NCBI GenBank assembly: GCA_964429855.1
Contig: CAYSDM010000001.1
Coordinates: 106,240-170,239, forward strand
Origin: an uncultured Chthonomonadaceae bacterium
Lineage (GTDB): Bacteria; Armatimonadota; Chthonomonadetes; Chthonomonadales; CAJBBX01
Length of the DNA stretch: 64,000 nucleotides
Reading direction: 5' to 3'
Made by a program: the position numbers and the translations under genes. Of this stretch, positions 1 to 64,000 are shown piece by piece. The notes under the pieces were generated by a model. It was given only the letters and a program-made list of their open reading frames with translations. It made no database searches and had not been told where the DNA came from. Position 1 is the first letter of the stretch. Each line of letters starts with the position of its first letter.

Positions 1-521
1 GCGATCACGGCGCTGTTCATTGCGTCGCGCACGCGATTCTTGCGGGTATGGATGTCGTGCTGAATCGTCTCCAGATGCGACTCGAAATAGGAGTCGGGGA
101 GCGTATCCTCCTGCATGGCGAGCGCGGCAAGAAGAAGCCAGCCGACTCTCCCGATCCACTCCTCTTCAGACTCCATCCAGACTTCCGCCTTCTGCCGGAC
201 AAAGCGTGTCTTCGCCGCCATGTCGCGGAAGGCGTCCGCGATCGCATAACAGTCCAGATCCGCCGCCCAGCCGTCCAGCAGAGCCTCCTCGACCGCCTGC
301 GGGTCGGCGATCATGGTTGCCAGAACGCGGGCATCATGGTTGCCAGTCTTCCACAGCGCCTGCGCCAGCGCGTGGTCTTTCTTGATCTTCTTGCGAAGAG
401 CCTCCAGCGCCGCGTAACTGACCCCGAAAAGCGGATCGGGCACGCCGTGCCTTCGATAGGTTTTACGGGTCTGCTCTGTTCCCTGCGCCTCCATCGCGCA
501 CATCGCTTCCTGTTCCGTCAT
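1..521 (-). CDS. DNA alkylation repair protein (AlkD/AlkC-like HEAT-repeat family), partial; 3' end runs off the window
   Basis: Absent from the ORF track because it is open at the left edge. My translation of the complement from ATG 521 reads MTEQEAMCAMEAQGTEQTRKTYRRHGVPDPLFGVSYAALEALRKKIKKDHALAQALWKTGNHDARVLATMIADP..DGWAADLDCYAIADAF.., the typical DNA_alkylation family pattern. The overlapping + strand ORFs 20..385 and 48..644 are Arg/Pro-rich and have no motifs. Confidence 0.7.
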   Translation of the reverse strand, partial: MTEQEAMCAMEAQGTEQTRKTYRRHGVPDPLFGVSYAALEALRKKIKKDHALAQALWKTGNHDARVLATMIADPQAVEEALLDGWAADLDCYAIADAFRDMAAKTRFVRQKAEVWMESEEEWIGRVGWLLLAALAMQEDTLPDSYFESHLETIQHDIHTRKNRVRDAMNSAVI

Positions 522-592
522 CGGTGTACGATCTCCTCTACATACAGTATTCAGGAGACGTTCTCGCGCAGGACAGGGCGAGGCGGAAAATC

Positions 593-1384
593 TCAGCGCA
601 TCTCCTGGCCGCCGGTGACGTTGATCGCCTGTCCGGTCATGTAGCTGGCTTCGTCGGAGGCGAGAAACGTCACCACGTTACAGACATCGTCATAGGTACA
701 ACCGCGACCGAGCGGAACCTGCGACTCGTACTTGCGGCGCACCTCCTCCACCGTAATTCCCTGATTGCGCGCATACTGCTCGTAGAGACTCTCTTGCCAG
801 AGCGTCCCGTCCAGCAGGTTGCCGGGACAGACCGCGTTCACCCGGATGCCATGCGGAGCCAGATCGAGCGCGATGGACTGCGTCAGTCCGATGCCCCCGA
901 ATTTGCTGGCGGCATAGGCGGAGTTGCGAAAGCTGCCCTTCTTGCCCGACTTGGAGTTGATCTGAATGATGACCCCGCGCTTGCGCGCTACCATGATTCG
1001 GGCGGCGGCGCGGGCGCACAGGAAGTAGCCGAACAGGTTTACGTCCATCACCTTGCGCCAGGCGTCGGCGGGAAACTCGGTGATGTCGTTGGCGATCAGA
1101 ATGCCCGCGTTGGCGACGAGAATATCCAGCCCGTCAAACATCTCCTCCGTCGCCTGCGCCATCGCCTCGCAGTCCTCTTCACGGGTCACATCCACCTTCA
1201 GCGCCAGCGTCTTGCAGCCGTGCTTCGCCTCAATCGCGTCCGCCGCCTTCTGCGCCTGCTCCTGCCGTATATCCGCGATGACAACCGCCCGGCAGCCCTC
1301 CGCCGCCATCCGATGGGCTATTGCCTCGCCCAGTCCCTGCGCTGCGCCCGTTATCACCGCGACACGGTTCTTCAATCGCTCCAT
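593..1384 (-). CDS. SDR-family oxidoreductase, sorbitol-6-phosphate 2-dehydrogenase (SrlD/GutD)-like
   Basis: Shows TGAAQGLG Rossmann motif, NSKSGKKGS..YAASKFGGIGLTQSLA catalytic Y-x3-K region and C-terminal YMTGQAINVTGGQEM. Collinear with E. coli SrlD as I recall it. Confidence 0.8.
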   Translation of the reverse strand: MERLKNRVAVITGAAQGLGEAIAHRMAAEGCRAVVIADIRQEQAQKAADAIEAKHGCKTLALKVDVTREEDCEAMAQATEEMFDGLDILVANAGILIANDITEFPADAWRKVMDVNLFGYFLCARAAARIMVARKRGVIIQINSKSGKKGSFRNSAYAASKFGGIGLTQSIALDLAPHGIRVNAVCPGNLLDGTLWQESLYEQYARNQGITVEEVRRKYESQVPLGRGCTYDDVCNVVTFLASDEASYMTGQAINVTGGQEMR

Positions 1385-1463
1385 CTCCGCTCTTGCTCCT
1401 TCGCTCGTTCACTCTGTTTCCGGCGGCATTCGTCCTGCCGGCGTCTTCTGCTGATCCGGCGGT

Positions 1464-2018
1464 CTATCCCAACAGTTTCGCCAGATACTGCTGAATGGCG
1501 TCGTTAAAGCGTCCCTGAGTCTTGAGGATCACCTCGCAGATTTCGCGCACGGCTCCCTCGCCGCCGCCGCGCTCCGTAATCAGGTCGGCCAGCCCCTTGA
1601 TCTCATGGACGGCATTGGCAGGGGCGATCTTCATGCCCGCCAGCGAGAAGGCGGGCAGATCGTTCCAGTCGTCGCCGATATAGGCGACCTGCGCCGTCTC
1701 CAGTCCGTAGGTCGCCATCAGTTCTGCCAGCGGCGCGGCTTTATTGGGAACGCTCTGATAGAGATGAGTCACGCCAAGCTCCCGCGCGCGGCGTTCTACC
1801 GCCTCGCTGGCGCGCCCGGAGATAATAGCGACGATCAGACCGCCGTTGAGAGCCAGTTGCAGACCCAGTCCGTCCGCGACCGAAAAACGCTTGGTCTCCG
1901 GTTCGCTGCCGGTGTAGGAGATTCCGCCGTCCGTCAGCACGCCGTCCACGTCCATCGCCAACAGGCGGACTGCGGCGAGACGCTCCGCAAGGGGCGGGGT
2001 GTTGGATGATTGGGTCAT
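1464..2018 (-). CDS. kdsC: 3-deoxy-D-manno-octulosonate 8-phosphate phosphatase (HAD superfamily, KdsC type)
   Basis: DVDGVLTDG HAD motif I, then SGR...GDDWNDLP motif, at about 180 aa. Lies directly downstream of kdsD. Confidence 0.85.
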   Translation of the reverse strand: MTQSSNTPPLAERLAAVRLLAMDVDGVLTDGGISYTGSEPETKRFSVADGLGLQLALNGGLIVAIISGRASEAVERRARELGVTHLYQSVPNKAAPLAELMATYGLETAQVAYIGDDWNDLPAFSLAGMKIAPANAVHEIKGLADLITERGGGEGAVREICEVILKTQGRFNDAIQQYLAKLLG

Positions 2019-2066
2019 AGGGTATTTGCGTTTCTGTCCGGGTGTGTCGCGGAAGATGACGCGCCG

Positions 2067-3041
2067 CTACACGATTCCGGCGCGCAGAAGGTCTTTGAGC
2101 ATAATCAAGCCGATGGGACGCCCTTCGGCATCCACCACCGGCGCTTCGCCGGGCTGTCGGGGCGAATCCTCCAGAATCGCCAGCGCCTCCACCGCCAGCG
2201 GATTGCCCACTATGGCAAGGGGATTCGGGGTCATGGCATCCTGAGTTGCATGGCGAAGCGCGTTCTCATCCCGCAGAAGCGCGCGTCGAATGTCGCCGTC
2301 CGTCACAATGCCGACCAGTTTCCCCTGCTCATCCACGACAAAGGCGCATCCGGCGCGCGCCTTTGAGATGCCGAAGAGCGTATCGTGCAGAGGGGCGTCA
2401 CCGGCAATAACCACCATACGATCCCCGGAGCGCATCACATCGGCGACGCGCAGAGTCAGCCGACGACCGAGCGCGCCTGCCGGGTGATAGAGCGCAAAAT
2501 CCTCTTTGGTGAAGCCCCGCTCCTCCATCACGCAGATCGCCAGCGCATCGCACAGCGCAAGCATGGCAATCGCGCTGGTGGTCGGAGCCAGTCCCAGCGG
2601 ACAGGCTTCGCCCTCGACCGATACCTCCAGCGTCACCTGCGCGGCGTTCGCCAGCGTGGAGCCCGTATTGCCGACCATCGCCACGATGCAGGCTCCGATC
2701 CGTCCGATGGTCGGAAGCAGGCGAATCACCTCATCGCTCTCGCCGCTGTAAGAGAGCGCAAGCACCACATCGTCCGCCGTGACCACGCCGAGATCGCCAT
2801 GCACCCCCTCCGCCGGATGCAGATAGAGCGCGGGCGTGCCGGTGGAGGCAAGAGTCGCGGCGGTCTTGCGGGCAATCGCTCCGGCTTTTCCCACGCCGGT
2901 CGTGATGACGCGCCCCTTGCAGTGCAGGAGCCGATCCACTGCCTGTAGAAAACGGTCGTCCAGTCGGTTTGAGAGCGCGCGAATCGCCTTCGCCTCCTGC
3001 TCCAGTACGCCGCGCGCGCGATCTAAAACGTGTGTCTGCAT
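2067..3041 (-). CDS. kdsD: Arabinose-5-phosphate isomerase (KpsF/GutQ/KdsD family; SIS + tandem CBS)
   Basis: SIS domain (GRVITTGVGKAGAIARK, SYSGESDE) followed by CBS pair (LVGIVTDGDIRR). The track ORF extends to 3200, but I place the start at ATG 3041 (MQTHVLDRARG..), which gives a family-typical length of 324 aa. Confidence 0.9.
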   Translation of the reverse strand: MQTHVLDRARGVLEQEAKAIRALSNRLDDRFLQAVDRLLHCKGRVITTGVGKAGAIARKTAATLASTGTPALYLHPAEGVHGDLGVVTADDVVLALSYSGESDEVIRLLPTIGRIGACIVAMVGNTGSTLANAAQVTLEVSVEGEACPLGLAPTTSAIAMLALCDALAICVMEERGFTKEDFALYHPAGALGRRLTLRVADVMRSGDRMVVIAGDAPLHDTLFGISKARAGCAFVVDEQGKLVGIVTDGDIRRALLRDENALRHATQDAMTPNPLAIVGNPLAVEALAILEDSPRQPGEAPVVDAEGRPIGLIMLKDLLRAGIV

Positions 3042-3421
3042 AGTGATGAGATTGTAGCAGGTAATTCGTGGGCCATTCAAGTAGGCGTTTGCATCCGGGG
3101 CACGGCGCAACTGCGTTTCGGCGTTACCCGCCTGCGGGCCGTCACTCCGGCTCGGTCGGGCGAATGACTGCCTGCTCGATGGCGAGCGCGTAGAGACCAC
3201 CGAAGCATGTGATCGCCCGGGGCGATGGGAAGCATATTACCGGGAATGCCCGGTCGCCCCGGGCCATATCCCTCCTGCTCCCGCAGGTCTTCCAGCCCAT
3301 CTAGCGCGCGACGGTAAAGCATGTCAACGCCAGCGGGTCGGGTCCGCTTACGAACCGCTGCCTATCGCCGAGCGTTATGTTAGCGGGTTTTGGTTTTCAT
3401 ATTCAGCATTACGCCTGAGAA

Positions 3422-4294
3422 TCACTCCGGCAGCAGCGCCGTCATCAGTTGATCCGTCGAGAGGGGAAGATAGACACGCCGCGTACCGGCAATCGTGTCG
3501 AACTGAATCCAGCCTTCGCGCTCCGCCTCGCGCAGACGCGCCCCGATCACCGCCGGGGGAACAACGAAGGTGCGCGCAAACGCCGCCCGTTCGATCCGAT
3601 CCGTGGACGGAGCCAGAGGATCGCAGGAGAACTCGTCATACAGGCACCAGAGAAACGCCGCGAGAGACAGTCCATGCGGCGCAAGGGTGTAGGCGAGGGT
3701 TCGTTTCGGCGCGCCCGACAACGAGACCGACAGGATGATGCCCGCCTGCCGCAGTATGCGCATCGCCAGAGCGACGGTGCGTGCGCTGGTGAAGCCGAAC
3801 GACTCACGGGCGTACCAGGTCAGAAACGGCAGCGTCAACATCGGTTCAATCGTCAGCAGCCGTCCGGTATTGTATTTCGCCAGATCATCTTCAGTTGCGC
3901 CGCGCGGCGGCTGTCCGTCGAGGAAGTAGGGAGTCAGGGCATCGCGGGCAATCGCGCCGATCAGTCCGTCGGTGCGCGCGACGGCGTAGTAGATCAGTTC
4001 GCGCTGCGCCTCCGAGTCGCCGATCCCCGCCACCAGTCGCGCAAAAGCGAACCGCCGCTCCGAAACGCTGCTGCCTGCCGCCAGGCGCTGGAGAAGCTTC
4101 TCCGCCACCCGCGTGCGCATAGAGGCGGAGGAGTAGTTCAGACTCTCCGCCAGTTGCGCGGTCAGACCGTCTCTCTCTGACCATGATCCGCTCTGCGCGA
4201 TGATTCCGGCGGCAGACGCCGTCTCTCGCAGGTAGAGCTCCTGCCCAAAGGTGGCATACACGATGCTCTCGATGACCTCCTCATGCTCCGGCAA
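3422..4294 (-). CDS. Hypothetical protein (about 290 aa, no family recognised)
   Basis: Long ORF with coding-like composition. The longest form starts at GTG 4420 but would overlap the divergent SRAP start and an AT-rich promoter-like stretch containing TATAAT on this strand (4375..4370). TTG 4294 is preceded by GGGAGA 7 nt upstream, so I prefer it. The start is uncertain; the alternative is GTG 4261. Confidence 0.6.
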   Translation of the reverse strand: MPEHEEVIESIVYATFGQELYLRETASAAGIIAQSGSWSERDGLTAQLAESLNYSSASMRTRVAEKLLQRLAAGSSVSERRFAFARLVAGIGDSEAQRELIYYAVARTDGLIGAIARDALTPYFLDGQPPRGATEDDLAKYNTGRLLTIEPMLTLPFLTWYARESFGFTSARTVALAMRILRQAGIILSVSLSGAPKRTLAYTLAPHGLSLAAFLWCLYDEFSCDPLAPSTDRIERAAFARTFVVPPAVIGARLREAEREGWIQFDTIAGTRRVYLPLSTDQLMTALLPE

Positions 4295-4388
4295 TTTCCG
4301 GTCTCCCTGCTGCCGGAGGAGTATCTTCCATAGAAAGTGAAACGGGATGTATGTTCCCTTTACAGTTCTATTATAGCGGAGAGAGGCA

Positions 4389-5078
4389 ATGTGTGGACGA
4401 TTTACACTGACGCGCACCACCGATGAGGTGGCGAAACGCTTCGGCGCGGACGCCGGGCAGATCCGGCTTCCCCTTCAGTACAACATCGCGCCAACGCAGA
4501 TCGTTGCCGCTGTTCGGCAAAACGGCACGCGCGCGCTGGAGGCGTTTCAGTGGGGGCTGATTCCCTTCTGGGCGCGTGATCCGCAGATCGGCAGCCGCCT
4601 GATAAATGCCCGTGCTGAGACGCTGGCGGAGAAACCCGCCTTCAAACACGCGCTGTCACGCCGCCGCTGTCTGATACCGTCGGACGGCTTCTACGAATGG
4701 AAGAAGGAGGGGCGTTCCCGGCAGCCGGTCTATATTCGCCGGAGAGACGGCGCGCTCTTCGCTTTCGCGGGACTCTGGGAGACCTGGGAGTCGCCGGAGG
4801 GCGAAGCGCGCCGCACCTGCACGATCATCACCGTCGAGCCGAACACTCTCCTCGCCGATATCCACAGCCGGATGCCCGCCATACTGACGCCGGAGAGCGA
4901 AGAAGTCTGGCTCGATCCGGGCGAGAAGAATCTGGCGCGCCTGCTGACGTGCCTGACTCCCTATCCCTCGGAAGAGATGGACTTCTATCCGGTCTCGCGA
5001 CTCGTCAACTCGCCCGTCAACGACAGCCCGGAGTGTCTCCGACCGCTCGATGCCGACGAACCCACTCTCTTCGGTTAG
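4389..5078 (+). CDS. SOS response-associated peptidase (SRAP; YedK/HMCES family, abasic-site DNA-protein crosslink)
   Basis: N-terminal MCGRF with catalytic Cys2, plus YNIAPTQ, NARAETLAEKPAF, DGFYEW and GLWE motifs. GGAGAGAGG Shine-Dalgarno lies before the ATG. Confidence 0.95.
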   Translation: MCGRFTLTRTTDEVAKRFGADAGQIRLPLQYNIAPTQIVAAVRQNGTRALEAFQWGLIPFWARDPQIGSRLINARAETLAEKPAFKHALSRRRCLIPSDGFYEWKKEGRSRQPVYIRRRDGALFAFAGLWETWESPEGEARRTCTIITVEPNTLLADIHSRMPAILTPESEEVWLDPGEKNLARLLTCLTPYPSEEMDFYPVSRLVNSPVNDSPECLRPLDADEPTLFG

Positions 5079-5085
5079 AGAAAGC

Positions 5086-5658
5086 CTATCGGCTGCGCTG
5101 GTAGGTTCCCATCAGCCTGCCTTCCGCCAGAATATGCCCCTCCATGACGCGCAGAAGGTCTGCCCGCGTCATGCCTGCATCCAGCGTGAGCGGGACATCC
5201 AGCGCATAGAGGATGAAGAGGTAGCGGTGCGGCTTTCCGGCAGGCGGGCAGGGACCGCCATAGCCGAGGCGTTTGAAATCGTTGCTGCCCTGTCGTCCGT
5301 TGTCGGAGATCGCGGCGGTTCTGGGAACGCCTTCCGGCAGCCCCTTCAGGGTCGGCGACAGGTTATAGAGTACCCAGTGCGACCAGGTTCCCGAAGGCGC
5401 GTCCGGGTCTTCGCAGATCAGAGCAAGGCTTCGGGCTTCAACCGGGACGCCGCTCCACGACAGCGGAGGCGAGACGTCAGCCCCATCACAGGTGTGGCGT
5501 GACGGAATGCGCCCGCCTTCTGTAAAGGCGGCGCTGGTCAGGGTGATGCTCATCTTCGCGCTCTCTCTCCCGGCGGTCGGACTCTGTTCATGGCGCGAAC
5601 AGGAGGTCAGTAGTGCCGCCGTTATGAAGACAAAGACGAACGTAATCCACCGTTTCAT
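5086..5658 (-). CDS. PEBP-family (YbhB/YbcL, Raf-kinase-inhibitor-like) lipoprotein
   Basis: Start taken at ATG 5658, MKRWITFVFVFITAALLTSC (lipobox). Carries the CEDPDAP...HWVLYNL...GYGGPCPP.G.HRY.F.LYALD signature. Confidence 0.9.
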   Translation of the reverse strand: MKRWITFVFVFITAALLTSCSRHEQSPTAGRESAKMSITLTSAAFTEGGRIPSRHTCDGADVSPPLSWSGVPVEARSLALICEDPDAPSGTWSHWVLYNLSPTLKGLPEGVPRTAAISDNGRQGSNDFKRLGYGGPCPPAGKPHRYLFILYALDVPLTLDAGMTRADLLRVMEGHILAEGRLMGTYQRSR

Positions 5659-5683
5659 ATCGTTCTGCGGCGTTGGAACGTCG

Positions 5684-5926
5684 CTACAGAGACGCCTGAC
5701 AGGTGCGGCAGATGGGAGTATAGCGCACCAGCGCTTCGACGGGACGCTCCAACGCCTCTTCTGCAGCTGCGGTCGTATCCGGACCGGCTTCCGGGTCGCT
5801 GTCGTAGGAGGCTCCATCCTGTTCACGTGCAAGCCGCACAAAGGTGCCTCCATCCACACGCCTCCGGCTAACCGTCCGCCCGCAGTTGCTGCAAACCACT
5901 ATGATCTCGTAGGCTGTGGATACCAT
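5684..5926 (-). CDS. Small zinc-ribbon protein (80 aa, CxxC...CxxC), hypothetical
   Basis: MVSTAYEIIVVCSNCGRT...PICRTCQASL. A strong SD, GAGAGGAGAAC, sits immediately upstream of ATG 5926. The upstream part of track ORF 5684..6040 has no support. Confidence 0.6.
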   Translation of the reverse strand: MVSTAYEIIVVCSNCGRTVSRRRVDGGTFVRLAREQDGASYDSDPEAGPDTTAAAEEALERPVEALVRYTPICRTCQASL

Positions 5927-6083
5927 TGCGTTCTCCTCTCTGAGACACGGGTTGTAGACACCGATCGCTGCGGACGGCTGTCCGCAGACCCGTCGGCGTT
6001 TCGATCTCCTGCCTTTATCTACGTTTTTCGGAGACGGCAAATCCCGGTTTCTGCGGCAGAGCCGCTCTCGTATAACAAGATAT

Positions 6084-6338
6084 TCACCCCCGCGCGCCAG
6101 ACTCCTGCACCGGTTCGATCAAAGCCGCCACCGCGCCTGCCGGATCGCGGATGACGGCGTATCGCCCGTAGCTTCCCATCTCCAGCGAGCCAGTAATCAC
6201 CGCTGCGGCGGAGCGGGCAGGATTAACGGGGCAAAAACCGAAATAGTGCATACGCAGACCGTTCTCAGGAGTATGGCGGGCGTCTGCAGGAGCCGACAGA
6301 ATGCGAATCTTCTTTTTTATGTTGGTATGGTCAAGCAT
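6084..6338 (-). CDS. Possible VOC/glyoxalase-fold fragment (may be a gene remnant)
   Basis: The C-terminus HYFGF..GSYGRYAVIRDPAGAVAALIEP resembles the last beta-alpha-beta-beta-beta unit of VOC proteins. The ORF is too short for a full domain and overlaps the divergent start of the 6301 gene. Confidence 0.3.
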   Translation of the reverse strand: MLDHTNIKKKIRILSAPADARHTPENGLRMHYFGFCPVNPARSAAAVITGSLEMGSYGRYAVIRDPAGAVAALIEPVQESGARG

Positions 6339-8487
6339 CACTCTTCTTTCGGCGCGAGGGCAAACACGCATGAGTATTCCCGATGACTTTCCGCGGTTTC
6401 AGGTTTCCGGGCATGAGAAGGCGATGCAGAGCCTGCGCCAACTGCACTGGCTGCACTATCCCGGCGCCGGTCCGAAGGCGACCCTCTGGGATGAATGGCT
6501 CTCCACGCCAGGACTCTGGCCCGCTACTTTCCACGCAGACCTGTCCAACGCGATGCGGGCGCAGTGGAGCGCGGTTTTAAGCGAGCGAATCATGGACCCG
6601 GAGGGATATGTCGCCACCCATCAGCACGCCTCCATCGCTCATCAGTTGGGCTGGCCCTTTCCGTTCTGGAATCAGGGACGGGGCGGCTATGGCTGGCACT
6701 TCTCCTTCAAGGATACGGTTGGACCTCCCTGGCGCACGGACCGCCTCAGCACACGCGACGGCTGGACGCTGACCGGAGCCGAAGACGAGGGGATCGGCGA
6801 GGAGGGATGGAGCCTGAAGCTGACCGCGCCGAACGCCGTGCTAACCGCTCCCCCGCAGCCGATAGACAGCTTTCAGTCGCCGTTTATTCAGCTTCGCTGG
6901 CGCGCGGTGGGGCTGGGGGCCGTTCAGCCCTACTTGGAGTGGAGGACGAAAGGGCAGTCGGAGTTCAGCCCGCAACAGCGGGTCTACTTCGCCCCGGTCG
7001 AGAGCGCGACCACGATGCGCTATACGATGATCCCCTGTTACCGCCATCCGCGATGGAAAGGGCAGCAGATCGCGCAGATTCGGATCGGCTTTAGCAATCC
7101 GCAGCCCGGCGCGCAGGTGATCGTCCAGGCGCTCTTCACCCAGTACGATACGCGCCACAACATCAACAGCCAGAACTTTGTGCGGGGCTGCGCGGCCTAT
7201 TTCTGGTGGACTCGCGACCTGGAGTTTCTGCGGCGGAATATCAACCGTATGCGTCTTGCGCTCCGCTATGTGATGACCGAGCATCAGGCGCTGGAGCGAA
7301 AAGTGGTCTTTACCGACTGGGTCGGGCATGACGGGCGCACCGGGCTGCAGCGTAATCCTGACGGCTCCAAGAAGCTGCTCTACGGGGTCGGCATCGGCAA
7401 TAACTACTGGGATCTGCTTCCCTTCGGGTATCTGGACTCCTACGCCACGATCCACTACTATGACGCCTTGCGTTACATGGCGCAGATCGAAGAGGAGATA
7501 GCCGCGCATCCGGAGTGGGATGTTCCTCGCGGGGTGCTCTCCTTCACGCCGCAATTTCTGCGCAAGCACGCCGCCGAGGTGAAGGCGACCGGAAATCGGA
7601 TGTTCTGGAACGCAAAGACAGGGCGGTTTACGGCGGGCGTGGATGCCGATGGGAAGATGCACGACTACGGATTTACATTCGTCAACTGCGAGGCGATCGC
7701 CTACGACTTTGCGACGCCGGCGCACGCCCGCTCGATTATGCAGTGGCTCAGCGGAGAGCGGATCGTCGAGGGAGATACGGCGAAAGGCGCGGACATCTAT
7801 CACTGGCGGTTTGCGCCCCGCGCCACCACCCGGCGCAATCTCGATTACTACGGCTGGTTCTGGAGCGCGCCGGAATCGATACCCTGGGGCGGGCAGGTCC
7901 AGGACGGAGGCGCGGTGCTGGGCTTCTCGTACCACGATCTGATGGCGCGGCTGAAGGTGCGCGGACCGGACGACGCCTGGAGGCGGCTGCAGGAGATCGT
8001 GCGCTGGTTCGACGAGGTGCAGGCGGCGGGCGGCTATCGCGCCTACTACAACGGACAGCGCGAAGGCACGCTGCAGGGCGGCGGCACGGCGGGCGGTCTG
8101 GGGCTGGATCAGGAGTTTTTTGAGAGCGTGCTGGTTCCGCAGACGATGCTGCGGGGCTTTCTGGGCTTTGAGCCTGCCGCCGACGGTTTCCGCCTGAACC
8201 CGCATCTGCCGCAGGAGTGGACTGCGCTCTCAATAGACCGGATTCGCTGGCAGAACCTGATCCTGACGATACGCGCCGACCGACAATCTATCGAGGTGCG
8301 AAAAGAGGGGGACGCGCAGATGCCCTGCTTCGTTGCGCTGCCCGCTGGAGAGTGGAGAGCGACCCTGCTGATGCCGGACGGAACGACGCGGCGCGTGGAT
8401 TCCGGGACGAAGAGAGCGCGGGATCGCGCGCTGAAGATCGAGTGGCAGGGAGCGGCGGGAGTCCGTCTGGAAAGGGAGAAGCCGTGA
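6301..8487 (+). CDS. Secreted protein, tentatively six-hairpin (alpha/alpha)6 glycosidase-like
   Basis: Signal-like N-terminus MRIFFFMLVWSSITLLSARG. The central and C-terminal region (NYWDLLPFGYLDSYATIHYYDALRYM.., GGYRAYYNG.., FEPAADGFRLNPHLP) resembles GH63/GH78-C-type barrels. The family is not assignable by eye. Confidence 0.6.
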   Translation: MRIFFFMLVWSSITLLSARGQTRMSIPDDFPRFQVSGHEKAMQSLRQLHWLHYPGAGPKATLWDEWLSTPGLWPATFHADLSNAMRAQWSAVLSERIMDPEGYVATHQHASIAHQLGWPFPFWNQGRGGYGWHFSFKDTVGPPWRTDRLSTRDGWTLTGAEDEGIGEEGWSLKLTAPNAVLTAPPQPIDSFQSPFIQLRWRAVGLGAVQPYLEWRTKGQSEFSPQQRVYFAPVESATTMRYTMIPCYRHPRWKGQQIAQIRIGFSNPQPGAQVIVQALFTQYDTRHNINSQNFVRGCAAYFWWTRDLEFLRRNINRMRLALRYVMTEHQALERKVVFTDWVGHDGRTGLQRNPDGSKKLLYGVGIGNNYWDLLPFGYLDSYATIHYYDALRYMAQIEEEIAAHPEWDVPRGVLSFTPQFLRKHAAEVKATGNRMFWNAKTGRFTAGVDADGKMHDYGFTFVNCEAIAYDFATPAHARSIMQWLSGERIVEGDTAKGADIYHWRFAPRATTRRNLDYYGWFWSAPESIPWGGQVQDGGAVLGFSYHDLMARLKVRGPDDAWRRLQEIVRWFDEVQAAGGYRAYYNGQREGTLQGGGTAGGLGLDQEFFESVLVPQTMLRGFLGFEPAADGFRLNPHLPQEWTALSIDRIRWQNLILTIRADRQSIEVRKEGDAQMPCFVALPAGEWRATLLMPDGTTRRVDSGTKRARDRALKIEWQGAAGVRLEREKP

Positions 8488-9668
8488 AGTATATTCTGAT
8501 TGTGCCGGATGGAATGGCGGATGACCCGCTGCCTGATCTGGAGGGGCGAACGCCGCTGGAGGTGGCGCGCACGCCGTATATGGACGATCTGGCGAACAGG
8601 GGCGTGGTCGGCGGCGTGGCGGTGACTCCGCCCGATATGTATCCGGGCAGCGATGCGGCGAATATGGCGCTGCTGGGCTACGATCCCCGCCAGTACTACA
8701 CCGGACGCGGTCCGGTCGAGGCGGCCGCCATGCGGATCGCGATGGATGAGCGGGACGTGGCTTTTCGCTGCTCCCTGATCTCCACCGACGGCGAGCGGCT
8801 GCTGGACTACAGCGCGGGACACGTGGGGACGGAGGAGGCGCGTTCGCTGGTGGAGGAGGCGCGCAAGCTCTGTACCCGGCAGATGCGGCTCTTCCCCGGG
8901 ATCTCCTACCGACATATTCTGCTCTGGAACGACGGTCCGCTGGAGGTGAAGACCTTCGCTCCGCATGAGAACATGAACCGCCCCCTGAATGAGATACTGC
9001 CGACCGGCGACGGCGACTACCGGCTGCGGCAGTTTATCTGGGACTCGATAGACCTGTTGAACGATCATCCTTACAATCGCCGATGCCGCGAAGAGGGCAG
9101 ACCGGTCGCCAACACGCTCTGGCCCTGGGGACAGGGGCGCGCTCCGCAGCTTCCCTCCTTCTTCCGTCTGCACGGAAAAACCGGCGCGGTGATCGCGGGG
9201 GTGGATGTGATACGAGGGCTGGGACGGTTGACGGGGCTGGAGATCGTGGCGGTTCCGGGAGCCACCGGCTATTTCGACACCGACTACTACGCCAAAGGTC
9301 GCTATGCGGTCGAGGCGTTGAACCGGCACGATTTCGTCTGGGTGCATGTCGAGGCTCCCGATGAGGCGGGGCATATCGGCAGCATAGATGAGAAGATCAA
9401 AGCTATCGAGAGCATAGACCAACTGGTGGTAGGAACAATGCTGAGCGGACTCAAGAAACTGGACGACTTCCGCATGTTAATCGTCCCGGATCACGCGACC
9501 CCCATCGCGACACGGGGGCACAAAGTGGGTCCAGTTCCCTATCTGCTCTTCGATTCGCGCCGCGCCCGCCCCAACCGCATTCCCTACGATGAGCGCGCGT
9601 TGCAGGAGAGGGTTCCTCATGTAGACGAGGGCTATCGTCTGATCGGGGAGCTATGGGGGAAGGAGTAG
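8484..9668 (+). CDS. apgM: Cofactor-independent phosphoglycerate mutase family protein (archaeal ApgM type)
   Basis: The GTG 8484 start gives VKYILIVPDGMADDPL..GRTPLEVARTPYMDDLA..YPGSDAANMALLGYDP..HVEAPDEAGH..VPDHATP, collinear with ApgM. GTGA overlaps the stop of the upstream gene. Confidence 0.85.
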   Translation: MKYILIVPDGMADDPLPDLEGRTPLEVARTPYMDDLANRGVVGGVAVTPPDMYPGSDAANMALLGYDPRQYYTGRGPVEAAAMRIAMDERDVAFRCSLISTDGERLLDYSAGHVGTEEARSLVEEARKLCTRQMRLFPGISYRHILLWNDGPLEVKTFAPHENMNRPLNEILPTGDGDYRLRQFIWDSIDLLNDHPYNRRCREEGRPVANTLWPWGQGRAPQLPSFFRLHGKTGAVIAGVDVIRGLGRLTGLEIVAVPGATGYFDTDYYAKGRYAVEALNRHDFVWVHVEAPDEAGHIGSIDEKIKAIESIDQLVVGTMLSGLKKLDDFRMLIVPDHATPIATRGHKVGPVPYLLFDSRRARPNRIPYDERALQERVPHVDEGYRLIGELWGKE

Positions 9669-9726
9669 AGGGCAGGCTTCCGTTTTGAGTCTGCCCGTCG
9701 TCCGGTGGATGGTCAATGGACGGAGG

Positions 9727-12318
9727 CTATTTGTAGACCTCCAGTTCCGCAATACCCATCTGTCCGCCCTCCTGATCGGGACCGTCCGGCTTCACCGCCT
9801 GCACGCGCACATATCGCGCAGGCTGCGGTGTCGTCAAAAGATGACGCTGCGTGCCTCCCCGACAGTTTTTGATATGCGCCACCGTCACCCACTTTTTTCC
9901 GTCCTCAGAGAGCAGCAGTTTGTATTCGGTGGCGTAACCGCCCGACACAAAGTGAATGACGACCCGGCTTACCGCAAGGCGTTTCTGCAGGTCCACCTGA
10001 TACGCCCATGCCCACTCATACGCTCCCTGCGCATGAGTCTGCATCAACCCGTCCACGCCGTACCGCGCAAAGGCGAAGGCGCTGGCGATCAGTGTGCGCT
10101 CTCCATCCGCGCTGAGAAGCTGCGCGGGCTTCCCGAAGGCGAGGTTGCCGGGAGGAACCGGCTCCGTTTTTCGAACGGGCGGAGGAGTGTACGACGGGTA
10201 GGGACTGTCCAGTTCGATCTTAAGGATCGTATCTATCGGATCGGCGGTGATGCCCTCCAGCGAGATGGTCAGGCTCTCGCTGCGCTGCGTGAATCGCGCC
10301 GGGACGCCCCGGTTCATCCAGAGAACGGACTTCACCTTCCGTTTGATCGGTCCGACGGTCAGCGAGGAGGATTCCGGGACGCCGGTCTTGCCGAACGGAT
10401 CGCTCATCATGTGCAGGTAGATTGCCGTCCGGGCGAGATTGAGGGTATTGTAGCCCCATTCGGCGGTCGGAAGCGGACCGGGAAGGACGTGGGTGTAGGA
10501 TTCATGCAGGGGAGGCGCGCCAGGAGGATTCGCCCATTCCGCCATACGCAGGTGCGCCTGCATCACGACCGACTCTTCCAGCCTCTTATAGGGAGTTGCG
10601 ATGGTCGGGCTGTGATCCATGTTTGCCACAAAGCCCTGCCCGATGAGCGATAGCTGTACCCGCAGATACGCCTGCCAGTCCGGCTGGATGTTCGGGGAGT
10701 ACTCAAATTTCGGGTCGGCGATCATCCGCCACGACTCGACTGGCACACGCTTGGGCCAGCGAATCGTGAAGGGCCAGATTGACCAGATACGTTCGCCCCA
10801 TGCGCCCCATCCCTCCATGCAGACCACATCCCAGTCGCTCTGATAGAGCGTGGTGACGCCGTTGAGAACGATCAGGGTGTCCGGGCTGTGCGCGCGGATC
10901 ATGCTGTAGAGAGCGTCCAGGGAGACATACCCGTCGGGATCAGGGCTTGCCCAGTCGAACCAGAAGGCGGCGGGCTTATAGCGACGCACCGCCTCTTCGA
11001 CCATCAGAATCGCGCCGTTGTCGCCTCCGTGATTGGGACCGATCAGATTGCCCATATACATCCCGAACCGGATGCCCTCCGCCTCCAGCGCAGTTTTGTA
11101 TCGTCCCGCCAGATCGCCCAGGGGGTTGTTCGGCTCATAGAGCGAGTTCCAGCGGTATTTCATGTCGCCATTGTTATAAGAGATCATCATCCCCAGCGCA
11201 TAGCCCTGCCGCTTCATCGTCTTCGCAAACCGCTGCAGTTCTCCCTCTTCCGCGTTTAGAATGCTTTCGGGATTATGGATCAGCGCAACCAGACGCGCCT
11301 CTTCATACCACTTATTCGGACGCTCGCGCACCGTCATACGAAGGGGTTTGAGGGCGGAGCGTCCTGTACGGTCGGTCACGCGCGCCTCAAACGCATATTC
11401 ACCGAGTCGGGCGGAGCCGGAGATCACGCCGGTCAGAGAGCCGTCCGCACTCAGCTTCAGACCGCGCGGCAGGGAGCCGCCGGAGAGCGACCAGCGGTAG
11501 GGAGGAGCGCCTCCCTGCGCCGTGAGCTGAAAGTCGGCGGCAAGCATGCGCAGGCGCGGCTTCCGGCGCAGATAGGCTCCCATCTCCGGGTCAGGATCGC
11601 GCAGGGGATCGGCTCCCACGTAGGTCCACTCGCGGAAGGCATCGGGCAGGATTCCGGTCTGCGCGTCGGTCATCGCCTGTGTGGAGATCGCCAGTCGCCC
11701 CTCTCCCCCATGCACCGAGAAGACCAGTCCCGGCAGGCGGCTGCCGTCGGCACGGCACAGACGCGCATAGAATCCGAAACGCCCGTCTTCCTGATTGGCG
11801 ATCTTAAGCAGGAGCCGATTCCATCCAGCTTTCAGGGTAACGTCGGCTTTCAGGGTGTCGCGGTAGGGACCGCTTTTGACGCTCTCCAGCGTCGGCTGCC
11901 CGTTAACCCAGGCTTTGCAGGCGTTGTCCGCCCCGACTCGAAGCTGTGCCGCCTGCTCCTGCGGGCTGAAGACATAGACATGGGCGTAGGCGATCTTCGC
12001 CGCCACCGATTCACCGCGTTTGATCCGGAAGTAGCTGAAAAGATCCTGATAATCGTCGTAGTTGCGAGAGAAGAGGCGGTCGTCGAAATAGCGCCAGGGC
12101 TTTCCGCCCGACACGGCGTTGAGCGCGGGCTGCGCGGCGGTCTCGCCGATGAGATCACGGGTATAGCCGCCGTTCTGCGCATCATTATCGAAGGTTCCCG
12201 CCACCAGCCAGGTGTTGATGAAGGGAGCCTCCTCCGCCGTAGACTTCTGCGGCGCGCCGCTCCCTGAAACCGCCAGAAGACTTGCCAGACAGAGCATCAG
12301 AAGCAGTCTCTCTTTCAT
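9727..12318 (-). CDS. Secreted multidomain glycosidase: N-terminal beta-sandwich, Ig-like repeat, GH29-like TIM-barrel core, C-terminal F5/8 type C (discoidin/CBM32) domain
   Basis: Start at ATG 12318 (MKERLLLMLCLASLLAVSGS, signal peptide) overlaps the GH78 stop as ATGA. Ig-like segment: APPYRWSLSGGSLPRGLKLSADGSLTG. GH29-like segments: GIRFGMYMG, YKPAAFWFDWAS and HSPDTLIVLNG. The canonical HHDGF motif is not evident, so the GH29 call is tentative. Discoidin-like C-terminus: ARYVRVQAVKP..GIAELEVYK. Confidence 0.7.
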   Translation of the reverse strand: MKERLLLMLCLASLLAVSGSGAPQKSTAEEAPFINTWLVAGTFDNDAQNGGYTRDLIGETAAQPALNAVSGGKPWRYFDDRLFSRNYDDYQDLFSYFRIKRGESVAAKIAYAHVYVFSPQEQAAQLRVGADNACKAWVNGQPTLESVKSGPYRDTLKADVTLKAGWNRLLLKIANQEDGRFGFYARLCRADGSRLPGLVFSVHGGEGRLAISTQAMTDAQTGILPDAFREWTYVGADPLRDPDPEMGAYLRRKPRLRMLAADFQLTAQGGAPPYRWSLSGGSLPRGLKLSADGSLTGVISGSARLGEYAFEARVTDRTGRSALKPLRMTVRERPNKWYEEARLVALIHNPESILNAEEGELQRFAKTMKRQGYALGMMISYNNGDMKYRWNSLYEPNNPLGDLAGRYKTALEAEGIRFGMYMGNLIGPNHGGDNGAILMVEEAVRRYKPAAFWFDWASPDPDGYVSLDALYSMIRAHSPDTLIVLNGVTTLYQSDWDVVCMEGWGAWGERIWSIWPFTIRWPKRVPVESWRMIADPKFEYSPNIQPDWQAYLRVQLSLIGQGFVANMDHSPTIATPYKRLEESVVMQAHLRMAEWANPPGAPPLHESYTHVLPGPLPTAEWGYNTLNLARTAIYLHMMSDPFGKTGVPESSSLTVGPIKRKVKSVLWMNRGVPARFTQRSESLTISLEGITADPIDTILKIELDSPYPSYTPPPVRKTEPVPPGNLAFGKPAQLLSADGERTLIASAFAFARYGVDGLMQTHAQGAYEWAWAYQVDLQKRLAVSRVVIHFVSGGYATEYKLLLSEDGKKWVTVAHIKNCRGGTQRHLLTTPQPARYVRVQAVKPDGPDQEGGQMGIAELEVYK

Positions 12319-15020
12319 GTTCGCGCCTGCCATTTCGCGGTAAATGCGTAGCGTCCCGAAGCCAGTTCGCAGAGCAGAGTCTCCTCTTCCTGCCGTATGG
12401 CGGAGACTCCTTCCGCCTCCGCCAGCGGCTTGCCCGATTCGACGATAACGGCGTCGGGAGGCGTGGGGAACGCGGCGAGAGCGACCGCGTTGGGCGGAAC
12501 GCAGACGCTCCACTCAAAACGCTCCGCCTCCAGCGACCAGCGGCTTTCAATCCGCCCGTAGAGCGATTCGAGCGAAGCGGAGGCGGAGCGAATCTCTCCG
12601 CCGGGGCGCGGACGCAGGAGGATGCGTTTATAACCGGGTTGTTGCGGCGAAAGGTCTATGCCTGCGACCGTTGCATAGAGCCATTCGCCGATGGCTCCGT
12701 AGGCGTAGTGGTTGAACGAATTCATGCCGGGGTCCTGAAATCCCTTCTCCTCCGTCCATCCGTCCCATCGTTCCCAGGTGGTCGTCGCTCCCTTTGTGAC
12801 GGAGTAGAGCCAGGAGGGCCAGGTCTTCTGATGCAGCAGCGTATACGCTACGTCGAGATATCCGGCGCGGGTCAGCACATGCGCCAGATAGGGCGTGCCG
12901 ACAAAGCCGGTAGAGAGGTGCATTCCGCGCTGACGGATATTGCGCGCCAGTTCGCGGGCAGCGGCAGGTCGCAGCGATTCCGACAGCAGGTCGAAATGCA
13001 GCGCCAGTACGTAGGCGGTCTGCGTCTGTCCGGTAACCAGTCCGTCCGCCGTCACAAAGCGTCGGCAGAAGGCGGCTTTGATCTGCTGATGAAGCGCGTC
13101 ATACTGTACGGCGTCCGCCTCCTTTCCCAGAATGCGAGCGATACGCGCCATCAGGTGCACCGAATGGGCAAAGAAGGCGGTCCCGATCAGGTCTGTGGGC
13201 GTTTCGGCGTTGATGGAGAGCCAGTCGCCAAATCCTCCCCAGTCGCCGGAGTCGGGATGAATGCGGATTCCGTCGCGGCTGGTATTTTTCAGATGCTCCA
13301 CATAACGCGCCATGCGGGGATAGTGCGCTTCGAGTATGCGTTGGTCTCCGTAGCAGAGATAGATCGTCCAGGGGCAGATGATGCCGGCGTCGGCCCACGC
13401 CGGCCCGCCGTCATCCGCTCCGGGAATGGTCTTCGGCGCGACGGGGGGAAATGCGCCGTTCTCCGCCTGCGCATCGGCAAGGTCGTTGAGCCATTTGGTG
13501 AAGAACCCGGCGACCTCACGATTGAAGCAGGCAGTGCGAATAAACACCTGCGCGTCTCCCGTCCAACCAAGACGCTCATCGCGCTGCGGGCAGTCGGTCG
13601 GGACTTCAAAGAAGTTGCTCTTCTGTCCCCATTCGATATTGTGCTGTAACTGATTGATCAGCGGATCGGAGCATTCGAACGAGCCGGTCGGCGGCGTGTC
13701 GGAGTGCAGCACGATTCCGGTTACGGCATCGCGGGGAGGCGTGCCGTAGTAGCCGCTGAGTTCCACGAAGCGGAAGCCATGAAAGGTGAAGCGCGGCTCG
13801 TAGGTCTCCTCGGCGCGAAATTCGACCGCCGGATCGTCACAGCCTTTGAACGTGTAGTAGTCGGTGGCGGAGGCGGTGCGCAGGTTTTCGGTGTAGAGCG
13901 AGCCGTCCGGATTCAGCGTTTCGCCGTGCCGCAGGGTGACCGTCATGCCGGCAGGACCGACCCCTTTCAGCCGGACGCGTCCGACCATATTCTGCCCGAG
14001 GTCATAGATCCAGCGCGGTCCGGCGAAGTGCGCCACCGGCTTCGGGTCGGCAATGGGAGCGATCTCTTCCTGTTTTCGGACAGTCGGTCCGCACAGGGCG
14101 ACCAGCGGAACGCCGGGATCGGGGAAGGTTTCGACCGGCAACCAGGCGCGATCCTCAAAGCCCGGCATATCCCATCCCGGAATCTCGCGCCGCGCATCGT
14201 AGCTTTCGCCGCGCAGAATATCGGACATCAGCAGCGGACCGGTGGAGGTCTTCCATGTGTCGTCGGTGGCGATCGTCAGCAGGCTTCCGTCCGCCTGCTC
14301 GATCATCAACTGCGCCAGCAGCTTCGGGCGGTCTCCCCATCGCTGACGCCCGCGAAATTCGATATGCCCACAGTACCAGCCGTCCGCCAGTATCACGCCC
14401 AGGGCATTCTCGCCCTCCGTCAGCAGGTCGGTCACATCGTAGACCAGGTACTGCAGGCGGTGACGGTAGTCGGTCCAGCCGGGGGTGAACGCATCCTCGC
14501 CGATGCGCCGCCCGTTGAGCGATGCCTCAAACAGTCCCAGCGCGGTAATGTAGAGGCGCGCCGCTCGCGCCGGGGCATCGAGCAAAAAAGCGCGGCGCAG
14601 ATAGGGGCAGGGAAGCGAGGTCTGCGGGCTGCCGACCTGCGCGGAGCCGATCCAACTGCCGACCCACTCCTCCCGCGCCAGCAGTCCCATCTCCCACCAG
14701 GCAGGCGCGCTCTCCGTCATCTCGCCCCTCTCGTCCCATGCCCGCGCCTTCCACCAGACGCGCTGACGCGAAACGGGCGGCTTGCCTTCATAGACGATAT
14801 GCAGGTTTTGATCCGACTCGATCCGCCCGCTGTCCCAGAGATCGGCTTGATTAGCCTGCAGCCTCTCCTCGCGGCTCGCCGCCAGAACCTGATACGCGCT
14901 CTGGCGCGCGCCGCGCCGTTCGGATACCATCCGCCAGCAGAGTCGCGGCTGCGCGACGGAGATTCCCATCGGCGCAGCCGCATATTCACAACGTAGTCCG
15001 GTTATCTGAAATGCAGTCAT
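12315..15020 (-). CDS. Alpha-L-rhamnosidase (GH78)
   Basis: LRCEY...PRLCWR...QSAYQVL N-terminus, FECSDPLINQL, PTDCPQRDERLGWTGD, and a six-hairpin C-terminal half. No signal peptide. SD GAGGAAGAGGA upstream. Confidence 0.95.
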   Translation of the reverse strand: MTAFQITGLRCEYAAAPMGISVAQPRLCWRMVSERRGARQSAYQVLAASREERLQANQADLWDSGRIESDQNLHIVYEGKPPVSRQRVWWKARAWDERGEMTESAPAWWEMGLLAREEWVGSWIGSAQVGSPQTSLPCPYLRRAFLLDAPARAARLYITALGLFEASLNGRRIGEDAFTPGWTDYRHRLQYLVYDVTDLLTEGENALGVILADGWYCGHIEFRGRQRWGDRPKLLAQLMIEQADGSLLTIATDDTWKTSTGPLLMSDILRGESYDARREIPGWDMPGFEDRAWLPVETFPDPGVPLVALCGPTVRKQEEIAPIADPKPVAHFAGPRWIYDLGQNMVGRVRLKGVGPAGMTVTLRHGETLNPDGSLYTENLRTASATDYYTFKGCDDPAVEFRAEETYEPRFTFHGFRFVELSGYYGTPPRDAVTGIVLHSDTPPTGSFECSDPLINQLQHNIEWGQKSNFFEVPTDCPQRDERLGWTGDAQVFIRTACFNREVAGFFTKWLNDLADAQAENGAFPPVAPKTIPGADDGGPAWADAGIICPWTIYLCYGDQRILEAHYPRMARYVEHLKNTSRDGIRIHPDSGDWGGFGDWLSINAETPTDLIGTAFFAHSVHLMARIARILGKEADAVQYDALHQQIKAAFCRRFVTADGLVTGQTQTAYVLALHFDLLSESLRPAAARELARNIRQRGMHLSTGFVGTPYLAHVLTRAGYLDVAYTLLHQKTWPSWLYSVTKGATTTWERWDGWTEEKGFQDPGMNSFNHYAYGAIGEWLYATVAGIDLSPQQPGYKRILLRPRPGGEIRSASASLESLYGRIESRWSLEAERFEWSVCVPPNAVALAAFPTPPDAVIVESGKPLAEAEGVSAIRQEEETLLCELASGRYAFTAKWQART

Positions 15021-15131
15021 TCCTCTTCCTCATCCACTCAGGGTCTCTGAGATTCCTCTTTGGTGAGGAGGAGGGGAAATCCTGCCGGGAAAATGAGCGG
15101 TTGCTGGCAACCTTGAACCGACGACCTGCGC

Positions 15132-16106
15132 TTAACGGGACGACGCGCGCCGGGGTCCGATGTAGGAAGTCGCTGCGACAACGTCATCGAACCATATCCT
15201 GTTCGTCCTCACCTTATTGGGGTTGATGTATCCTCCGATAGTGATATAGTCGAGTTTAAGAGCTTCGATATCCCGGAGCCGGAGGTTCGGAAAGTCGGCC
15301 ACAAGTTTGCCGTCCAGCCAGCAGGCAATCCGTCCGTCGCGCCGACCAGGTGTGTTGGCTTGCACCATGAATTCGTAGCAGTGCCAGCGATCCAATTGGG
15401 GTAACACGTTGGGGCGCGGTTTGAAAAACTTGCCGAAGTTGCCCGCCAGGGATGTGTTTGGAGAGACCAGGCCCGTCGGATAGAAAATGTCGCCGTAGTC
15501 GCCCCGCTGCTCCGGATGGTAAATGTAAATGATCAGATTGCCCGGTGACGGCGCGTCACTATAGACCGTGCATTCATAGGACGCCAGGAACTTGTTGCGC
15601 CCATCCGCGCGTTTTCCGGGGGTCGAGCGGCCCTCAAGATGGTAGTGGGCTGAGATGGACCCGCCATTGTGAAATGACCCGGCTCCCCGCACATCCAGTC
15701 CGCTGTCGAACTTCTGATAATAGCGCAGGAATAAGGTGTTGTACTCCCGTCCGAGATGTTTCATCAAGCCGTTGCCGACCGCGCCGTCCCGTTGCGGAAA
15801 GAGCATCTCTACCGACTTCTCGCCGCTATGCACACCCTCGCGATCACGGGTGATGCGCAGGGTGTTGTCGTGAAACACGTTGTCCCAACGACGACGGAGA
15901 TCCTCGGGCAGAGAGACGTCTTCGAAATCATGCGCGAAGACAACGTTGGGATCCTTCTCGATCCCTGCATCGCCCGGATACCTGGACGCAATACCGGCGC
16001 TGCCCTCCGGCAAAGCGGCGGGTTCCTCCATCCGTGTTTCTCCTCCGACCAGATTCGTCATGCAAAGGACGAGAAGAAGCAGAGTAAGTCGCATCGTTCT
16101 CTTCAT
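15132..16106 (-). CDS. Secreted concanavalin-A-like jelly-roll protein, putative polysaccharide lyase
   Basis: Start at ATG 16106 (MKRTMRLTLLLLVLCM, signal). The C-terminal pattern WHCYEFMVQANTPG..DGRIACWLDGKLV...IDYITIGGYIN is typical of lyase/glucanase-like beta-jelly rolls. The exact family is not assignable. Confidence 0.6.
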   Translation of the reverse strand: MKRTMRLTLLLLVLCMTNLVGGETRMEEPAALPEGSAGIASRYPGDAGIEKDPNVVFAHDFEDVSLPEDLRRRWDNVFHDNTLRITRDREGVHSGEKSVEMLFPQRDGAVGNGLMKHLGREYNTLFLRYYQKFDSGLDVRGAGSFHNGGSISAHYHLEGRSTPGKRADGRNKFLASYECTVYSDAPSPGNLIIYIYHPEQRGDYGDIFYPTGLVSPNTSLAGNFGKFFKPRPNVLPQLDRWHCYEFMVQANTPGRRDGRIACWLDGKLVADFPNLRLRDIEALKLDYITIGGYINPNKVRTNRIWFDDVVAATSYIGPRRASSR

Positions 16107-16322
16107 CGTGGATTTCCTATCACTGAGTGCGTTTGACGGATGCCAGCTTATCATCATGCGACGAGTAGCCGCATATCCGCTTCTCACGGAAGGATGTTAC
16201 GACAAATCGCGATAGAACCAGGCAGGCGAGTTTGATAATGCCCTCATCTCCCATCATAAAAGGTGCCGCCAAAGCTGTCAAGCAGCGAACTCCACCCCGT
16301 TCCTCGAACGGGCTTTTGGTTG

Positions 16323-19300
16323 TCATTTTGCGGCGGTAGCGGCGGTTACCGCCAGCAGCGCGGGAACGCCTCGACGATCCGGTCCGTAGACCACGTCTAT
16401 GCTCTTGATCTCGACATCCGGGCGCGGGTTGTCCCACTGTTTTGTATAGGCGACCGCGTGCAGGTCCGTGCCGGAGTAGGGGCGCGTCCAGCCGATCTGC
16501 GCGCCGGGAAGCGGCATCGGGGTCTTCTGCCGGTAGTCGTCTATGTCGAGTTCGGCGTAGATTGGCACGACGGCGGTCTGCCCGTCGGCGTACTGGATGA
16601 CATAGCGCAGCATTTCGTAGCGTTTGCGTTCGCGGATATCCTGCTCGTTGCGGCGGGCATCCATGCGGGCGGTATGCAGGAAGAAGAGAGCGTCGGCTTT
16701 ACGCTGCACCGGAATGCCGCGCACCTCCTGCGCCGGGCTGTTGGGAACGCCGTCTCCGCCAAGCATAATGCAGGTCGGAACCGGCGAGGTGGCAAAGGTG
16801 AAGATGTCGAACGGAACGCCTGCAAAGGTCTGCCTGCCGGTCGGCATATCCTTGAAGGTTGCGCTGCGGTCGCCAAACCAACCCCGCTCATCCCGGTACT
16901 GATTGGCCTGCTTCGAAATATCTATCGGCGAAAACTGCAGGGGCGTCCCGACGATGACGCTCTTTCCGCCGCGGAAGGGAGCTTTCAGGTTCAGCAGCAG
17001 GGTCTTTATGATCTGCCGCTTTTTTAGGGCGTTGACCGGAACCGCCTCGCTCTCCTTGAACAACAGATTGCACAGGACGATCCCGCCGTTTCCGCGCGGG
17101 TACTCCATCATGCTGCCGATGTTGAGAATCGGGCGCACGCGCTGATAGAACTCCGGCGGACGCTTCGCGAACAGGCGGATATTATCCAGCCCCGTCACCT
17201 GCGCCACGCCCGGCAGCTTCTTCCAGTCCGCTAATCGCAGGGTGAGGTTCTTGCCGGAGATCGCAGGCGCGATATCGAAAAGCTGCGGCTCGTTGGTCGG
17301 CACTGTGTTGAAGGTGGCAGGCGCGCCGCCGTCAAAAAGAAGCTGCGCCTTTGTGACCGGATAGTAGAAGGTGTTGCCGATCCATTCCATGCGCGTCAGT
17401 TCCACCGGTTTCGGGAACTCCAGCTTGAAGTCCAGCGGGGGAGCGTTGGGAGCCGGGAGGTTCACGATATACTTCCAGGCGTCCGCCGACACAAACCCGT
17501 TGGTCATCATCTGGTTAAAGTCGTTCTCGAATTTTGCGAAGGGGGCGACATCCTCAAAATCCACCACATAGCTGAAGATGTCGGAGGCGACAAACTCATC
17601 CGCTGTCCAGTCGAAGATGCGCTCTCCGGAGAGCATCACGATCTCGCCCAGAGTCAGCCCGGAGGTGAGGGGATTTCGCGGCGCGGAGAAGGTGACTCGC
17701 TCCCGGCGAAACGGGCGAATCATATGCTCGAAGCCGACCAGTTGATTGTAGGCAGGCAGTCCCTCCGGCGTCAGACCGTGCAGAATCAGGTAGCCTCCGC
17801 GCTCTGTGAACTCTTCCACCGCCTTCCGGTGATCGGTCAACTGCTGTAGATTATGCGGAGAAGCGGGGATAATCGCCAGACGAACGCCCGAAGCGGAGAT
17901 CGCCATCAGCGGGTCTTCCGACTTTTGATACTCCAACCCGATGGCGTCCAGCGTCGCCAGAAGGTTACCGGCATCCCGCGCAGCAACCGCGACACGCCTG
18001 TACTCCAGCTTATAGGCGGCGCCATACTCCAGCAGATTCGCCAGCAGCTTCTGCGCTGTGGCGTTGTCTGCCAGGTTCTCCGCGACGTTCAACTGACACA
18101 GCAGTATCAGTCCCTGCCCGACCGGAACCTCCGCCAGAGCGGTGTTCTGCAGGCGCGCGTCGCACTGAACCAGCGACCGCGCTCCGCGTGTGGGCTTGGT
18201 GTAGGCATTGGCGTAGAGCAGCCGGTTGACGCCCCAGGTGAAGAGGTCTTTCTGCTGCAAGCCGCGCAGCGCGGGATGGTTGAGGTCTTCGGCGTAGGCA
18301 ATCTTGCCCTGTGCGGTGGTCGCCTCGATCTCGGCGGGCAGCGCCTGATACTTGAGCGGATTCTGCTGCTCCAGAACAATCACCGTGCGCCCGGAGGAGG
18401 CATAGGCGGCAAGCTGCGGCGAAGTGGACTCCGCCAGCGAGAGCGCGTCCTTTCCGAGCAGCAGGACCTTTCCGCTCTCCGGCAGGTTCGCCAGGCTGTT
18501 GATCGGGGTGAAGGGCACGCTGTGGCGTTGTAGGAAGGCAGCGACTTCGCCTTTTGGATCGTAGACCAGCAGACCCGGCGGCGGCGCGTTCAGGCGGAAG
18601 GCAGGCAGCACGGAGACCGCCCTGACATCCCGAAAAGCCTCCTGACCGCGCGTTTTCAGCGTGAGGATCAGTTCGCCTTCTGTGCGCGTCTCCACGTTCG
18701 GAAGTGAGAGGACGGTCTCAAACTTCTGATTCTGCCCTGCCGGAACGGAGCACTCTTTCGTCTCCTCCGCGATCTTTTTACCGCCCAGAGTCAGCGTCCA
18801 GGTAAAAGTGACAGGGTCGCTGAATCGCGTATCGTTGAAGATGCCAAAGGTGCGGCGAACAGACTGCCCGGAGGCGAACGTCCAGTCCCATTCACGGCAG
18901 AAGGCCGCCAGCCAGGGATTGGAGCCATACTGATTGACCGCCTCGCGCTGTCCCATCCAGAAGTGCCACGCGCCGTATTCCGCCCAGCGATGCCCCTCCG
19001 TCAGCATCCGGTAGATGATCCCGGCAGCCGGGTGCGCGTAGGTCTTGCCGAGGAAGGTGTCCTCCCCGCCGAAGATGGAATAGTCCGCCGGGTTGATGCC
19101 GTTGGCGAAGTAGTCTTCGCCGAGAAATCGGGGTCGTTTCTGATCCCAATGCCAGCGTCCGCGCCCTCCCGCGTGGATGTTGGGTTCGTAGGCCAGGTCG
19201 GGATAGCGGGTATTGTTGGAATCGAAGACATAGTGATCGCCATGCACGGGGAGGGTCTGCGCTTTCGTCGCGCCGCCCCCGTCCACCATCGTCGGGCGGG

Positions 19301-21353
19301 TCGGATCGAGGGCGCGTACCGCATTGGAAACGACCGTCACCTCGCGCTCGAACTGATCCATCAGTCCGCCGTAGAGATTAATGCAGTTGATGTAGAGCCA
19401 CTCATTCTCCAGCGACCAGATCATAATGGAGGGATGGTTGCGCTCTCCCTTCACCTGCGCCAGCATCTGATCTTTCCAGTGCTTCATCAGATCCATCTTG
19501 ATCTCGGAGTTATAGAGCTTCTGAAACGCAGGATCGTTCTCGATTGCCATATAGCCGATCCGCTGTCCGTCCAGCATCCCGGAGCGGCGCACCACGACGC
19601 CGTTCTCGTCGAAGAATCTCAGCGCCTCCTCCGGCGGCATGTTCTGCCACTGTACCCCCCAGAAGCGCATCATCTTCTGGTTGGTTTTGCGGTAGAAGGC
19701 GAGCCACTCCTCCTTGCTGTCAGCGGTGAAGGTATCCGCCCAGCCATGCCAGACGATGCCGTTGAGCAGAAAATCCTTGCCGCGGATGGTCCACTCCCGG
19801 AATCCGAAGGTCGTCTCGGAGATGTCCACAGGCTTGCCTCCGACTTGAACCGTTGCGCGCAGGCGGTACAGGTGCGGGGCATCAGGCCACCAGAGCGTCG
19901 GGTTCTCCCACGTCCCGCTGAGGGGCAGGAGGCGCTCCGCGCCTGCCGCCAGCGAAAATCGGAGCGCGGGCAGAGTCTTTTCCACTTTTCCTGTGCTTGC
20001 GCTGACGGCCTCGCAGATCACCTCTCCAGAGACGGCGGACTTTCCGGGATTGGCGAGAGTAACCTCCAGATCGAGCCGCTTCTGCGCAACGGAGGGCTTG
20101 CAGAAGACGTCTGCTACACGCACCGGTCCTGCGACAACAAACTGCGGCGTAGCCAGAATGCCGGACTGCGGGTGGTTCCATATGGGATAGGAGAGGTCCT
20201 GAAAGCCCTCCGAGAAGAAGCGGCTCGGTAGATTGAAGGTGCGCCGCAGTTTCATCGGGTCTTTCGGGTTGGCGGTGCGGGCGTACCAGGCGTCGCGGAT
20301 GCCGACGACGATCACGTTTTCGCCGGCGCGCACGCCCCGTGTGACATCTATATCGAACTTCACGAAAGGGTTCTTGTTAAAGCCGCACAGGACGCCGTTT
20401 ACATAGACGGTGGTATTGAGATTATTCTGCGGGAAGACGATATGGAAAGAGCGTCCAAGGAGAGAAGAGGGAACCTGAATTCGCGTGCGATACCAGAGAC
20501 GATGCGCGAAGAGCAGATCGGGGCGAAGCTGGTTTTTATCGCCGGGAACCGCAATAGCGCGCCAGAAGGCGCGCGCGGGAATGCCGGTCATTGGTCGGGC
20601 TACCTCGCCGGGAAGCTGCTCATCATCCCGGCACACCTCCCACAGTCCGTTTAAGGCGATGGAGGCGCGCTGCCCCGGCGCGGAAGGCGCAGGCAGGCGG
20701 AACGACGCGCGCGCAGCCTCCCGATCCTGCGGCGCGCGCCACTCCTGTCCCGGCTTGAACTTGCCGTTGGGAAGGAAGTCGCCATTGAACAGACAGAGCG
20801 CGTCCGAAGCGTAGAGGACGCGCTGCCACTTCCCTTTATCGTCTTTCAGGCGGGGCAGCCGGATCTCCAGACGATGCGGTCCGGCAGCGAACGTCTGTTC
20901 GCCCATCTTCAGCCAGGCGACCTCGTTCCACTCCTGAAGCTCCATCAGGTCGGTGGTCAGCATGTGCGGGGTGACGCTCTGCCATGCGCCCCGGTCTATC
21001 CGCCACTGAAAGGTTGAACGCACAAATTCGTATCCGATCCGGTTCCAGATCGCGTAGCGACCCGGCTTGCTGACGATCATGTTGTAGTGCAGCAGAACGC
21101 CCTCCGCCGGTTGATCCTTCTCCACCTTCTCCGCATCTATGGAGATATGCAGCCATTTCGCGCCGGAGAGAAATTCGGTGCGTCCCCATCCGCCGATGTT
21201 GGGCTTCATATTGATGGAAGAGGGGTTCTCTCCTTCGATCCAGAGATAAGCGGGGGACTGCCCGGATGCCATGACCGCAAGCATAAGCAGCCACAGGCAG
21301 AGAAGGCTACACGCAGAGCGAGGGCGCAGGAGAGCGAATGAGATGCGTTGCAT
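16323..21353 (-). CDS. Giant secreted GH2-family glycosidase (1676 aa) with a long C-terminal multi-domain extension
   Basis: Signal peptide present. GH2 sugar-binding, Ig and TIM regions (LYRLRATV.., FGFREW.., ERNHPSIMIWSLENEW). About 800 further residues contain two ThuA/GATase-like segments, a discoidin-like segment and a terminal beta-rich domain. Confidence 0.85.
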   Translation of the reverse strand: MQRISFALLRPRSACSLLCLWLLMLAVMASGQSPAYLWIEGENPSSINMKPNIGGWGRTEFLSGAKWLHISIDAEKVEKDQPAEGVLLHYNMIVSKPGRYAIWNRIGYEFVRSTFQWRIDRGAWQSVTPHMLTTDLMELQEWNEVAWLKMGEQTFAAGPHRLEIRLPRLKDDKGKWQRVLYASDALCLFNGDFLPNGKFKPGQEWRAPQDREAARASFRLPAPSAPGQRASIALNGLWEVCRDDEQLPGEVARPMTGIPARAFWRAIAVPGDKNQLRPDLLFAHRLWYRTRIQVPSSLLGRSFHIVFPQNNLNTTVYVNGVLCGFNKNPFVKFDIDVTRGVRAGENVIVVGIRDAWYARTANPKDPMKLRRTFNLPSRFFSEGFQDLSYPIWNHPQSGILATPQFVVAGPVRVADVFCKPSVAQKRLDLEVTLANPGKSAVSGEVICEAVSASTGKVEKTLPALRFSLAAGAERLLPLSGTWENPTLWWPDAPHLYRLRATVQVGGKPVDISETTFGFREWTIRGKDFLLNGIVWHGWADTFTADSKEEWLAFYRKTNQKMMRFWGVQWQNMPPEEALRFFDENGVVVRRSGMLDGQRIGYMAIENDPAFQKLYNSEIKMDLMKHWKDQMLAQVKGERNHPSIMIWSLENEWLYINCINLYGGLMDQFEREVTVVSNAVRALDPTRPTMVDGGGATKAQTLPVHGDHYVFDSNNTRYPDLAYEPNIHAGGRGRWHWDQKRPRFLGEDYFANGINPADYSIFGGEDTFLGKTYAHPAAGIIYRMLTEGHRWAEYGAWHFWMGQREAVNQYGSNPWLAAFCREWDWTFASGQSVRRTFGIFNDTRFSDPVTFTWTLTLGGKKIAEETKECSVPAGQNQKFETVLSLPNVETRTEGELILTLKTRGQEAFRDVRAVSVLPAFRLNAPPPGLLVYDPKGEVAAFLQRHSVPFTPINSLANLPESGKVLLLGKDALSLAESTSPQLAAYASSGRTVIVLEQQNPLKYQALPAEIEATTAQGKIAYAEDLNHPALRGLQQKDLFTWGVNRLLYANAYTKPTRGARSLVQCDARLQNTALAEVPVGQGLILLCQLNVAENLADNATAQKLLANLLEYGAAYKLEYRRVAVAARDAGNLLATLDAIGLEYQKSEDPLMAISASGVRLAIIPASPHNLQQLTDHRKAVEEFTERGGYLILHGLTPEGLPAYNQLVGFEHMIRPFRRERVTFSAPRNPLTSGLTLGEIVMLSGERIFDWTADEFVASDIFSYVVDFEDVAPFAKFENDFNQMMTNGFVSADAWKYIVNLPAPNAPPLDFKLEFPKPVELTRMEWIGNTFYYPVTKAQLLFDGGAPATFNTVPTNEPQLFDIAPAISGKNLTLRLADWKKLPGVAQVTGLDNIRLFAKRPPEFYQRVRPILNIGSMMEYPRGNGGIVLCNLLFKESEAVPVNALKKRQIIKTLLLNLKAPFRGGKSVIVGTPLQFSPIDISKQANQYRDERGWFGDRSATFKDMPTGRQTFAGVPFDIFTFATSPVPTCIMLGGDGVPNSPAQEVRGIPVQRKADALFFLHTARMDARRNEQDIRERKRYEMLRYVIQYADGQTAVVPIYAELDIDDYRQKTPMPLPGAQIGWTRPYSGTDLHAVAYTKQWDNPRPDVEIKSIDVVYGPDRRGVPALLAVTAATAAK

Positions 21354-21464
21354 CGTGTTGTGGCTCCTTAAAATCGTAACTGAAATCTGCTCATACGTAT
21401 TAGCAGGGTTGGCGAAATAGGTACCTGCATAAGAAGAATGCCGTTCTGGGAAAAATCTACCAAT

Positions 21465-22358
21465 TTATCTGGGAGATGCCGGCGATCTGGCTTTCCAGGC
21501 GCGAACGTAGTCCACCAGATAGGTGGAGGGCAGGTCCGAATCGCGTGGCAGACCAAACCAGTCGGGCATGGTCTCTGTGTCGAAGTTCAGGGTAAGGGGC
21601 TGATGCCAGTGGGTGTTGGTTCCCTTCCGCACCAGCACGCCGTCGAAGTAGAACTTGATCTCCTTCTCATTCCACTCCAGCCCATACACATGGAAGTCGT
21701 CCGCTAGTTCGAAGGGCGCTTCCCAGATTCCACCGACGGACCAGTGTTTCTTTTCCGTCGGCGTGTGGAAGACATGAAGGGTCATATGCAGCTTGCGCTC
21801 AAAGCCGGGCGCGCCTCCCCCGATCTCGAAGACATCTATCTCCGTCCATCGCTCCGGCTCTGAGCGATAGAACCAGAAGGCGCTGCTGCCATGCGAGCGC
21901 ATCGGCTTCGCGCGCGCCTCAAAATATCCATAGAGAACGGTCTCTCTGCTCTGCACGGCGGCGGAGGAGTAGGTGTGGTAGCCCTCAGACCGGAGCGATT
22001 CGGGCGGTTCCTCTTTGCGCATGGTCAACTGGAGCTTGCCGTCCTTCACGAGGACGTTCGCCGGGGAGAAGAAAGCGGGCTGGCGTCCCTTCCATCCGGG
22101 ATTATTCGGAAACCACCGCTTCTCGTCCAGCGTCTTGCCATTGAACTCATCCCACATCGGGATGTACCGCTCCCACCTGCCCCGGTTCTGCTGATCGGAG
22201 AGAGGGAGGAGGTCGGTAACGCGCCTGACGGCATCCGCAGGCAAATTCGGCTTGAAGTCCTGCCAGAGAGAGCGATCCGGCTCCTGTGCGGCTGCCAGCC
22301 AGGTGAGCGAGAGCAGAAGCAGCATCCACAGAGACGAGAAGAGAACCATTCGCAGCAT
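21465..22358 (-). CDS. GH16 family glycoside hydrolase (beta-glucanase/galactanase type)
   Basis: Signal peptide, catalytic EIDVFE motif (E-x-D-x-x-E) and the YGLEW..I.FY.DG pattern. Confidence 0.9.
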   Translation of the reverse strand: MLRMVLFSSLWMLLLLSLTWLAAAQEPDRSLWQDFKPNLPADAVRRVTDLLPLSDQQNRGRWERYIPMWDEFNGKTLDEKRWFPNNPGWKGRQPAFFSPANVLVKDGKLQLTMRKEEPPESLRSEGYHTYSSAAVQSRETVLYGYFEARAKPMRSHGSSAFWFYRSEPERWTEIDVFEIGGGAPGFERKLHMTLHVFHTPTEKKHWSVGGIWEAPFELADDFHVYGLEWNEKEIKFYFDGVLVRKGTNTHWHQPLTLNFDTETMPDWFGLPRDSDLPSTYLVDYVRAWKARSPASPR

Positions 22359-22545
22359 GGGCTTTCTCCGGGGAGAAGTGAACAGATCAACGGGAAGAGC
22401 CGATTTTACGATTCATTGTAGCCCGGAGGATCGAGGTTGTCAATGTTTGCACAGGAAGGAGGAGTGAAGGCTGTTAAGAGGGAAGGTTGATGACAGTCGG
22501 CGCCTGTTCTCAATCGGAGCCGGTAAGGAGAGGAGAGTCGCAGTC

Positions 22546-25095
22546 ATGAAGTATGCCGTTCACTACATTCCCCATACCCACTACGATGCGGAGGTCTTTC
22601 TGACCCGTGACGAGACCTTTGAACTGGGCTATTCGATCATGCTGGGTGCGCTGGCGGCGATGCGCTCCGATCCGGGCTTTAAGTTTGCCCTGGATCAGAC
22701 CTGCTACATCGCGCCGTTCCTGAAGACCTATCCCGAAGAGCGCGCTTTCTTTGAGCAGATGATAAAAGAGGGGCGGCTGGAGATCACCTGCGGCATGCAT
22801 GCGATGCCGGACGTGAATATTCCCTCCGGGGAGTCGTTTATCCGGCAGGTACTCTCCGGCAAAGCCTACTGCGAAAAGGAGCTGGGGCTGGAGATACGCT
22901 GCGGCTGGCTTCTGGACACCTTCGGGCAGCATCCCCAGATTCCGCAGTTGATGGTCAAGTGCGGCTTCGATCAGAATATCTTCCAGCGAATCGGGAAGAT
23001 AGACGGACCAACCGAGTTCTGGTGGCAGGGGCTGGACGGCACGAAGCTGTTCTGCCACTGGATGCGGAGTAGCTACTGCGTTCTCTATCCGCTTCCCGGC
23101 AACCTGCACGAGTTCCGCAAGTTTATCGCGGTGCGCCTGAAGTTTCTGATCGAGAACGCGCAGACTCCGCACATTCTGGCGATCAGCGGCGCAGACCTGA
23201 CCCCGGTGCAGCCGCACGCCAGCAGCCTGTTCCGTCAGCATAATGAGCAGTTTGACGATCTCGAATTTCGTATCTCCACGCCTGCCGAGTATTTCGCGTT
23301 GATCCGCGACGCGGTGGAGTTCCCGGTTCGAGAGGGCGACCTGAATCCGGTCTTTCAGGGCTGCTACAGCGCGCGAATTGCCGTGAAACAGTGGAACCGA
23401 CGGCTGGAGACTCTGCTGGCAGATGCGGAGTGGCTGGACGCCGCGACCTCGCTGCTGGGGACGGAATCGCAGGAGACGAGATTTGCGGAGGCGTGGGAAG
23501 GGGTGTTGTTCAATCAGTTCCACGACATCATCTGCGGTTCGCATGTGGATAAGGTCTATGCCAACGTGATAGACCGCTACAAGGTTTCGCACGGCGTGGC
23601 GTCGCTCTGCCAGGAGCGGTCTCTTCAGACGCTGGCGCAGGAGATTGATACGCGCGGAGAGGGTATCCCGATCATCGTCTTCAACCCGTTGAGCTGGGAA
23701 CGCGACGATGTGGCGGAGTGCCGGTTTGGCTTCTCGGAGAAAGATGTCTATGAGATCGAGGTGTGTGACTCCGAGGGGAACCGGATGCTCTGCGACCTTA
23801 TCGCGGAGGAGCGGTACGAGACCGGAGGCATCAAACGGGCGACGGCGCTGTTCATCGCGCGCGGCGTTCCGGCAACGGGCTATGAGGTGTTTCATATCCG
23901 GCGCGCCGGTACACAGAGGGTCGAGACAGATCTCTGCTCCAATCAGCCGGACATCTTTATGGCGGATATCCATACCGACCGGATCGAAAACGCTCACTTC
24001 TGCGTGGAGATTGACGCCTGGAACGGGGCGATCAAGCGGCTCTATCACAAGCCTACCGGCTGGGAGATCATCCCGGCGGACAAACCTTACGGCAATACCC
24101 TCGTCAAGGAGCGCGACAACGGCAACTTCTGGGAGTATAATGGGCACTGTAAAGGGGACGCCTTCCTGCCAATGAACCGCGAGCATCCGCTTCCGGCGGT
24201 CGGGGAGGCGCGCGCCGACTTCTCGCATCTGTACGGCGGCGACGGACGGGTGCGAAACGGGCAGGCGCGCACCGAGTATGTTGTCAACTTCGCCTATGGC
24301 AGGGGCTTTTTCGCGACCCGTGTGCGGCTCTATGCAGGGCTTGCGCGCATAGATATACATACCACGCTGATCAACGAGGAGGAGAGGGTGCGCTACCGCG
24401 CCGCCTTCCCGACCACGCTGGAAAACGGCGTCATCACCCAGGAGATACCGTTCGGCGCGATCGAGCGTCCGGAAGGGGAGTTCCCGGCGCAGAACTGGAT
24501 GGACTACGGCGATGGTCAGAAGGGGCTGGGGCTGCTGAACCGCGGGCTGCCGGGCAACAGCGTGGAGGACGGCGTCATGATGCTGGCGGTGTTGAAGTGC
24601 ACCGCGCTGAAGGAGGGCTACGGCGAGGTCGGCGGTTTCAATCGCAGCACCAAAACCACCGATGGGTATGAGATCGGGGTGACGCACGGGTTCGACTACG
24701 CGCTGGTTCCGCACGCCGGCGACTGGCGCGCTGCGCAGCTCTATCGGCGCGGAATGGAGTTCAATCGCCCGCTGCTGACCGCAAAAACAGCCTCCGCTGC
24801 GGGGCGGCTTCCGGCGCGCCTGAGCCTGCTCTCCATCTCTGCTGAAAATGTGGTGATCTCGGCGGTTCGACGGACGGGGAATCGGGTGATGGTGCGGGTC
24901 TACGAGGCGGAGGGGCGCGCCGTCTCCGGCGTTACGCTGATTTCGGCGGCGGCGATACAGAGCGCGGTCGAGACCGATCTGATCGAAAAAGAGATCCGCC
25001 CGCTGTCGCCGGAAGCAGGCGGATCGGCGATCACGTTTGACATTGGCGCGTTCGAGATCAAGACCTTCGTGATGGAGTGCGCGCCGCTTGTCTGA
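22546..25095 (+). CDS. Alpha-mannosidase (GH38)
   Basis: HYIPHTHYDAEVFLTRDE N-terminal metal site, WLLDTFGQHPQ, FNQFHDII. No signal peptide and a good SD. The antisense 889-aa ORF is spurious. Confidence 0.95.
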   Translation: MKYAVHYIPHTHYDAEVFLTRDETFELGYSIMLGALAAMRSDPGFKFALDQTCYIAPFLKTYPEERAFFEQMIKEGRLEITCGMHAMPDVNIPSGESFIRQVLSGKAYCEKELGLEIRCGWLLDTFGQHPQIPQLMVKCGFDQNIFQRIGKIDGPTEFWWQGLDGTKLFCHWMRSSYCVLYPLPGNLHEFRKFIAVRLKFLIENAQTPHILAISGADLTPVQPHASSLFRQHNEQFDDLEFRISTPAEYFALIRDAVEFPVREGDLNPVFQGCYSARIAVKQWNRRLETLLADAEWLDAATSLLGTESQETRFAEAWEGVLFNQFHDIICGSHVDKVYANVIDRYKVSHGVASLCQERSLQTLAQEIDTRGEGIPIIVFNPLSWERDDVAECRFGFSEKDVYEIEVCDSEGNRMLCDLIAEERYETGGIKRATALFIARGVPATGYEVFHIRRAGTQRVETDLCSNQPDIFMADIHTDRIENAHFCVEIDAWNGAIKRLYHKPTGWEIIPADKPYGNTLVKERDNGNFWEYNGHCKGDAFLPMNREHPLPAVGEARADFSHLYGGDGRVRNGQARTEYVVNFAYGRGFFATRVRLYAGLARIDIHTTLINEEERVRYRAAFPTTLENGVITQEIPFGAIERPEGEFPAQNWMDYGDGQKGLGLLNRGLPGNSVEDGVMMLAVLKCTALKEGYGEVGGFNRSTKTTDGYEIGVTHGFDYALVPHAGDWRAAQLYRRGMEFNRPLLTAKTASAAGRLPARLSLLSISAENVVISAVRRTGNRVMVRVYEAEGRAVSGVTLISAAAIQSAVETDLIEKEIRPLSPEAGGSAITFDIGAFEIKTFVMECAPLV

Positions 25096-25100
25096 GAAGG

Positions 25101-25499
25101 CTAATTGCGTGCCAGCGGGGCATTGATCTCGATCAGGTTGCCGTCCGGGTCGCGGAAGTGGGCGGTGCGTATGCCCCACTCTTCGCGATCCGTCGGGGGC
25201 GCGATGAAGACAACGCCACGCGACTCCAGTTCGCGAACAGCCTCATCCACGTTCGGCACGCCGTAGATGGAGGCGACGGCGTCCTGCGCTTCGGCGGAGG
25301 GAGATCGGTCGGCGGCTCCGATGGCTTCCGCCATGATGTCGCGTCGGAAGAGCGCCAGCGTGACGGCTCCGGTGTCGAACTCGGCATAGACTTCGTTCTC
25401 GTCTCCAAAGAGGGGACGAAAACCGAGCGCGTCGCGGTAGAACAGAAACATCGCCCGGAAATCCGCCGTCAACAGGCGGTTGAAGGTGTACTGCAGCAT
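25101..25499 (-). CDS. VOC (glyoxalase/bleomycin-resistance/dioxygenase) family protein
   Basis: 132 aa. Motifs FYRDALGF, ..RTAHFRDPDGNLIEI. Confidence 0.85.
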   Translation of the reverse strand: MLQYTFNRLLTADFRAMFLFYRDALGFRPLFGDENEVYAEFDTGAVTLALFRRDIMAEAIGAADRSPSAEAQDAVASIYGVPNVDEAVRELESRGVVFIAPPTDREEWGIRTAHFRDPDGNLIEINAPLARN

Positions 25500-25710
25500 G
25501 ACGGATCCTCTCTCTGAAATAAATTATGGCGTAAATCTGTTTACTTAAATTAAGTATTGCATAACATATACTCTCTGTCAACAGCTTTCTGCCGATAGAC
25601 TCCGACACGGCGCCCTTGCTTCATCACGCAGGGTATCGGGCAGACGGGAGCGAGATTCTTTCGCCGATACTGTAATTACGGATATTGCGCCCTTAAGCGG
25701 CTCTGCTGTT

Positions 25711-28290
25711 TTGCCAGGAAGGACGAGTTCTTTGGATTGGAACGCTCGATGGATCTGGGACGCCGGTGAAGCCAGACCCCGGAACCGCTATCTCTACTTT
25801 CGCAAGGCTTTCACGCTCGCGGAACAGCCCTCTTTTCGCGCGACGGCGCGAGTCTGCGCGGATACCCGGTATAAGCTCTACGTCAACGGCTCTTTCGTGC
25901 ATCACGGACCGGCACGCAGCGATCCGCGTCATCAGGCCTATGAAGAGTACGAGATCGGGCCGTATCTGCGCGCGGGCGAGAATGTGATCGGCGCGCTGGT
26001 GACCTTCTATGGGGTCGGAACCTGTTACTCCCTCATCGGAAGGGGCGGATTTCTGCTGGAGGCGGAGGTCGAGACGGACAGGACGCCGATACGCATCGTA
26101 ACGGATGAGACATGGAGAGCGGCTCCTGCTCCCTATCTGCGCGGTTTTGAGCGAATGAGCATTCAACTGCCCTTCCCGGAGGTGTTCGATCTGCGCGAGG
26201 AGCCGGTCGGGTGGAACGCGCCCGGATTCGACGATTCGGGCTGGGAGACGGCGACGGTGATCGGACCGGTCGGAATGGAACCCTGGACATCTCTGGAGCC
26301 GCGCGATATTCCGTTGCAGCGCTCTCTGACGCTTCTTCCCGCGCAACTGATACAGACCAACCTGACGGAGCGTCGTTCCGACGATTCCGGGGAGAGCCTG
26401 ACGCCGGCGGAGGCGATGGAGCGTGCCACGCGGCTGCATCCCGCGCCTCCGGGCAGCGTGACCTGGAGGCATCCGGGGCGGTTCATGACGGCTCCGGTGA
26501 GCGGCGCGCAGGGAACGTCGGTCGTGCTGGATTTTGGGCGGGAGGTCAGCGGCTTTCTCCATCTGCATATTCGGCAGGGAGCAGGCGGGATTGTGGACAT
26601 CGGCTACAGCGAGAGGATCGAGGCGGATGGCAGCGTCAACCCGAATCACTTTGCAGGCTGCCCGGTACACTACGCGGATCGTCTTCTTCTGCGTGCGGGA
26701 GCGCAGATGTGGGTATCCTTCTCTCCGCGCGCATTTCGCTACCTTCGTCTGGACTTTTACGACTGCCCGGAGCCGGTGGAGGTTCAGTGCGAACTGGAGT
26801 ATTTCACCTATCCGGTGGAATACCGGGGCGATTTTCAGTGTTCGGACCCGCTGTTGAATCGAATCTGGGAGGTGGGACGCTACACCGCAGAACTCTGTAT
26901 GGATGACGGCTATATGGACTGCCCCTGGCGCGAGCGCGGTCAGTGGCTGGCGGATACGCGGGTGGAGGCGCTGGTCGCCGCCTACGCTTTCGGGGATACG
27001 CAGCTGGCCCGGCGCGCCTGGCGTCAGTATGCGCTGAGTCAGGGGACGACCGACGGTTTTGGCGGCGAGGGACCGGCTCCGGCGCATCACGCGCAAGACT
27101 GGCTGAAGTGCGTCTATCCCTCCGCGCCGCCCTTTGATACGGTGCTGCCGCCCTTTAACTGTATCTGGCTGTGCGGGCTGTGGGAGTATTTCCTGCTTTC
27201 CGGGGATCGCGGACTGCTGCTGGAACTCTGGACGACTGTGGATCGTCTTCTGAAACTGCTGGAGTCGCACGAGAGCGAGAACGGTCTGCTGCATAATCTG
27301 CCCGGATGGGTCTTTGTGGACTGGGCAAAACTGGATGCTCGCGGAGAAGCCTGTCATGTCAACGCCTTCTACTACGCCGGACTGCTGGCGGCGGGGAAGA
27401 TTGCGCGGGCGGTTGGGATGCCGGAGCGCGGCGGCGATCTGGAGATGCGCGCCTCGGAGGTGAAGGAGGCGATCAACGATCTGCTCTGGGACAACGCGCG
27501 CGGACTCTACGCGGACTGCCGGGTGGACGGCGCGCTTTCGGAGACGGTCAGCGAGCAGGCGAACGTGCTCTGTATGCTCTATGGAATCGCGGAACGAGTC
27601 CAGACGGAGCAGATTCTGCATGCCTTTTATGGCGATGCGGGTCAGCCGACGACCTCCGTCGCGCAGAACGCCGTGCGTATCGCGACGCCCTACTTCTCCT
27701 TCTATCTGCTGCGCGCGCTGTGCAGTCTGGGACGACGGAGACAGGCGCTTGGCTACATTCGGGAGAACTGGGGGAGAATGCTGGCGCGCGGCGCGACGAC
27801 CTTCTGGGAACACTACGAGCCGCAGTGGAGCCTGTGTCATGCCTGGAGCGCAGCGCCGACCTACGACCTTCCGGCGGAAATTGCGGGGATTCGCCCGCTT
27901 CAGCCGGGCTTTGAAGAGATTACCATAGACCTTCAGCCGCTGGAATTGACCTGGCTGCGCGCGCGGGTGCCGACCGTGCGCGGAGATATTTTCGTCTCCT
28001 ATCACTATCGTACCGATCAGCCGTTTGTGGATCCGATGGGGGGCGTGGCTCCGCTGGCTCATACGGAGCCTGCCGTGACGGTGAACCTGACAGTTCCGGG
28101 CGGAGCGCGGGCAGAAGTGAGTATCCCGCTGGCGGGAATAGCGCAGCCGACCATTGCGATCAATGGAACGCGCCTGATCGAAAAGGGCATTCCGATTTCC
28201 GGTGCCGGCGGCGAACGTCTGACCCTCCGGGAGGATCGGCTGCAGTTTACGGCTCCCGCCGGGCAGTATCATATCGCCATTCTGCGGTAA
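25711..28290 (+). CDS. Alpha-L-rhamnosidase-like glycosidase (GH78-related, six-hairpin)
   Basis: WNARWIWD.., FQCSDPLLNRIW, MDCPWRERGQWLADT, then a six-hairpin region. The track start is TTG 25711 and the start is uncertain. The antisense 908-aa ORF is spurious. Confidence 0.85.
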   Translation: MPGRTSSLDWNARWIWDAGEARPRNRYLYFRKAFTLAEQPSFRATARVCADTRYKLYVNGSFVHHGPARSDPRHQAYEEYEIGPYLRAGENVIGALVTFYGVGTCYSLIGRGGFLLEAEVETDRTPIRIVTDETWRAAPAPYLRGFERMSIQLPFPEVFDLREEPVGWNAPGFDDSGWETATVIGPVGMEPWTSLEPRDIPLQRSLTLLPAQLIQTNLTERRSDDSGESLTPAEAMERATRLHPAPPGSVTWRHPGRFMTAPVSGAQGTSVVLDFGREVSGFLHLHIRQGAGGIVDIGYSERIEADGSVNPNHFAGCPVHYADRLLLRAGAQMWVSFSPRAFRYLRLDFYDCPEPVEVQCELEYFTYPVEYRGDFQCSDPLLNRIWEVGRYTAELCMDDGYMDCPWRERGQWLADTRVEALVAAYAFGDTQLARRAWRQYALSQGTTDGFGGEGPAPAHHAQDWLKCVYPSAPPFDTVLPPFNCIWLCGLWEYFLLSGDRGLLLELWTTVDRLLKLLESHESENGLLHNLPGWVFVDWAKLDARGEACHVNAFYYAGLLAAGKIARAVGMPERGGDLEMRASEVKEAINDLLWDNARGLYADCRVDGALSETVSEQANVLCMLYGIAERVQTEQILHAFYGDAGQPTTSVAQNAVRIATPYFSFYLLRALCSLGRRRQALGYIRENWGRMLARGATTFWEHYEPQWSLCHAWSAAPTYDLPAEIAGIRPLQPGFEEITIDLQPLELTWLRARVPTVRGDIFVSYHYRTDQPFVDPMGGVAPLAHTEPAVTVNLTVPGGARAEVSIPLAGIAQPTIAINGTRLIEKGIPISGAGGERLTLREDRLQFTAPAGQYHIAILR

Positions 28291-28328
28291 GCGGGTGAGA
28301 GTGTATAGCAGGGACGGGAGGGGTTCGC

Positions 28329-29537
28329 ATGCGTTATACAGCGATAGGGTTGTTCCTCCTGATAATGGGGTGCTGCCTGCGACCAGCGGGCGGTCAGGGG
28401 ATGCTCGATCCTCTGGCAAAGCCAGGTACGCGCCTCGGGGCGGGCTTTCTGCTGGCGCTCAGCGTCTCGGTGCGGGGCGTGGATGAGGGGGAGCTATGCG
28501 GGCAGTTTCTGCTGGATACCGAGGGGAAGCTGCAGTTAACCATCGGAAAGGAGCCGCTCCCGAAGCTGCCGCTCAAGGGACTGACGACAGCGCAGGCGCG
28601 GGAACAGATTCTTCAGGCAATACGCGGCTACTTTCGCGCGGAACCGGAGGTGATCGTCGGGATTGCCCGTATTCCGCGAATGCGCGTGCTGGTGGAGGGC
28701 GCGACCTTCCGCAACGGTCCGCTGACGCTGCCGGAAGGGGCGCGACTCTCTGATGCGCTGGCGCAGACCGGTTTTCAGGCGAACGCGGATCTGGGGCAGG
28801 TACAGATCAACCGTATTGAAAAAGACGGCTCCCGCATTCGCCTGACCGCCAATTTCCGCGCCGTGCTGGAAGGCGGCTCCTCCGACGAGTTCAACGATCC
28901 CCTGCTGCACAACAACGACCGCATCACGCTGACCCTGACCCCGACGATCCCTGTTCCGCGCACGATTATGGTGATGGGCGAGGTGAGAAAGCCCGGCGTG
29001 CAGCCGTTTGTGGCGGAGATGAAGGTGCGTGATGCCCTGTCAGCCGCGCAGGGATTCACCGACAACGCCGACCCGGAGCGCGTCACCATTCGCCGGTTGA
29101 GCGCGGAGAAGCCGCTGGTGGTCAATGCGAAGCTGGCGGCGCAGAACGTGGCGACCGAGAACCTGACGCTTCAACCGGACGATACCATCGTGGTGATGCC
29201 GAAGGACACCGGGCAGCGTTTCGCCGTTGTGGGCGCGGTCGCCTCTCCGACCACCTTCGAATACAGACAGCCGATGAAGCTGTCCGAGGCGATTGTGGCG
29301 GCGGGAGGATTTCGTCCGAGCGCAGACCGGCGCAATCTGGTGCTGATCCGCAACATGCTGCGTGATCCTGCCCGCGCCGAGACGGTGATTATCAACTACG
29401 ATGAGATCGCCAGCGGAAAAGCACAGGACATTCCGCTGATGCCGGGCGACATGGTGCAGGTGATGGAGAAGAAGAAGACCCGCAACCCGCTCACCGACAT
29501 CGGGCTGTTCATTCTGCGGATGCTGCTGCCGTTCTGA
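28329..29537 (+). CDS. Polysaccharide export lipoprotein (Wza-like: Poly_export + 3 SLBB domains)
   Basis: Lipobox LIMGC. Poly_export pattern (DTEGKLQLTIGK..LKGLTTAQAREQI). Three SLBB-like repeats (RVLVEGATFRNGPLTLPEGARLSDALAQTGF; IMVMGEVRKPGVQPF..VRDALSAAQGF; FAVVGAVASPTTFEY..LSEAIVAAGGF). Confidence 0.8.
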   Translation: MRYTAIGLFLLIMGCCLRPAGGQGMLDPLAKPGTRLGAGFLLALSVSVRGVDEGELCGQFLLDTEGKLQLTIGKEPLPKLPLKGLTTAQAREQILQAIRGYFRAEPEVIVGIARIPRMRVLVEGATFRNGPLTLPEGARLSDALAQTGFQANADLGQVQINRIEKDGSRIRLTANFRAVLEGGSSDEFNDPLLHNNDRITLTLTPTIPVPRTIMVMGEVRKPGVQPFVAEMKVRDALSAAQGFTDNADPERVTIRRLSAEKPLVVNAKLAAQNVATENLTLQPDDTIVVMPKDTGQRFAVVGAVASPTTFEYRQPMKLSEAIVAAGGFRPSADRRNLVLIRNMLRDPARAETVIINYDEIASGKAQDIPLMPGDMVQVMEKKKTRNPLTDIGLFILRMLLPF

Positions 29538-29585
29538 GGCGGGTTCTCGCCATTGCTTCCGCCCATATTCCTCGCATGGTTCGCG

Positions 29586-31622
29586 TCAGATATAGATTTT
29601 ATAGGTCTGGAGACCGTTGACGGGTCCGTAGATCGCCCAGATGGAGCCGGCAACGTAGTCGCCGAGGATCAAGCCGAGGAAGAAGGGGATACCGGCGTTG
29701 TGCGCCTTCATGCCGCCGAAGCGCACCAGCAGGAACTTGATCAGCCACGAGACGAAGAAGGCAAACCAGAAGTAGTCCATCGCATAGGAGACAGCCAGCG
29801 CGTAGCCCGCCGGGTGGAAGGGCCACCAGATAAACGCTCCGCGCAGCACCCGCAGCCCCAGCACCACCAGCGCGCCCCCCGCCACATATCCCAGTTGCGT
29901 TCGGTCCGGTTTGGTCGGGGATTGGAGCCAGCCGCTCAGGCGGTCATACGACTCCGCCCCGACCCATCGTTTGAAGCCGGGCGAGGCTTTGCCGGTCGCG
30001 CCTTCGGCGAAGGTGATGTGCATATTGGCGACATAGGCGAAGAGAATCCCGAAGATCGTGGCGGCGATCAGCACCCAGATCAGGCGGTTGGTCTGCATCC
30101 TGCCCCCCTCCGCCATCTTGAACGCCTCCAGATGATTGGGCATCGGGTGAGAGCGGTAGCCACGATTATACCAGTAGAGCACCGACAGCGAGGTGAGGCT
30201 CTGCGCCCCGACCGCGCCTACGCCGAACAGCGTCACCAGCACCGTGCGCGGGTTCACAAAGTATATCTCGTGCGGCGTTCCAAACTCGGCGCGCACCCGC
30301 GTAATCGCAATCGCCAGCAGGAAGAACAGCCCGAAAAAGAGCAGCGCCACCCAGAACGAGAGATTGATTCGGTACGAAAACCACCCCAGATAGACCACGC
30401 CCGCCGCCAGTCCCAGAAACGCGATCTGATAGCGTCGCCGCTCCGCCGGATCAATCGCGGAGAGAGAAGGAGAGGCAGCCAGTTCCGGCTTGCGCTGAAA
30501 CGCCGCGCGCCATGCCTCGCGAATCTGTCCCCGCAGCGACCATACCACCACGCAGCCCAGCGCAATCCACGCTCCGGAAGACTGCTGCTCGAAGTAGGGG
30601 AAGCCCGCGTTGGAAGGCGCATCCCATCCGGCGGACGCGCCCAGCACCTGGAACATCTTGCGCGCAAAGAAGAAGAACCAGCAGGAGAAAGCCAGATCGA
30701 GCGGCAGAAAGTAGGCGAGTCCGATGGCAAAAGGGTACATCGAGATGTTAGTCACGCCCATGGCGCTCCAGGGGCGCTGCGTGAAGAACTGACCGACGTT
30801 GTAGAGCTTAATTTGCTCGAAGTAGGGCCAGGTGGGATAGAGGTAGTGCATCCCGTTGAAGAAGGTGATGCCGGCGGCGGTGGCGAATCCCGCCCACATC
30901 ATGCGGCTGCGCCAGAAGGGAGTGACCCGGTTTTCCGGATTGGTCATTGCCATCGGAAGCTGAATGATCGGGAAAGCCAGCTTCTCGTTATCGGTCCAGG
31001 CGCGGCGGATGATGATATTGATACAGAGACACATTCCGATCAACGCCGCCAGAAAGATGCCCCACCAGAAAAGAGGCATCAGGAATGGCATGAAGTAGCG
31101 CGGATCGAGCCAGTTGGCGTCACCCTGATAGAACGCCTTGATCGCCTCCTCATCGCGCACGAGGAGAAAACTGGCGGGATCGAGGTACTGGAAGAAGATC
31201 GCTTCGTAGCGGCTCTCCGGCGTGGCGAAACGGTCGGCGTGGGCGATAGCTCCAAAAAGGTTCTGGATCAGGTCATGGGAGGCAAGCGCGCTCCCCGCCA
31301 CCAGCATCACGTAGATGGCGAGCAGTTCGCCCTGATCGAAGGCGGCTTGCGGGCGAAGACGCTTCAGCCCGAAGTTCAGCACGCACAGGCAGAACAGGAT
31401 GAAGATTGGCGTGATGAAGAGCGGGAGACTGGTTCCGTCCAGCGTGTACCAGCGCACCTCCACCACCGTGATCCAGTAAGCGTTGATGAGCATAAGAGGC
31501 AGCGCGAGAAGCACAGCGCGCCAGGTGATTCCACGCGAAGGACGGGTAGCTGCCTGTGAAGGGGTCGAGGTCTCTTCGGTGCGCGGAGCGGGTTCAGGAG
31601 TGGAAGGTGTAGCCGCTTGCAT
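29586..31622 (-). CDS. Large polytopic membrane protein, uncharacterised family (paralog A, 678 aa)
   Basis: Many hydrophobic segments. Full-length collinear similarity to the 33258..35267 product. ATG 31622 (MQAATPST) is preferred over TTG 31646 because a promoter-like element sits between them. Confidence 0.85.
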   Translation of the reverse strand: MQAATPSTPEPAPRTEETSTPSQAATRPSRGITWRAVLLALPLMLINAYWITVVEVRWYTLDGTSLPLFITPIFILFCLCVLNFGLKRLRPQAAFDQGELLAIYVMLVAGSALASHDLIQNLFGAIAHADRFATPESRYEAIFFQYLDPASFLLVRDEEAIKAFYQGDANWLDPRYFMPFLMPLFWWGIFLAALIGMCLCINIIIRRAWTDNEKLAFPIIQLPMAMTNPENRVTPFWRSRMMWAGFATAAGITFFNGMHYLYPTWPYFEQIKLYNVGQFFTQRPWSAMGVTNISMYPFAIGLAYFLPLDLAFSCWFFFFARKMFQVLGASAGWDAPSNAGFPYFEQQSSGAWIALGCVVVWSLRGQIREAWRAAFQRKPELAASPSLSAIDPAERRRYQIAFLGLAAGVVYLGWFSYRINLSFWVALLFFGLFFLLAIAITRVRAEFGTPHEIYFVNPRTVLVTLFGVGAVGAQSLTSLSVLYWYNRGYRSHPMPNHLEAFKMAEGGRMQTNRLIWVLIAATIFGILFAYVANMHITFAEGATGKASPGFKRWVGAESYDRLSGWLQSPTKPDRTQLGYVAGGALVVLGLRVLRGAFIWWPFHPAGYALAVSYAMDYFWFAFFVSWLIKFLLVRFGGMKAHNAGIPFFLGLILGDYVAGSIWAIYGPVNGLQTYKIYI

Positions 31623-31628
31623 GTGTCT

Positions 31629-31657
31629 ATCATAGCACGCGAGCAAGGGATTGGCAA
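31629..31657 (-). promoter_or_regulatory. Predicted sigma70-type promoter in leaderless configuration for paralog A
   Basis: The complement reads cTTGCCAa - 17 nt - (gTGc)TATGAT - agacac - ATG(31622). No Shine-Dalgarno. The architecture is identical upstream of paralog B. Confidence 0.55.
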
Positions 31658-31783
31658 GTGGAAAATCGCTCGGTCTGCATGGCTTTTCGCGCCTGTTATT
31701 CTCCCGGCAGGGATGTGCGAAACCCGGCGCGTATCTTTAGTCGGGCTGATTCAATCAGCTACTTTCGTCAGGGAAAGCGTTGC

Positions 31784-33235
31784 ATGAATACGAAAGACGG
31801 GTCGCAATCGCTGCCGCGCAGCGCGCCGGGCAAACAGGGAGTCTCTCCCGAAGCCATTCGCGCCTTCGTAAAAGAGATAGAAGCCGCCAATCTGGAACTG
31901 CACAGCTTCATGCTGATGCGTCATGGATATGTTCTGGCGGAGGGATGGTGGAGTCCCTATGCGCCGCAGCATCCGCATATGCTCTTTTCGCTCAGTAAAA
32001 GCTTCACCTCCACCGCCGCCGGCATGCTCGCGGCGGAGGGAAAACTCTCGCTGGAGACGCCAGTGGTCTCGTTCTTCCCGGATGATCTTCCGGCGGCCGT
32101 CAACGACAATCTGGCGGGTATGCGCGTGCGCCACCTGCTGACGATGACCTCCGGGCACAGTCAGGACACGCTCGGAACGATCTTCTCGCGAGAGGACGGC
32201 AACTGGGTCAAAGGCTTTCTGAGCCAGCCGGTGGAACACGTTCCCGGTCTGCACTTCGTCTATAACAGCGGCGCGACCTATATGGTCTCGGCAATTCTGC
32301 AGAAGGTAACCGGACAGAAGCTGCTGGACTACCTGCAGCCGCGTCTCTTTGCGCCGCTGGGAATTTCCGGGGCGACCTGGGAGACCTGCCCGCGCGGGAT
32401 CAATACGGGCGGATGGGGGCTGATGGTCAAGACCGAGGATATCGCCCGATTCGGACAACTCTACCTGCAGAAGGGCGTGTGGAACGGCACGCGCCTGCTG
32501 CCGGAGGAGTGGGTTCTTGCGGCGACCTCTGCGCAGGTTCCCAACGGCGATCCCGCTTCGGGAAGCGATTGGAATCAGGGCTACGGGTTTCAGTTCTGGC
32601 GCTGCCGACATGGAGCCTATCGCGGCGACGGAGCCTTCGGGCAGTACTGTGTGGTGATGCCGCAGCAGGATGCGGTGCTGGCGATCACCTCCGGCGTGGG
32701 CGACATGCAGGCGGTGCTGAACGTGATCTGGAAACACCTGCTTCCCGCGATGAAACCGGAACCGCTTTCGGATGAAGCCGGAAAAGAGGGGTCGCTGCGC
32801 CGCTACCTGAACGGGTTGACGATTCGCGCCCCGAAAGGAGGATCTTCTTCGGCGATGGCGTCGCAGGTGAACGGGAAGACCTATCGTTTTACGGCGAACG
32901 ATCAGAAGATCGAATCGGTGACCCTCGAGTGCGGCGCGGATCAGAGCGTCCTCCGTATTCGCGACCAGCGGCAGGAGCATCAGATCGCCTGCGGGCATGC
33001 GGGCAACTGGCTGCGCGGAAAGACGGCGCTGGATAATGAGGAACCGCGAGAAGTAGCGGCAAGCGGAGCCTGGACATCAGAGAACACCTTCACGGCGCGT
33101 CTATGCTTTTACCAGACGCCCTTTATTCCCTCTCTCACCCTGCAGTTTGCGGGAGACGCCGTAAAGTATAACTTCCGTCCCAATGTGGGATTCGGTCCGG
33201 TGGAGCGTCCAACGCTGGAGGGAAAGCAAGCCTAG
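31784..33235 (+). CDS. Serine hydrolase, beta-lactamase/transpeptidase-like fold (class C/esterase type)
   Basis: Start at ATG 31784 (MNTKDGS..). S-x-x-K motif SLSKSF, YNSG (Y-x-N-like), and downstream GGWGL / DGAFGQY. No obvious signal peptide. Confidence 0.85.
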   Translation: MNTKDGSQSLPRSAPGKQGVSPEAIRAFVKEIEAANLELHSFMLMRHGYVLAEGWWSPYAPQHPHMLFSLSKSFTSTAAGMLAAEGKLSLETPVVSFFPDDLPAAVNDNLAGMRVRHLLTMTSGHSQDTLGTIFSREDGNWVKGFLSQPVEHVPGLHFVYNSGATYMVSAILQKVTGQKLLDYLQPRLFAPLGISGATWETCPRGINTGGWGLMVKTEDIARFGQLYLQKGVWNGTRLLPEEWVLAATSAQVPNGDPASGSDWNQGYGFQFWRCRHGAYRGDGAFGQYCVVMPQQDAVLAITSGVGDMQAVLNVIWKHLLPAMKPEPLSDEAGKEGSLRRYLNGLTIRAPKGGSSSAMASQVNGKTYRFTANDQKIESVTLECGADQSVLRIRDQRQEHQIACGHAGNWLRGKTALDNEEPREVAASGAWTSENTFTARLCFYQTPFIPSLTLQFAGDAVKYNFRPNVGFGPVERPTLEGKQA

Positions 33236-33257
33236 TCGTGCCTGGATGGGAAGGCGA

Positions 33258-35267
33258 TCAGGGCCAGAAGGCGTAGGTCGGGATGTTGAGGATGATACCG
33301 ATCAGGGGCCACAGACTTCCGATCACGCATTCGCCCAGAATGATTCCCAGGAAGAATGGAAGCGCCTGCCGGTAGGCGCGCAGACCGCCGTAGCGCAGCA
33401 ACAGCAGTTTAATGGCCCAGGCGATCAGCAGAGGAAGCCAGAGCAGACTCAACGCCCACGAGCCGGAGACGGCATAGCCGACCGGATGAAAGGGGAACCA
33501 GTTCACCCGCAGGCGCAGGGCGTTCAACAGGAGCGTCAGGAAGAAGCCGACCCCGATGGCGACTCGCGTATTGAACTGCTGCTGCGGCGCGGAGGGCGAC
33601 TTTATCCAGCCATTCATGCGATTCCAGGGTTCGCTGCCGAAGATCAGGTTAACGTTGGGAGGTCCGATTTTCTGAGCGGCGCCGAACCGGTAGTTAAGAT
33701 CAAGCATCGCCCAGAAAGCGAAGAGCGCACCCAGCACAACGGCGACCAGCATCGCCCAGAAGAGCGGGCGATAGCGACCGTTGACGCGCTCCGCGATCTT
33801 GTAGCCTTCCAACTGGATCGGCATGGGGTGTGAACGGTAGGCGCGGTTGAATCCATAGAACATGGAGAACATCGCCATATCGGCGCGTCCGATCTGGTTG
33901 GACTGAGTGACCGCCGGGATGATGCTGTCGGGACCGCCCATATGCAGGTCATGCGCCGGGGGACCCAACTCGGCGCGCATACGGGTGATGGCGACCGCCA
34001 GACCGAAGTAGATGAGAAAGAAGATGACGATGATGCCGGGAGACATGCCGCATGCGTAGCAGAAGGCGAAGACGCCGACGCTTCCGAGCGCCAGTCCGAA
34101 CGCTGCCCAGCGATAGGGCAGCGGTTCGTTAGCGTCGTTGAGGTCAACCCGGCGGTTAAAAAGTCCCCTCCAGATGGCGATGAAGTGGCTGCGGCTGACC
34201 CATAGCGCGAAGACCGCCAGCCCGATATAGGCTCCGAACGTCTGCGCCTCCACATAGGGATAGCCGGGAATCTCTGAGTAGCCGAACATGGAGCCGAAGA
34301 CGCGCTCCGCCCGCCAGACCCACGCGAAGAACCACGCTGAAAAGAGCAGATCCACCGGAAGCAGAATCCCCAGCGCAATGCCAAAGGGGTAGAGCGCAAT
34401 GGGAGTCCAGCCGATAGCGTTCCAGGGAGGCACCGTGATGAAGGTATTCAGATCCTGCATGGCTCCGTGGCGCTTGAGCGGTAGAAGAGGCATCGAGGGA
34501 TAGAGAAACGCCAGACCGTTCCATAGCTCCAGCGAAGCCGCCACAATCACGCCCCACCAGAACAGTCTGGTACGGAATAACTGCGTGCGGGGGCTGACCA
34601 TCTCCAGCGGAAGCGCGACCAGAGGGTACGAAAGACGCTCGCTCTCCGTCCACTGTCGGCGGAGCAGCGTATTGATGCAGAGCATCATAAAGCAGAGCGT
34701 GCCGAGCAGCCCCGTCCACCAGAACACCGGACCGATCCATGCGCGCAGGTTATGCGCGGTGTAGAAGGTTCCCGTCCCGATATAGAACTCCTTCAACGCG
34801 CGTTCATCAGAGACGGAGAGCCAGCGGGGAATGTGTGGCAGAATGTCCGTTGCCCAGGTACTTTCCGGTCGCACAGACACTTCATAGTGCGCATGTGCGA
34901 GAATGGGAGTAAGCACCTCGATCATATCATGCCCGGCGATGGCGGAGGAGAGGGCGAGCATGATGTAGACGGTGAGAAGCTCCGGGGGAGAGAGGGCAAG
35001 GCGCGGAAAGACGCGGCGAACCAACGCATTCACGCCGATCAGCGCCGCCAGCAGGAAGACAACGTTGAAAAAGAGCGAGATGGTGGTCGGGTGACCGGAG
35101 TAGCGCACCACCTCCATCATGATGATCCAGAAAGCGTTGATAGGCATTAGTACCAACGCGGTAAAAATCGCCCGGGGCGTCACCATACGCACGCGGGGCT
35201 GGGTGGCGGAGTGCGGTGAGGAGACAGGGCGTTGATCATCCGAAGAGAGGGGATTGGTCGCCTGCAT
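33258..35267 (-). CDS. Large polytopic membrane protein, uncharacterised family (paralog B, 669 aa)
   Basis: Shared motifs with paralog A: INAFWIIMMEV/INAYWITVVEV, RRQWTESERLSYP/RRAWTDNEKLAFP, FNRAYRSHPMPIQLEGYKIAE/YNRGYRSHPMPNHLEAFKMAE, FPFHPVGYA/WPFHPAGYA, PFFLGIILGECV/PFFLGLILGDYV. Confidence 0.85.
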   Translation of the reverse strand: MQATNPLSSDDQRPVSSPHSATQPRVRMVTPRAIFTALVLMPINAFWIIMMEVVRYSGHPTTISLFFNVVFLLAALIGVNALVRRVFPRLALSPPELLTVYIMLALSSAIAGHDMIEVLTPILAHAHYEVSVRPESTWATDILPHIPRWLSVSDERALKEFYIGTGTFYTAHNLRAWIGPVFWWTGLLGTLCFMMLCINTLLRRQWTESERLSYPLVALPLEMVSPRTQLFRTRLFWWGVIVAASLELWNGLAFLYPSMPLLPLKRHGAMQDLNTFITVPPWNAIGWTPIALYPFGIALGILLPVDLLFSAWFFAWVWRAERVFGSMFGYSEIPGYPYVEAQTFGAYIGLAVFALWVSRSHFIAIWRGLFNRRVDLNDANEPLPYRWAAFGLALGSVGVFAFCYACGMSPGIIVIFFLIYFGLAVAITRMRAELGPPAHDLHMGGPDSIIPAVTQSNQIGRADMAMFSMFYGFNRAYRSHPMPIQLEGYKIAERVNGRYRPLFWAMLVAVVLGALFAFWAMLDLNYRFGAAQKIGPPNVNLIFGSEPWNRMNGWIKSPSAPQQQFNTRVAIGVGFFLTLLLNALRLRVNWFPFHPVGYAVSGSWALSLLWLPLLIAWAIKLLLLRYGGLRAYRQALPFFLGIILGECVIGSLWPLIGIILNIPTYAFWP

Positions 35268-35273
35268 AGCATC

Positions 35274-35302
35274 ATCATAGCACTTTCGGCGCGACTTGGC
35301 AA
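35274..35302 (-). promoter_or_regulatory. Predicted sigma70-type promoter in leaderless configuration for paralog B
   Basis: The complement reads cTTGCCAa - 17 nt - (gTGc)TATGAT - gatgct - ATG(35267). No SD, and no in-frame start further upstream. Confidence 0.55.
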
Positions 35303-35395
35303 GCAGGATTGCCCGGAAGATTCACGCAATTTTCAGCCGTTTTCCGCTTCAGCGATGCCGGTCGCGTTCCTCTTTTCACGACCTGTGCCCGTCTC

Positions 35396-35423
35396 TTGCT
35401 CCTGCCGATAATTGTGGTATAAT
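35396..35423 (+). promoter_or_regulatory. Predicted promoter (TTGCTC - 16 nt - extended TGtggTATAAT) for the zinc-ribbon gene
   Basis: Near-consensus -10 with an upstream TG, in an AT-rich patch. It leaves a leader of about 95 nt before ATG 35525. Confidence 0.5.
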
Positions 35424-35524
35424 GTTGGCTGAGATGATTTATGATAATCATTTTGCCACGGCCCTCCCGTTGACGGGACGGTCTCGCCAGAGACACAGAG
35501 CGGGGCACGGAGGTTGACACATCT

Positions 35525-35845
35525 ATGAGGGCGACCATCAAATGCAACTGCGGACAACGCATTTTCGCGCGCGATGTCATGCAGCAGGGGTACTATGTCC
35601 GGCAGTTCGGACCGAGCTACGTCTATATCCGCTTTCGCTGCTCCCGATGCAAGAAACTCGGTGAACACTTCATCAAGCAGGAGGAGTGGGAAGAGGGTAT
35701 CCTGAAGGACGATGCCAACGATCTCACGGTCAATGAGAAGCGCCGGTTCGAAAAGCTGGGAAAGATCACATTCGAAGAGATGCACGACTTCCACAAAGAG
35801 TTAGAACAACTGAACCAGATACCAAAGTTAGCTGAGATAGATTAG
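35525..35845 (+). CDS. Small zinc-ribbon protein with acidic helical tail (106 aa), hypothetical
   Basis: CNCG...CSRC cysteine pairs. Own promoter and terminator. Lower GC than its neighbours. Confidence 0.6.
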   Translation: MRATIKCNCGQRIFARDVMQQGYYVRQFGPSYVYIRFRCSRCKKLGEHFIKQEEWEEGILKDDANDLTVNEKRRFEKLGKITFEEMHDFHKELEQLNQIPKLAEID

Positions 35846-35855
35846 TAGATACTCC

Positions 35856-35890
35856 GAGAGGCTGCCATGCGGCAGCCTCTCTTCTGTTGT
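35856..35890 (+). terminator. Rho-independent terminator candidate (possibly bidirectional)
   Basis: Perfect 11-bp stem GAGAGGCTGCC / GGCAGCCTCTC with loop ATGC, followed by TTCTGTTGT. Lies between convergent genes. Confidence 0.6.
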
Positions 35891-35957
35891 CCGCCTTCAC
35901 CACGCCGTTATTTGTCCAGTGGGCGAAAGAAGCCAGTTCAAGGGAGCGAAAGCCTTC

Positions 35958-36767
35958 TCACGGCTCCATCGTGCCCATGTCTCCACCGACCCAGCGCAGG
36001 AAGAGCCAGGCTCCCACCATTGCGGAGGCGAAGATGATCGGACCGGAGAGGAGGATGGGCAGATAGAGCAGGAGGAAGCAGGAGAAGATAAGCAGCGAGG
36101 CGGCGACGATCCAGCCGCGCAGAACGACTCGCGGTCCGCCCTCGCGCAGTATCTGTTCATAGACGGCGGCGCGCGAAGAGAAAGTAACGCCGCAGTTGGC
36201 GCAGAACCGCGCATCAGAGAAGTTCTCGGCATGGCACATATGGCAAAATATCAGCGGGGCAGCGCTGCGCCGTTCGCGTTCGCGTGTCCAGGTGTCTAGC
36301 TGCCCCCGATGTATGATGGCAATTTTCGGGAACTGCTGCAGAGTCCAGGAGAGGTGTTCAATCGCCTGATCGAGGTCGCCGCGTTTATGAAGGGCTTCCG
36401 CCAGGGCGATTCGCGCGGCGGGATTCATCGGGTTCTCTTCCAGCGCGCGCGAATAGCTCTCGATAAACTCATCGTCTATGCGCCGGTTCTGTTTCTGTTC
36501 GGAGACCTTCCCGAAGTAGGGCAGGAGCAGCGAGGAGAGGATGATGATGACCAGCACCAGAATGGCAATCGGCCGGGGCGCGCCTGCCGCCAGGACGACC
36601 AGCGCCATATAGAGGAAGATCGCGCAGAGGGCGAGAATCGGCTCCGCGCCCCCATCCATCCACCAGCTGATCAGCCGGATTACCGGATAGGAGGCGATAA
36701 GCAGCGCAATGACAGTCATCCCAACGGTAAAGATAGCTTCCCCGGGACTCTGTATATTTTCAAACAT
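35958..36767 (-). CDS. Membrane protein with TPR-like segment and zinc-ribbon (CHMC...CANC), hypothetical
   Basis: N-terminal and C-terminal hydrophobic helices. Central NPMNPAARIALAEALHKRGDLDQAIEHL (TPR-like) and FCHMCHAENFSDARFCANCG. Confidence 0.65.
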   Translation of the reverse strand: MFENIQSPGEAIFTVGMTVIALLIASYPVIRLISWWMDGGAEPILALCAIFLYMALVVLAAGAPRPIAILVLVIIILSSLLLPYFGKVSEQKQNRRIDDEFIESYSRALEENPMNPAARIALAEALHKRGDLDQAIEHLSWTLQQFPKIAIIHRGQLDTWTRERERRSAAPLIFCHMCHAENFSDARFCANCGVTFSSRAAVYEQILREGGPRVVLRGWIVAASLLIFSCFLLLYLPILLSGPIIFASAMVGAWLFLRWVGGDMGTMEP

Positions 36768-36808
36768 GATCGAAGGCTCCCTGCCGGAATGCGAGCCAGG
36801 GGACGGGG

Positions 36809-37303
36809 CTACTCCCGATCAGCCATTTCGCGGCGTTGTTCTCGCTCCCGATCGCGGTCGGCGATGTCCTCCCGCTTATCATAGAGCTTCTTGCCGCGTC
36901 CGACCCCGATCTCCAGTTTGGCGAAGCCGCGCTGGAAATAGAGAGCCAGAGGAACCAGCGTAAAGCCTTTCTGCTCCAGGCGGGCGCGTAACACCTCTAT
37001 TTCGCGCCGGTGGAATAACAACTTGCGCGGACGACGCGGATCCACATTCCAGCGCGATCCCTGCTCAAAGGGATTGATGTGCATATTGTGAATCCACACT
37101 TCGCCGTTCTCCACTTTGCAGTAGGCGTCCTGAAGGTTCGCCCGTCCGTTTCGAATGGACTTCACTTCCGTGCCGACGAGTGCAATGCCCGCATCGAACG
37201 TTTCGAGGATGTGATACTCGTGGCGCGCTTTGCGATTGGTCAGAACCGTGCGCCGGGCGTTCGGGTCTGTGGTCTGTGTTTGTGGCGTCTTTGTCTTTTT
37301 CAC
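36809..37303 (-). CDS. smpB: SsrA-binding protein SmpB
   Basis: NRKARHEYHILE..AGI.L.GTEVKS.R.G...L.D.Y, GF.LVPL.LYF..G.AK.E.G..RGKK.YDKR. Confidence 0.97.
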   Translation of the reverse strand: MKKTKTPQTQTTDPNARRTVLTNRKARHEYHILETFDAGIALVGTEVKSIRNGRANLQDAYCKVENGEVWIHNMHINPFEQGSRWNVDPRRPRKLLFHRREIEVLRARLEQKGFTLVPLALYFQRGFAKLEIGVGRGKKLYDKREDIADRDREREQRREMADRE

Positions 37304-37354
37304 AATCAGAAGTATACAACGGCTTGGGGGGAAAGTAAAGACAGCCTGCTTCCA

Positions 37355-39268
37355 TCATTCGGTTGAATTCTGAGGTCGGAGCCAGGAGCCTGTCCGCGAA
37401 TCGCGCTCTATCCAGGTGCGTATTCCGCTGGAGTGAACCTCCCGACGAGCGATCCCGCCGGTTGGATGACCGTAGTAGTACTGGAAAACCAGATTTTCCG
37501 GAATCTGCGCTGCGGGAGGGGACTCTGCTCCGTTCGCTCCCTTCTCGTTCGTCCGATACTCCAGCCGCAGTCCCGCCATTTGCAGTCCCTCCGGGGTAGG
37601 CATCAGGATCGGGCGTGAATTTGGCGGGAGCCAGTAGCGTCCGGTCGTGAACCGTTTTCCGGTCGCGATCTCAACAAACAGCCTCTGCTGTGGCTCGGAA
37701 AATCGGGTCATGAGGACGCCCTGCTTGCTGAAGGCGTCGCTGCGCACAGGCGGCGAAAGGGAGCCGACAAATCGCCAGTGCAGCCGCAGGTCCGCGTTCT
37801 GCACAATCCACCAGTCCAGCAGCCCGTAGCGCGCCAGCGCAAGCTGCATATGCTCCGGCGGCAGAAACATATCGTCGGGAAGCTGCGCGATCTCCATCAG
37901 ATCATTCACCGTCTGCCGACCGTTTTTCTGTCGATTCGCCTCCCAGCCCGCAAACAGACGGTTCGGGATGTGCTGCGGGCGGTCAAAATGCCAGCTAAGG
38001 CTGCGGAATGTGATCCAGCCCTCTTCCAGATTCCACCGTGAGCGCATCCGGTCACCGATCCGGTTGAGCGCGTCAAAAAGAGAACGGTCTTTGACATCCA
38101 GCAGACCCTTCTGATAGAGCTGCATACTGTAGCAGTCTCCGATCAGATCGCGCCCGCAAGCCTGATGGAGCGCGGCAAAGAGATCGGCGGAGGTAATATT
38201 CCAGTCCGCAACCGGCTGTCGTTTCGCCTCGCGCAGATCGAGCGAGGGAAAACCGGTCACCGGCTGAACCGTTACACGGGGACGAAGGGAGGCGTCTCCG
38301 GCGAATCGGGCATTGAAGGCGGCGTTGCGCGGAGACTGGAAACTGGTTCCCTCTGCGGACAGTATGGCGGAGGCAAGGGGACGAAACTCTCGATTTTCGC
38401 CGGGAATCTGCAGCGATACGCCGCAGCGAAGCGAGATACGCCCCGGACTCGCCTCCTGCAGCCGCAGTTCAACGGAGGCGCGAATGCCGGGAATGGCGGC
38501 GGGTGGCAGACCGCCGGGCAGGGACTGATGGGTGCTGAGAGAGTAGCCGTTCTCTTTGAGCACAATCGAGGTGTTCTGCTGGGTCTGAAGCACCCCGCGC
38601 TCCATCTCCGGAGAGATTGGATGCGCTCCCTCCATCGGTCCGAAGATGACGGCGGAGCCTTTCAGTAGGGCGGTCTTATCGTCGGGAGTTAACTGATCGA
38701 AAAGCTGCACCAGCGCCCAGGTGGTTCCGCTCATCTTCTCCAGGTTGGGCTTCTCTTCCGGGGCGACGGATTTTACGCGTTCCCAGGCTTCTATCGGAGA
38801 GAGATTTTTATATTTTCGAAACGCCTCGATACCGCGATCAAGATTGTTCAACGCCTCTAGCAGACTGCGCTGCCGAAGCTCCTCCTCCTCCTTTTGCGCG
38901 CGCCGCTCCTGAATCAGTTCATAACGGTATGCTCCCGGCGCGCCATCGCGCGTCCAGGTGAAGTGAAAATGGCGCGTGATCTGCAGCATGATGTCGCGGA
39001 GCGCCCTCTCCTTGCAGAAAAGGGCGATATTATCGTCGGCGACGCTGTGCCCGGCAGTGAAGGCGATCCCGGTCTGCGCGCTGAGGGCGCGGCAGAAGTC
39101 GGCGAATGAGTCGCACTTCACGGACAACGTGATCTTTTTCGACAGCCGCGAGTCCTGCGCCGCCATCTTCTTAAACTCATCCGTATAGTTCTGTGCAAAG
39201 ACAGCGTTTCCGGCGATACAACCGAAAACCAGAGCGAAAAGAGCGTACCTCCCTCTCTGCATATCCAT
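37355..39268 (-). CDS. Secreted hypothetical protein (637 aa)
   Basis: Signal-like N-terminus (ALFALVFGCIAGNAVFAQ) and coding-like composition throughout. No family recognised. Confidence 0.7.
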   Translation of the reverse strand: MDMQRGRYALFALVFGCIAGNAVFAQNYTDEFKKMAAQDSRLSKKITLSVKCDSFADFCRALSAQTGIAFTAGHSVADDNIALFCKERALRDIMLQITRHFHFTWTRDGAPGAYRYELIQERRAQKEEEELRQRSLLEALNNLDRGIEAFRKYKNLSPIEAWERVKSVAPEEKPNLEKMSGTTWALVQLFDQLTPDDKTALLKGSAVIFGPMEGAHPISPEMERGVLQTQQNTSIVLKENGYSLSTHQSLPGGLPPAAIPGIRASVELRLQEASPGRISLRCGVSLQIPGENREFRPLASAILSAEGTSFQSPRNAAFNARFAGDASLRPRVTVQPVTGFPSLDLREAKRQPVADWNITSADLFAALHQACGRDLIGDCYSMQLYQKGLLDVKDRSLFDALNRIGDRMRSRWNLEEGWITFRSLSWHFDRPQHIPNRLFAGWEANRQKNGRQTVNDLMEIAQLPDDMFLPPEHMQLALARYGLLDWWIVQNADLRLHWRFVGSLSPPVRSDAFSKQGVLMTRFSEPQQRLFVEIATGKRFTTGRYWLPPNSRPILMPTPEGLQMAGLRLEYRTNEKGANGAESPPAAQIPENLVFQYYYGHPTGGIARREVHSSGIRTWIERDSRTGSWLRPQNSTE

Positions 39269-39417
39269 ACCTCGCGCCTGTGATTTCTTCCCACGATATC
39301 CTGTGTAGGAAGGATACCGAACAGCCGATAGCTTGCTCTATTGTAGAGCAGATTGGCGCGCTCTGCAAGCGTGCGTCGTGTATTCACACGGGGAAAGGAT
39401 GGTAAAATAGACGTGTT

Positions 39418-41367
39418 ATGAGTCTGTTGACCGTGAATAATCTGGAAAAGGCGTTCGGCGGCGACGTGATCTTTTCGGGGATCGGATTCCGCCTGAACTG
39501 GCGGCAGAAGCTGGGACTGGTCGGGCGAAACGGCTGCGGCAAGACCACGCTGCTGCGTATCCTGACCGGACAGATGGAGGCGGATCGCGGCAGCGTCAGC
39601 TATGCGCGCGGCGTTCGGTTCGGCTATCTTCGGCAGGAGCAGATGGTCGAGCACGGCTGGACGGTGCGGCAGGAGGCGGTGGACGCCTTCGCGCCGGTGC
39701 TGGCGATGGAGCAGCGGCTGCTGGAACTGCAACAGGCGATGGCGGAGGCGCAGAGCGAAGATCATCTTCAGGCGGTCATGGAGGAGTATGGCTTGCTGCA
39801 TGACCGCTTCGAGGCGATGGGCGGCTATGAGAACCTCCGCGATATTCCGCAGGTGCTTCGACGCCTCGGTTTTGGCGAACAGGATCTGGATAAGCCGACG
39901 GCGCGACTCTCCGGGGGAGAGAAGACCCGGCTGGCGCTGGCGAAACTGCTGCTCTCCGCGCCGGATGTGCTGCTGCTGGATGAGCCGACCAACCATCTGG
40001 ATATGCAGGCGACCGAGTGGTTGGAGGATTTTCTGCACGATTTCGGAGGCGCGGTCATTCTCGTCTCGCATGACCGCTACTTTCTGGATCGCGTCGTAAC
40101 CACCGTTGCCGAACTGCAGAATGCAAAGCTGACGCTCTATAACGGCAACTTCAGCGCGTACTGGATGCAGAGGGAAGCCAATCGCGCGCGTCAGACGGAA
40201 CTGCATGAGCGCGAGCAGCGCGAGATCGCCCGACTGACCGAGTTTTTCGAGAAATGGAAGAACACCCCCTCCAAAAAGAGTCAGGCGGTTATGCGGCTGC
40301 GCTGGGCAGAGCGTATTCGCGCCAGCATGACCGAGCTTCCCGATTCGTCCGGCAAGAGCATGAAGGCGAGCGTCAAGCCGAAGACGACCAGCGGCAACGA
40401 GGTGGTGATCGCGGATCGGCTGACCAAACGTTTCGGAGACCGCACGCTGTTTGAGGATGTGAACCTGCTGATCTGGCGCGGGCATCGGGTCGGCGTGGTG
40501 GGACCCAATGGCGCGGGGAAGTCCACTTTTATTCGACTACTGCTGGGGAAGGAGCAGCCGACCTTCGGGCATCTGCGGCTGGGAGCCAGCGTGACGGTGG
40601 GCTACTTCGCGCAGGAGGCGTCGGAACTGGACCTGGAGGCGACGGTGCTGGAGAATATGCTGCAGGTGGCGGAGATGCAGCCGATAGAGGCGCGCACGCA
40701 TCTGGGCAAGTTTCTCTTTACCGGGGACGATGTGTTCCGCACGGTATCCGATCTCTCCGGCGGCGAGAAGAACAAGCTGGCGCTGGCGCAGTTGACCTAT
40801 CTTCGCCCCAATCTGCTCATTCTGGACGAACCGACCAATCACCTGGACATCGATTCCCGCGAGGCGCTGACCCGGATGCTGACTCAGTATGAGGGAACGC
40901 TGATGCTCGTTTCCCATGACCGTTATCTGCTGGATCAGGTGACCAATAAGACGCTGGAGATCGCGGACGGAAAGGCGACCTTCTTCGACGGACCGTATCG
41001 GGTCTATCGAGAGGAGAAACGACGTCTGAGCGAGGGGGAAGCCGTCGTCAAGCGAGAGGCTTCCCCGGAACCTCTGTCTCCAACACGGCAAGCGGATCGA
41101 AACCCGCTGACTGCCGGGATGAACTCCTTCCAGTTGTCCCGAGAGCGCAAACGCGCTGTAAAGACCGTATTGGAGACGGAGGCGCGCGTCTCGGAGACGG
41201 AAGACTGGCTGAAGCGGATTGAGGAGACGCTCTCCGCCCCGATGCCCGGCGACGATGTGGTGAAACTTGCCCGCGACTACGAGCGCGCCCAACGCGAGCT
41301 TGAGGAGGCGCTCAAAGTCTGGGAGGAGGCGGTGGAGTACGCCCAGAATATCGGAGCGAATGTGTAG
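39418..41367 (+). CDS. ABC-F family ATPase (two ABC domains, no TMD; translation-associated type)
   Basis: Two Walker A motifs (GRNGCGKTT, GPNGAGKST), two signature motifs (LSGGEKTRL, LSGGEKNKL) and a C-terminal coiled-coil tail. Confidence 0.95.
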   Translation: MSLLTVNNLEKAFGGDVIFSGIGFRLNWRQKLGLVGRNGCGKTTLLRILTGQMEADRGSVSYARGVRFGYLRQEQMVEHGWTVRQEAVDAFAPVLAMEQRLLELQQAMAEAQSEDHLQAVMEEYGLLHDRFEAMGGYENLRDIPQVLRRLGFGEQDLDKPTARLSGGEKTRLALAKLLLSAPDVLLLDEPTNHLDMQATEWLEDFLHDFGGAVILVSHDRYFLDRVVTTVAELQNAKLTLYNGNFSAYWMQREANRARQTELHEREQREIARLTEFFEKWKNTPSKKSQAVMRLRWAERIRASMTELPDSSGKSMKASVKPKTTSGNEVVIADRLTKRFGDRTLFEDVNLLIWRGHRVGVVGPNGAGKSTFIRLLLGKEQPTFGHLRLGASVTVGYFAQEASELDLEATVLENMLQVAEMQPIEARTHLGKFLFTGDDVFRTVSDLSGGEKNKLALAQLTYLRPNLLILDEPTNHLDIDSREALTRMLTQYEGTLMLVSHDRYLLDQVTNKTLEIADGKATFFDGPYRVYREEKRRLSEGEAVVKREASPEPLSPTRQADRNPLTAGMNSFQLSRERKRAVKTVLETEARVSETEDWLKRIEETLSAPMPGDDVVKLARDYERAQRELEEALKVWEEAVEYAQNIGANV

Positions 41368-41443
41368 ACTGTTTCGTACAGCCTGTACAGGCGCAGCGCA
41401 AGCCTGCGCGCAGACACAGGACGAATACCAACATGAGGCAGAA

Positions 41444-42013
41444 ATGACGATACCGAGGGTTGAACTGGAAGTGCCGGAAGACATTCGGCGACGCTGGGAG
41501 GAGCGCGGCGATCCGATTGTCAAGTATCCGGCAGAGGTGCTGAGGCGGGCGGCAAACCCGATAGAGAAGCCGACGGCGGCGACGCGTGAACTGGTAGAGC
41601 GGATGAAGTCGGCGATGGTGGAGGCGCGCGGCGTGGGGCTGGCGGCTCCACAGATGGGGGTCTCCGAAAGGGTTATCATCTATCAACTGCCGGAGGAAGG
41701 CGCGCCTCTGCGCGTCATTGTCAATCCCCGGATCATCTCCATGAAGGGGGAGCAGGTCGGTCCGGAGGGCTGTCTTTCGATTCCGATGCTTCAGGGGGAT
41801 GTGAAACGCGCCAATGAGATCGTGGTGCGCGGTGTGGATATGCTCGGTCGTCCGATCAAACGACGCGCCTCCGAATTCGAAGCTCGAATCATCCAGCATG
41901 AGGTAGATCATCTGGACGGCATTCTCTTCATGGATCGCGCCGAATCGGGAACGCTCTACTGGCATCTGCCCGGAGAGTCGGGAGAAGAAGAGGACGCCGC
42001 GCTGCACGAGTAG
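41444..42013 (+). CDS. def: Peptide deformylase
   Basis: GVGLAAPQ, EGCLS and QHEVDHLDG motifs. Start placed at ATG 41444 with GAGG upstream. The upstream part of the track ORF overlaps the ABC-F gene. Confidence 0.95.
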   Translation: MTIPRVELEVPEDIRRRWEERGDPIVKYPAEVLRRAANPIEKPTAATRELVERMKSAMVEARGVGLAAPQMGVSERVIIYQLPEEGAPLRVIVNPRIISMKGEQVGPEGCLSIPMLQGDVKRANEIVVRGVDMLGRPIKRRASEFEARIIQHEVDHLDGILFMDRAESGTLYWHLPGESGEEEDAALHE

Positions 42014-42142
42014 CGCGGCGCAAAAGGCTATAATGAAATAGCGCCTGGCGAAACAGCATTGAACCGCTCAGGCGAAGGCGCGCCTTCCGCGCTGATATGT
42101 CGCTGTACTCCACACACAACGCTCGAGGAGGAGATTTCAAAG

Positions 42143-43150
42143 ATGGCTCGACCCGTCACGCTATTTACCGGCCAGTGGGCCGATCTGCCGTTTGAGACCA
42201 TTGCAGCAAAAGCCGCGCAGTTTGGATACGATGGCATTGAACTGCCCTGCTGGGGCGATCACTTTGATGTGGGACTGGCGACCGGTCCCGATGCGGAAGC
42301 CTATTGCCGCTCTCGTCATGAGATCCTTGCCAGAAACGGCTTAAAGTGTTATGCCATCAGCAATCATCTGGTGGGACAGGCGGTGCTGGACATCATTGAT
42401 GAGAGGCATAAGTCCATTCTACCGCCCCATGTCTGGGGAGATGGCGACCCGGCGGGCGTCAACCAGCGCGCCGCCGAGGAGATGAAACGCACCGCGCAGG
42501 CGGCGAAGAATCTGGGCGTCAGCGTGGTCAACGGCTTTACCGGTTCCTCTATCTGGCATCTGCTCTACTCCTTCCCGCCGGTGCTGCCCGGACAGATTGA
42601 CGCCGGATATCAACTGCTCAACGAACGCTGGACGCCGATCCTGGATGTCTTTGCCGAGTGCGGCGTGAAGTTCGGACTGGAGGTTCACCCGACCGAGATC
42701 GCGTTCGATGTCGCCTCCGCGCAGCGCGCCGTAGAGGCTCTGAACGGTCATCCGCAGTTCGGCTTCAACTACGATCCCAGCCATCTGGGCTATCAGGGCG
42801 TGGACTATGTGCGGTTCATCTATGAGTTTTCGGATCGCATCTTCCATGTCCACATGAAGGATGTCTTCTGGTCGCCGGTGCCCAAACGCAGCGGCGTCTT
42901 CGGAGGACACCTGAACTTCGGCAACCCGGAGAGGTTCTGGGATTTCCGCTCCCTCGGACACGGCTCGGTGAACTTCGAGGAGATCATCCGCGCCCTCAAC
43001 CACATCAACTATCAGGGGCCGCTCTCCGTCGAGTGGGAGGACAGCGGAATGGATCGCGAGCATGGAGCGACCGAGGCGGCGGCGTTTGTCAAGCGCATTG
43101 ACTTCAAGCCGTCCGAGGTTGCCTTCGACGCGGCTTTTGCGGATAAGTAG
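42143..43150 (+). CDS. Sugar phosphate isomerase/epimerase (xylose-isomerase-like TIM barrel)
   Basis: Start at ATG 42143 after GAGGAGGAG. Pattern [11 protein letters not shown]..., LEVHPTE, HVHMKD, SVEWED. Confidence 0.85.
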
Positions 43151-43186
43151 GCGCGACCCGTCCGACCGCTGCGCCAGAACACGACT

Positions 43187-43228
43187 GATTCCCTCCTTCT
43201 CCTTGCATGAAGGGGGGAATCGTTCTTA
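43187..43228 (+). terminator. Hairpin, possible terminator after the isomerase gene
   Basis: GATTCCCTCCTTC - 9 nt - GAAGGGGGGAATC (13-bp stem, one mismatch), then GTTCTTAC. The T-tract is weak. Confidence 0.35.
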
Positions 43229-43271
43229 CAGGGGGAAGCGTTGTTTCCCGGATGATAGTAAGGAGCTTTGA

Positions 43272-43853
43272 TTGAAGCATCTGTGTTTTCTGACTCTGCT
43301 CTTGCTCTTCGGAGGCTGCTCGCGCCCCCCGTCGGCGATGCCGGCTGCGCCTTCCGCCCCTGTCCGGGAGGCGTCGTCTCCCGCTCCGGATAGTCCGGTA
43401 CAGAAGCCTTCCAATCCATCCGGGGAGCAAAATACGGACTTCAATATCCATCGCCAGTATCAGCTTTCCACGCTGGAGCGAGTCACCATCAAGGCGGGAA
43501 AGCATTCGCTGAAGGTCTGGGTGATGGATACGGAGAGCAAGCGGATGGAGGGGATGATGTTCTTAAGCGACAGGGAGGTGAAGGAAGATGAGGGGATGCT
43601 CTTTGTCTTTGCCGCGCCGGAGCCGCTGGGTTTCTGGATGAAGAACACCTATATCCCCCTGGATATCGCCTACATGGACGCCAGAGGGCGTATCCTCAAC
43701 GTTGCGGCGATGAGACCTCTGGATGAGACATCCGTGCGAAGCCAGGGCGCGGCGAAATATGCGCTGGAGATGAAGCAGGGCGCGTTCAAACGGCTGGGAA
43801 TACGCGCCGGTATGCGCGTGGAGATTCCGAAGAGCGTGAAGGCAAAGGATTAG
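43272..43853 (+). CDS. DUF192-domain lipoprotein
   Basis: Lipobox LLFGGC. GMMF...MLFVF....FWMKNTYIPLDIAY.D..G.I...A.M.P is the DUF192 pattern. Confidence 0.85.
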   Translation: MKHLCFLTLLLLFGGCSRPPSAMPAAPSAPVREASSPAPDSPVQKPSNPSGEQNTDFNIHRQYQLSTLERVTIKAGKHSLKVWVMDTESKRMEGMMFLSDREVKEDEGMLFVFAAPEPLGFWMKNTYIPLDIAYMDARGRILNVAAMRPLDETSVRSQGAAKYALEMKQGAFKRLGIRAGMRVEIPKSVKAKD

Positions 43854-43868
43854 AAGAGGGCGGAGGTT

Positions 43869-44093
43869 TCAGGGTAACCGGGGATTGCTGCTGCCAAGCA
43901 GATAGAGAAGCCAGATGACTCCCGCCACGCCAATCAACGCCGCCACCTCGATGGCGACCAGAATCTTGTCCCATCTATGCCGCCGATCATGGGTGAAGTC
44001 GTCTATACAGGCGGGGCGCGGCGTGGCGCAGAGTTCCAGTTCTTCCCGAATAATGGGGTCCATGGGCGATATGTCCTGAATATGGCGAGACAA
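43869..44093 (-). CDS. Small C-terminally anchored membrane protein (74 aa), hypothetical
   Basis: One TM helix (ILVAIEVAALIGVAGVIWLLYLL). Plausible codon usage, but no homology signal. Confidence 0.4.
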   Translation of the reverse strand: MSRHIQDISPMDPIIREELELCATPRPACIDDFTHDRRHRWDKILVAIEVAALIGVAGVIWLLYLLGSSNPRLP

Positions 44094-44240
44094 TTGCGGG
44101 AGCCGGGGGCTGTATTGCTCCCGGCTCTCAAGTCATAAAGTTACAAAAGAACGGCGATAGCTTTTCCCGGAAGTTACATATTTATCATACCTAAATATTC
44201 GGGAGTTGTCTAGTAGATCATCAAGGTCGTTTGGAGGGAT

Positions 44241-44366
44241 GTCATTCACCGCGCAGCATGGCTGTCATTGTCAGCACATCCCGGCCGTCATTCTGATCGC
44301 AGCGCAGCCCGGCTGTCATGCTGAGCACATACTGTGCTGTCATTCTGAGCGAAGCGAAGAATCTTA
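44241..44366. repeat. Five tandem degenerate copies (23-28 bp) of a GTCATTCTGAGC-type unit
   Basis: Unit starts at 44241, 44264, 44287, 44315 and 44339 (GTCATTCACCGCGCAGC.., GTCATTGTCAGCACATC.., GTCATTCTGATCGCAGC.., GTCATGCTGAGCACATA.., GTCATTCTGAGCGAAGCGAAGAATCT). Intergenic location. Confidence 0.8.
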
Positions 44367-44466
44367 AGATGTGTCGCTGTGCTCGACATGATAGTCAGGC
44401 GATGCAGCCGTTCTACCTTGAAGGAGAACTAGAGAATAGGGGACACTTTTTACAGGAGAGGCGAGA

Positions 44467-45666
44467 CTATCGCGCCGGGGAGGCAGGCAGATCGTGGAGG
44501 AGAATGCGGTATGTCCAGAGCCAGAGGAAGTCCGGGGGAGGCGTCTCGAACGAATCGGCGACCGACAGCGCCAGCCGTAACCGCCTTTCATCGGTGACCC
44601 ATCCCCGCGCATCTCTGCCGAGTGCGGCGTTATGGTTGCGGCTCCATCCGGTTGTCTCCGCGCCGATGGTCGCCAGCACGCGCCAGGTTCCGCGACCGGC
44701 GCGCAGATCGTCCGCCATGATCTCCGCCACCTGAACATGGGAGGAGATAAAACCGGGAAATCGGCTGTCTGTGTGAAGCTCTCCCTCTTGCGTCATGTAG
44801 AAGCGTTTGCGAGAGGGGGAGTAGGCGAGGGAGATATTGCGGAGATAGCGGATCGGACTCCCCGCAGCGGTTGTCAGACCCGCGGAAGGCACTTGTATCG
44901 GCGGGCTGAGGCGCGGTCCGGCGTCCATATCGGATAGATCCGCCGTCACCATCTCCTGCCCCTTCGTCTCCTCCCCGCGTGTGTAGCACAGGAGAACCTT
45001 TCCGGCTTCATCCAGCGAGACGGCGGCAGGCTGTCCAACGCCCCAGTAGCGATAGACAGGCCAGCCGTTCAACTCGCCGATCTTGCCGCCGTCGGGGCAA
45101 TTGGTGTAGCGGATGATCGGCTTCGGGTACCGGGTCCAGGGACCCTCCAGACGGTTGGCGAAGGCGACTCCCACCTGATTATGCGTGCTGTTCTCCGCAT
45201 CGCATCCCAGGTAGAAGAGCGCGTAGCGCCATGTCTTGCCCTGAAAGCGGAAGCATCCCGCCAGCGCCTCCGGGTCGCAGATATGGCGGCTGTCCCAGTC
45301 GGCACGATTCCTGCCGGGTTCCAGCGCGACCTTCTCTTCTCCCCAGACCCATCGTGATCCCGTTCTGGTCGCAATGCGCAGGCAGAGGTAGTCGGTCACC
45401 TCTCCGGGCTTGCGGTTGGCGCAGTAGAACAGGAAGCGCCGTTGTCCACTCTCCTCTTCGATCAGACAGGGCGCATAGGTATATGTGCGTTCGCGTGGTT
45501 GAAAAGCCGGCTCCATGCGCGGGACCACCGCCTGATGGGGAGGACGTGGCAAAGAATGCCGTCGCGATAGTCCTGTCGGCAGCAGGCAGAGAAGCCCCGC
45601 CGACCAGAACAGCGCAGGCAGGGGGAGACGAGATCGCCGACGCTGCCTTCGCCTGCCCCGTGCCAT
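44467..45666 (-). CDS. Beta-propeller glycosidase-like protein (GH43/GH117/GH130-clan-like), family unassigned
   Basis: Start at ATG 45666, one nt after the upstream stop (TAAgATG). Arg-rich N-terminus plus a hydrophobic stretch. Patterns WDSRHICDPEAL and NQVGVAFANRLEGPW are typical of five-bladed propeller glycosidases. Confidence 0.65.
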   Translation of the reverse strand: MARGRRRQRRRSRLPLPALFWSAGLLCLLPTGLSRRHSLPRPPHQAVVPRMEPAFQPRERTYTYAPCLIEEESGQRRFLFYCANRKPGEVTDYLCLRIATRTGSRWVWGEEKVALEPGRNRADWDSRHICDPEALAGCFRFQGKTWRYALFYLGCDAENSTHNQVGVAFANRLEGPWTRYPKPIIRYTNCPDGGKIGELNGWPVYRYWGVGQPAAVSLDEAGKVLLCYTRGEETKGQEMVTADLSDMDAGPRLSPPIQVPSAGLTTAAGSPIRYLRNISLAYSPSRKRFYMTQEGELHTDSRFPGFISSHVQVAEIMADDLRAGRGTWRVLATIGAETTGWSRNHNAALGRDARGWVTDERRLRLALSVADSFETPPPDFLWLWTYRILLHDLPASPAR

Positions 45667-45667
45667 C

Positions 45668-46735
45668 TTACGATCGCTGTCCGTAACGCCACGCCTCATC
45701 ATACATGGCAAGGATGTTCTCTATCGGCGTATTGGGCTGAAGGTTGTGGCAAGGAGCCACAATATAACCTGTGCCGTCGTCTGCCAGAGTATCTATGCTG
45801 GCGCGCACCTCTGCACGCACCTCTTCCGGCGTTCCGAAAGGCAGAATGCTCTGGTTCTCGATGCCGCCGTGAAAGCAGATACGGTCTCCGAACTCCCGCT
45901 TCAGTTCCGCCCGATCCATGCCCGGACAGTTCCACTGGATCGGATTGAGGATATCTATTCCCATCTCGATCAGACGTGGCAGGAAGACCCGGCAGCTTCC
46001 GTCATCATGGTGGAAGACCTTGATGCCAAATGCATGGCACAGGTCTATGAAGCGCCGGTGATGCTGTGCATAGAATGTGTCGTAGATCTTCGGGCTGATG
46101 AGCGGACCGGTCTGGCTCCCCAGGTCATCGGTTACCTGCGCCACGTCAATCAAGCCGTCACACGCCTCGAAGGCGCAGCGGTGATGCTCATAGAAAAAGT
46201 CGCTGATACGACGTAGAATCTCATGCGTAAAGTCGGGATCGTCATACGGGTCCATCAACGAGCGTTCCAGACCGCGCAGGAGGTTGTGAAAGTAGAAGGG
46301 AGCCATGTAGCCGAATGTGACCAGATGCGTTTTGCGTCCCTCTTGCGCCTGAGCGCGCATAGAGGAGTAGTCGAACCAGTCTGCGCGTGGCCAGCAGTAA
46401 CGGTCCAGATCGTCTATGGTTTTCGCCTCCGCCAGCGGATAGAAGACCTGCTCATCGTAGACGCCGTCCGCGTAGGGAGTGCGCCGCATCACCATGCCCC
46501 AGTAGTTCGCGCTCTCTCCCGGACCGACGGCGGGCGGCGCGGGACCGCAGTAGTCTGGTGCGATCGCGCGCATCCCGTCAATGTGCAGCGCCGCCATGAT
46601 ATCAGTTCCATCGCCGAAGTGGGCGCGCAGCTTCTCCCAGACCTCGCCAGTCGCCCAGATGTCGGTCGGAATACGATCTACCGGCTTGCGTTCGATGGCG
46701 GCGAACATTCGCTCCCGTGAATTCATCGCCTCCAT
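45668..46735 (-). CDS. Uroporphyrinogen decarboxylase (URO-D) superfamily protein
   Basis: MNSRERMFAAIERKPVDRIP.. N-terminus, ..DDLGSQTGPLISP..Y, HHDDGSCR..L..L.E.GIDILNPIQ, and a URO-D/MtaA-like C-terminus. ATG 46735 overlaps the upstream stop as TGATG. Confidence 0.8.
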   Translation of the reverse strand: MEAMNSRERMFAAIERKPVDRIPTDIWATGEVWEKLRAHFGDGTDIMAALHIDGMRAIAPDYCGPAPPAVGPGESANYWGMVMRRTPYADGVYDEQVFYPLAEAKTIDDLDRYCWPRADWFDYSSMRAQAQEGRKTHLVTFGYMAPFYFHNLLRGLERSLMDPYDDPDFTHEILRRISDFFYEHHRCAFEACDGLIDVAQVTDDLGSQTGPLISPKIYDTFYAQHHRRFIDLCHAFGIKVFHHDDGSCRVFLPRLIEMGIDILNPIQWNCPGMDRAELKREFGDRICFHGGIENQSILPFGTPEEVRAEVRASIDTLADDGTGYIVAPCHNLQPNTPIENILAMYDEAWRYGQRS

Positions 46736-47964
46736 CACTGCGCCTCGATCAGATCGCGCGTCATTTCGACCCATTTTCGCAGACGGGGACGGTCGCCGTT
46801 AATCCGGTAGACATCGCGGAAGATGATCTCCAGATTACATCCATGAAACGCCTCCAGCGTCTCGGCGATGTCCTGCCGCAGTGCGCTCCAATCGGGCGAG
46901 TCGCCGGAGATGGGCGCGGGGCGCGGCTTGCGCGAAAAGACGACGCTCTGTCCCGCCATCTCCGCCATCTTCCGCATGTCGCACCAGGGAGAGATAGAGA
47001 CGGCGCGAATGTGGGGGATCGCCTCGATGATTCGCGTCCAGCGATCATGCACCGGCTCGCAGCAGCCGTAGTAGATCAGCCCGAATCTTGCGCTGACCTC
47101 CGCCATATAGGGAAGGAAGAATTCGCCGAACATCCGGGGCGAGATGCATACGGTCTCCTGCGACTCCATCCAGAGCCACAGGTCTTTCAACCGCGCTACT
47201 CCGGGAGATGGAGGCGGCAGCGCGGTGGTATAGCCGGGGCTTCCTGAGCCGACGAATGTCCAGAGGTTGTTCGATCCGAGCAGCCCCTCGCGCTCCATCC
47301 AGTCGAACATCGCCAGACGGTCATCGCGCAGAAATGCCATGATCCGATGGATCGCCTTCGGTTCATCATAGAGCCAGGTCAGCAGACGATCATTGCCGAT
47401 CAGTTTGTAAAGATCGCTCGTGAGTCCGGCATGAAGCGCGGTCGTTCCATGCAGGATGACCGGCAGAAGGTCACCGAATGCCTCTGTCAGACGCTCCACC
47501 TTTCGCTCTGTGGAGGGGCGATCCACCTTCCAGCTTCTGGGCTGAAGCCGGACAATGTCGGCGGGAGCGCGGATGGGATGATCGAAGGCGTATCCGACAT
47601 GCCCGCCCTGCATATCCACCGCGTGTGTGGCGCGGATTTCCACGCCGTAGCCGGTTCCGCTGATGTCCCATCCGACGCGCCAGCACGGTTCAAGAACGGT
47701 ATCATCGCCGATCTCTTCCGCCTGTCGGATCGTCGCGAGCATATTCCACTCCACGCTTCGGAAGAGCGGGTCTTCGCACTGAAGCTCCCTCTCCGACAGG
47801 TAGTCCTCCAGCGTCCAGGTCTCGAACAGCACCATCGGACGCTCGGCGCGCAGGTCTTTCAGCGCGGTCCACTGCCGTTTACGCTCCTGCATGACGGGCT
47901 GTTCCGCGATCTCTCTCCAGCGCGCTGCGAGCGCGCGTATGCGGCTGCGATCCTGTGGATTCAT
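46735..47964 (-). CDS. Hypothetical protein, weakly URO-D/MtaA-like TIM-barrel C-terminal half
   Basis: 409-aa ORF with coding-like composition. The C-terminal YYGCCEPVHDRW..IPHIRAVSISPWCD pattern resembles the metal/substrate-site region of this superfamily. Tentative. Confidence 0.7.
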   Translation of the reverse strand: MNPQDRSRIRALAARWREIAEQPVMQERKRQWTALKDLRAERPMVLFETWTLEDYLSERELQCEDPLFRSVEWNMLATIRQAEEIGDDTVLEPCWRVGWDISGTGYGVEIRATHAVDMQGGHVGYAFDHPIRAPADIVRLQPRSWKVDRPSTERKVERLTEAFGDLLPVILHGTTALHAGLTSDLYKLIGNDRLLTWLYDEPKAIHRIMAFLRDDRLAMFDWMEREGLLGSNNLWTFVGSGSPGYTTALPPPSPGVARLKDLWLWMESQETVCISPRMFGEFFLPYMAEVSARFGLIYYGCCEPVHDRWTRIIEAIPHIRAVSISPWCDMRKMAEMAGQSVVFSRKPRPAPISGDSPDWSALRQDIAETLEAFHGCNLEIIFRDVYRINGDRPRLRKWVEMTRDLIEAQ

Positions 47965-47982
47965 CTTCTCATCTCTTGTCCG

Positions 47983-48738
47983 TTACATTCCCGCCTGCGT
48001 GATCCTTCCGCCCGTAACCGGAAGGTATGCGCCGGTAACATAGGAAGCCAGGTCGCTCAGGAAGAAGACGCAGCCGTTTCCAATCTCTTCCGCGCTGCCA
48101 TGACGCCGGAGCGGAATGGTTTTCGCGAAGTTACGCGATCCCTCCGATTCGGTGTTAACCTTCTCATCCGCCATCCAGCCGGGAGCCACCATATTGACGG
48201 TGATATTCTCCGGTCCGAGTTCGCAAGCCAGCGAGCGCGACAACCCCACCATCGCCCCCTTGCCCGCCATATAGACCGACCAGCCGGAAGGAGCAAGGTT
48301 CCACAGTTCCGTCACGATGTTCACGACCCGACCGCCGCCCTGCTTGCCGAACACGGGGCGCGCTGCGTTGATGGTATTGACGACCGCCTTGCAGCCGAAG
48401 TCGAAAGAGTTGCTGTAGTCCGCCCAGGTCGCCTCCGTCAGCGTGCCGCTCTGACGACCGGCAATCGCGTTATTCACCACGCCGTCCAGACGCCCGAATG
48501 TCTCCACAACGGCGCTAATCATGGCGGTGACCGCGTCCGGATCGCGGACATCCGCGCCGAAAGCCTGCGCCTCTCCACCGGCGGCGACGATCTCCGCAAC
48601 CACCGCTTCCGCCTTCTCTTTGCTGGCGGAGTAGTTGACGGCAACGGTCGCTCCCTGACGCGCCAGAACGCGCGAAATCGCCGCTCCGATGCCCCTTCCT
48701 CCGCCAGTCACCAGAACTACTTTTCCTGTCAACAACAT
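47983..48738 (-). CDS. SDR-family oxidoreductase (FabG-like)
   Basis: Start at ATG 48738 after GAGGGAG. TGGGRGIG, NNAI, YMAGKGA (Y-x3-K), and YVTGAYLPVTGG tail. Confidence 0.9.
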   Translation of the reverse strand: MLLTGKVVLVTGGGRGIGAAISRVLARQGATVAVNYSASKEKAEAVVAEIVAAGGEAQAFGADVRDPDAVTAMISAVVETFGRLDGVVNNAIAGRQSGTLTEATWADYSNSFDFGCKAVVNTINAARPVFGKQGGGRVVNIVTELWNLAPSGWSVYMAGKGAMVGLSRSLACELGPENITVNMVAPGWMADEKVNTESEGSRNFAKTIPLRRHGSAEEIGNGCVFFLSDLASYVTGAYLPVTGGRITQAGM

Positions 48739-48829
48739 GATCGCTCCCTCTCTTTCCGAAAGATCATTCCCTTTCAAGATGGCTGTTTACTAAGCATTCG
48801 GTCTTCGGCAGAGGAACCCCTTTTTCAAA

Positions 48830-50251
48830 CTACGGGGAGTGCGCTCGCAGCTTCGCGGGCAGCTCTTCCAGTGTAATAACCCGATCCTGAGAGAAGATTC
48901 GCTTCAGTTCCGACGCAGACATCTTTCGCGGTCCGAGATCGCCGACCCAGGGCAGGAAGAACGACCAGCGAACCCCGAAACGAAGCATCTTTTCGATATC
49001 CGGCACGCCTCCGAACTCGGTCAGCGCGAGCAGTTTCCTGCCGTTGAGAGTCTGCTGCAGCGATTCCCAGGTTCCGCTCAACGGATCGCCTGGATCACCT
49101 GGGTAGGAGTCCATGCCGATAATGTCTACCAGATCGTCGCCGGGGTACCACTCCGACGGAAAACCGGTATAGACCCAGATCAGGTTGTGCAGTCCATGAT
49201 AGCGCGTCAGGCGGTCGAACATCAGCCTCCAGAGCTTGCGGAAAGGTTCCGATCCCTTCGCTCCCCACCAGAACCAGCGCCCGTCCGCCTCATGGAGCGG
49301 ACGCCAGAGAACCGGGATGTCGGCGTTCGCCAGCTTGCGAAGCTGTGCGGCAATCGCGTCAATATCGCGCAGAATCAGCCGGTAGTCCTCGGATCTCGGA
49401 TCGGCGAGAGCGCGCTGCACGTCGAACGTGGTGGCGTTGGTGTAGAACCCTTTGTACCATCGCGCATCTATCGTCTGTCCGCGAGAGTCGGTATAGGTCT
49501 TATCCCGCAAGCCGGAGGGCGCGTTCCAGTGCCACATCAGCGTGAGAATGTGACCGGCGCGGGCGCGGCGGATAAACCGCTCGGTGAGTCCTTCGGGGTT
49601 TGCGCCATAGGCTATGCGCGAGGGGGAGTAGTCCATAAAGTCCCCGCCGAAGATCGCGGGCGCTCTTCCTGTTGTCCGTAGAATGTAGTCCGAATCCTCT
49701 TCGCCGTACTGCCCGGAGAGCGTCTTGTCACCATAGAGGTCTACCAGATAGCGCATCAGTGCGCGCGTCTTCGGCGTTGCCTGGCGATCCGCCAGTGTGA
49801 GGGGAGGTTTCTGTGGAGGAGGCGCAGGGCGGGCAGGCGTCAGTTCCAGATAGTCAATATCGAAGTAGCCCCATCCTTTCTCCAGAACCAGAGTATTTTC
49901 GCCCGCTTTCAACTCCACCTTCCCGGCAAAGACGGAGGCGAATGCCGATGCGGTTGGCGGGAACATCCCGGAAATGCGGCCGCCATTAACGTTCAGATCG
50001 TAGCCCTTTTCGCCATGCGGCGCGCTGTAGCCGACCTTCACCGCGTAGAGTCCCGCCTTTGCCCTGACCGTGAAGGTGATCCGATCTCCCTCCTTATCAA
50101 AGCCGGTCACATAGCCTTTGCCGGAGAAGCCGGGGCGCGCGTTTTCGGCGGCGACGCCGACAAGCTGCGCCTCTTCCGCCTCCAGCCGAATGCTCTCCTG
50201 CGGGATGGGAAGCGCGGAAAGGGCGGTTATCAGCAGAACCTGAGGATACAT
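48830..50251 (-). CDS. GH26 beta-mannanase with N-terminal CBM6/CBM35-like domain
   Basis: RPLHEADGRWFWWG is the GH26 signature. The N-terminal segment AEEAQLVG...GYVTGF.. is a carbohydrate-binding-module pattern. AAGGAG SD upstream. Confidence 0.9.
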   Translation of the reverse strand: MYPQVLLITALSALPIPQESIRLEAEEAQLVGVAAENARPGFSGKGYVTGFDKEGDRITFTVRAKAGLYAVKVGYSAPHGEKGYDLNVNGGRISGMFPPTASAFASVFAGKVELKAGENTLVLEKGWGYFDIDYLELTPARPAPPPQKPPLTLADRQATPKTRALMRYLVDLYGDKTLSGQYGEEDSDYILRTTGRAPAIFGGDFMDYSPSRIAYGANPEGLTERFIRRARAGHILTLMWHWNAPSGLRDKTYTDSRGQTIDARWYKGFYTNATTFDVQRALADPRSEDYRLILRDIDAIAAQLRKLANADIPVLWRPLHEADGRWFWWGAKGSEPFRKLWRLMFDRLTRYHGLHNLIWVYTGFPSEWYPGDDLVDIIGMDSYPGDPGDPLSGTWESLQQTLNGRKLLALTEFGGVPDIEKMLRFGVRWSFFLPWVGDLGPRKMSASELKRIFSQDRVITLEELPAKLRAHSP

Positions 50252-50292
50252 CCGATCTCCTTTCGCTTCGGGAGTAAGCCTCTTCCGGAGCC

Positions 50293-51405
50293 TCAGTAGT
50301 CTCGATGCTGCTCATAGACCTCCAGTGCATAGCGGTAGCTGTCGTAGCTCACGTTCGGGGTGACGGAGTGATCGGTTCCGAAGACGTACCGGGCATTCCG
50401 CGCCTTCATGCCCTCGACGATCTCCGAAACACCCCGGCGGATCGTCTCACGATCGTTGCTCTCCAGAATCCGCACATCCAGCCCGCCGATGAAAGCCAGA
50501 TCACTGCCGTACTGGTCGGCAAAGGCAAACAGGTCGCAGCCCGCTTTCACCTCCATCGGATTGAGCGCGTCGAATCCGGCTTCAAGAATAAGCGGAAGGG
50601 CTTTCGTGATCCCGCCGCAGGAGTGCAGCACCACCGGCAGATCGTATTCGTGGAAGAAGGAGACCAGTTCCGTAAAATAGGGGAAGATAAGCTGTTTCAG
50701 AAGCCGGGGCGAGGCGAATAAGCCATTCCGATATCCCAGGTCTTCATAGACCCAGATTCCGTCTGGCAGTCCCGCCTGCTCAAAGAGGGCGCGGTAGTGT
50801 GCCTTAAAGAAATCGGTATAGACGCGGTTATAGTCGTGAATCCATCCCGGATCGAGCGCGAGGCTCTCATACATGGTGATGTCGCCCATGCTCTGGCGCA
50901 TCGTCTCAAAGATGAATAGATGCCCGTAGAATGTCCAGCGGTTATCGGCGCGCCCGGCTTCCAGCGCTCGCGTATGGGCGGCGATGTCCATGCGCTGCGG
51001 GTCTACCGAGAGCAGATAGCTTCGATAGTCCCGCTCCCAGATTTCGCGGCTGGTCATCAGGAAGTCAATATGCTCCGGCGTGCCGGATTTATGTTTCCAG
51101 TATTTGAGCGCAGCGCCGGCCCCATTGCGCACCACCTGCCACTCGTCCGTCTCTTCCAGCACCTCACGATAGCCGCGCAGGGGATTCACATCGAACCATC
51201 CTCCGCAGGAACGCATATCGTAGCCGAAGTAGATCGCGGGATCGGCGGGAATAGGAGCTTTCGCATCGGAGGGGGTGCCGTCGGCAGTCGGGTAGCCCTG
51301 ATCCACCCACAGGCGAGGCGTCTCCGGCCAGAAGTGGTCGAACAGCCCGACCCGATCCGGGCTGCCTTTGCGTAGTAGCTGATGAATCCGCGTTTGTGAG
51401 TCCAT
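50293..51405 (-). CDS. Uroporphyrinogen decarboxylase (URO-D) superfamily protein
   Basis: IHQLLRKGSPDRVG.., YEDLGYRNGLF.SP, VLHSCGGITKALPLILEAGFDALNPME, and DHSV tail. GGGAGGA SD upstream. Confidence 0.8.
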   Translation of the reverse strand: MDSQTRIHQLLRKGSPDRVGLFDHFWPETPRLWVDQGYPTADGTPSDAKAPIPADPAIYFGYDMRSCGGWFDVNPLRGYREVLEETDEWQVVRNGAGAALKYWKHKSGTPEHIDFLMTSREIWERDYRSYLLSVDPQRMDIAAHTRALEAGRADNRWTFYGHLFIFETMRQSMGDITMYESLALDPGWIHDYNRVYTDFFKAHYRALFEQAGLPDGIWVYEDLGYRNGLFASPRLLKQLIFPYFTELVSFFHEYDLPVVLHSCGGITKALPLILEAGFDALNPMEVKAGCDLFAFADQYGSDLAFIGGLDVRILESNDRETIRRGVSEIVEGMKARNARYVFGTDHSVTPNVSYDSYRYALEVYEQHRDY

Positions 51406-51514
51406 CCTGTCCTCCCGACTGGAATCGCGGAGGCGCTCCTGCTGGAAACGCCGACAGGAGCGCCTGAAGATGCGTAACCGCCTGATACTATTCTACTGAC
51501 GGCATGCGTCCTAC

Positions 51515-51850
51515 CTATTCCGCCATGCCCACGGCGAGCGCCGTCTGTCTGGTACTGGAAAGGCAGGAGGTCTGCCGGGCTTTCTTGCGTGCCTGCGCAA
51601 AGACCGGAAGGAGGATCACTTCCAGAATCGCGATCATGGCGATAGCGACGAGCAGTTCAATCCGCGTACAACCTCTCTGAAGCGAGCGGATCAGGGCGTT
51701 GGGGGTGAAGTGCAGTTCGGAGGCAGCCTGCAAGACGCGGTCACAGGTCTGAGAAGCGGGGTACTTCTGGCCGTTGAGGATATTGGAGACGGTTCCAACA
51801 GAGACACCCGCACGGCAGACTATATCGCGTATGGCAGGGCGGCGTCGCAC
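51515..51850 (-). CDS. LacI-type HTH headpiece fused to a type IV pilin-like (prepilin class III signal) N-terminal helix; short, possibly truncated
   Basis: The GTG 51850 start (GAAGGA SD 9 nt upstream) gives (M)RRRPAIRDIVCRAGVSVGTVSNILNG..ASELHFTPNALIRSLQRG-CTRIELLVAIAMIAILEVILLPVFAQARKKARQTSCLS..., ending about 25 aa after the helix. The upstream part of track ORF 51515..52189 runs through two tRNA genes, so I reject it. Confidence 0.6.
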   Translation of the reverse strand: MRRRPAIRDIVCRAGVSVGTVSNILNGQKYPASQTCDRVLQAASELHFTPNALIRSLQRGCTRIELLVAIAMIAILEVILLPVFAQARKKARQTSCLSSTRQTALAVGMAE

Positions 51851-51879
51851 TACGGGGATTCCTTCAAGTTTTTTTATAC

Positions 51880-51931
51880 TAGATTCAACGACTGCTGTTC
51901 TGAATCTACCTTCCTTCAATCTCAATGTCAA
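51880..51931 (-). promoter_or_regulatory. Predicted promoter (TTGACA - 17 nt - TAGATT) with overlapping 8-bp inverted repeat
   Basis: On the complement, TTGACA is at 51931..51926 and TAGATT at 51908..51903. The inverted repeat TAGATTCA (51880..51887) - N13 - TGAATCTA (51901..51908) overlaps the -10. Confidence 0.4.
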
Positions 51932-52056
51932 GAGTAATTGTGAATTTATTAACGAGTGTTTTCTAGGACTTTCCTGCAGGTGCGTGTTGAAAGAGAGGAC
52001 AATGCTACAGAAGGGAAAGCAGTTTCCGGAAGCAGGCGGCGTGAGGAAGAAAGGAG

Positions 52057-52128
52057 AGCGGGAGACGGGTTTCGAACCCGCGACCTCCTCCTTGGCAAGG
52101 AGGCGCTCTACCACTGAGCTACTCCCGC
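52057..52128 (-). tRNA. tRNA-Gly (anticodon GCC)
   Basis: The complement reads GCGGGAGTAGCTCAGTGGTAGAGCGCCTCCTTGCCAAGGAGGAGGTCGCGGGTTCGAAACCCGTCTCCCGCT. It folds into a cloverleaf by hand with anticodon loop TTGCCAA. CCA is not encoded. Confidence 0.93.
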
Positions 52129-52147
52129 ATCGCTCTGTACGGCGCGG

Positions 52148-52231
52148 TGGTGGGCGAGAGGAGAGTCGAACTCCTACGCCTTTCGGCACTAGTTCCTAAG
52201 ACTAGCGTGTCTGCCATTCCACCACTCGCCC
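52148..52231 (-). tRNA. tRNA-Leu (anticodon UAG), long variable arm, CCA encoded
   Basis: The complement reads GGGCGAGTGGTGGAATGGCAGACACGCTAGTCTTAGGAACTAGTGCCGAAAGGCGTAGGAGTTCGACTCTCCTCTCGCCCACCA, with anticodon loop CTTAGGA. Confidence 0.93.
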
Positions 52232-52293
52232 GATGGGATACGGCACGGATTTTCAGACAGCGAAGAGAATTATATCACGCCTTCCCTCGCTTG

Positions 52294-55200
52294 TCAAGGC
52301 TTTATTCGCACCGGAATCAGAGCGCGAAACAGCCTCCCGTTCTCCATACGCGCATTCCAGATGTCCGTCTGCTCGTCGGTATCGTAGGTCCAGTGCAGGA
52401 AACCGACGAATCCCCGCTCCAGCGCGCGCCAGATATGCTTGGTCAGCAGATCTGCTGCCTGATCCGCCGACGGAACGGCTCCTTTGAAGACCCCGCACTC
52501 TCCCATCAAAATCGGTTTGCCAGCGCGCCGGCAGGCTTCGCGAACCGCCTCCCATTCGACGCTCTTCAGATCACGCTCCAGACTCGCCTCGTCGGTCGAA
52601 TAGAGATGAATGTCCAGATAGGACAGACGGGTCTCCGCCAGCGCCAGCGGGCGCGCCGGAAAGCGCGGATCGGGACTCTTATCCTGTGACAGGCGTCCCG
52701 GACCGGAGCGACCGACGGCGGCGAAGGTGAAGACATTCGCGCTGACCATCATGTCCGGGTCTACGCGGTGAACCGCCTCGACACAGGCATCTGCCAGCGC
52801 CTGCGTTCCGGCGTCCGCGAGTCGCTGCAGGTCATCGTCGGAGGTCCGCGAGTATGTTTTCCCCTGAAAGACGACCGATCCGCGCCGGGGGGAGAAGGGA
52901 GGTTTCGTCGCCATCAGATGGGTCTCATTGTCCAGTTCACAGGCGAAGACGGAGGAGAGCAGTCCCCGATCCTGCTTCGCAATGGCGGCGGCGAAGTCCG
53001 CCATATACCGCGCTTTGGCGGCAATGTATCCCGGATGAAGCAGGGCGAGGTTTTCGCCCTCCACCCCGGAAGGCGCGGGCTGATTCGGGCGATAGGGAGG
53101 CGTGTCGGGCAGGTAGCACATGGCGAAGATCACATAGAGGCGGTGCCGTCGGGCGCGAGCGAGAAAGTCACAGACGTTCGCCATGTAGGCGGGGGACAGC
53201 TCCTTCGCCTCTTTCGTCGCGACGCTGCCCGCTCCTGGCATCGGGTCAATAAAGACCCGGACGATGTTGAAGCCATTTGCGGCGATGTCGGAGAGAGCGG
53301 GTTCGGCGCGCTCCGGACGGTAGCTGTTCGGGTTGAAGGTGTCGTGCCACAGATAGCCTTCGTTGCGGACCCGGATATAGTTGAAACCGCGCGGTCGGAA
53401 GACCTTTCCGGTCTTTGCTTCGATGAATTGACCGTTACGCGCCGCGATACGCGGCAGGGGAGAGGTTTTTTGGGGGGACGGCTTAATCACAACCATGATC
53501 CCGTCTCTCGCCGGAACCTCCACCGTAACAGGGAACCTGCGTCCATCGGCGGAGGGCAGCGCAACGGTTCCGCCGGGCGTCGTCTGCAGCAGGCTCCACC
53601 GTTGAGCCTTTCCCATTCCGTACCGGTCAGCGTCCAGCAGGCAGGAGACGCGGTGCGGACGGGTGTCGGCGTTGGCGAGGAGCAGCGCGAAGCTTCCGTC
53701 CCTTCCTCTCCATAGCGCGGCATGGACGGCTTTAAGGGTCACCTCGCGATCGCCCTTCCAGGTGTTCCAGCGTCCGGTGAGATCGGGCAGATCGTTCTGC
53801 GGGCGTACGACGGCGAGCAGTTCGCCGTAGACAAGATAGTCGCCGGCGATAGCCCGCAGTCGCGCCAGGCGCCCCTGAAACTCCAGCTTGGCGGCGTGCT
53901 CCGGCGCGACGATCTCCGCGCCTTCCCATCCAAGCTGCGTTCCCCAGACGAAATCGCGCGCCTGACAGAGAGCAAACGCCGTATCGCCTCCCGCCAGGGC
54001 GCGGTTGCTGGCGAAATAGAGCGTGTAGCCGCTGTAGACCGCCGTCGTCATCGGAATCTCATGCTGTTCGCGGGGAGTCCAGGTGAGGAAGGCGTCCACA
54101 TTGTCCATATAGGGTTCGGCGTCGTTCTCGGTGGTCAGACCGACCTGCCGCTGCGCCGAAACCGCCCATCGCTTGATGGGCGTGAGCATCTGGCGGTAGC
54201 CGTCTACCCACCAACGCCCGGAACCCAGTGTGTGCCGGTGCGCGGGATCGAAGCAGAGACGCGGGGGCGCGGAGGCGATCTGATCGAGATAGACGGCATT
54301 GACTCCGCACTCCTCGCCCAACCGCCGGACGATCTGCGCCACGCGCTCCTGCCAGAAGGCCTGGGTGGGGCACATCACCGCCAGTTTCGCGCCGGAGCCA
54401 TACTCTTCGATCAACGGATTGCCCTGCGGGTCTTTCGCGCTGAAGGGTTTCGCCAGCGGAAACTCCCGGTTGGCGATGTCCCAGAGTCGCGCATTGATAT
54501 AGGGCATCACCACCACGCCCTCGCGCTTCAGTTCGGCCACGCCTTCCGCAAATCCGGGCTTAACGGGAAAGTAGGCGGGGTAGTCGGTATCGAAGGGAAT
54601 CTGATGCCAGTTATACCAGTGTACGCCGACCGGCGCGCCGACCGCCTGCGCGAACTTACGCACCACCGGAACCACCTGCTCCCGCGTACCCTGCCCCACG
54701 ATCCAGGCAGCGACTTTTTTCATCGCCTCCGGAACGTCGCTCCTTTTTGCCAGCGATCCCTTTTTCGTCCAGGGAGCCGACTTCAACGCCCAGGCGCGAT
54801 ACCGCTTGCAGCCGTCCATCCAGTCGCCGCAATAGGCCCCCAGCGCAAAGGCATAGGGAGCGTTCCAGCCGCTGCCCGGCTTTCCCATGTTCTCCGCCCA
54901 GGTGTTCACATGGAACTCGCCGCCCGGTGTCAGCGAAAACTGTTTGTGGCGCGCGCCGGGATCATGCGCCGCCAGATAGAGACCGCAATCGCCCTCCAGC
55001 AGCAGCATGAACTGCATCGGCATGTTGTGCGAGGGGTACTCTCCGGCAATGGTCTGAACCGCGCCCGCGTGGAGTTCGCCCCAGTTGCCGCGTCCGATGG
55101 CAATGTCCGCCTTGCCCGTCTCCGAGACCGGCGCGATCACCGGAAAATGCACGCCCCATAGCCCGGTCTGTCGGCTTCGGTTGTTCACCCACAGCCGTAG

Positions 55201-55581
55201 CTGCGCTGTATCACCGGTCGGGCTTAACCGGCAGGAGACGCGCACCGAAAACGCGCCCTTTTCTTCCGGCAGATTCAGACGCTCCCAGCGCAGGATGATC
55301 TCGCCGGGCTTTGTCTCTAGCGTCGGCGGCTCCGCCTGTGCGTTGTCTATCTTTACCTCGGAGCCGTCCGCGCGGCGGAAGGTCAGCCGCCACAGCAGGG
55401 GCCTGGACTCGGCGCGGCGCATAAAGGCGTGTCCATTCGGTCCGACAATACCGGCTAGTCCGCCCGTCTGCGGGCTGAACTCCAGCATTAAGCCGTTTCC
55501 AGTGATCTGCATGGCGGTTCCTTTCACGGAGAGAGTAAGACAGAACAGAGCTGACAGAAAAAGAGAAACAGACAGCTTCAT
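52294..55581 (-). CDS. Secreted two-module glycosidase: N-terminal about 700-aa module of unassigned family + C-terminal GH5-like (cellulase-type) TIM barrel
   Basis: Signal peptide MKLSVSLFLSALFCLTLSV. N-terminal module motifs: VHWYNWHQIPFDTDYP, VMPYINARLWD, AVYLDQIAS. C-terminal module: NGFNIVRVFID, FACELDNE, SYLDIHLY, and the GECG pattern of clan GH-A. Confidence 0.8.
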   Translation of the reverse strand: MKLSVSLFLSALFCLTLSVKGTAMQITGNGLMLEFSPQTGGLAGIVGPNGHAFMRRAESRPLLWRLTFRRADGSEVKIDNAQAEPPTLETKPGEIILRWERLNLPEEKGAFSVRVSCRLSPTGDTAQLRLWVNNRSRQTGLWGVHFPVIAPVSETGKADIAIGRGNWGELHAGAVQTIAGEYPSHNMPMQFMLLLEGDCGLYLAAHDPGARHKQFSLTPGGEFHVNTWAENMGKPGSGWNAPYAFALGAYCGDWMDGCKRYRAWALKSAPWTKKGSLAKRSDVPEAMKKVAAWIVGQGTREQVVPVVRKFAQAVGAPVGVHWYNWHQIPFDTDYPAYFPVKPGFAEGVAELKREGVVVMPYINARLWDIANREFPLAKPFSAKDPQGNPLIEEYGSGAKLAVMCPTQAFWQERVAQIVRRLGEECGVNAVYLDQIASAPPRLCFDPAHRHTLGSGRWWVDGYRQMLTPIKRWAVSAQRQVGLTTENDAEPYMDNVDAFLTWTPREQHEIPMTTAVYSGYTLYFASNRALAGGDTAFALCQARDFVWGTQLGWEGAEIVAPEHAAKLEFQGRLARLRAIAGDYLVYGELLAVVRPQNDLPDLTGRWNTWKGDREVTLKAVHAALWRGRDGSFALLLANADTRPHRVSCLLDADRYGMGKAQRWSLLQTTPGGTVALPSADGRRFPVTVEVPARDGIMVVIKPSPQKTSPLPRIAARNGQFIEAKTGKVFRPRGFNYIRVRNEGYLWHDTFNPNSYRPERAEPALSDIAANGFNIVRVFIDPMPGAGSVATKEAKELSPAYMANVCDFLARARRHRLYVIFAMCYLPDTPPYRPNQPAPSGVEGENLALLHPGYIAAKARYMADFAAAIAKQDRGLLSSVFACELDNETHLMATKPPFSPRRGSVVFQGKTYSRTSDDDLQRLADAGTQALADACVEAVHRVDPDMMVSANVFTFAAVGRSGPGRLSQDKSPDPRFPARPLALAETRLSYLDIHLYSTDEASLERDLKSVEWEAVREACRRAGKPILMGECGVFKGAVPSADQAADLLTKHIWRALERGFVGFLHWTYDTDEQTDIWNARMENGRLFRALIPVRIKP

Positions 55582-55679
55582 GGCATTACCTCGCAGCCGG
55601 ACATAATCAACCCTTTCAGCAGGAAACCCATCACCTGATTGTGAAAAAGAACACAGACCTATTCACAGAGAGGACATAG

Positions 55680-57512
55680 ATGCGATTGCATATGCTTCTT
55701 GCCGCCTGCCTGCTGTTCGGAGCGGCTTCCGCATTGTCGGCGCAGAACGCCGATCCCGGCATGTCCGACTATCTTGTGCAGGTACGCCGCCTGCTCCCTA
55801 CACCGGGAGTAACCTGGTTCGACCCCTCCGACCTGAGCCGTATCAGTGTGGGAGGCGTGCCGGAGTTCGCGCGATCCTCCGTCGTCCCGGTTACGGGGCA
55901 GCCGTTTCAGAAGGCGGTGCAGGTGGAGGTGCATAAGCAGGGCGAAAACCCCTACAGCTCCCAACTGCAGATCCCGGCAAACACCCGCCCGATCAAGAAG
56001 GGCGACGTGATCCTCTTTACATTCCACGTCCGCTGCCTGCAATCCCGCCATGAATCCGGCGAGGGAATCTGGGCAATGTATCTACAGAACAATGGTCCGC
56101 CCTGGACGACCTACTACTCTGCACAGGGCAGCGCTGGGAGAACCTGGCGTCGGTGCTACTACTACACGGTCGCCGAGCGGGACTTTGCGCCCAATGAGGT
56201 CGGTCTAACGTTTCATCTCTCTCAGATCGCTCAGACGCTGGAGTTCGGCGGGCTGATCGTGCTGAATCTGGGTCCGCTGGCGGATACCTCGCGCCTGCCT
56301 GTCACGCGCTTGACCTATCGGGGGAGCGAGCCGAACGCGCCCTGGCGGAAAGCGGCGGCGGAGCGAATCGAGAAGTACAGAAAGGGGACCCTGTCGGTGC
56401 AGGTGACCGACCGACGCGGCAGACCGCTCTCCGGCGCAGTCGTTTCGGTGCGTATGAAACGCCATGCCTACGAGTTTGGTTCCTTTGCCGAACAGCCGAT
56501 TCTCGCCGACACGCCGGACGGCGCGAAGTACCGGGAGTGGTTCCGGAAGCTCTACAACAAGGCGACCTGCCCCATGTATAACGCCGACTGGGGATGGGAG
56601 AGTCCGAAGTCGCGGCAGGACTATACAGGCATCGCCGAATGGCTACAGAAGAACCGGATTCCCACCAAAGCCCATGTGCTGATCTATCCCGGATGGCAGT
56701 TCATGCCGACTCGCTGGAAGGCTCTGGAAAAAGATCCGCCTGCGCTGCGCGAGTCCATGTACGCGCATATCCGCGAGATCATGGAAGCCACCGCCCGGTT
56801 CCGTTTTGTCGGATGGGACATCATCAATGAGACCCGCGACCTGCGCGACCTGCCTGCCATCTTTGGCAGCGACGAGATATACGCGGACATCTACAGACAG
56901 GCGCGCGCGGCGAACTCTCACTCCCGGTTCTTCATCAATGAGAACACCATTCTGACCAGCGGCGGGCAGACGGAGCTTCAGCAGGATATCTATGAGCGGA
57001 TGATCCGGTATCTTCTGGATCAGGGAGCGGCGGTGGAAGCCATCGGGATGCAGGGGCATATGGGCGAATCGCTGACGCCTCCGGAGCGTGTGGCGCAGAT
57101 ACTCGACCGTTTTGCCCGTTTCAAGCTGCCCATTCAGATCACGGAGTGGGACCTGCCGACCCGCGATGAGATCACGCAGGCGGCTTACACCCGCGACTTC
57201 ATGACCGCCTTTTTCAGTCATCCCGCCACCACCGGCTTCACCATGTGGGGATTCTGGGAGGGACATATGTGGCAGCCTCTCGGCGCGATGATTCGTAAAG
57301 ACTGGAGCCTCAAGCCCAACGGAAAAGCCTACCTCGATCTGGTCTATCGGGAGTGGTGGACGAATGCGGACGGAAAAACGGATCGAAAGGGCGCCTGCAG
57401 CGTTCGCGGCTTTCTGGGCGACTATTCGGTAACGGTGACCTATCGCGGAAAGAGCAGAACCGTGCCGGTTTCGCTGAAGCGTCCCGGTACGCGGGTAACG
57501 GTCCAGTTATAG
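55680..57512 (+). CDS. GH10 endo-beta-1,4-xylanase with N-terminal CBM4_9/CBM22-like domain
   Basis: Signal peptide. GWDIINE (acid/base region) and IQITEWD (nucleophile region). GAGAGGA SD upstream. Confidence 0.9.
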   Translation: MRLHMLLAACLLFGAASALSAQNADPGMSDYLVQVRRLLPTPGVTWFDPSDLSRISVGGVPEFARSSVVPVTGQPFQKAVQVEVHKQGENPYSSQLQIPANTRPIKKGDVILFTFHVRCLQSRHESGEGIWAMYLQNNGPPWTTYYSAQGSAGRTWRRCYYYTVAERDFAPNEVGLTFHLSQIAQTLEFGGLIVLNLGPLADTSRLPVTRLTYRGSEPNAPWRKAAAERIEKYRKGTLSVQVTDRRGRPLSGAVVSVRMKRHAYEFGSFAEQPILADTPDGAKYREWFRKLYNKATCPMYNADWGWESPKSRQDYTGIAEWLQKNRIPTKAHVLIYPGWQFMPTRWKALEKDPPALRESMYAHIREIMEATARFRFVGWDIINETRDLRDLPAIFGSDEIYADIYRQARAANSHSRFFINENTILTSGGQTELQQDIYERMIRYLLDQGAAVEAIGMQGHMGESLTPPERVAQILDRFARFKLPIQITEWDLPTRDEITQAAYTRDFMTAFFSHPATTGFTMWGFWEGHMWQPLGAMIRKDWSLKPNGKAYLDLVYREWWTNADGKTDRKGACSVRGFLGDYSVTVTYRGKSRTVPVSLKRPGTRVTVQL

Positions 57513-58124
57513 GGGGCGGTCCCGGCGGGTTTCGTACCAGTCGTACAGAGCGAAAAGAATCAGGCGGAGATTTCCCTGATGCCGCTGAAACAGGTCATTC
57601 AGAAGAGCGTCAGAGGGCGATTCCGTCTGCCAGTCGGTCAATAGATGATCCACCACCCGTCGCGTCGTTTCCGGGGTGATTTCGGCGCGCCAGAGAGTGG
57701 GCAGCCCCGCATCGCGGTGCGTGGCAACCAGCAAGCCGACTTCGCGGCGTCGGCAGGCGGCGCGCAGGAGAACGCGCCGCCACTGCGAGAGCGACTCCCA
57801 TTCGTCTGCAAACAGGCAGGAGGCGTCCGCGAAGCAGGGAGCGGAAGGAGAGCGGAACGCGCAGACGCGCCAACCGAGCGCGTCTGCTGTCATCGCCAGA
57901 TGGTGCAAGAGCGTGGATTTTCCAGAACCGTGCGGACCGAGAATCTGTCCCTGCATTCCGCTGTCGGCAAAGGTCTGCAGCAGCGATCCCAGGCTCTCAC
58001 CTTCCGGCAGGAAGAAGGGGATCGCTCCCGGCTTCACGCGCTCCGAACAAAACGGATTACTTGGCGCGCCGTGAAAGCGCAGGCTTCGCCCCGGTGCGCC
58101 GACAGTCAATACTGCTTTGTCCAA
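57507..58124 (-). CDS. Small P-loop NTPase (AAA/Hda-like), hypothetical
   Basis: Walker A GPHGSGKST and Walker B-like CLFADEWE. The track start is TTG 58124. An alternative TTG 58109 forms a TTGA overlap with the upstream stop. Start uncertain. Confidence 0.7.
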   Translation of the reverse strand: MDKAVLTVGAPGRSLRFHGAPSNPFCSERVKPGAIPFFLPEGESLGSLLQTFADSGMQGQILGPHGSGKSTLLHHLAMTADALGWRVCAFRSPSAPCFADASCLFADEWESLSQWRRVLLRAACRRREVGLLVATHRDAGLPTLWRAEITPETTRRVVDHLLTDWQTESPSDALLNDLFQRHQGNLRLILFALYDWYETRRDRPL

Positions 58125-58504
58125 TTCGCCTCCTGCCCGGACACCAGAAAGAAAGGCTCTTCGTAGGTCAGGTCCCGTCCGCGCTTCATATCGGCTGTCA
58201 CACGCACGCGCCAGTGGATCTTTAACAGAAAGCCGTGATAGGAGAGTGGGAGCGGAGGGAGTATAACCGAGAAAGGGAAGTCCGGACCGCCGCGCAGATC
58301 AAGCTCATCGGAATAGGCGAACCCCTCATCCCGGTCGCCTTTTCCTTCGGTGAACCAGAGAACCTGCACCGCAACCGACTTTAGCTCATCCCGGCGCATT
58401 CCGTGCAGCATAATCGTTCCCGCCAGAGTCTCTCCGGGACGGTACTCTCGCCTATCATCATGCAGGCGCACCTGAATCAGAGGGATGGCCTCATCGTACT
58501 GCAT
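58106..58504 (-). CDS. Soluble beta-sandwich protein with arrestin-N/Spo0M-like sequence pattern, hypothetical
   Basis: ATG 58504 overlaps the upstream stop (TGATG). YRPGETLAGTIML.., SVAVQVLWFTEGKGD.., LPPLPLSYHGFLLKIHWRVRVTAD. Confidence 0.7.
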   Translation of the reverse strand: MQYDEAIPLIQVRLHDDRREYRPGETLAGTIMLHGMRRDELKSVAVQVLWFTEGKGDRDEGFAYSDELDLRGGPDFPFSVILPPLPLSYHGFLLKIHWRVRVTADMKRGRDLTYEEPFFLVSGQEANWTKQY

Positions 58505-59205
58505 CAGAATCTCCTCTGCGAATCGGGCGGAATCACGCACAAAATGAAGTCGAAAGTGAAGTCGGGCCAGCGCGCCACCTCTCCCTTCACGTGAACCTTC
58601 CAGACGATCTTGTTATTGCGCGATTCGAAGCTGTGCATGGCATCCGCCGGAATGGCCAGGTCGAAATGCTTCTCCAGCGGCCGGGCGATGGTGGTGGTGA
58701 CCGGTCCGGTCGTGATGATCTGTTGATCCAGCAGGGCGTTCGACTCGTTGTAGGTATCTGTGCCGCGCCGATAGGTGATCTTCTCCTCGCACACCAGATT
58801 CACGAGGAAGTTATTCAACGGAAGCGCGCCGTGCTGCGCGATATAGGCGCGTACCCGCTCTCCCGGAACCAGAATCGTCTTCTCGATCTCCAGAATGGTC
58901 TCCCGCACCCGGATCGCGAGCAGGATGCTGCGCAGGAGAAAAACGAGCAAGCCGATGCCGACCAGTTCGAAGGGGATCAGGAACAGGGTCAGAAAGATGT
59001 CCCCCCGTCCATTCAGCCATCCGCTCACCATCTCCAGGAAAAAGAGGCTGACGATTCCGTTCCAGAAGAGACATAAGAGGAGCAGGCAGCCGATCTCCGC
59101 CGCGCGCGACTGACCGGCTTTCAAGCGCGCAGCATGGATTCGTCCCGGCTCCGCCTTGATCGTCGGCAGCAGGAGATTGGATGGCGTAATAGTTGCGGGT
59201 GCCAT
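58504..59205 (-). CDS. Membrane protein: two TM helices + C-terminal arrestin-like beta-sandwich (paralogous to the downstream gene)
   Basis: TM segments CLLLLCLFWNGIVSLFFL and IFLTLFLIPFELVGIGLLVFLL. The C-terminal LVPGERVRAYI.., IPADAMHSFESRNNKIVWKVHVKGE matches the pattern of 58106..58504. Confidence 0.75.
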   Translation of the reverse strand: MAPATITPSNLLLPTIKAEPGRIHAARLKAGQSRAAEIGCLLLLCLFWNGIVSLFFLEMVSGWLNGRGDIFLTLFLIPFELVGIGLLVFLLRSILLAIRVRETILEIEKTILVPGERVRAYIAQHGALPLNNFLVNLVCEEKITYRRGTDTYNESNALLDQQIITTGPVTTTIARPLEKHFDLAIPADAMHSFESRNNKIVWKVHVKGEVARWPDFTFDFILCVIPPDSQRRF

Positions 59206-59210
59206 GTGGA

Positions 59211-59966
59211 TCAGTACCGCTGCGCCCCCTGCAGCGGCAGGGGCTGAATCCAGATATTGCGATACTCGACCCGGTTGCCGTGATCCTGCAGGACGATGGG
59301 GCCGGGGTCTTTCAGTTCTCCGAAGCGCATTCCCCAGGTCGGGCGGGCGATCTCGACGTTGTTATGGATGACGATGCCGTTCTGCAGAATGGTGGCGCGC
59401 GCCTTCTCTGTCTGCGCGCCCTGTTCGTCGTAGCGGGGAGCGCGGTAGAGGATGTCGTAGGTCTGCCACTCCATGGGCGGTTTGCAGGCGTTGAGCAGGG
59501 GGGCATGCTGATTATAGATGGCTCCGCAGTCGCCGCGTCCCACTTCCGGCAGTCCGTAGGAGTCGAGCACCTGCACCTCGTAGCGTCCCTGCAGGAAGAC
59601 GCCGCTGTTGCCCCGCGCCTGCCCCTTCACGTTGTCGGGCATCCTGGGCGTCCGAAACTCCACATGCAGGTGAAAGTCCGTGAACTTCTCGCGGGTCACG
59701 ACATCGCCGCCACGCGAGACCACCGCGCCGTCGTTGACGGGCCAGGCGGCATCCCTGCCATCAATGCGCATCCAGTTTTTCTTAAGTTCCTCCTCTTTGC
59801 CGCTGAAGAGGACGATTCTCTCTCTGGTGACTGCCGCGTCCTGTTTCGGCTCTCCCGCCTGCGCCATATGCGCGGTGTTGATCGCCAGCCAGCCGCATGC
59901 GACCGCCGTAAGTCCCGCTCCCATCGCCAGCAGGCTGTTTCGGCTCAATCCCATTCTTTTCATCAT
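59211..59966 (-). CDS. DUF1080 / 3-keto-disaccharide hydrolase domain protein (secreted)
   Basis: HLHVEFR..GNSGVFLQGRYEVQVLDSYG..CGAIY..., GPIVLQDHGNRVEYRNIWIQPL. N-terminal hydrophobic signal. Confidence 0.88.
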   Translation of the reverse strand: MMKRMGLSRNSLLAMGAGLTAVACGWLAINTAHMAQAGEPKQDAAVTRERIVLFSGKEEELKKNWMRIDGRDAAWPVNDGAVVSRGGDVVTREKFTDFHLHVEFRTPRMPDNVKGQARGNSGVFLQGRYEVQVLDSYGLPEVGRGDCGAIYNQHAPLLNACKPPMEWQTYDILYRAPRYDEQGAQTEKARATILQNGIVIHNNVEIARPTWGMRFGELKDPGPIVLQDHGNRVEYRNIWIQPLPLQGAQRY

Positions 59967-60001
59967 CGCTTCCCTTTTCGTTTGTTGTGATTGAAACTCT
60001 G

Positions 60002-61063
60002 TTAAAGCGGCGTCCAGTCCATATCTGGCGTGACGCGCTCGCAGAAGCCCGCCATCAGTCTGGCGGCGTTCTCGATATCGTCCAGATTCATCACTTCGGA
60101 TGGCGTATGCATATAGCGCAGAGGGACCCCGATCAAGCCGGTCGCCATGCCGGCGCGGTTTATCTGCATGGCGTTGGCATCGGTTCCGGTTCCGCCGGGA
60201 GCCGCGTTTACCTGATACGGTATCTCCCGTTCCCGGGCGGTCTGCGTCAGCAGTTCAAACACGCGGGGATTGATATTGGCTCCGCGGGTGATGATAGGAC
60301 CGTTGCCCAGCTTGATATCGCCGACTCGCTTTTTCTCCGCGCCGGGAAAGTCCACCGCATGCCCGACATCGGTTGCCAGACCCACGAGCGGATCAACGCT
60401 GTAGGCGCTGGTGCGCGCTCCCCGCAGCCCGATCTCTTCCTGAACGGTCGAAACGGCGAAGACCGCCGCCTTCAGGTCGCTCTTTGCCAGCAGGCGCAGC
60501 GCCTCCGCCACCACGAAGAGGCCCATCTTATTATCGAAACTGCGCGCCGTGCAGAGGCTTCCCTGCAGCGGCTGCATATCCTGCGCATAGGTGACACAAT
60601 CGCCGATGGAGACCAGCGTTTCCGCCTCCTTGCGGTCTTTCGCGCCGATGTCAATCCAGAGATCGTCCAGTTTGACGCTCTTGCCGCGCTCTTCCGCCTC
60701 CATCAGATGAACAGCGCGCCGTCCCAGCACTCCCAGTACCGGTCCGGAGGCGGTATGCACATGAACCCGCTGTCCGACCGTCACGACCGGATCATGTCCG
60801 CCGATCGAACCGAAATAGATCATGCCATCTTCGCTGAGGTAGCGCACCTGGAACCCGATTTCGTCGGCATGTCCCGCCAGCATAATCCGCGGCTTCCCCT
60901 CCGGATTGCGCACCGCGAAAACGTTGCCCATCACATCGGTTCGCACCTCATCCGCGTATACGGAAACCGCCTCCCGATAGACTCGCTGCACCGCCTGTTC
61001 ATAGCCGGAGGGGCCCGGCGTATCCACCAGTCGCTTCAGAAAAGCAAACGATTCTTCTCGCAT
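60002..61063 (-). CDS. M42 family metallopeptidase (glutamyl aminopeptidase / FrvX / CelM type)
   Basis: Start at ATG 61063. L..L....G.SGYE, GHADEIGF, FDNKMG, QEEIGLRGA, and GTDA... pattern. Confidence 0.9.
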   Translation of the reverse strand: MREESFAFLKRLVDTPGPSGYEQAVQRVYREAVSVYADEVRTDVMGNVFAVRNPEGKPRIMLAGHADEIGFQVRYLSEDGMIYFGSIGGHDPVVTVGQRVHVHTASGPVLGVLGRRAVHLMEAEERGKSVKLDDLWIDIGAKDRKEAETLVSIGDCVTYAQDMQPLQGSLCTARSFDNKMGLFVVAEALRLLAKSDLKAAVFAVSTVQEEIGLRGARTSAYSVDPLVGLATDVGHAVDFPGAEKKRVGDIKLGNGPIITRGANINPRVFELLTQTAREREIPYQVNAAPGGTGTDANAMQINRAGMATGLIGVPLRYMHTPSEVMNLDDIENAARLMAGFCERVTPDMDWTPL

Positions 61064-61209
61064 TCCCTTCTCTTCCTGCACCGGCGGTTCGCGCCGGTCT
61101 CCGCGTTTGATACGTCTTTCACGCAAAAGGTAGTTCGACAGAGAACGGCGCATTCCTGCCGCGATATGCCCAGCTTCCGGGGATCGGGCGTATCGCGCCG
61201 CCTTGCGCG

Positions 61210-61635
61210 TTATGCGGATGTCGGCGAGCGGTGGAAGTGCGCCATCTTCCAGGCTCCGTTGATCCGAACGTAGACGCGAGTTTCATTGAAGGTCGTCCAG
61301 CGCGGTCTGCCGTTGTCATCATAGGTCATCAGGCGCGTATAGGTGACGATGCCGGTCTCTCCGTAAAGCTGCACCTGCGGATTGAGCATATCGAATCGCG
61401 CGGGTCGGTTCGCGGGATTCTGTGCCATCAGGCGGATGAGCGATAGATGGAACTCCACGCCGTCTATCCGATAAGGGCAGACATCTTCAAAGCAGGTTAA
61501 ATCCGGGGCGCACAATGCCGCATAGGTCTCCGGATCGCCCTGATGGATGGCATCCAGCATCAGCCAGGTCGTCACCAGCAGTTCGCGCTGCTCCGTGCCG
61601 ATCCCCATCGCCTGTATGACAGCCTCTTCAATCAT
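61210..61635 (-). CDS. CaMKII association-domain-like protein (NTF2/SnoaL/DUF4440 superfamily)
   Basis: GDPETYAALCAPDLTCFE.., and the ending FNETRVYVRINGAWKMAHFHRS closely parallels the CaMKII hub-domain terminus (..ETRVWHRRDGKWQ.VHFHRS). Confidence 0.8.
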   Translation of the reverse strand: MIEEAVIQAMGIGTEQRELLVTTWLMLDAIHQGDPETYAALCAPDLTCFEDVCPYRIDGVEFHLSLIRLMAQNPANRPARFDMLNPQVQLYGETGIVTYTRLMTYDDNGRPRWTTFNETRVYVRINGAWKMAHFHRSPTSA

Positions 61636-61743
61636 CCCTCTGCTCCTCTCCTTCGTTATGATCCGGTAGATTCGCGGTCGGGGATGGTTTCCCCTTTTCG
61701 TCCGGCTTTCTGCCGCCTGTTGATAGCCTGGAGGAGATGTTGT

Positions 61744-61759
61744 ATACTATTTATAGTAG
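61744..61759. promoter_or_regulatory. Additional NrdR-box-like palindrome
   Basis: ATACTATTTATAGTAG matches about 12 of 16 positions of the published acaCwAtATaTwGtgt consensus as I recall it. Lies in the divergent intergenic region. Confidence 0.4.
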
Positions 61760-61821
61760 TTTTCAGTGAAAACGAACGCCATATCTTGTAAAAAACGGCG
61801 AAAAATCTACTTTCAACCCTC

Positions 61822-61874
61822 TTGACAGTCCATATATAGGGTGTTATTATGCTCGCAGCCACTATATGTGGAAG
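61822..61874 (+). promoter_or_regulatory. nrdR-nrdJ promoter (TTGACA - 17 nt - TATTAT) with two NrdR boxes
   Basis: TTGACA at 61822..61827 and TATTAT at 61845..61850. Box 1, TCCATATATAGGGTGT (61829..61844), lies in the spacer. Box 2, CCACTATATGTGGAAG (61859..61874), lies just downstream. Centre-to-centre distance is 30 bp. Confidence 0.65.
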
Positions 61875-61897
61875 CCCGCGAGCGCGAGGCGATTGCC

Positions 61898-62359
61898 ATG
61901 CGATGTCCGTTCTGTGGTTCTAAAGAAGACAGGGTGCTCGACTCCCGCGAGTCGCAGGAAGGCGACACTATCCGCCGCCGCCGTGAATGCAAAGGCTGCG
62001 GACGCCGCTATACCACTTTCGAGCAGATCGAAGAGATGGCTCTGTTCGTGGTGAAGAAGAGCGGTCGGCGCGAACCGTTCAGCCGGGAGAAACTGCTGCA
62101 CGGAATGCGTCTTGCCTGCACCAGTCGCCCGGTCAGCTTCGAGATGCTGGAGCAGATCGCCAGCGACATCGAGCGGATGCTCTACAACCGCCTGGAGCGC
62201 GAGGTCTCCTCGCTGGAGATCGGCGACATGGTGATGGAGCGGCTGCGGGGAGTGGATCAGGTGGCTTATGTGCGCTTTGCGTCCGTCTACAAGCACTTTG
62301 AGGACGCCACGCAGTTCAAGGAGATCGTCAACCTGCTGCGTAAGCGCACGAAACCGTAA
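61898..62359 (+). CDS. nrdR: Transcriptional repressor NrdR (zinc ribbon + ATP-cone)
   Basis: [17 protein letters not shown]...[17 protein letters not shown], then an ATP-cone ([11 protein letters not shown]..). Confidence 0.97.
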
Positions 62360-62411
62360 GAACAGAACCGGGTTGTCAGTGACTCAGCGATAGAGGGAGG
62401 AGTACGAACCG

Positions 62412-64000
62412 ATGCAGGACCCGAAAATAGAGCAGACCGATATGATGGCGGCGATGGAGGAGGAGCAGGCTGCCGCGCGCGAAGCGGAGACCGAGAAGGC
62501 GGTCGTCGCGCGCGCCGGCGGCGGGCGCAAAACCAGAGCGCCGGGATTGAAAATTTCGCGCCGCTTCACCGAGACGGGAGAGGATGTCTGGAACTCCGTC
62601 GAGTGGGAGAAGCGCACCGCCGCGATCACCGACGAACAGGGAAACGTCGTCTTCGAGCAGACCGATATTGACGCGCCGAAATCCTGGACGCAGCTTGCCG
62701 TCAAGGTGGTCGCTTCCAAGTACTTCCGAGGGCATATCGGGACGCCGGAGCGCGAAAACAGCGTTCGGCAGCTTATTCAGCGGGTCTCCTACACCATCTC
62801 CGACTGGGGAAAGACGCAGGGCTACTTCGCTTCCGAGGCGGATTTCCTCGCCTTCCGCGATGAACTGACTCATATCCTGCTGCATCAGAAAGCCGCCTTT
62901 AACTCGCCGGTCTGGTTCAATGTGGGGCTGGCGGATCAGCCCCGCCCGCAGTGTTCGGCGTGCTTTATCAACTCTGTACAGGATACGATGGACAGCATTC
63001 TGACGCTGGCGAAGACCGAGGGAATGCTGTTTAAGTTCGGTTCCGGCACCGGAACCAACTTCTCCACTCTGCGCTCCTCGCGAGAGCGGTTGCAGGGGGG
63101 CGGAACCGCTTCGGGACCGGTCTCCTTCATGCGCGGTTATGACTCGTTTGCCGGGGTCATCAAGTCGGGCGGAAAGACCCGCCGCGCGGCTAAAATGGTC
63201 ATCCTCAACGTGGATCACCCGGACATCGTTCCCTTCATCACCTGCAAAGCCGATGAGGAGAAGAAGGCGTGGGCGCTGATTGACGCCGGTTACAACGGCA
63301 ACTTCAACGTTCCGGGCGGAGCCTACGACAGCGTCTCCTATCAGAACGCCAACCACTCCGTGCGCGTGACCGATGAGTTTATGAACGCCTATCTCAATAA
63401 CGGCGTCTGGCACACGCATAACGTTCTGGACGGCTCGGTGTCGGACACCTATCAGGCGGTTGAACTGATGCGTCTGATTGCGGAGAGCGCGTGGGTCTGC
63501 GGCGATCCGGGAATGCAGTACGATACGACGATCAACAGATGGCACACCTGCAAAAACACGGATCGCATCCATGCCAGCAATCCCTGCTCGGAGTATATGT
63601 TCCTCAACGACAGCGCGTGCAACCTTGCCTCGCTGAACCTGATGAAGTTCCGCCGTTCCGATGGCGAGTTCGATGTGGACAGCTTCAAGCACGCCTGCCG
63701 GATCATGATTACCGCACAGGAGATACTGGTCGAGAACGCCTCCTATCCGACCGAAGCCATCGAGAAGAACAGCCACGACTATCGTCCGTTGGGACTCGGT
63801 TATGCGAACCTGGGCGCGCTGCTGATGTCACGCGGACTGGCGTATGACAGCGACGCCGGTCGCGCGCTTGCCGGCGCCATCACCGCCATCATGACGGGCG
63901 AAGCCTATCATCAGTCGGCGATAATCGCCCGCGATCATGGCGGCCCCTTCCGGGGGTATGAGCCGAACCGCGAGCCGTTCCTGGACGTGATGCGGATGCA
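62412..64000 (+). CDS. nrdJ: Adenosylcobalamin-dependent ribonucleoside-diphosphate/triphosphate reductase, class II (NrdJ), partial; continues beyond the window
   Basis: Absent from the ORF track because it is open at the right edge. My translation from ATG 62412 (GGGAGGAG SD, in-frame TAG at 62391) reads ..GLKISRRFTETGEDVWNSVEWEKRTAAITDEQGNVVFEQTDIDAPKSWTQLAVKVVASKYFRG...CSACFINSV..GSGTGTNFS.LR...SGPVSFM...NPCSEY... The antisense 466-aa ORF is spurious. Confidence 0.95.
   Translation, partial: MQDPKIEQTDMMAAMEEEQAAAREAETEKAVVARAGGGRKTRAPGLKISRRFTETGEDVWNSVEWEKRTAAITDEQGNVVFEQTDIDAPKSWTQLAVKVVASKYFRGHIGTPERENSVRQLIQRVSYTISDWGKTQGYFASEADFLAFRDELTHILLHQKAAFNSPVWFNVGLADQPRPQCSACFINSVQDTMDSILTLAKTEGMLFKFGSGTGTNFSTLRSSRERLQGGGTASGPVSFMRGYDSFAGVIKSGGKTRRAAKMVILNVDHPDIVPFITCKADEEKKAWALIDAGYNGNFNVPGGAYDSVSYQNANHSVRVTDEFMNAYLNNGVWHTHNVLDGSVSDTYQAVELMRLIAESAWVCGDPGMQYDTTINRWHTCKNTDRIHASNPCSEYMFLNDSACNLASLNLMKFRRSDGEFDVDSFKHACRIMITAQEILVENASYPTEAIEKNSHDYRPLGLGYANLGALLMSRGLAYDSDAGRALAGAITAIMTGEAYHQSAIIARDHGGPFRGYEPNREPFLDVMRM

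Follow-up and report, generated by a model that had tools for sequence, protein, structure and literature searches.

A LacI-type DNA-binding headpiece joined in frame to a degenerate pilin-like segment beside a tRNA gene pair: probably a lineage-specific chimeric relic

The window analysed in this study, that is, the whole stretch of DNA, comprises 64,000 nucleotides (64 kb). A chimeric open reading frame (ORF) of 111 codons plus stop lies on its minus strand, running from a GTG at 51850 to a TAG at 51515 and encoding the protein MRRRPAIRDIV...SLQRG|CTRIELLV...AVGMAE, and a Shine-Dalgarno-like GAAGGA, read directly from the sequence, is located 9 nt 5' of the GTG (51860..51865, minus strand). 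The annotated product has 111 aa at NCBI and 138 aa at JGI, where the TTG start falls inside the promoter. A mechanically called ORF of 224 aa overlaps the tRNAs and was rejected as not credible as a gene. The ORF has a GC content of 0.60 and a GC3 of 0.705, similar to the adjacent genes, and its two halves (GC3 0.68 and 0.73, compared with about 0.72 in the neighbours) are both native-like. An Rfam scan of 51250-52350 identified tRNA-Gly(GCC) (52056-52128) and tRNA-Leu(TAG) (52148-52231), both on the minus strand and 5' of the ORF, and nothing beyond these two; a perfect promoter, TTGACA-17-TATAAT (52297..52269, minus strand), drives both tRNAs. The position just downstream of two tRNA genes, reported in the first-pass annotation, is thus correct (52056..52231). 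Downstream of the ORF and on the same strand are a URO-D-like gene (50293-51405), which begins 109 nt past the ORF stop, and a GH26+CBM35 mannanase gene (48830-50251). The ORF had been described as heading an operon with these two genes. Their order and strand agree with this description, but a strong GC-rich hairpin (51431..51465, minus strand; 14 predicted pairs, consensus energy -30.8 kcal/mol) that is conserved in relatives lies between the ORF stop and the URO-D gene, and because it intervenes the operon assignment is uncertain. The hairpin lacks a following T-run and was not among the intrinsic terminators called.

A sigma-70-like promoter, TTGACA-17-TAGATT, with 10 of 12 matches was located upstream of the ORF (51903..51931, minus strand), the promoter scan of the region yielding 2 sites where 0.4 were expected. 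A perfect inverted repeat, TAGATTCA-N13-TGAATCTA, with 8-bp arms (51880..51908) overlaps the -10 hexamer and the transcript start and spans -10 to about +16, so that both the promoter and the repeat over its -10 hexamer are present as first described. Judged from its position, the repeat is a candidate operator and autoregulation through it is plausible. Its arms are 21 bp apart from centre to centre, a half-site spacing unlike that of classical LacI-family operators, and no second copy was found in the 64-kb window at up to 3 mismatches.

The N-terminal half of the protein carries a LacI-type helix-turn-helix (HTH) at residues 7-51 (51698..51832, minus strand). Profile search against Pfam assigned it to PF00356 with 42.1 bits and an E-value of 7.6e-11 (cut-off 27), in agreement with the canonical LacI/PurR HTH initially proposed, and the PurR, RbsR and GalS models of NCBIfam matched with E-values of about 1e-10 to 1e-8, covering the headpiece alone. 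The LacI HTHs of the closest relatives in the same subfamily score 52-68 bits, i.e. 10-25 bits above the 42 of the ORF. Comparison with ordinary LacI proteins revealed a hinge-helix segment, PNALIRSLQRG, at residues 50-60 (51671..51703, minus strand), and a helix was predicted by AlphaFold2 over the same residues with low confidence. The hinge string ELHFTPNALIRSLQRG is identical in P0047, the closest ordinary LacI protein, and near-identical in P0002, P0003, P0033, L032 and L033, and the segment PNALIRSLQRG matches P0047, L032 and L033 exactly; in all six proteins a Peripla_BP-type core starts at RG (or KG), in most cases as (K/R/Q)T.T(I/V)GV. The fusion junction of the ORF is situated at, or just past, R59-G60. 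The nearest LacI sequences (P0047, P0002, P0003, L032 and L033) belong to a subfamily not yet characterised, whose hinge reads '...ELHFTPNALIRSLQRG(K/R)T.T(I/V)GV' and to which the headpiece is 57-61% identical, and its last 16 residues are those of P0047. The gene for P0047 adjoins GH28 and GntR genes, a context that is silent on the donor.

The ORF shares the N-terminal PF00356 HTH, the hinge helix and an operator-like inverted repeat at its own promoter with LacI/GalR repressors such as E. coli LacI and PurR. Unlike them, it contains no Peripla_BP_1/3 core for dimerisation and effector binding (Pfam), the chain running into a hydrophobic pilin-type helix and ending at residue 111, and therefore it has neither a dimer interface nor an effector pocket. 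Two further short predicted proteins, P0005 (136 aa) and P0062 (134 aa), also have LacI-type HTHs without a core, but they differ from the ORF in having two tandem HTHs and no hydrophobic helix, and they may be fragments.

An artefact was also considered, either a chimeric assembly join or an ordinary LacI gene with a frameshift. In its favour, the DNA probably comes from a metagenome-assembled genome, and the junction falls within a short motif, RG.T, common to both parent families. We consider such an artefact extremely unlikely. No Peripla_BP-coding sequence was found 3' of the ORF in any frame, and the next gene follows at the short distance given above. L001 and L030 carry the ORF without a single DNA difference, and the identical protein (P0001) is present in NCBI and Logan. 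The Logan contig, from the single run SRR12686701 and a different assembler, has identical DNA, and a JGI contig from another sample (3300043177) differs by 3 mismatches in 8,417 nt, with 0 within the ORF. The recovery of the same DNA in other assemblies argues against an assembly artefact, and the ORF is not an ordinary LacI gene broken up by sequencing error.

The C-terminal half, residues 60-109 (51524..51673, minus strand), is homologous to the N-termini of DUF1559/prepilin-type proteins. A phmmer search of 1.84 billion representatives matched residues ~55-109 to many such N-termini with 60-73% identity and E-values of about 1e-11; sampled matches carry PF07963 together with PF07596, residues 60-109 align to DUF1559-type N-termini without gaps, and the closest genome matches of this segment are Armatimonadota metagenome-assembled genomes. 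The segment places Gly at -1 (G60) and Glu at +5 (E65), followed by a hydrophobic helix, IELLVAIAMIAILEVILLPVF, at residues 64-84 (51599..51661, minus strand), which contains E65 and an extra Glu, E77. The mean Kyte-Doolittle hydropathy of this helix is 2.87 over 19 aa, compared with 3.24 in the family consensus. AlphaFold2, which was run without an alignment (pLDDT 59.7) and from which the secondary structure alone was taken, predicted a helix at 63-92 with low confidence. Homology to the DUF1559 N-terminal block GFTLIELLVVIAIIAILAAILFPVFAQAREKARQ.SCLSN.KQ is clear at the identity and E-value given above, yet eight near-invariant columns are substituted (F+1C, L+3R, V9A, I12M, A17E, A18V, F21L and N39S), all of them 96-100% invariant among 141 related N-termini. 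The Cys-Thr-Arg noticed earlier after the Gly was borne out by this alignment, +1 being Cys (Phe in 98% of the 141 relatives) and +3 being Arg (Leu in 99%). Searches of Pfam and NCBIfam with the ORF gave no match to PF07963 (N_methyl) or TIGR02532 even at E<=1, while a canonical relative scores 39 bits with N_methyl, and the full-length pilin models of NCBIfam were weak (best PRK10574, E-value 4.5e-6, with 26.8 bits where the cut-off is 138). Of the prepilin layout proposed to follow the HTH, the Gly at -1, the Glu at +5, the hydrophobic helix and the FAQAR-K-ARQ-SCLS continuation therefore stand, but the N_methyl profiles are not significant.

DUF1559 (PF07596, SBP_bac_10) prepilin-type proteins are found in Armatimonadota, Planctomycetota and relatives. 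They have in common with the ORF G(-1), T+2, I+4, E+5, the LLV.IA.IAIL core and PVFAQAR.KARQTSCLS, whereas their leader consists of a few basic residues and that of the ORF is a 59-aa DNA-binding domain; in contrast to them, F+1, L+3 and six more near-invariant residues are replaced in the ORF and N_methyl is undetected. The stop comes two codons past the conserved 'M', the first residue of the MY.QDYDE block and the expected start of the DUF1559 domain, and the ~27 residues that follow the helix contain no Pfam domain. No match to PF07596 (DUF1559) or HX9DG was found in the ORF by Pfam search; with its end at residue 111, the ORF is too short to include the DUF1559 domain and the C-terminal H-X9-DG motif. 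In the 40-nt tail after the stop, no reading frame bears a convincing resemblance to MY.QDYDE. We would guess that the stop codon was derived from a TAT-to-TAG change.

The first-pass annotation regarded the ORF as a possible degenerate or truncated member of a family, and the changed columns and the early stop agree with degeneration and truncation. Such a family would consist of full-length proteins with an HTH, a prepilin N-terminus and a DUF1559 domain, of which the ORF would be a truncated copy, in the same genome or phylum. The pilin part clearly comes from the DUF1559 family, and DUF1559 genes are plentiful in Armatimonadota, the likely phylum. When the 111-aa protein was used as a phmmer query against the 1.84 billion representatives, the self match scored 226 bits and the next, a protein with two pilin segments, 70 bits. 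Because phmmer sums the scores of matches with two matching stretches (P0004 and P0005 rank directly below the self match), a protein with both a LacI HTH and a pilin segment should reach at least 75 bits, and no such protein was present at or above that score among the cluster representatives. The 90% identity cluster had no member besides this sequence with a different start. A word-indexed homologue search with the same query returned only the self match and two fragmentary sequences of the ordinary LacI type from very small contigs, a result uninformative on architecture.

A scan of GTDB species-representative genomes, a set that does not include the source genome, gave no match spanning both halves. 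The locus L023 had appeared to be such a match and was rejected, because its frame is that of a pilin gene extended too far upstream; the remaining pilin motifs in the fetched loci, which count against a wider family, are preceded either by short leaders or by upstream frames that are junk. The pattern GVSxxTVS...PN...(5-15 aa)...GFTLIE yielded 0 matches in metagenomes, and since the same pattern adapted to CTRIE recovers the window gene, its design is sound. A metagenome scan with the hinge peptide FTPNALIRSLQRG recovered two LacI genes, both of the ordinary kind with PBP cores, and no others. It missed the window's own JGI contig, so the collection lacks some JGI samples and its negative results carry less weight than they seem to. 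With a synthetic probe joining a GntR consensus to a consensus pilin, the best 120 of 8,000 candidates were all PF07963+PF07596 proteins. Fusions of HTH domains (GntR/LacI) to pseudopilin-DUF1559 proteins in Armatimonadota would favour a wider family, but neither these 120 probe candidates nor searches of the literature gave any. With the locus in relatives described below included, other genes of this architecture, which the first-pass annotation had anticipated, were found neither among the 1.84 billion representatives nor in the GTDB scan nor in the two metagenome scans. As no other such gene was found, there is no family of which the ORF could be a degenerate member, and its origin as a truncated copy of one is very unlikely. 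Two of the four outcomes that had been named beforehand as contrary to the original proposal, non-significant PF07963/TIGR02532 profiles and the absence of this architecture elsewhere, are what the searches returned.

That proposal held the ORF to be a proteolysis-gated one-component regulator, in which a prepilin peptidase would cut after G60 at the cytoplasmic face and free a 60-aa soluble headpiece repressor. The Gly at -1, the Glu at +5 and the pilin-derived helix speak for it, and the arrangement resembles PilA processing by PilD (Peptidase A24), where Gly at -1, Glu at +5, a ~20-residue hydrophobic stretch and a cytoplasm-facing site also occur. The Gly at -1 is reportedly critical for cleavage, and substitutions at +1 are said to be often tolerated. 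Prepilin peptidases cleave at the cytoplasmic membrane face, and known prepilin leaders are short and basic, that of PilA having 6 aa (PMC3584216). In contrast to PilA, the ORF has a folded leader of 59 aa (60 aa when counted to the cut), for which no precedent was found, a Cys in place of Phe at +1, and no pilin globular domain. The replacement of the conserved F and L at +1 and +3 and the non-significant N_methyl and TIGR02532 searches also argue against cleavage, as does the outcome of the LacI-type searches and the GntR-plus-pilin probe, neither of which produced a protein with an HTH in the leader. No prepilin peptidase (Peptidase_A24) or type IV filament genes were found among the window ORFs scanned, a further point against cleavage. 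A free monomeric LacI headpiece binds DNA poorly, which would limit a released repressor. Given a single unconserved ORF with Cys at +1 and no significant N_methyl profile, the proteolysis-gated reading was not upheld and is in our view most improbable, and slightly more so is the specific version in which a newborn functional gene yields, through a cut after G60, a soluble HTH that represses its own promoter. If it were true, prepilin-peptidase processing would act as a transcriptional switch, regulated proteolysis of a kind not described for this enzyme family.

The orthologous locus was compared in close relatives (L002-L006, L024 and L025), whose URO-D genes are 92% identical. These relatives have tRNA-Leu and tRNA-Gly, then URO-D after ~168 nt, and the same hairpin, which in them directly follows tRNA-Gly. 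A lineage-specific segment of ~495 bp in the window (51475..51969), in which an AT-rich promoter region with a GC content of 0.35 precedes the ORF and a tail of ~40 nt, is represented in the relatives by ~27 unrelated nt. No deletion scar was detected, the relatives' short spacer scoring against the 495-bp segment at the shuffled mean, and no flanking direct repeats suggestive of an att site or a target duplication were found around the segment. Either a gain in this lineage or a loss in the relatives may account for the difference. URO-D homologues at the next level of similarity (~70% identity; L026 and L028) lie in unrelated contexts and so do not polarise the change. The close relatives also have no GH26 gene, and an SDR gene directly follows their URO-D.

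The ORF might still function without cleavage, as a membrane-tethered mini-repressor whose pilin-derived helix serves as a plain signal-anchor; we regard this as possible but doubtful. In such a case two anchored headpieces might conceivably pair in the membrane, perhaps through E65 and E77, and, with no greater likelihood, the young, sensorless transmembrane regulator could possibly act on the inverted repeat at its own promoter and possibly on other sites. An intact promoter, Shine-Dalgarno sequence and start, an operator-like repeat reaching from -10 to about +16, an HTH above the Pfam threshold, and a sequence stable across the assemblies found are consistent with this reading. The hydrophobic helix is kept, the predicted secondary structure (AlphaFold2) suggests an HTH, a hinge and one long helix, and the substitution of the pilin-specific F+1 and L+3 with hydrophobicity largely retained would fit a change of role. 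Against it, the ORF is not conserved in the representatives, the GTDB scan or the metagenome scans and is absent at the sister-lineage locus, the HTH score is below that of relatives, the dimerisation and effector domains are absent, and the repeat has half-sites spaced unlike those of LacI-family operators and is single-copy in the window.

Predicted regulators that combine a DNA-binding domain with a transmembrane region are common. In the survey of Demey et al. (2023), which defines them operationally as one polypeptide with a DNA-binding domain and at least one transmembrane region, the single-pass class is the commonest (56%), and LacI is among the DNA-binding domains, with 467 predicted regulators that carry it listed in Table S1 (PMC10269533). 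The ORF has both parts by prediction only. The LacI entries inspected, however, are ordinary LacI+Peripla_BP_3 proteins with one predicted transmembrane segment (PMC10269533). ToxR, CadC, TcpP and BcrR-type regulators have a cytoplasmic DNA-binding domain and then a single membrane helix, and the ORF is predicted to be alike; unlike the ToxR/CadC type, it has no periplasmic sensor and only ~27 residues past the helix, it is unconserved in the genomes searched, and its predicted anchor derives from a pilin signal. If the tethered reading were true, the ORF would be the first example of a pilin-derived anchor fixing a LacI headpiece to the membrane, in a very young gene soon after its birth.

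We consider that the ORF is probably a lineage-specific chimeric relic of DNA rearrangement beside a tRNA gene, which may still be expressed. Its restriction to one lineage, its lack of pilin hallmarks and its truncation make a leftover of rearrangement the most likely explanation, rather than a novel type of regulator. An ordinary LacI-family gene would have supplied its 5' part, which comprises the promoter, the operator-like repeat, the HTH and the hinge helix. From the hinge 'RG' onward, the frame would continue into roughly the first 50 codons of a pseudopilin gene of the DUF1559 type, in which the processing site reads 'RG|FT'. Judging from the eight changed columns, the absence of an N_methyl match and the lowered HTH score, both halves appear to be under relaxed constraint, and the ORF, a relic or a very young gene at most, would have no conserved, selected function. 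Expression, if it occurs, would yield a single-pass membrane protein of 111 aa in N-in orientation, its LacI headpiece lying in the cytoplasm and tethered to the membrane by a degenerate pilin-type helix; having no dimerising, effector-binding core, it would probably bind DNA weakly and would not respond to sugars. Some features run counter to a relic: the promoter with 10 of 12 matches, the GAAGGA and the GTG look intact, the inverted repeat sits where an autoregulatory operator would sit, the frame of 111 codons is open, the HTH is above the Pfam cut-off and the helix is still strongly hydrophobic. A polar residue in a transmembrane helix, here the introduced Glu, could promote helix-helix association.

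A striking combination of domains in one ORF can thus be a by-product of rearrangement and calls for caution, and the quickest tests of such combinations are the same locus in sister genomes and the presence of the junction in other proteins in large collections. For the organism, the findings indicate that the tRNA pair adjoins a small hot spot of gene-content change in a glycan-degrading genome, probably of Armatimonadota.

The chimeric ORF was read on the minus strand as 111 codons, from a GTG at 51850 to a TAG at 51517-51515, and the NCBI gene call (P0001, 111 aa) is consistent with the position of the promoter. The start of the JGI gene call (138 aa) falls within the promoter, and a mechanical ORF of 224 aa, which overlaps the tRNAs, was rejected as a gene. 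The genes for tRNA-Leu (52148-52231) and tRNA-Gly (52056-52128), both on the minus strand, lie upstream of the ORF and are followed by an AT-rich stretch (51851-51969, GC 0.35), within which a sigma-70-like promoter (TTGACA-17-TAGATT, 51931..51903, minus strand) was recognized. A perfect inverted repeat, TAGATTCA-N13-TGAATCTA (51880-51908), overlaps the -10 hexamer, and a Shine-Dalgarno sequence (GAAGGA, 51865-51860, minus strand) precedes the GTG. A 9-nt sequence (TTGAAGGAA, minus strand) also recurs as an exact direct repeat at 51859-51867 and 51911-51919, 52 nt apart, with one copy in the spacer between the two promoter hexamers and the other at the ribosome-binding site of the ORF; it may reflect chance or a small duplication. 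The tRNA pair itself is directly preceded by a sigma-70 promoter that matches the consensus at 12/12 positions (TTGACA-17-TATAAT, 52269-52297, minus strand) and carries an upstream TG. As no terminator was predicted between the tRNA pair and the chimeric ORF, transcription starting at this strong promoter may read through into the ORF.

The chimeric ORF is not an assembly artefact, and misassembly was regarded as an exceedingly improbable source of it. A Logan contig (1.4 kb, from the single run SRR12686701) is identical in DNA across the whole overlap, and a JGI contig (36.8 kb, sample 3300043177) shows 3 differences over 8,417 positions, all outside the ORF. GC3 of the two halves is 0.68 and 0.73, compared with ~0.72 in neighbouring genes, and the URO-D gene starts 109 nt past the stop of the ORF.

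Residues 7-51 were covered by the LacI HTH model (42.1 bits, E 7.6e-11), and matches to the NCBIfam PurR, RbsR and GalS models were restricted to the headpiece. Its nearest relatives are ordinary LacI-family proteins of a single subfamily (P0047, P0002, P0003, P0033, L032 and L033), in which the headpiece ends in '...ELHFTPNALIRSLQRG' and continues through '(K/R)T.T(I/V)GV...' into the Peripla_BP core; the HTH scores 52-68 bits in these relatives versus 42 bits in the chimeric protein. LacI core sequence was absent from every frame downstream of the chimeric ORF, and with the core missing the protein cannot be counted as a complete LacI-family member. Tandem pairs of LacI-type HTH headpieces were observed in three proteins from the searches, P0005 (136 aa), P0062 (134 aa) and P0067 (402 aa), two without a core domain and one with it; these are possibly single-chain 'dimeric' headpieces, and we know of no description of such proteins.

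In the chimeric protein, 'RSLQRG', which also occurs in the LacI subfamily, is followed by 'CTRIELLVAIAMIAILEVILLPVFAQARKKARQTSCLSSTRQTALAVGM', a segment that aligned without gaps to many prepilin/DUF1559-type N-termini (60-73% identity, E ~1e-11) in a phmmer search of 1.84 billion cluster representatives. PF07963 and PF07596 domains were present in the sampled pilin-side matches, and the closest genome matches of the segment were Armatimonadota MAGs. The first-pass annotation had read these residues correctly, with a LacI headpiece in place of the short basic class III leader, Gly at -1 and Glu at +5. Against 141 related N-termini, a set of best search matches and hence biased towards the consensus, the segment carries a different residue in each of eight 96-100% invariant columns (F+1C, L+3R, V9A, I12M, A17E, A18V, F21L and N39S), and E29K is a further change. 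The N_methyl model did not report the chimeric protein, a canonical member scoring 39 bits, and the reading frame stops two codons past the conserved Met opening the DUF1559 block 'MY.QDYDE'. Lacking the DUF1559 domain, the protein is excluded from the DUF1559 proteins; the type IV pilin-like class does not fully accommodate it either, given its failure against the HMMs, a +1 residue other than Phe, a long leader and the absence of a globular domain. The hydrophobic stretch remains strongly hydrophobic (Kyte-Doolittle 2.87 over 19 residues versus 3.24 for the consensus), so membrane insertion of the product is still plausible. A low-confidence single-sequence AlphaFold2 model (pLDDT 59.7) agrees in secondary structure with the HTH and pilin-helix layout, with three HTH helices, a hinge helix (50-60), a long helix (63-92) and a disordered tail.

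Because the scores of two matching stretches are summed, as for P0004 and P0005, which rank directly below the query itself, any protein joining a LacI HTH to the pilin block should score at least ~75 bits and rank at the top. The query scored 226 bits and the next protein, with two pilin motifs, 70 bits; no protein of this architecture was found among the 150 matches listed from the 1.84 billion representatives searched. The 90% identity cluster of the chimeric protein contained solely the same sequence with a different start, and when one genome for each GTDB species was scanned the halves were matched separately, the lone 'both halves' case being false. A metagenome pattern (G-V-S-x-x-T-V-S, then P-N, then G-F-T-L-I-E within 5-15 residues) gave 0 matches in the JGI metagenome collection, from which the window's own JGI contig is absent; its design works, since a C-T-R-I-E version recovers the window gene. 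A second scan of that collection with the hinge peptide returned just two ordinary LacI genes. The existence of HTH-pseudopilin fusions was not supported by a synthetic GntR-plus-pilin probe, for which the best 120 of 8,000 candidates were all plain DUF1559 proteins. These searches of cluster representatives, GTDB genomes and the JGI collection gave no evidence of a family sharing the architecture, and a hidden full-length family appears very unlikely. The architecture proposed earlier is real, but it is unique, degenerate and truncated.

It had also been proposed that a prepilin peptidase releases the HTH, as a proteolytic switch. Gly(-1), the key determinant for prepilin peptidases, is kept, but +1 is Cys, no peptidase or filament genes lie within the window and a second example is absent from the searches, which leaves cleavage with very little probability. 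The leader would moreover be a folded domain of 59 residues, compared with 6 residues in PilA (PMC3584216). The switch is unsupported, and a peptidase-released HTH is very improbable.

A GC-rich hairpin (51431-51465, minus strand; 5941-5973 in L002 and ~2941-2973 in L024, both relatives' loci) is conserved just upstream of URO-D in the window and its relatives, with 14 predicted pairs and about -31 kcal/mol. It lies ~100 nt past tRNA-Gly in the relatives and between the chimeric ORF and URO-D in the window; in the window one U-G pair is changed to U-A, one C-G pair is changed to U-G and one pair is broken. Neither a T-run after the hairpin nor an Rfam match was found, and it could be a tRNA-operon terminator, a processing site or a URO-D leader structure. 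As the hairpin intervenes, the earlier claim that the ORF heads the URO-D operon is uncertain. The cluster at 44467-51405 (minus strand), kept in relatives, holds three URO-D-family paralogues (50293-51405; 46735-47964, a weak match; 45668-46774), an SDR gene (47983-48777) and a 414-aa ORF without annotation, and is surrounded by glycoside hydrolases (GH26, GH10, DUF6259/GH5); the role of URO-D-like proteins in this glycan-utilisation setting is not obvious. Elsewhere in the window, a beta-lactamase-family gene (31658-33235, plus strand) lies between the genes of two large paralogous DUF6785+DUF6784 proteins (29586-31646 and 33258-35267, minus strand, E ~1e-157 each). Three overlapping small ORFs at 57507-59205 (minus strand) adjoin a 3-keto-disaccharide-hydrolase gene, one with a weak STAND-NTPase-like and one with a weak arrestin-N/C match, both below Pfam cut-offs, and the third of 233 aa with hydrophobic stretches.

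The expression signals look intact, the inverted repeat sits in an operator-like position and the substitutions largely preserve hydrophobicity, all of which would suit the main rival reading, in which the product has taken on the role of a small repressor that is tethered to the membrane and acts at the repeat. This reading is unlikely, though less so than cleavage: there is no conservation whatsoever, the HTH is weakened, and the half-sites lie 21 bp apart, which is atypical of LacI-family operators. The protein resembles transmembrane transcription regulators at most, but without a sensor. Predicted proteins with DNA-binding and transmembrane domains are widespread and, in a published survey, include LacI domains, the LacI examples seen in its supplement being ordinary LacI+Peripla_BP_3 proteins (PMC10269533).

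URO-D proteins 92% identical to that of the window were found on several contigs (P0155-P0157). All these relatives share the order DUF6259/GH5 gene, in some a small AbiEi island, tRNA-Leu, tRNA-Gly and URO-D, the last only ~168 nt past tRNA-Gly. In the alignment, 51475-51969 of the window (~495 bp: the AT-rich promoter region, the chimeric ORF and a 40-nt tail) is replaced by ~27 nt with no detectable similarity to it. Gain and loss of the segment are indistinguishable, as more distant URO-D homologues lie in unrelated contexts. The GH26+CBM35 mannanase gene (48830-50251, minus strand), between URO-D and SDR, is restricted to the window's lineage; in all of the close relatives L002, L005, L006, L024 and L025 the SDR gene directly follows URO-D, and the 90% identity cluster of the mannanase has one member. 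Situated no more than 2 kb from the chimeric ORF, the mannanase gene is the second insertion specific to this lineage.

On balance, the chimeric ORF is probably a lineage-specific chimera that arose when DNA next to the two tRNA genes was rearranged. An autoregulated LacI-family gene would have contributed its 5' end and a DUF1559 pseudopilin gene its first part, the two meeting at a motif common to both families ('RG.T' in the LacI hinge, 'RG|FT' at the pilin processing site), and the frame would later have been shortened. The ORF is inferred to lack a conserved function; its expression would yield a single-pass protein of N-in topology that keeps the headpiece in the cytoplasm and has no dimerising or effector-binding core. 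That indels concentrate around the tRNAs is further indicated by a ~2.3-kb island (3478-5636 in L002, L003 and L004) between the DUF6259/GH5 gene and tRNA-Leu, with an AbiEi_2-family gene and two unannotated ORFs, which is missing in the window and L024. As the chimeric ORF and the GH26+CBM35 gene are both lineage-restricted, this neighbourhood is a hot spot of gene-content change.
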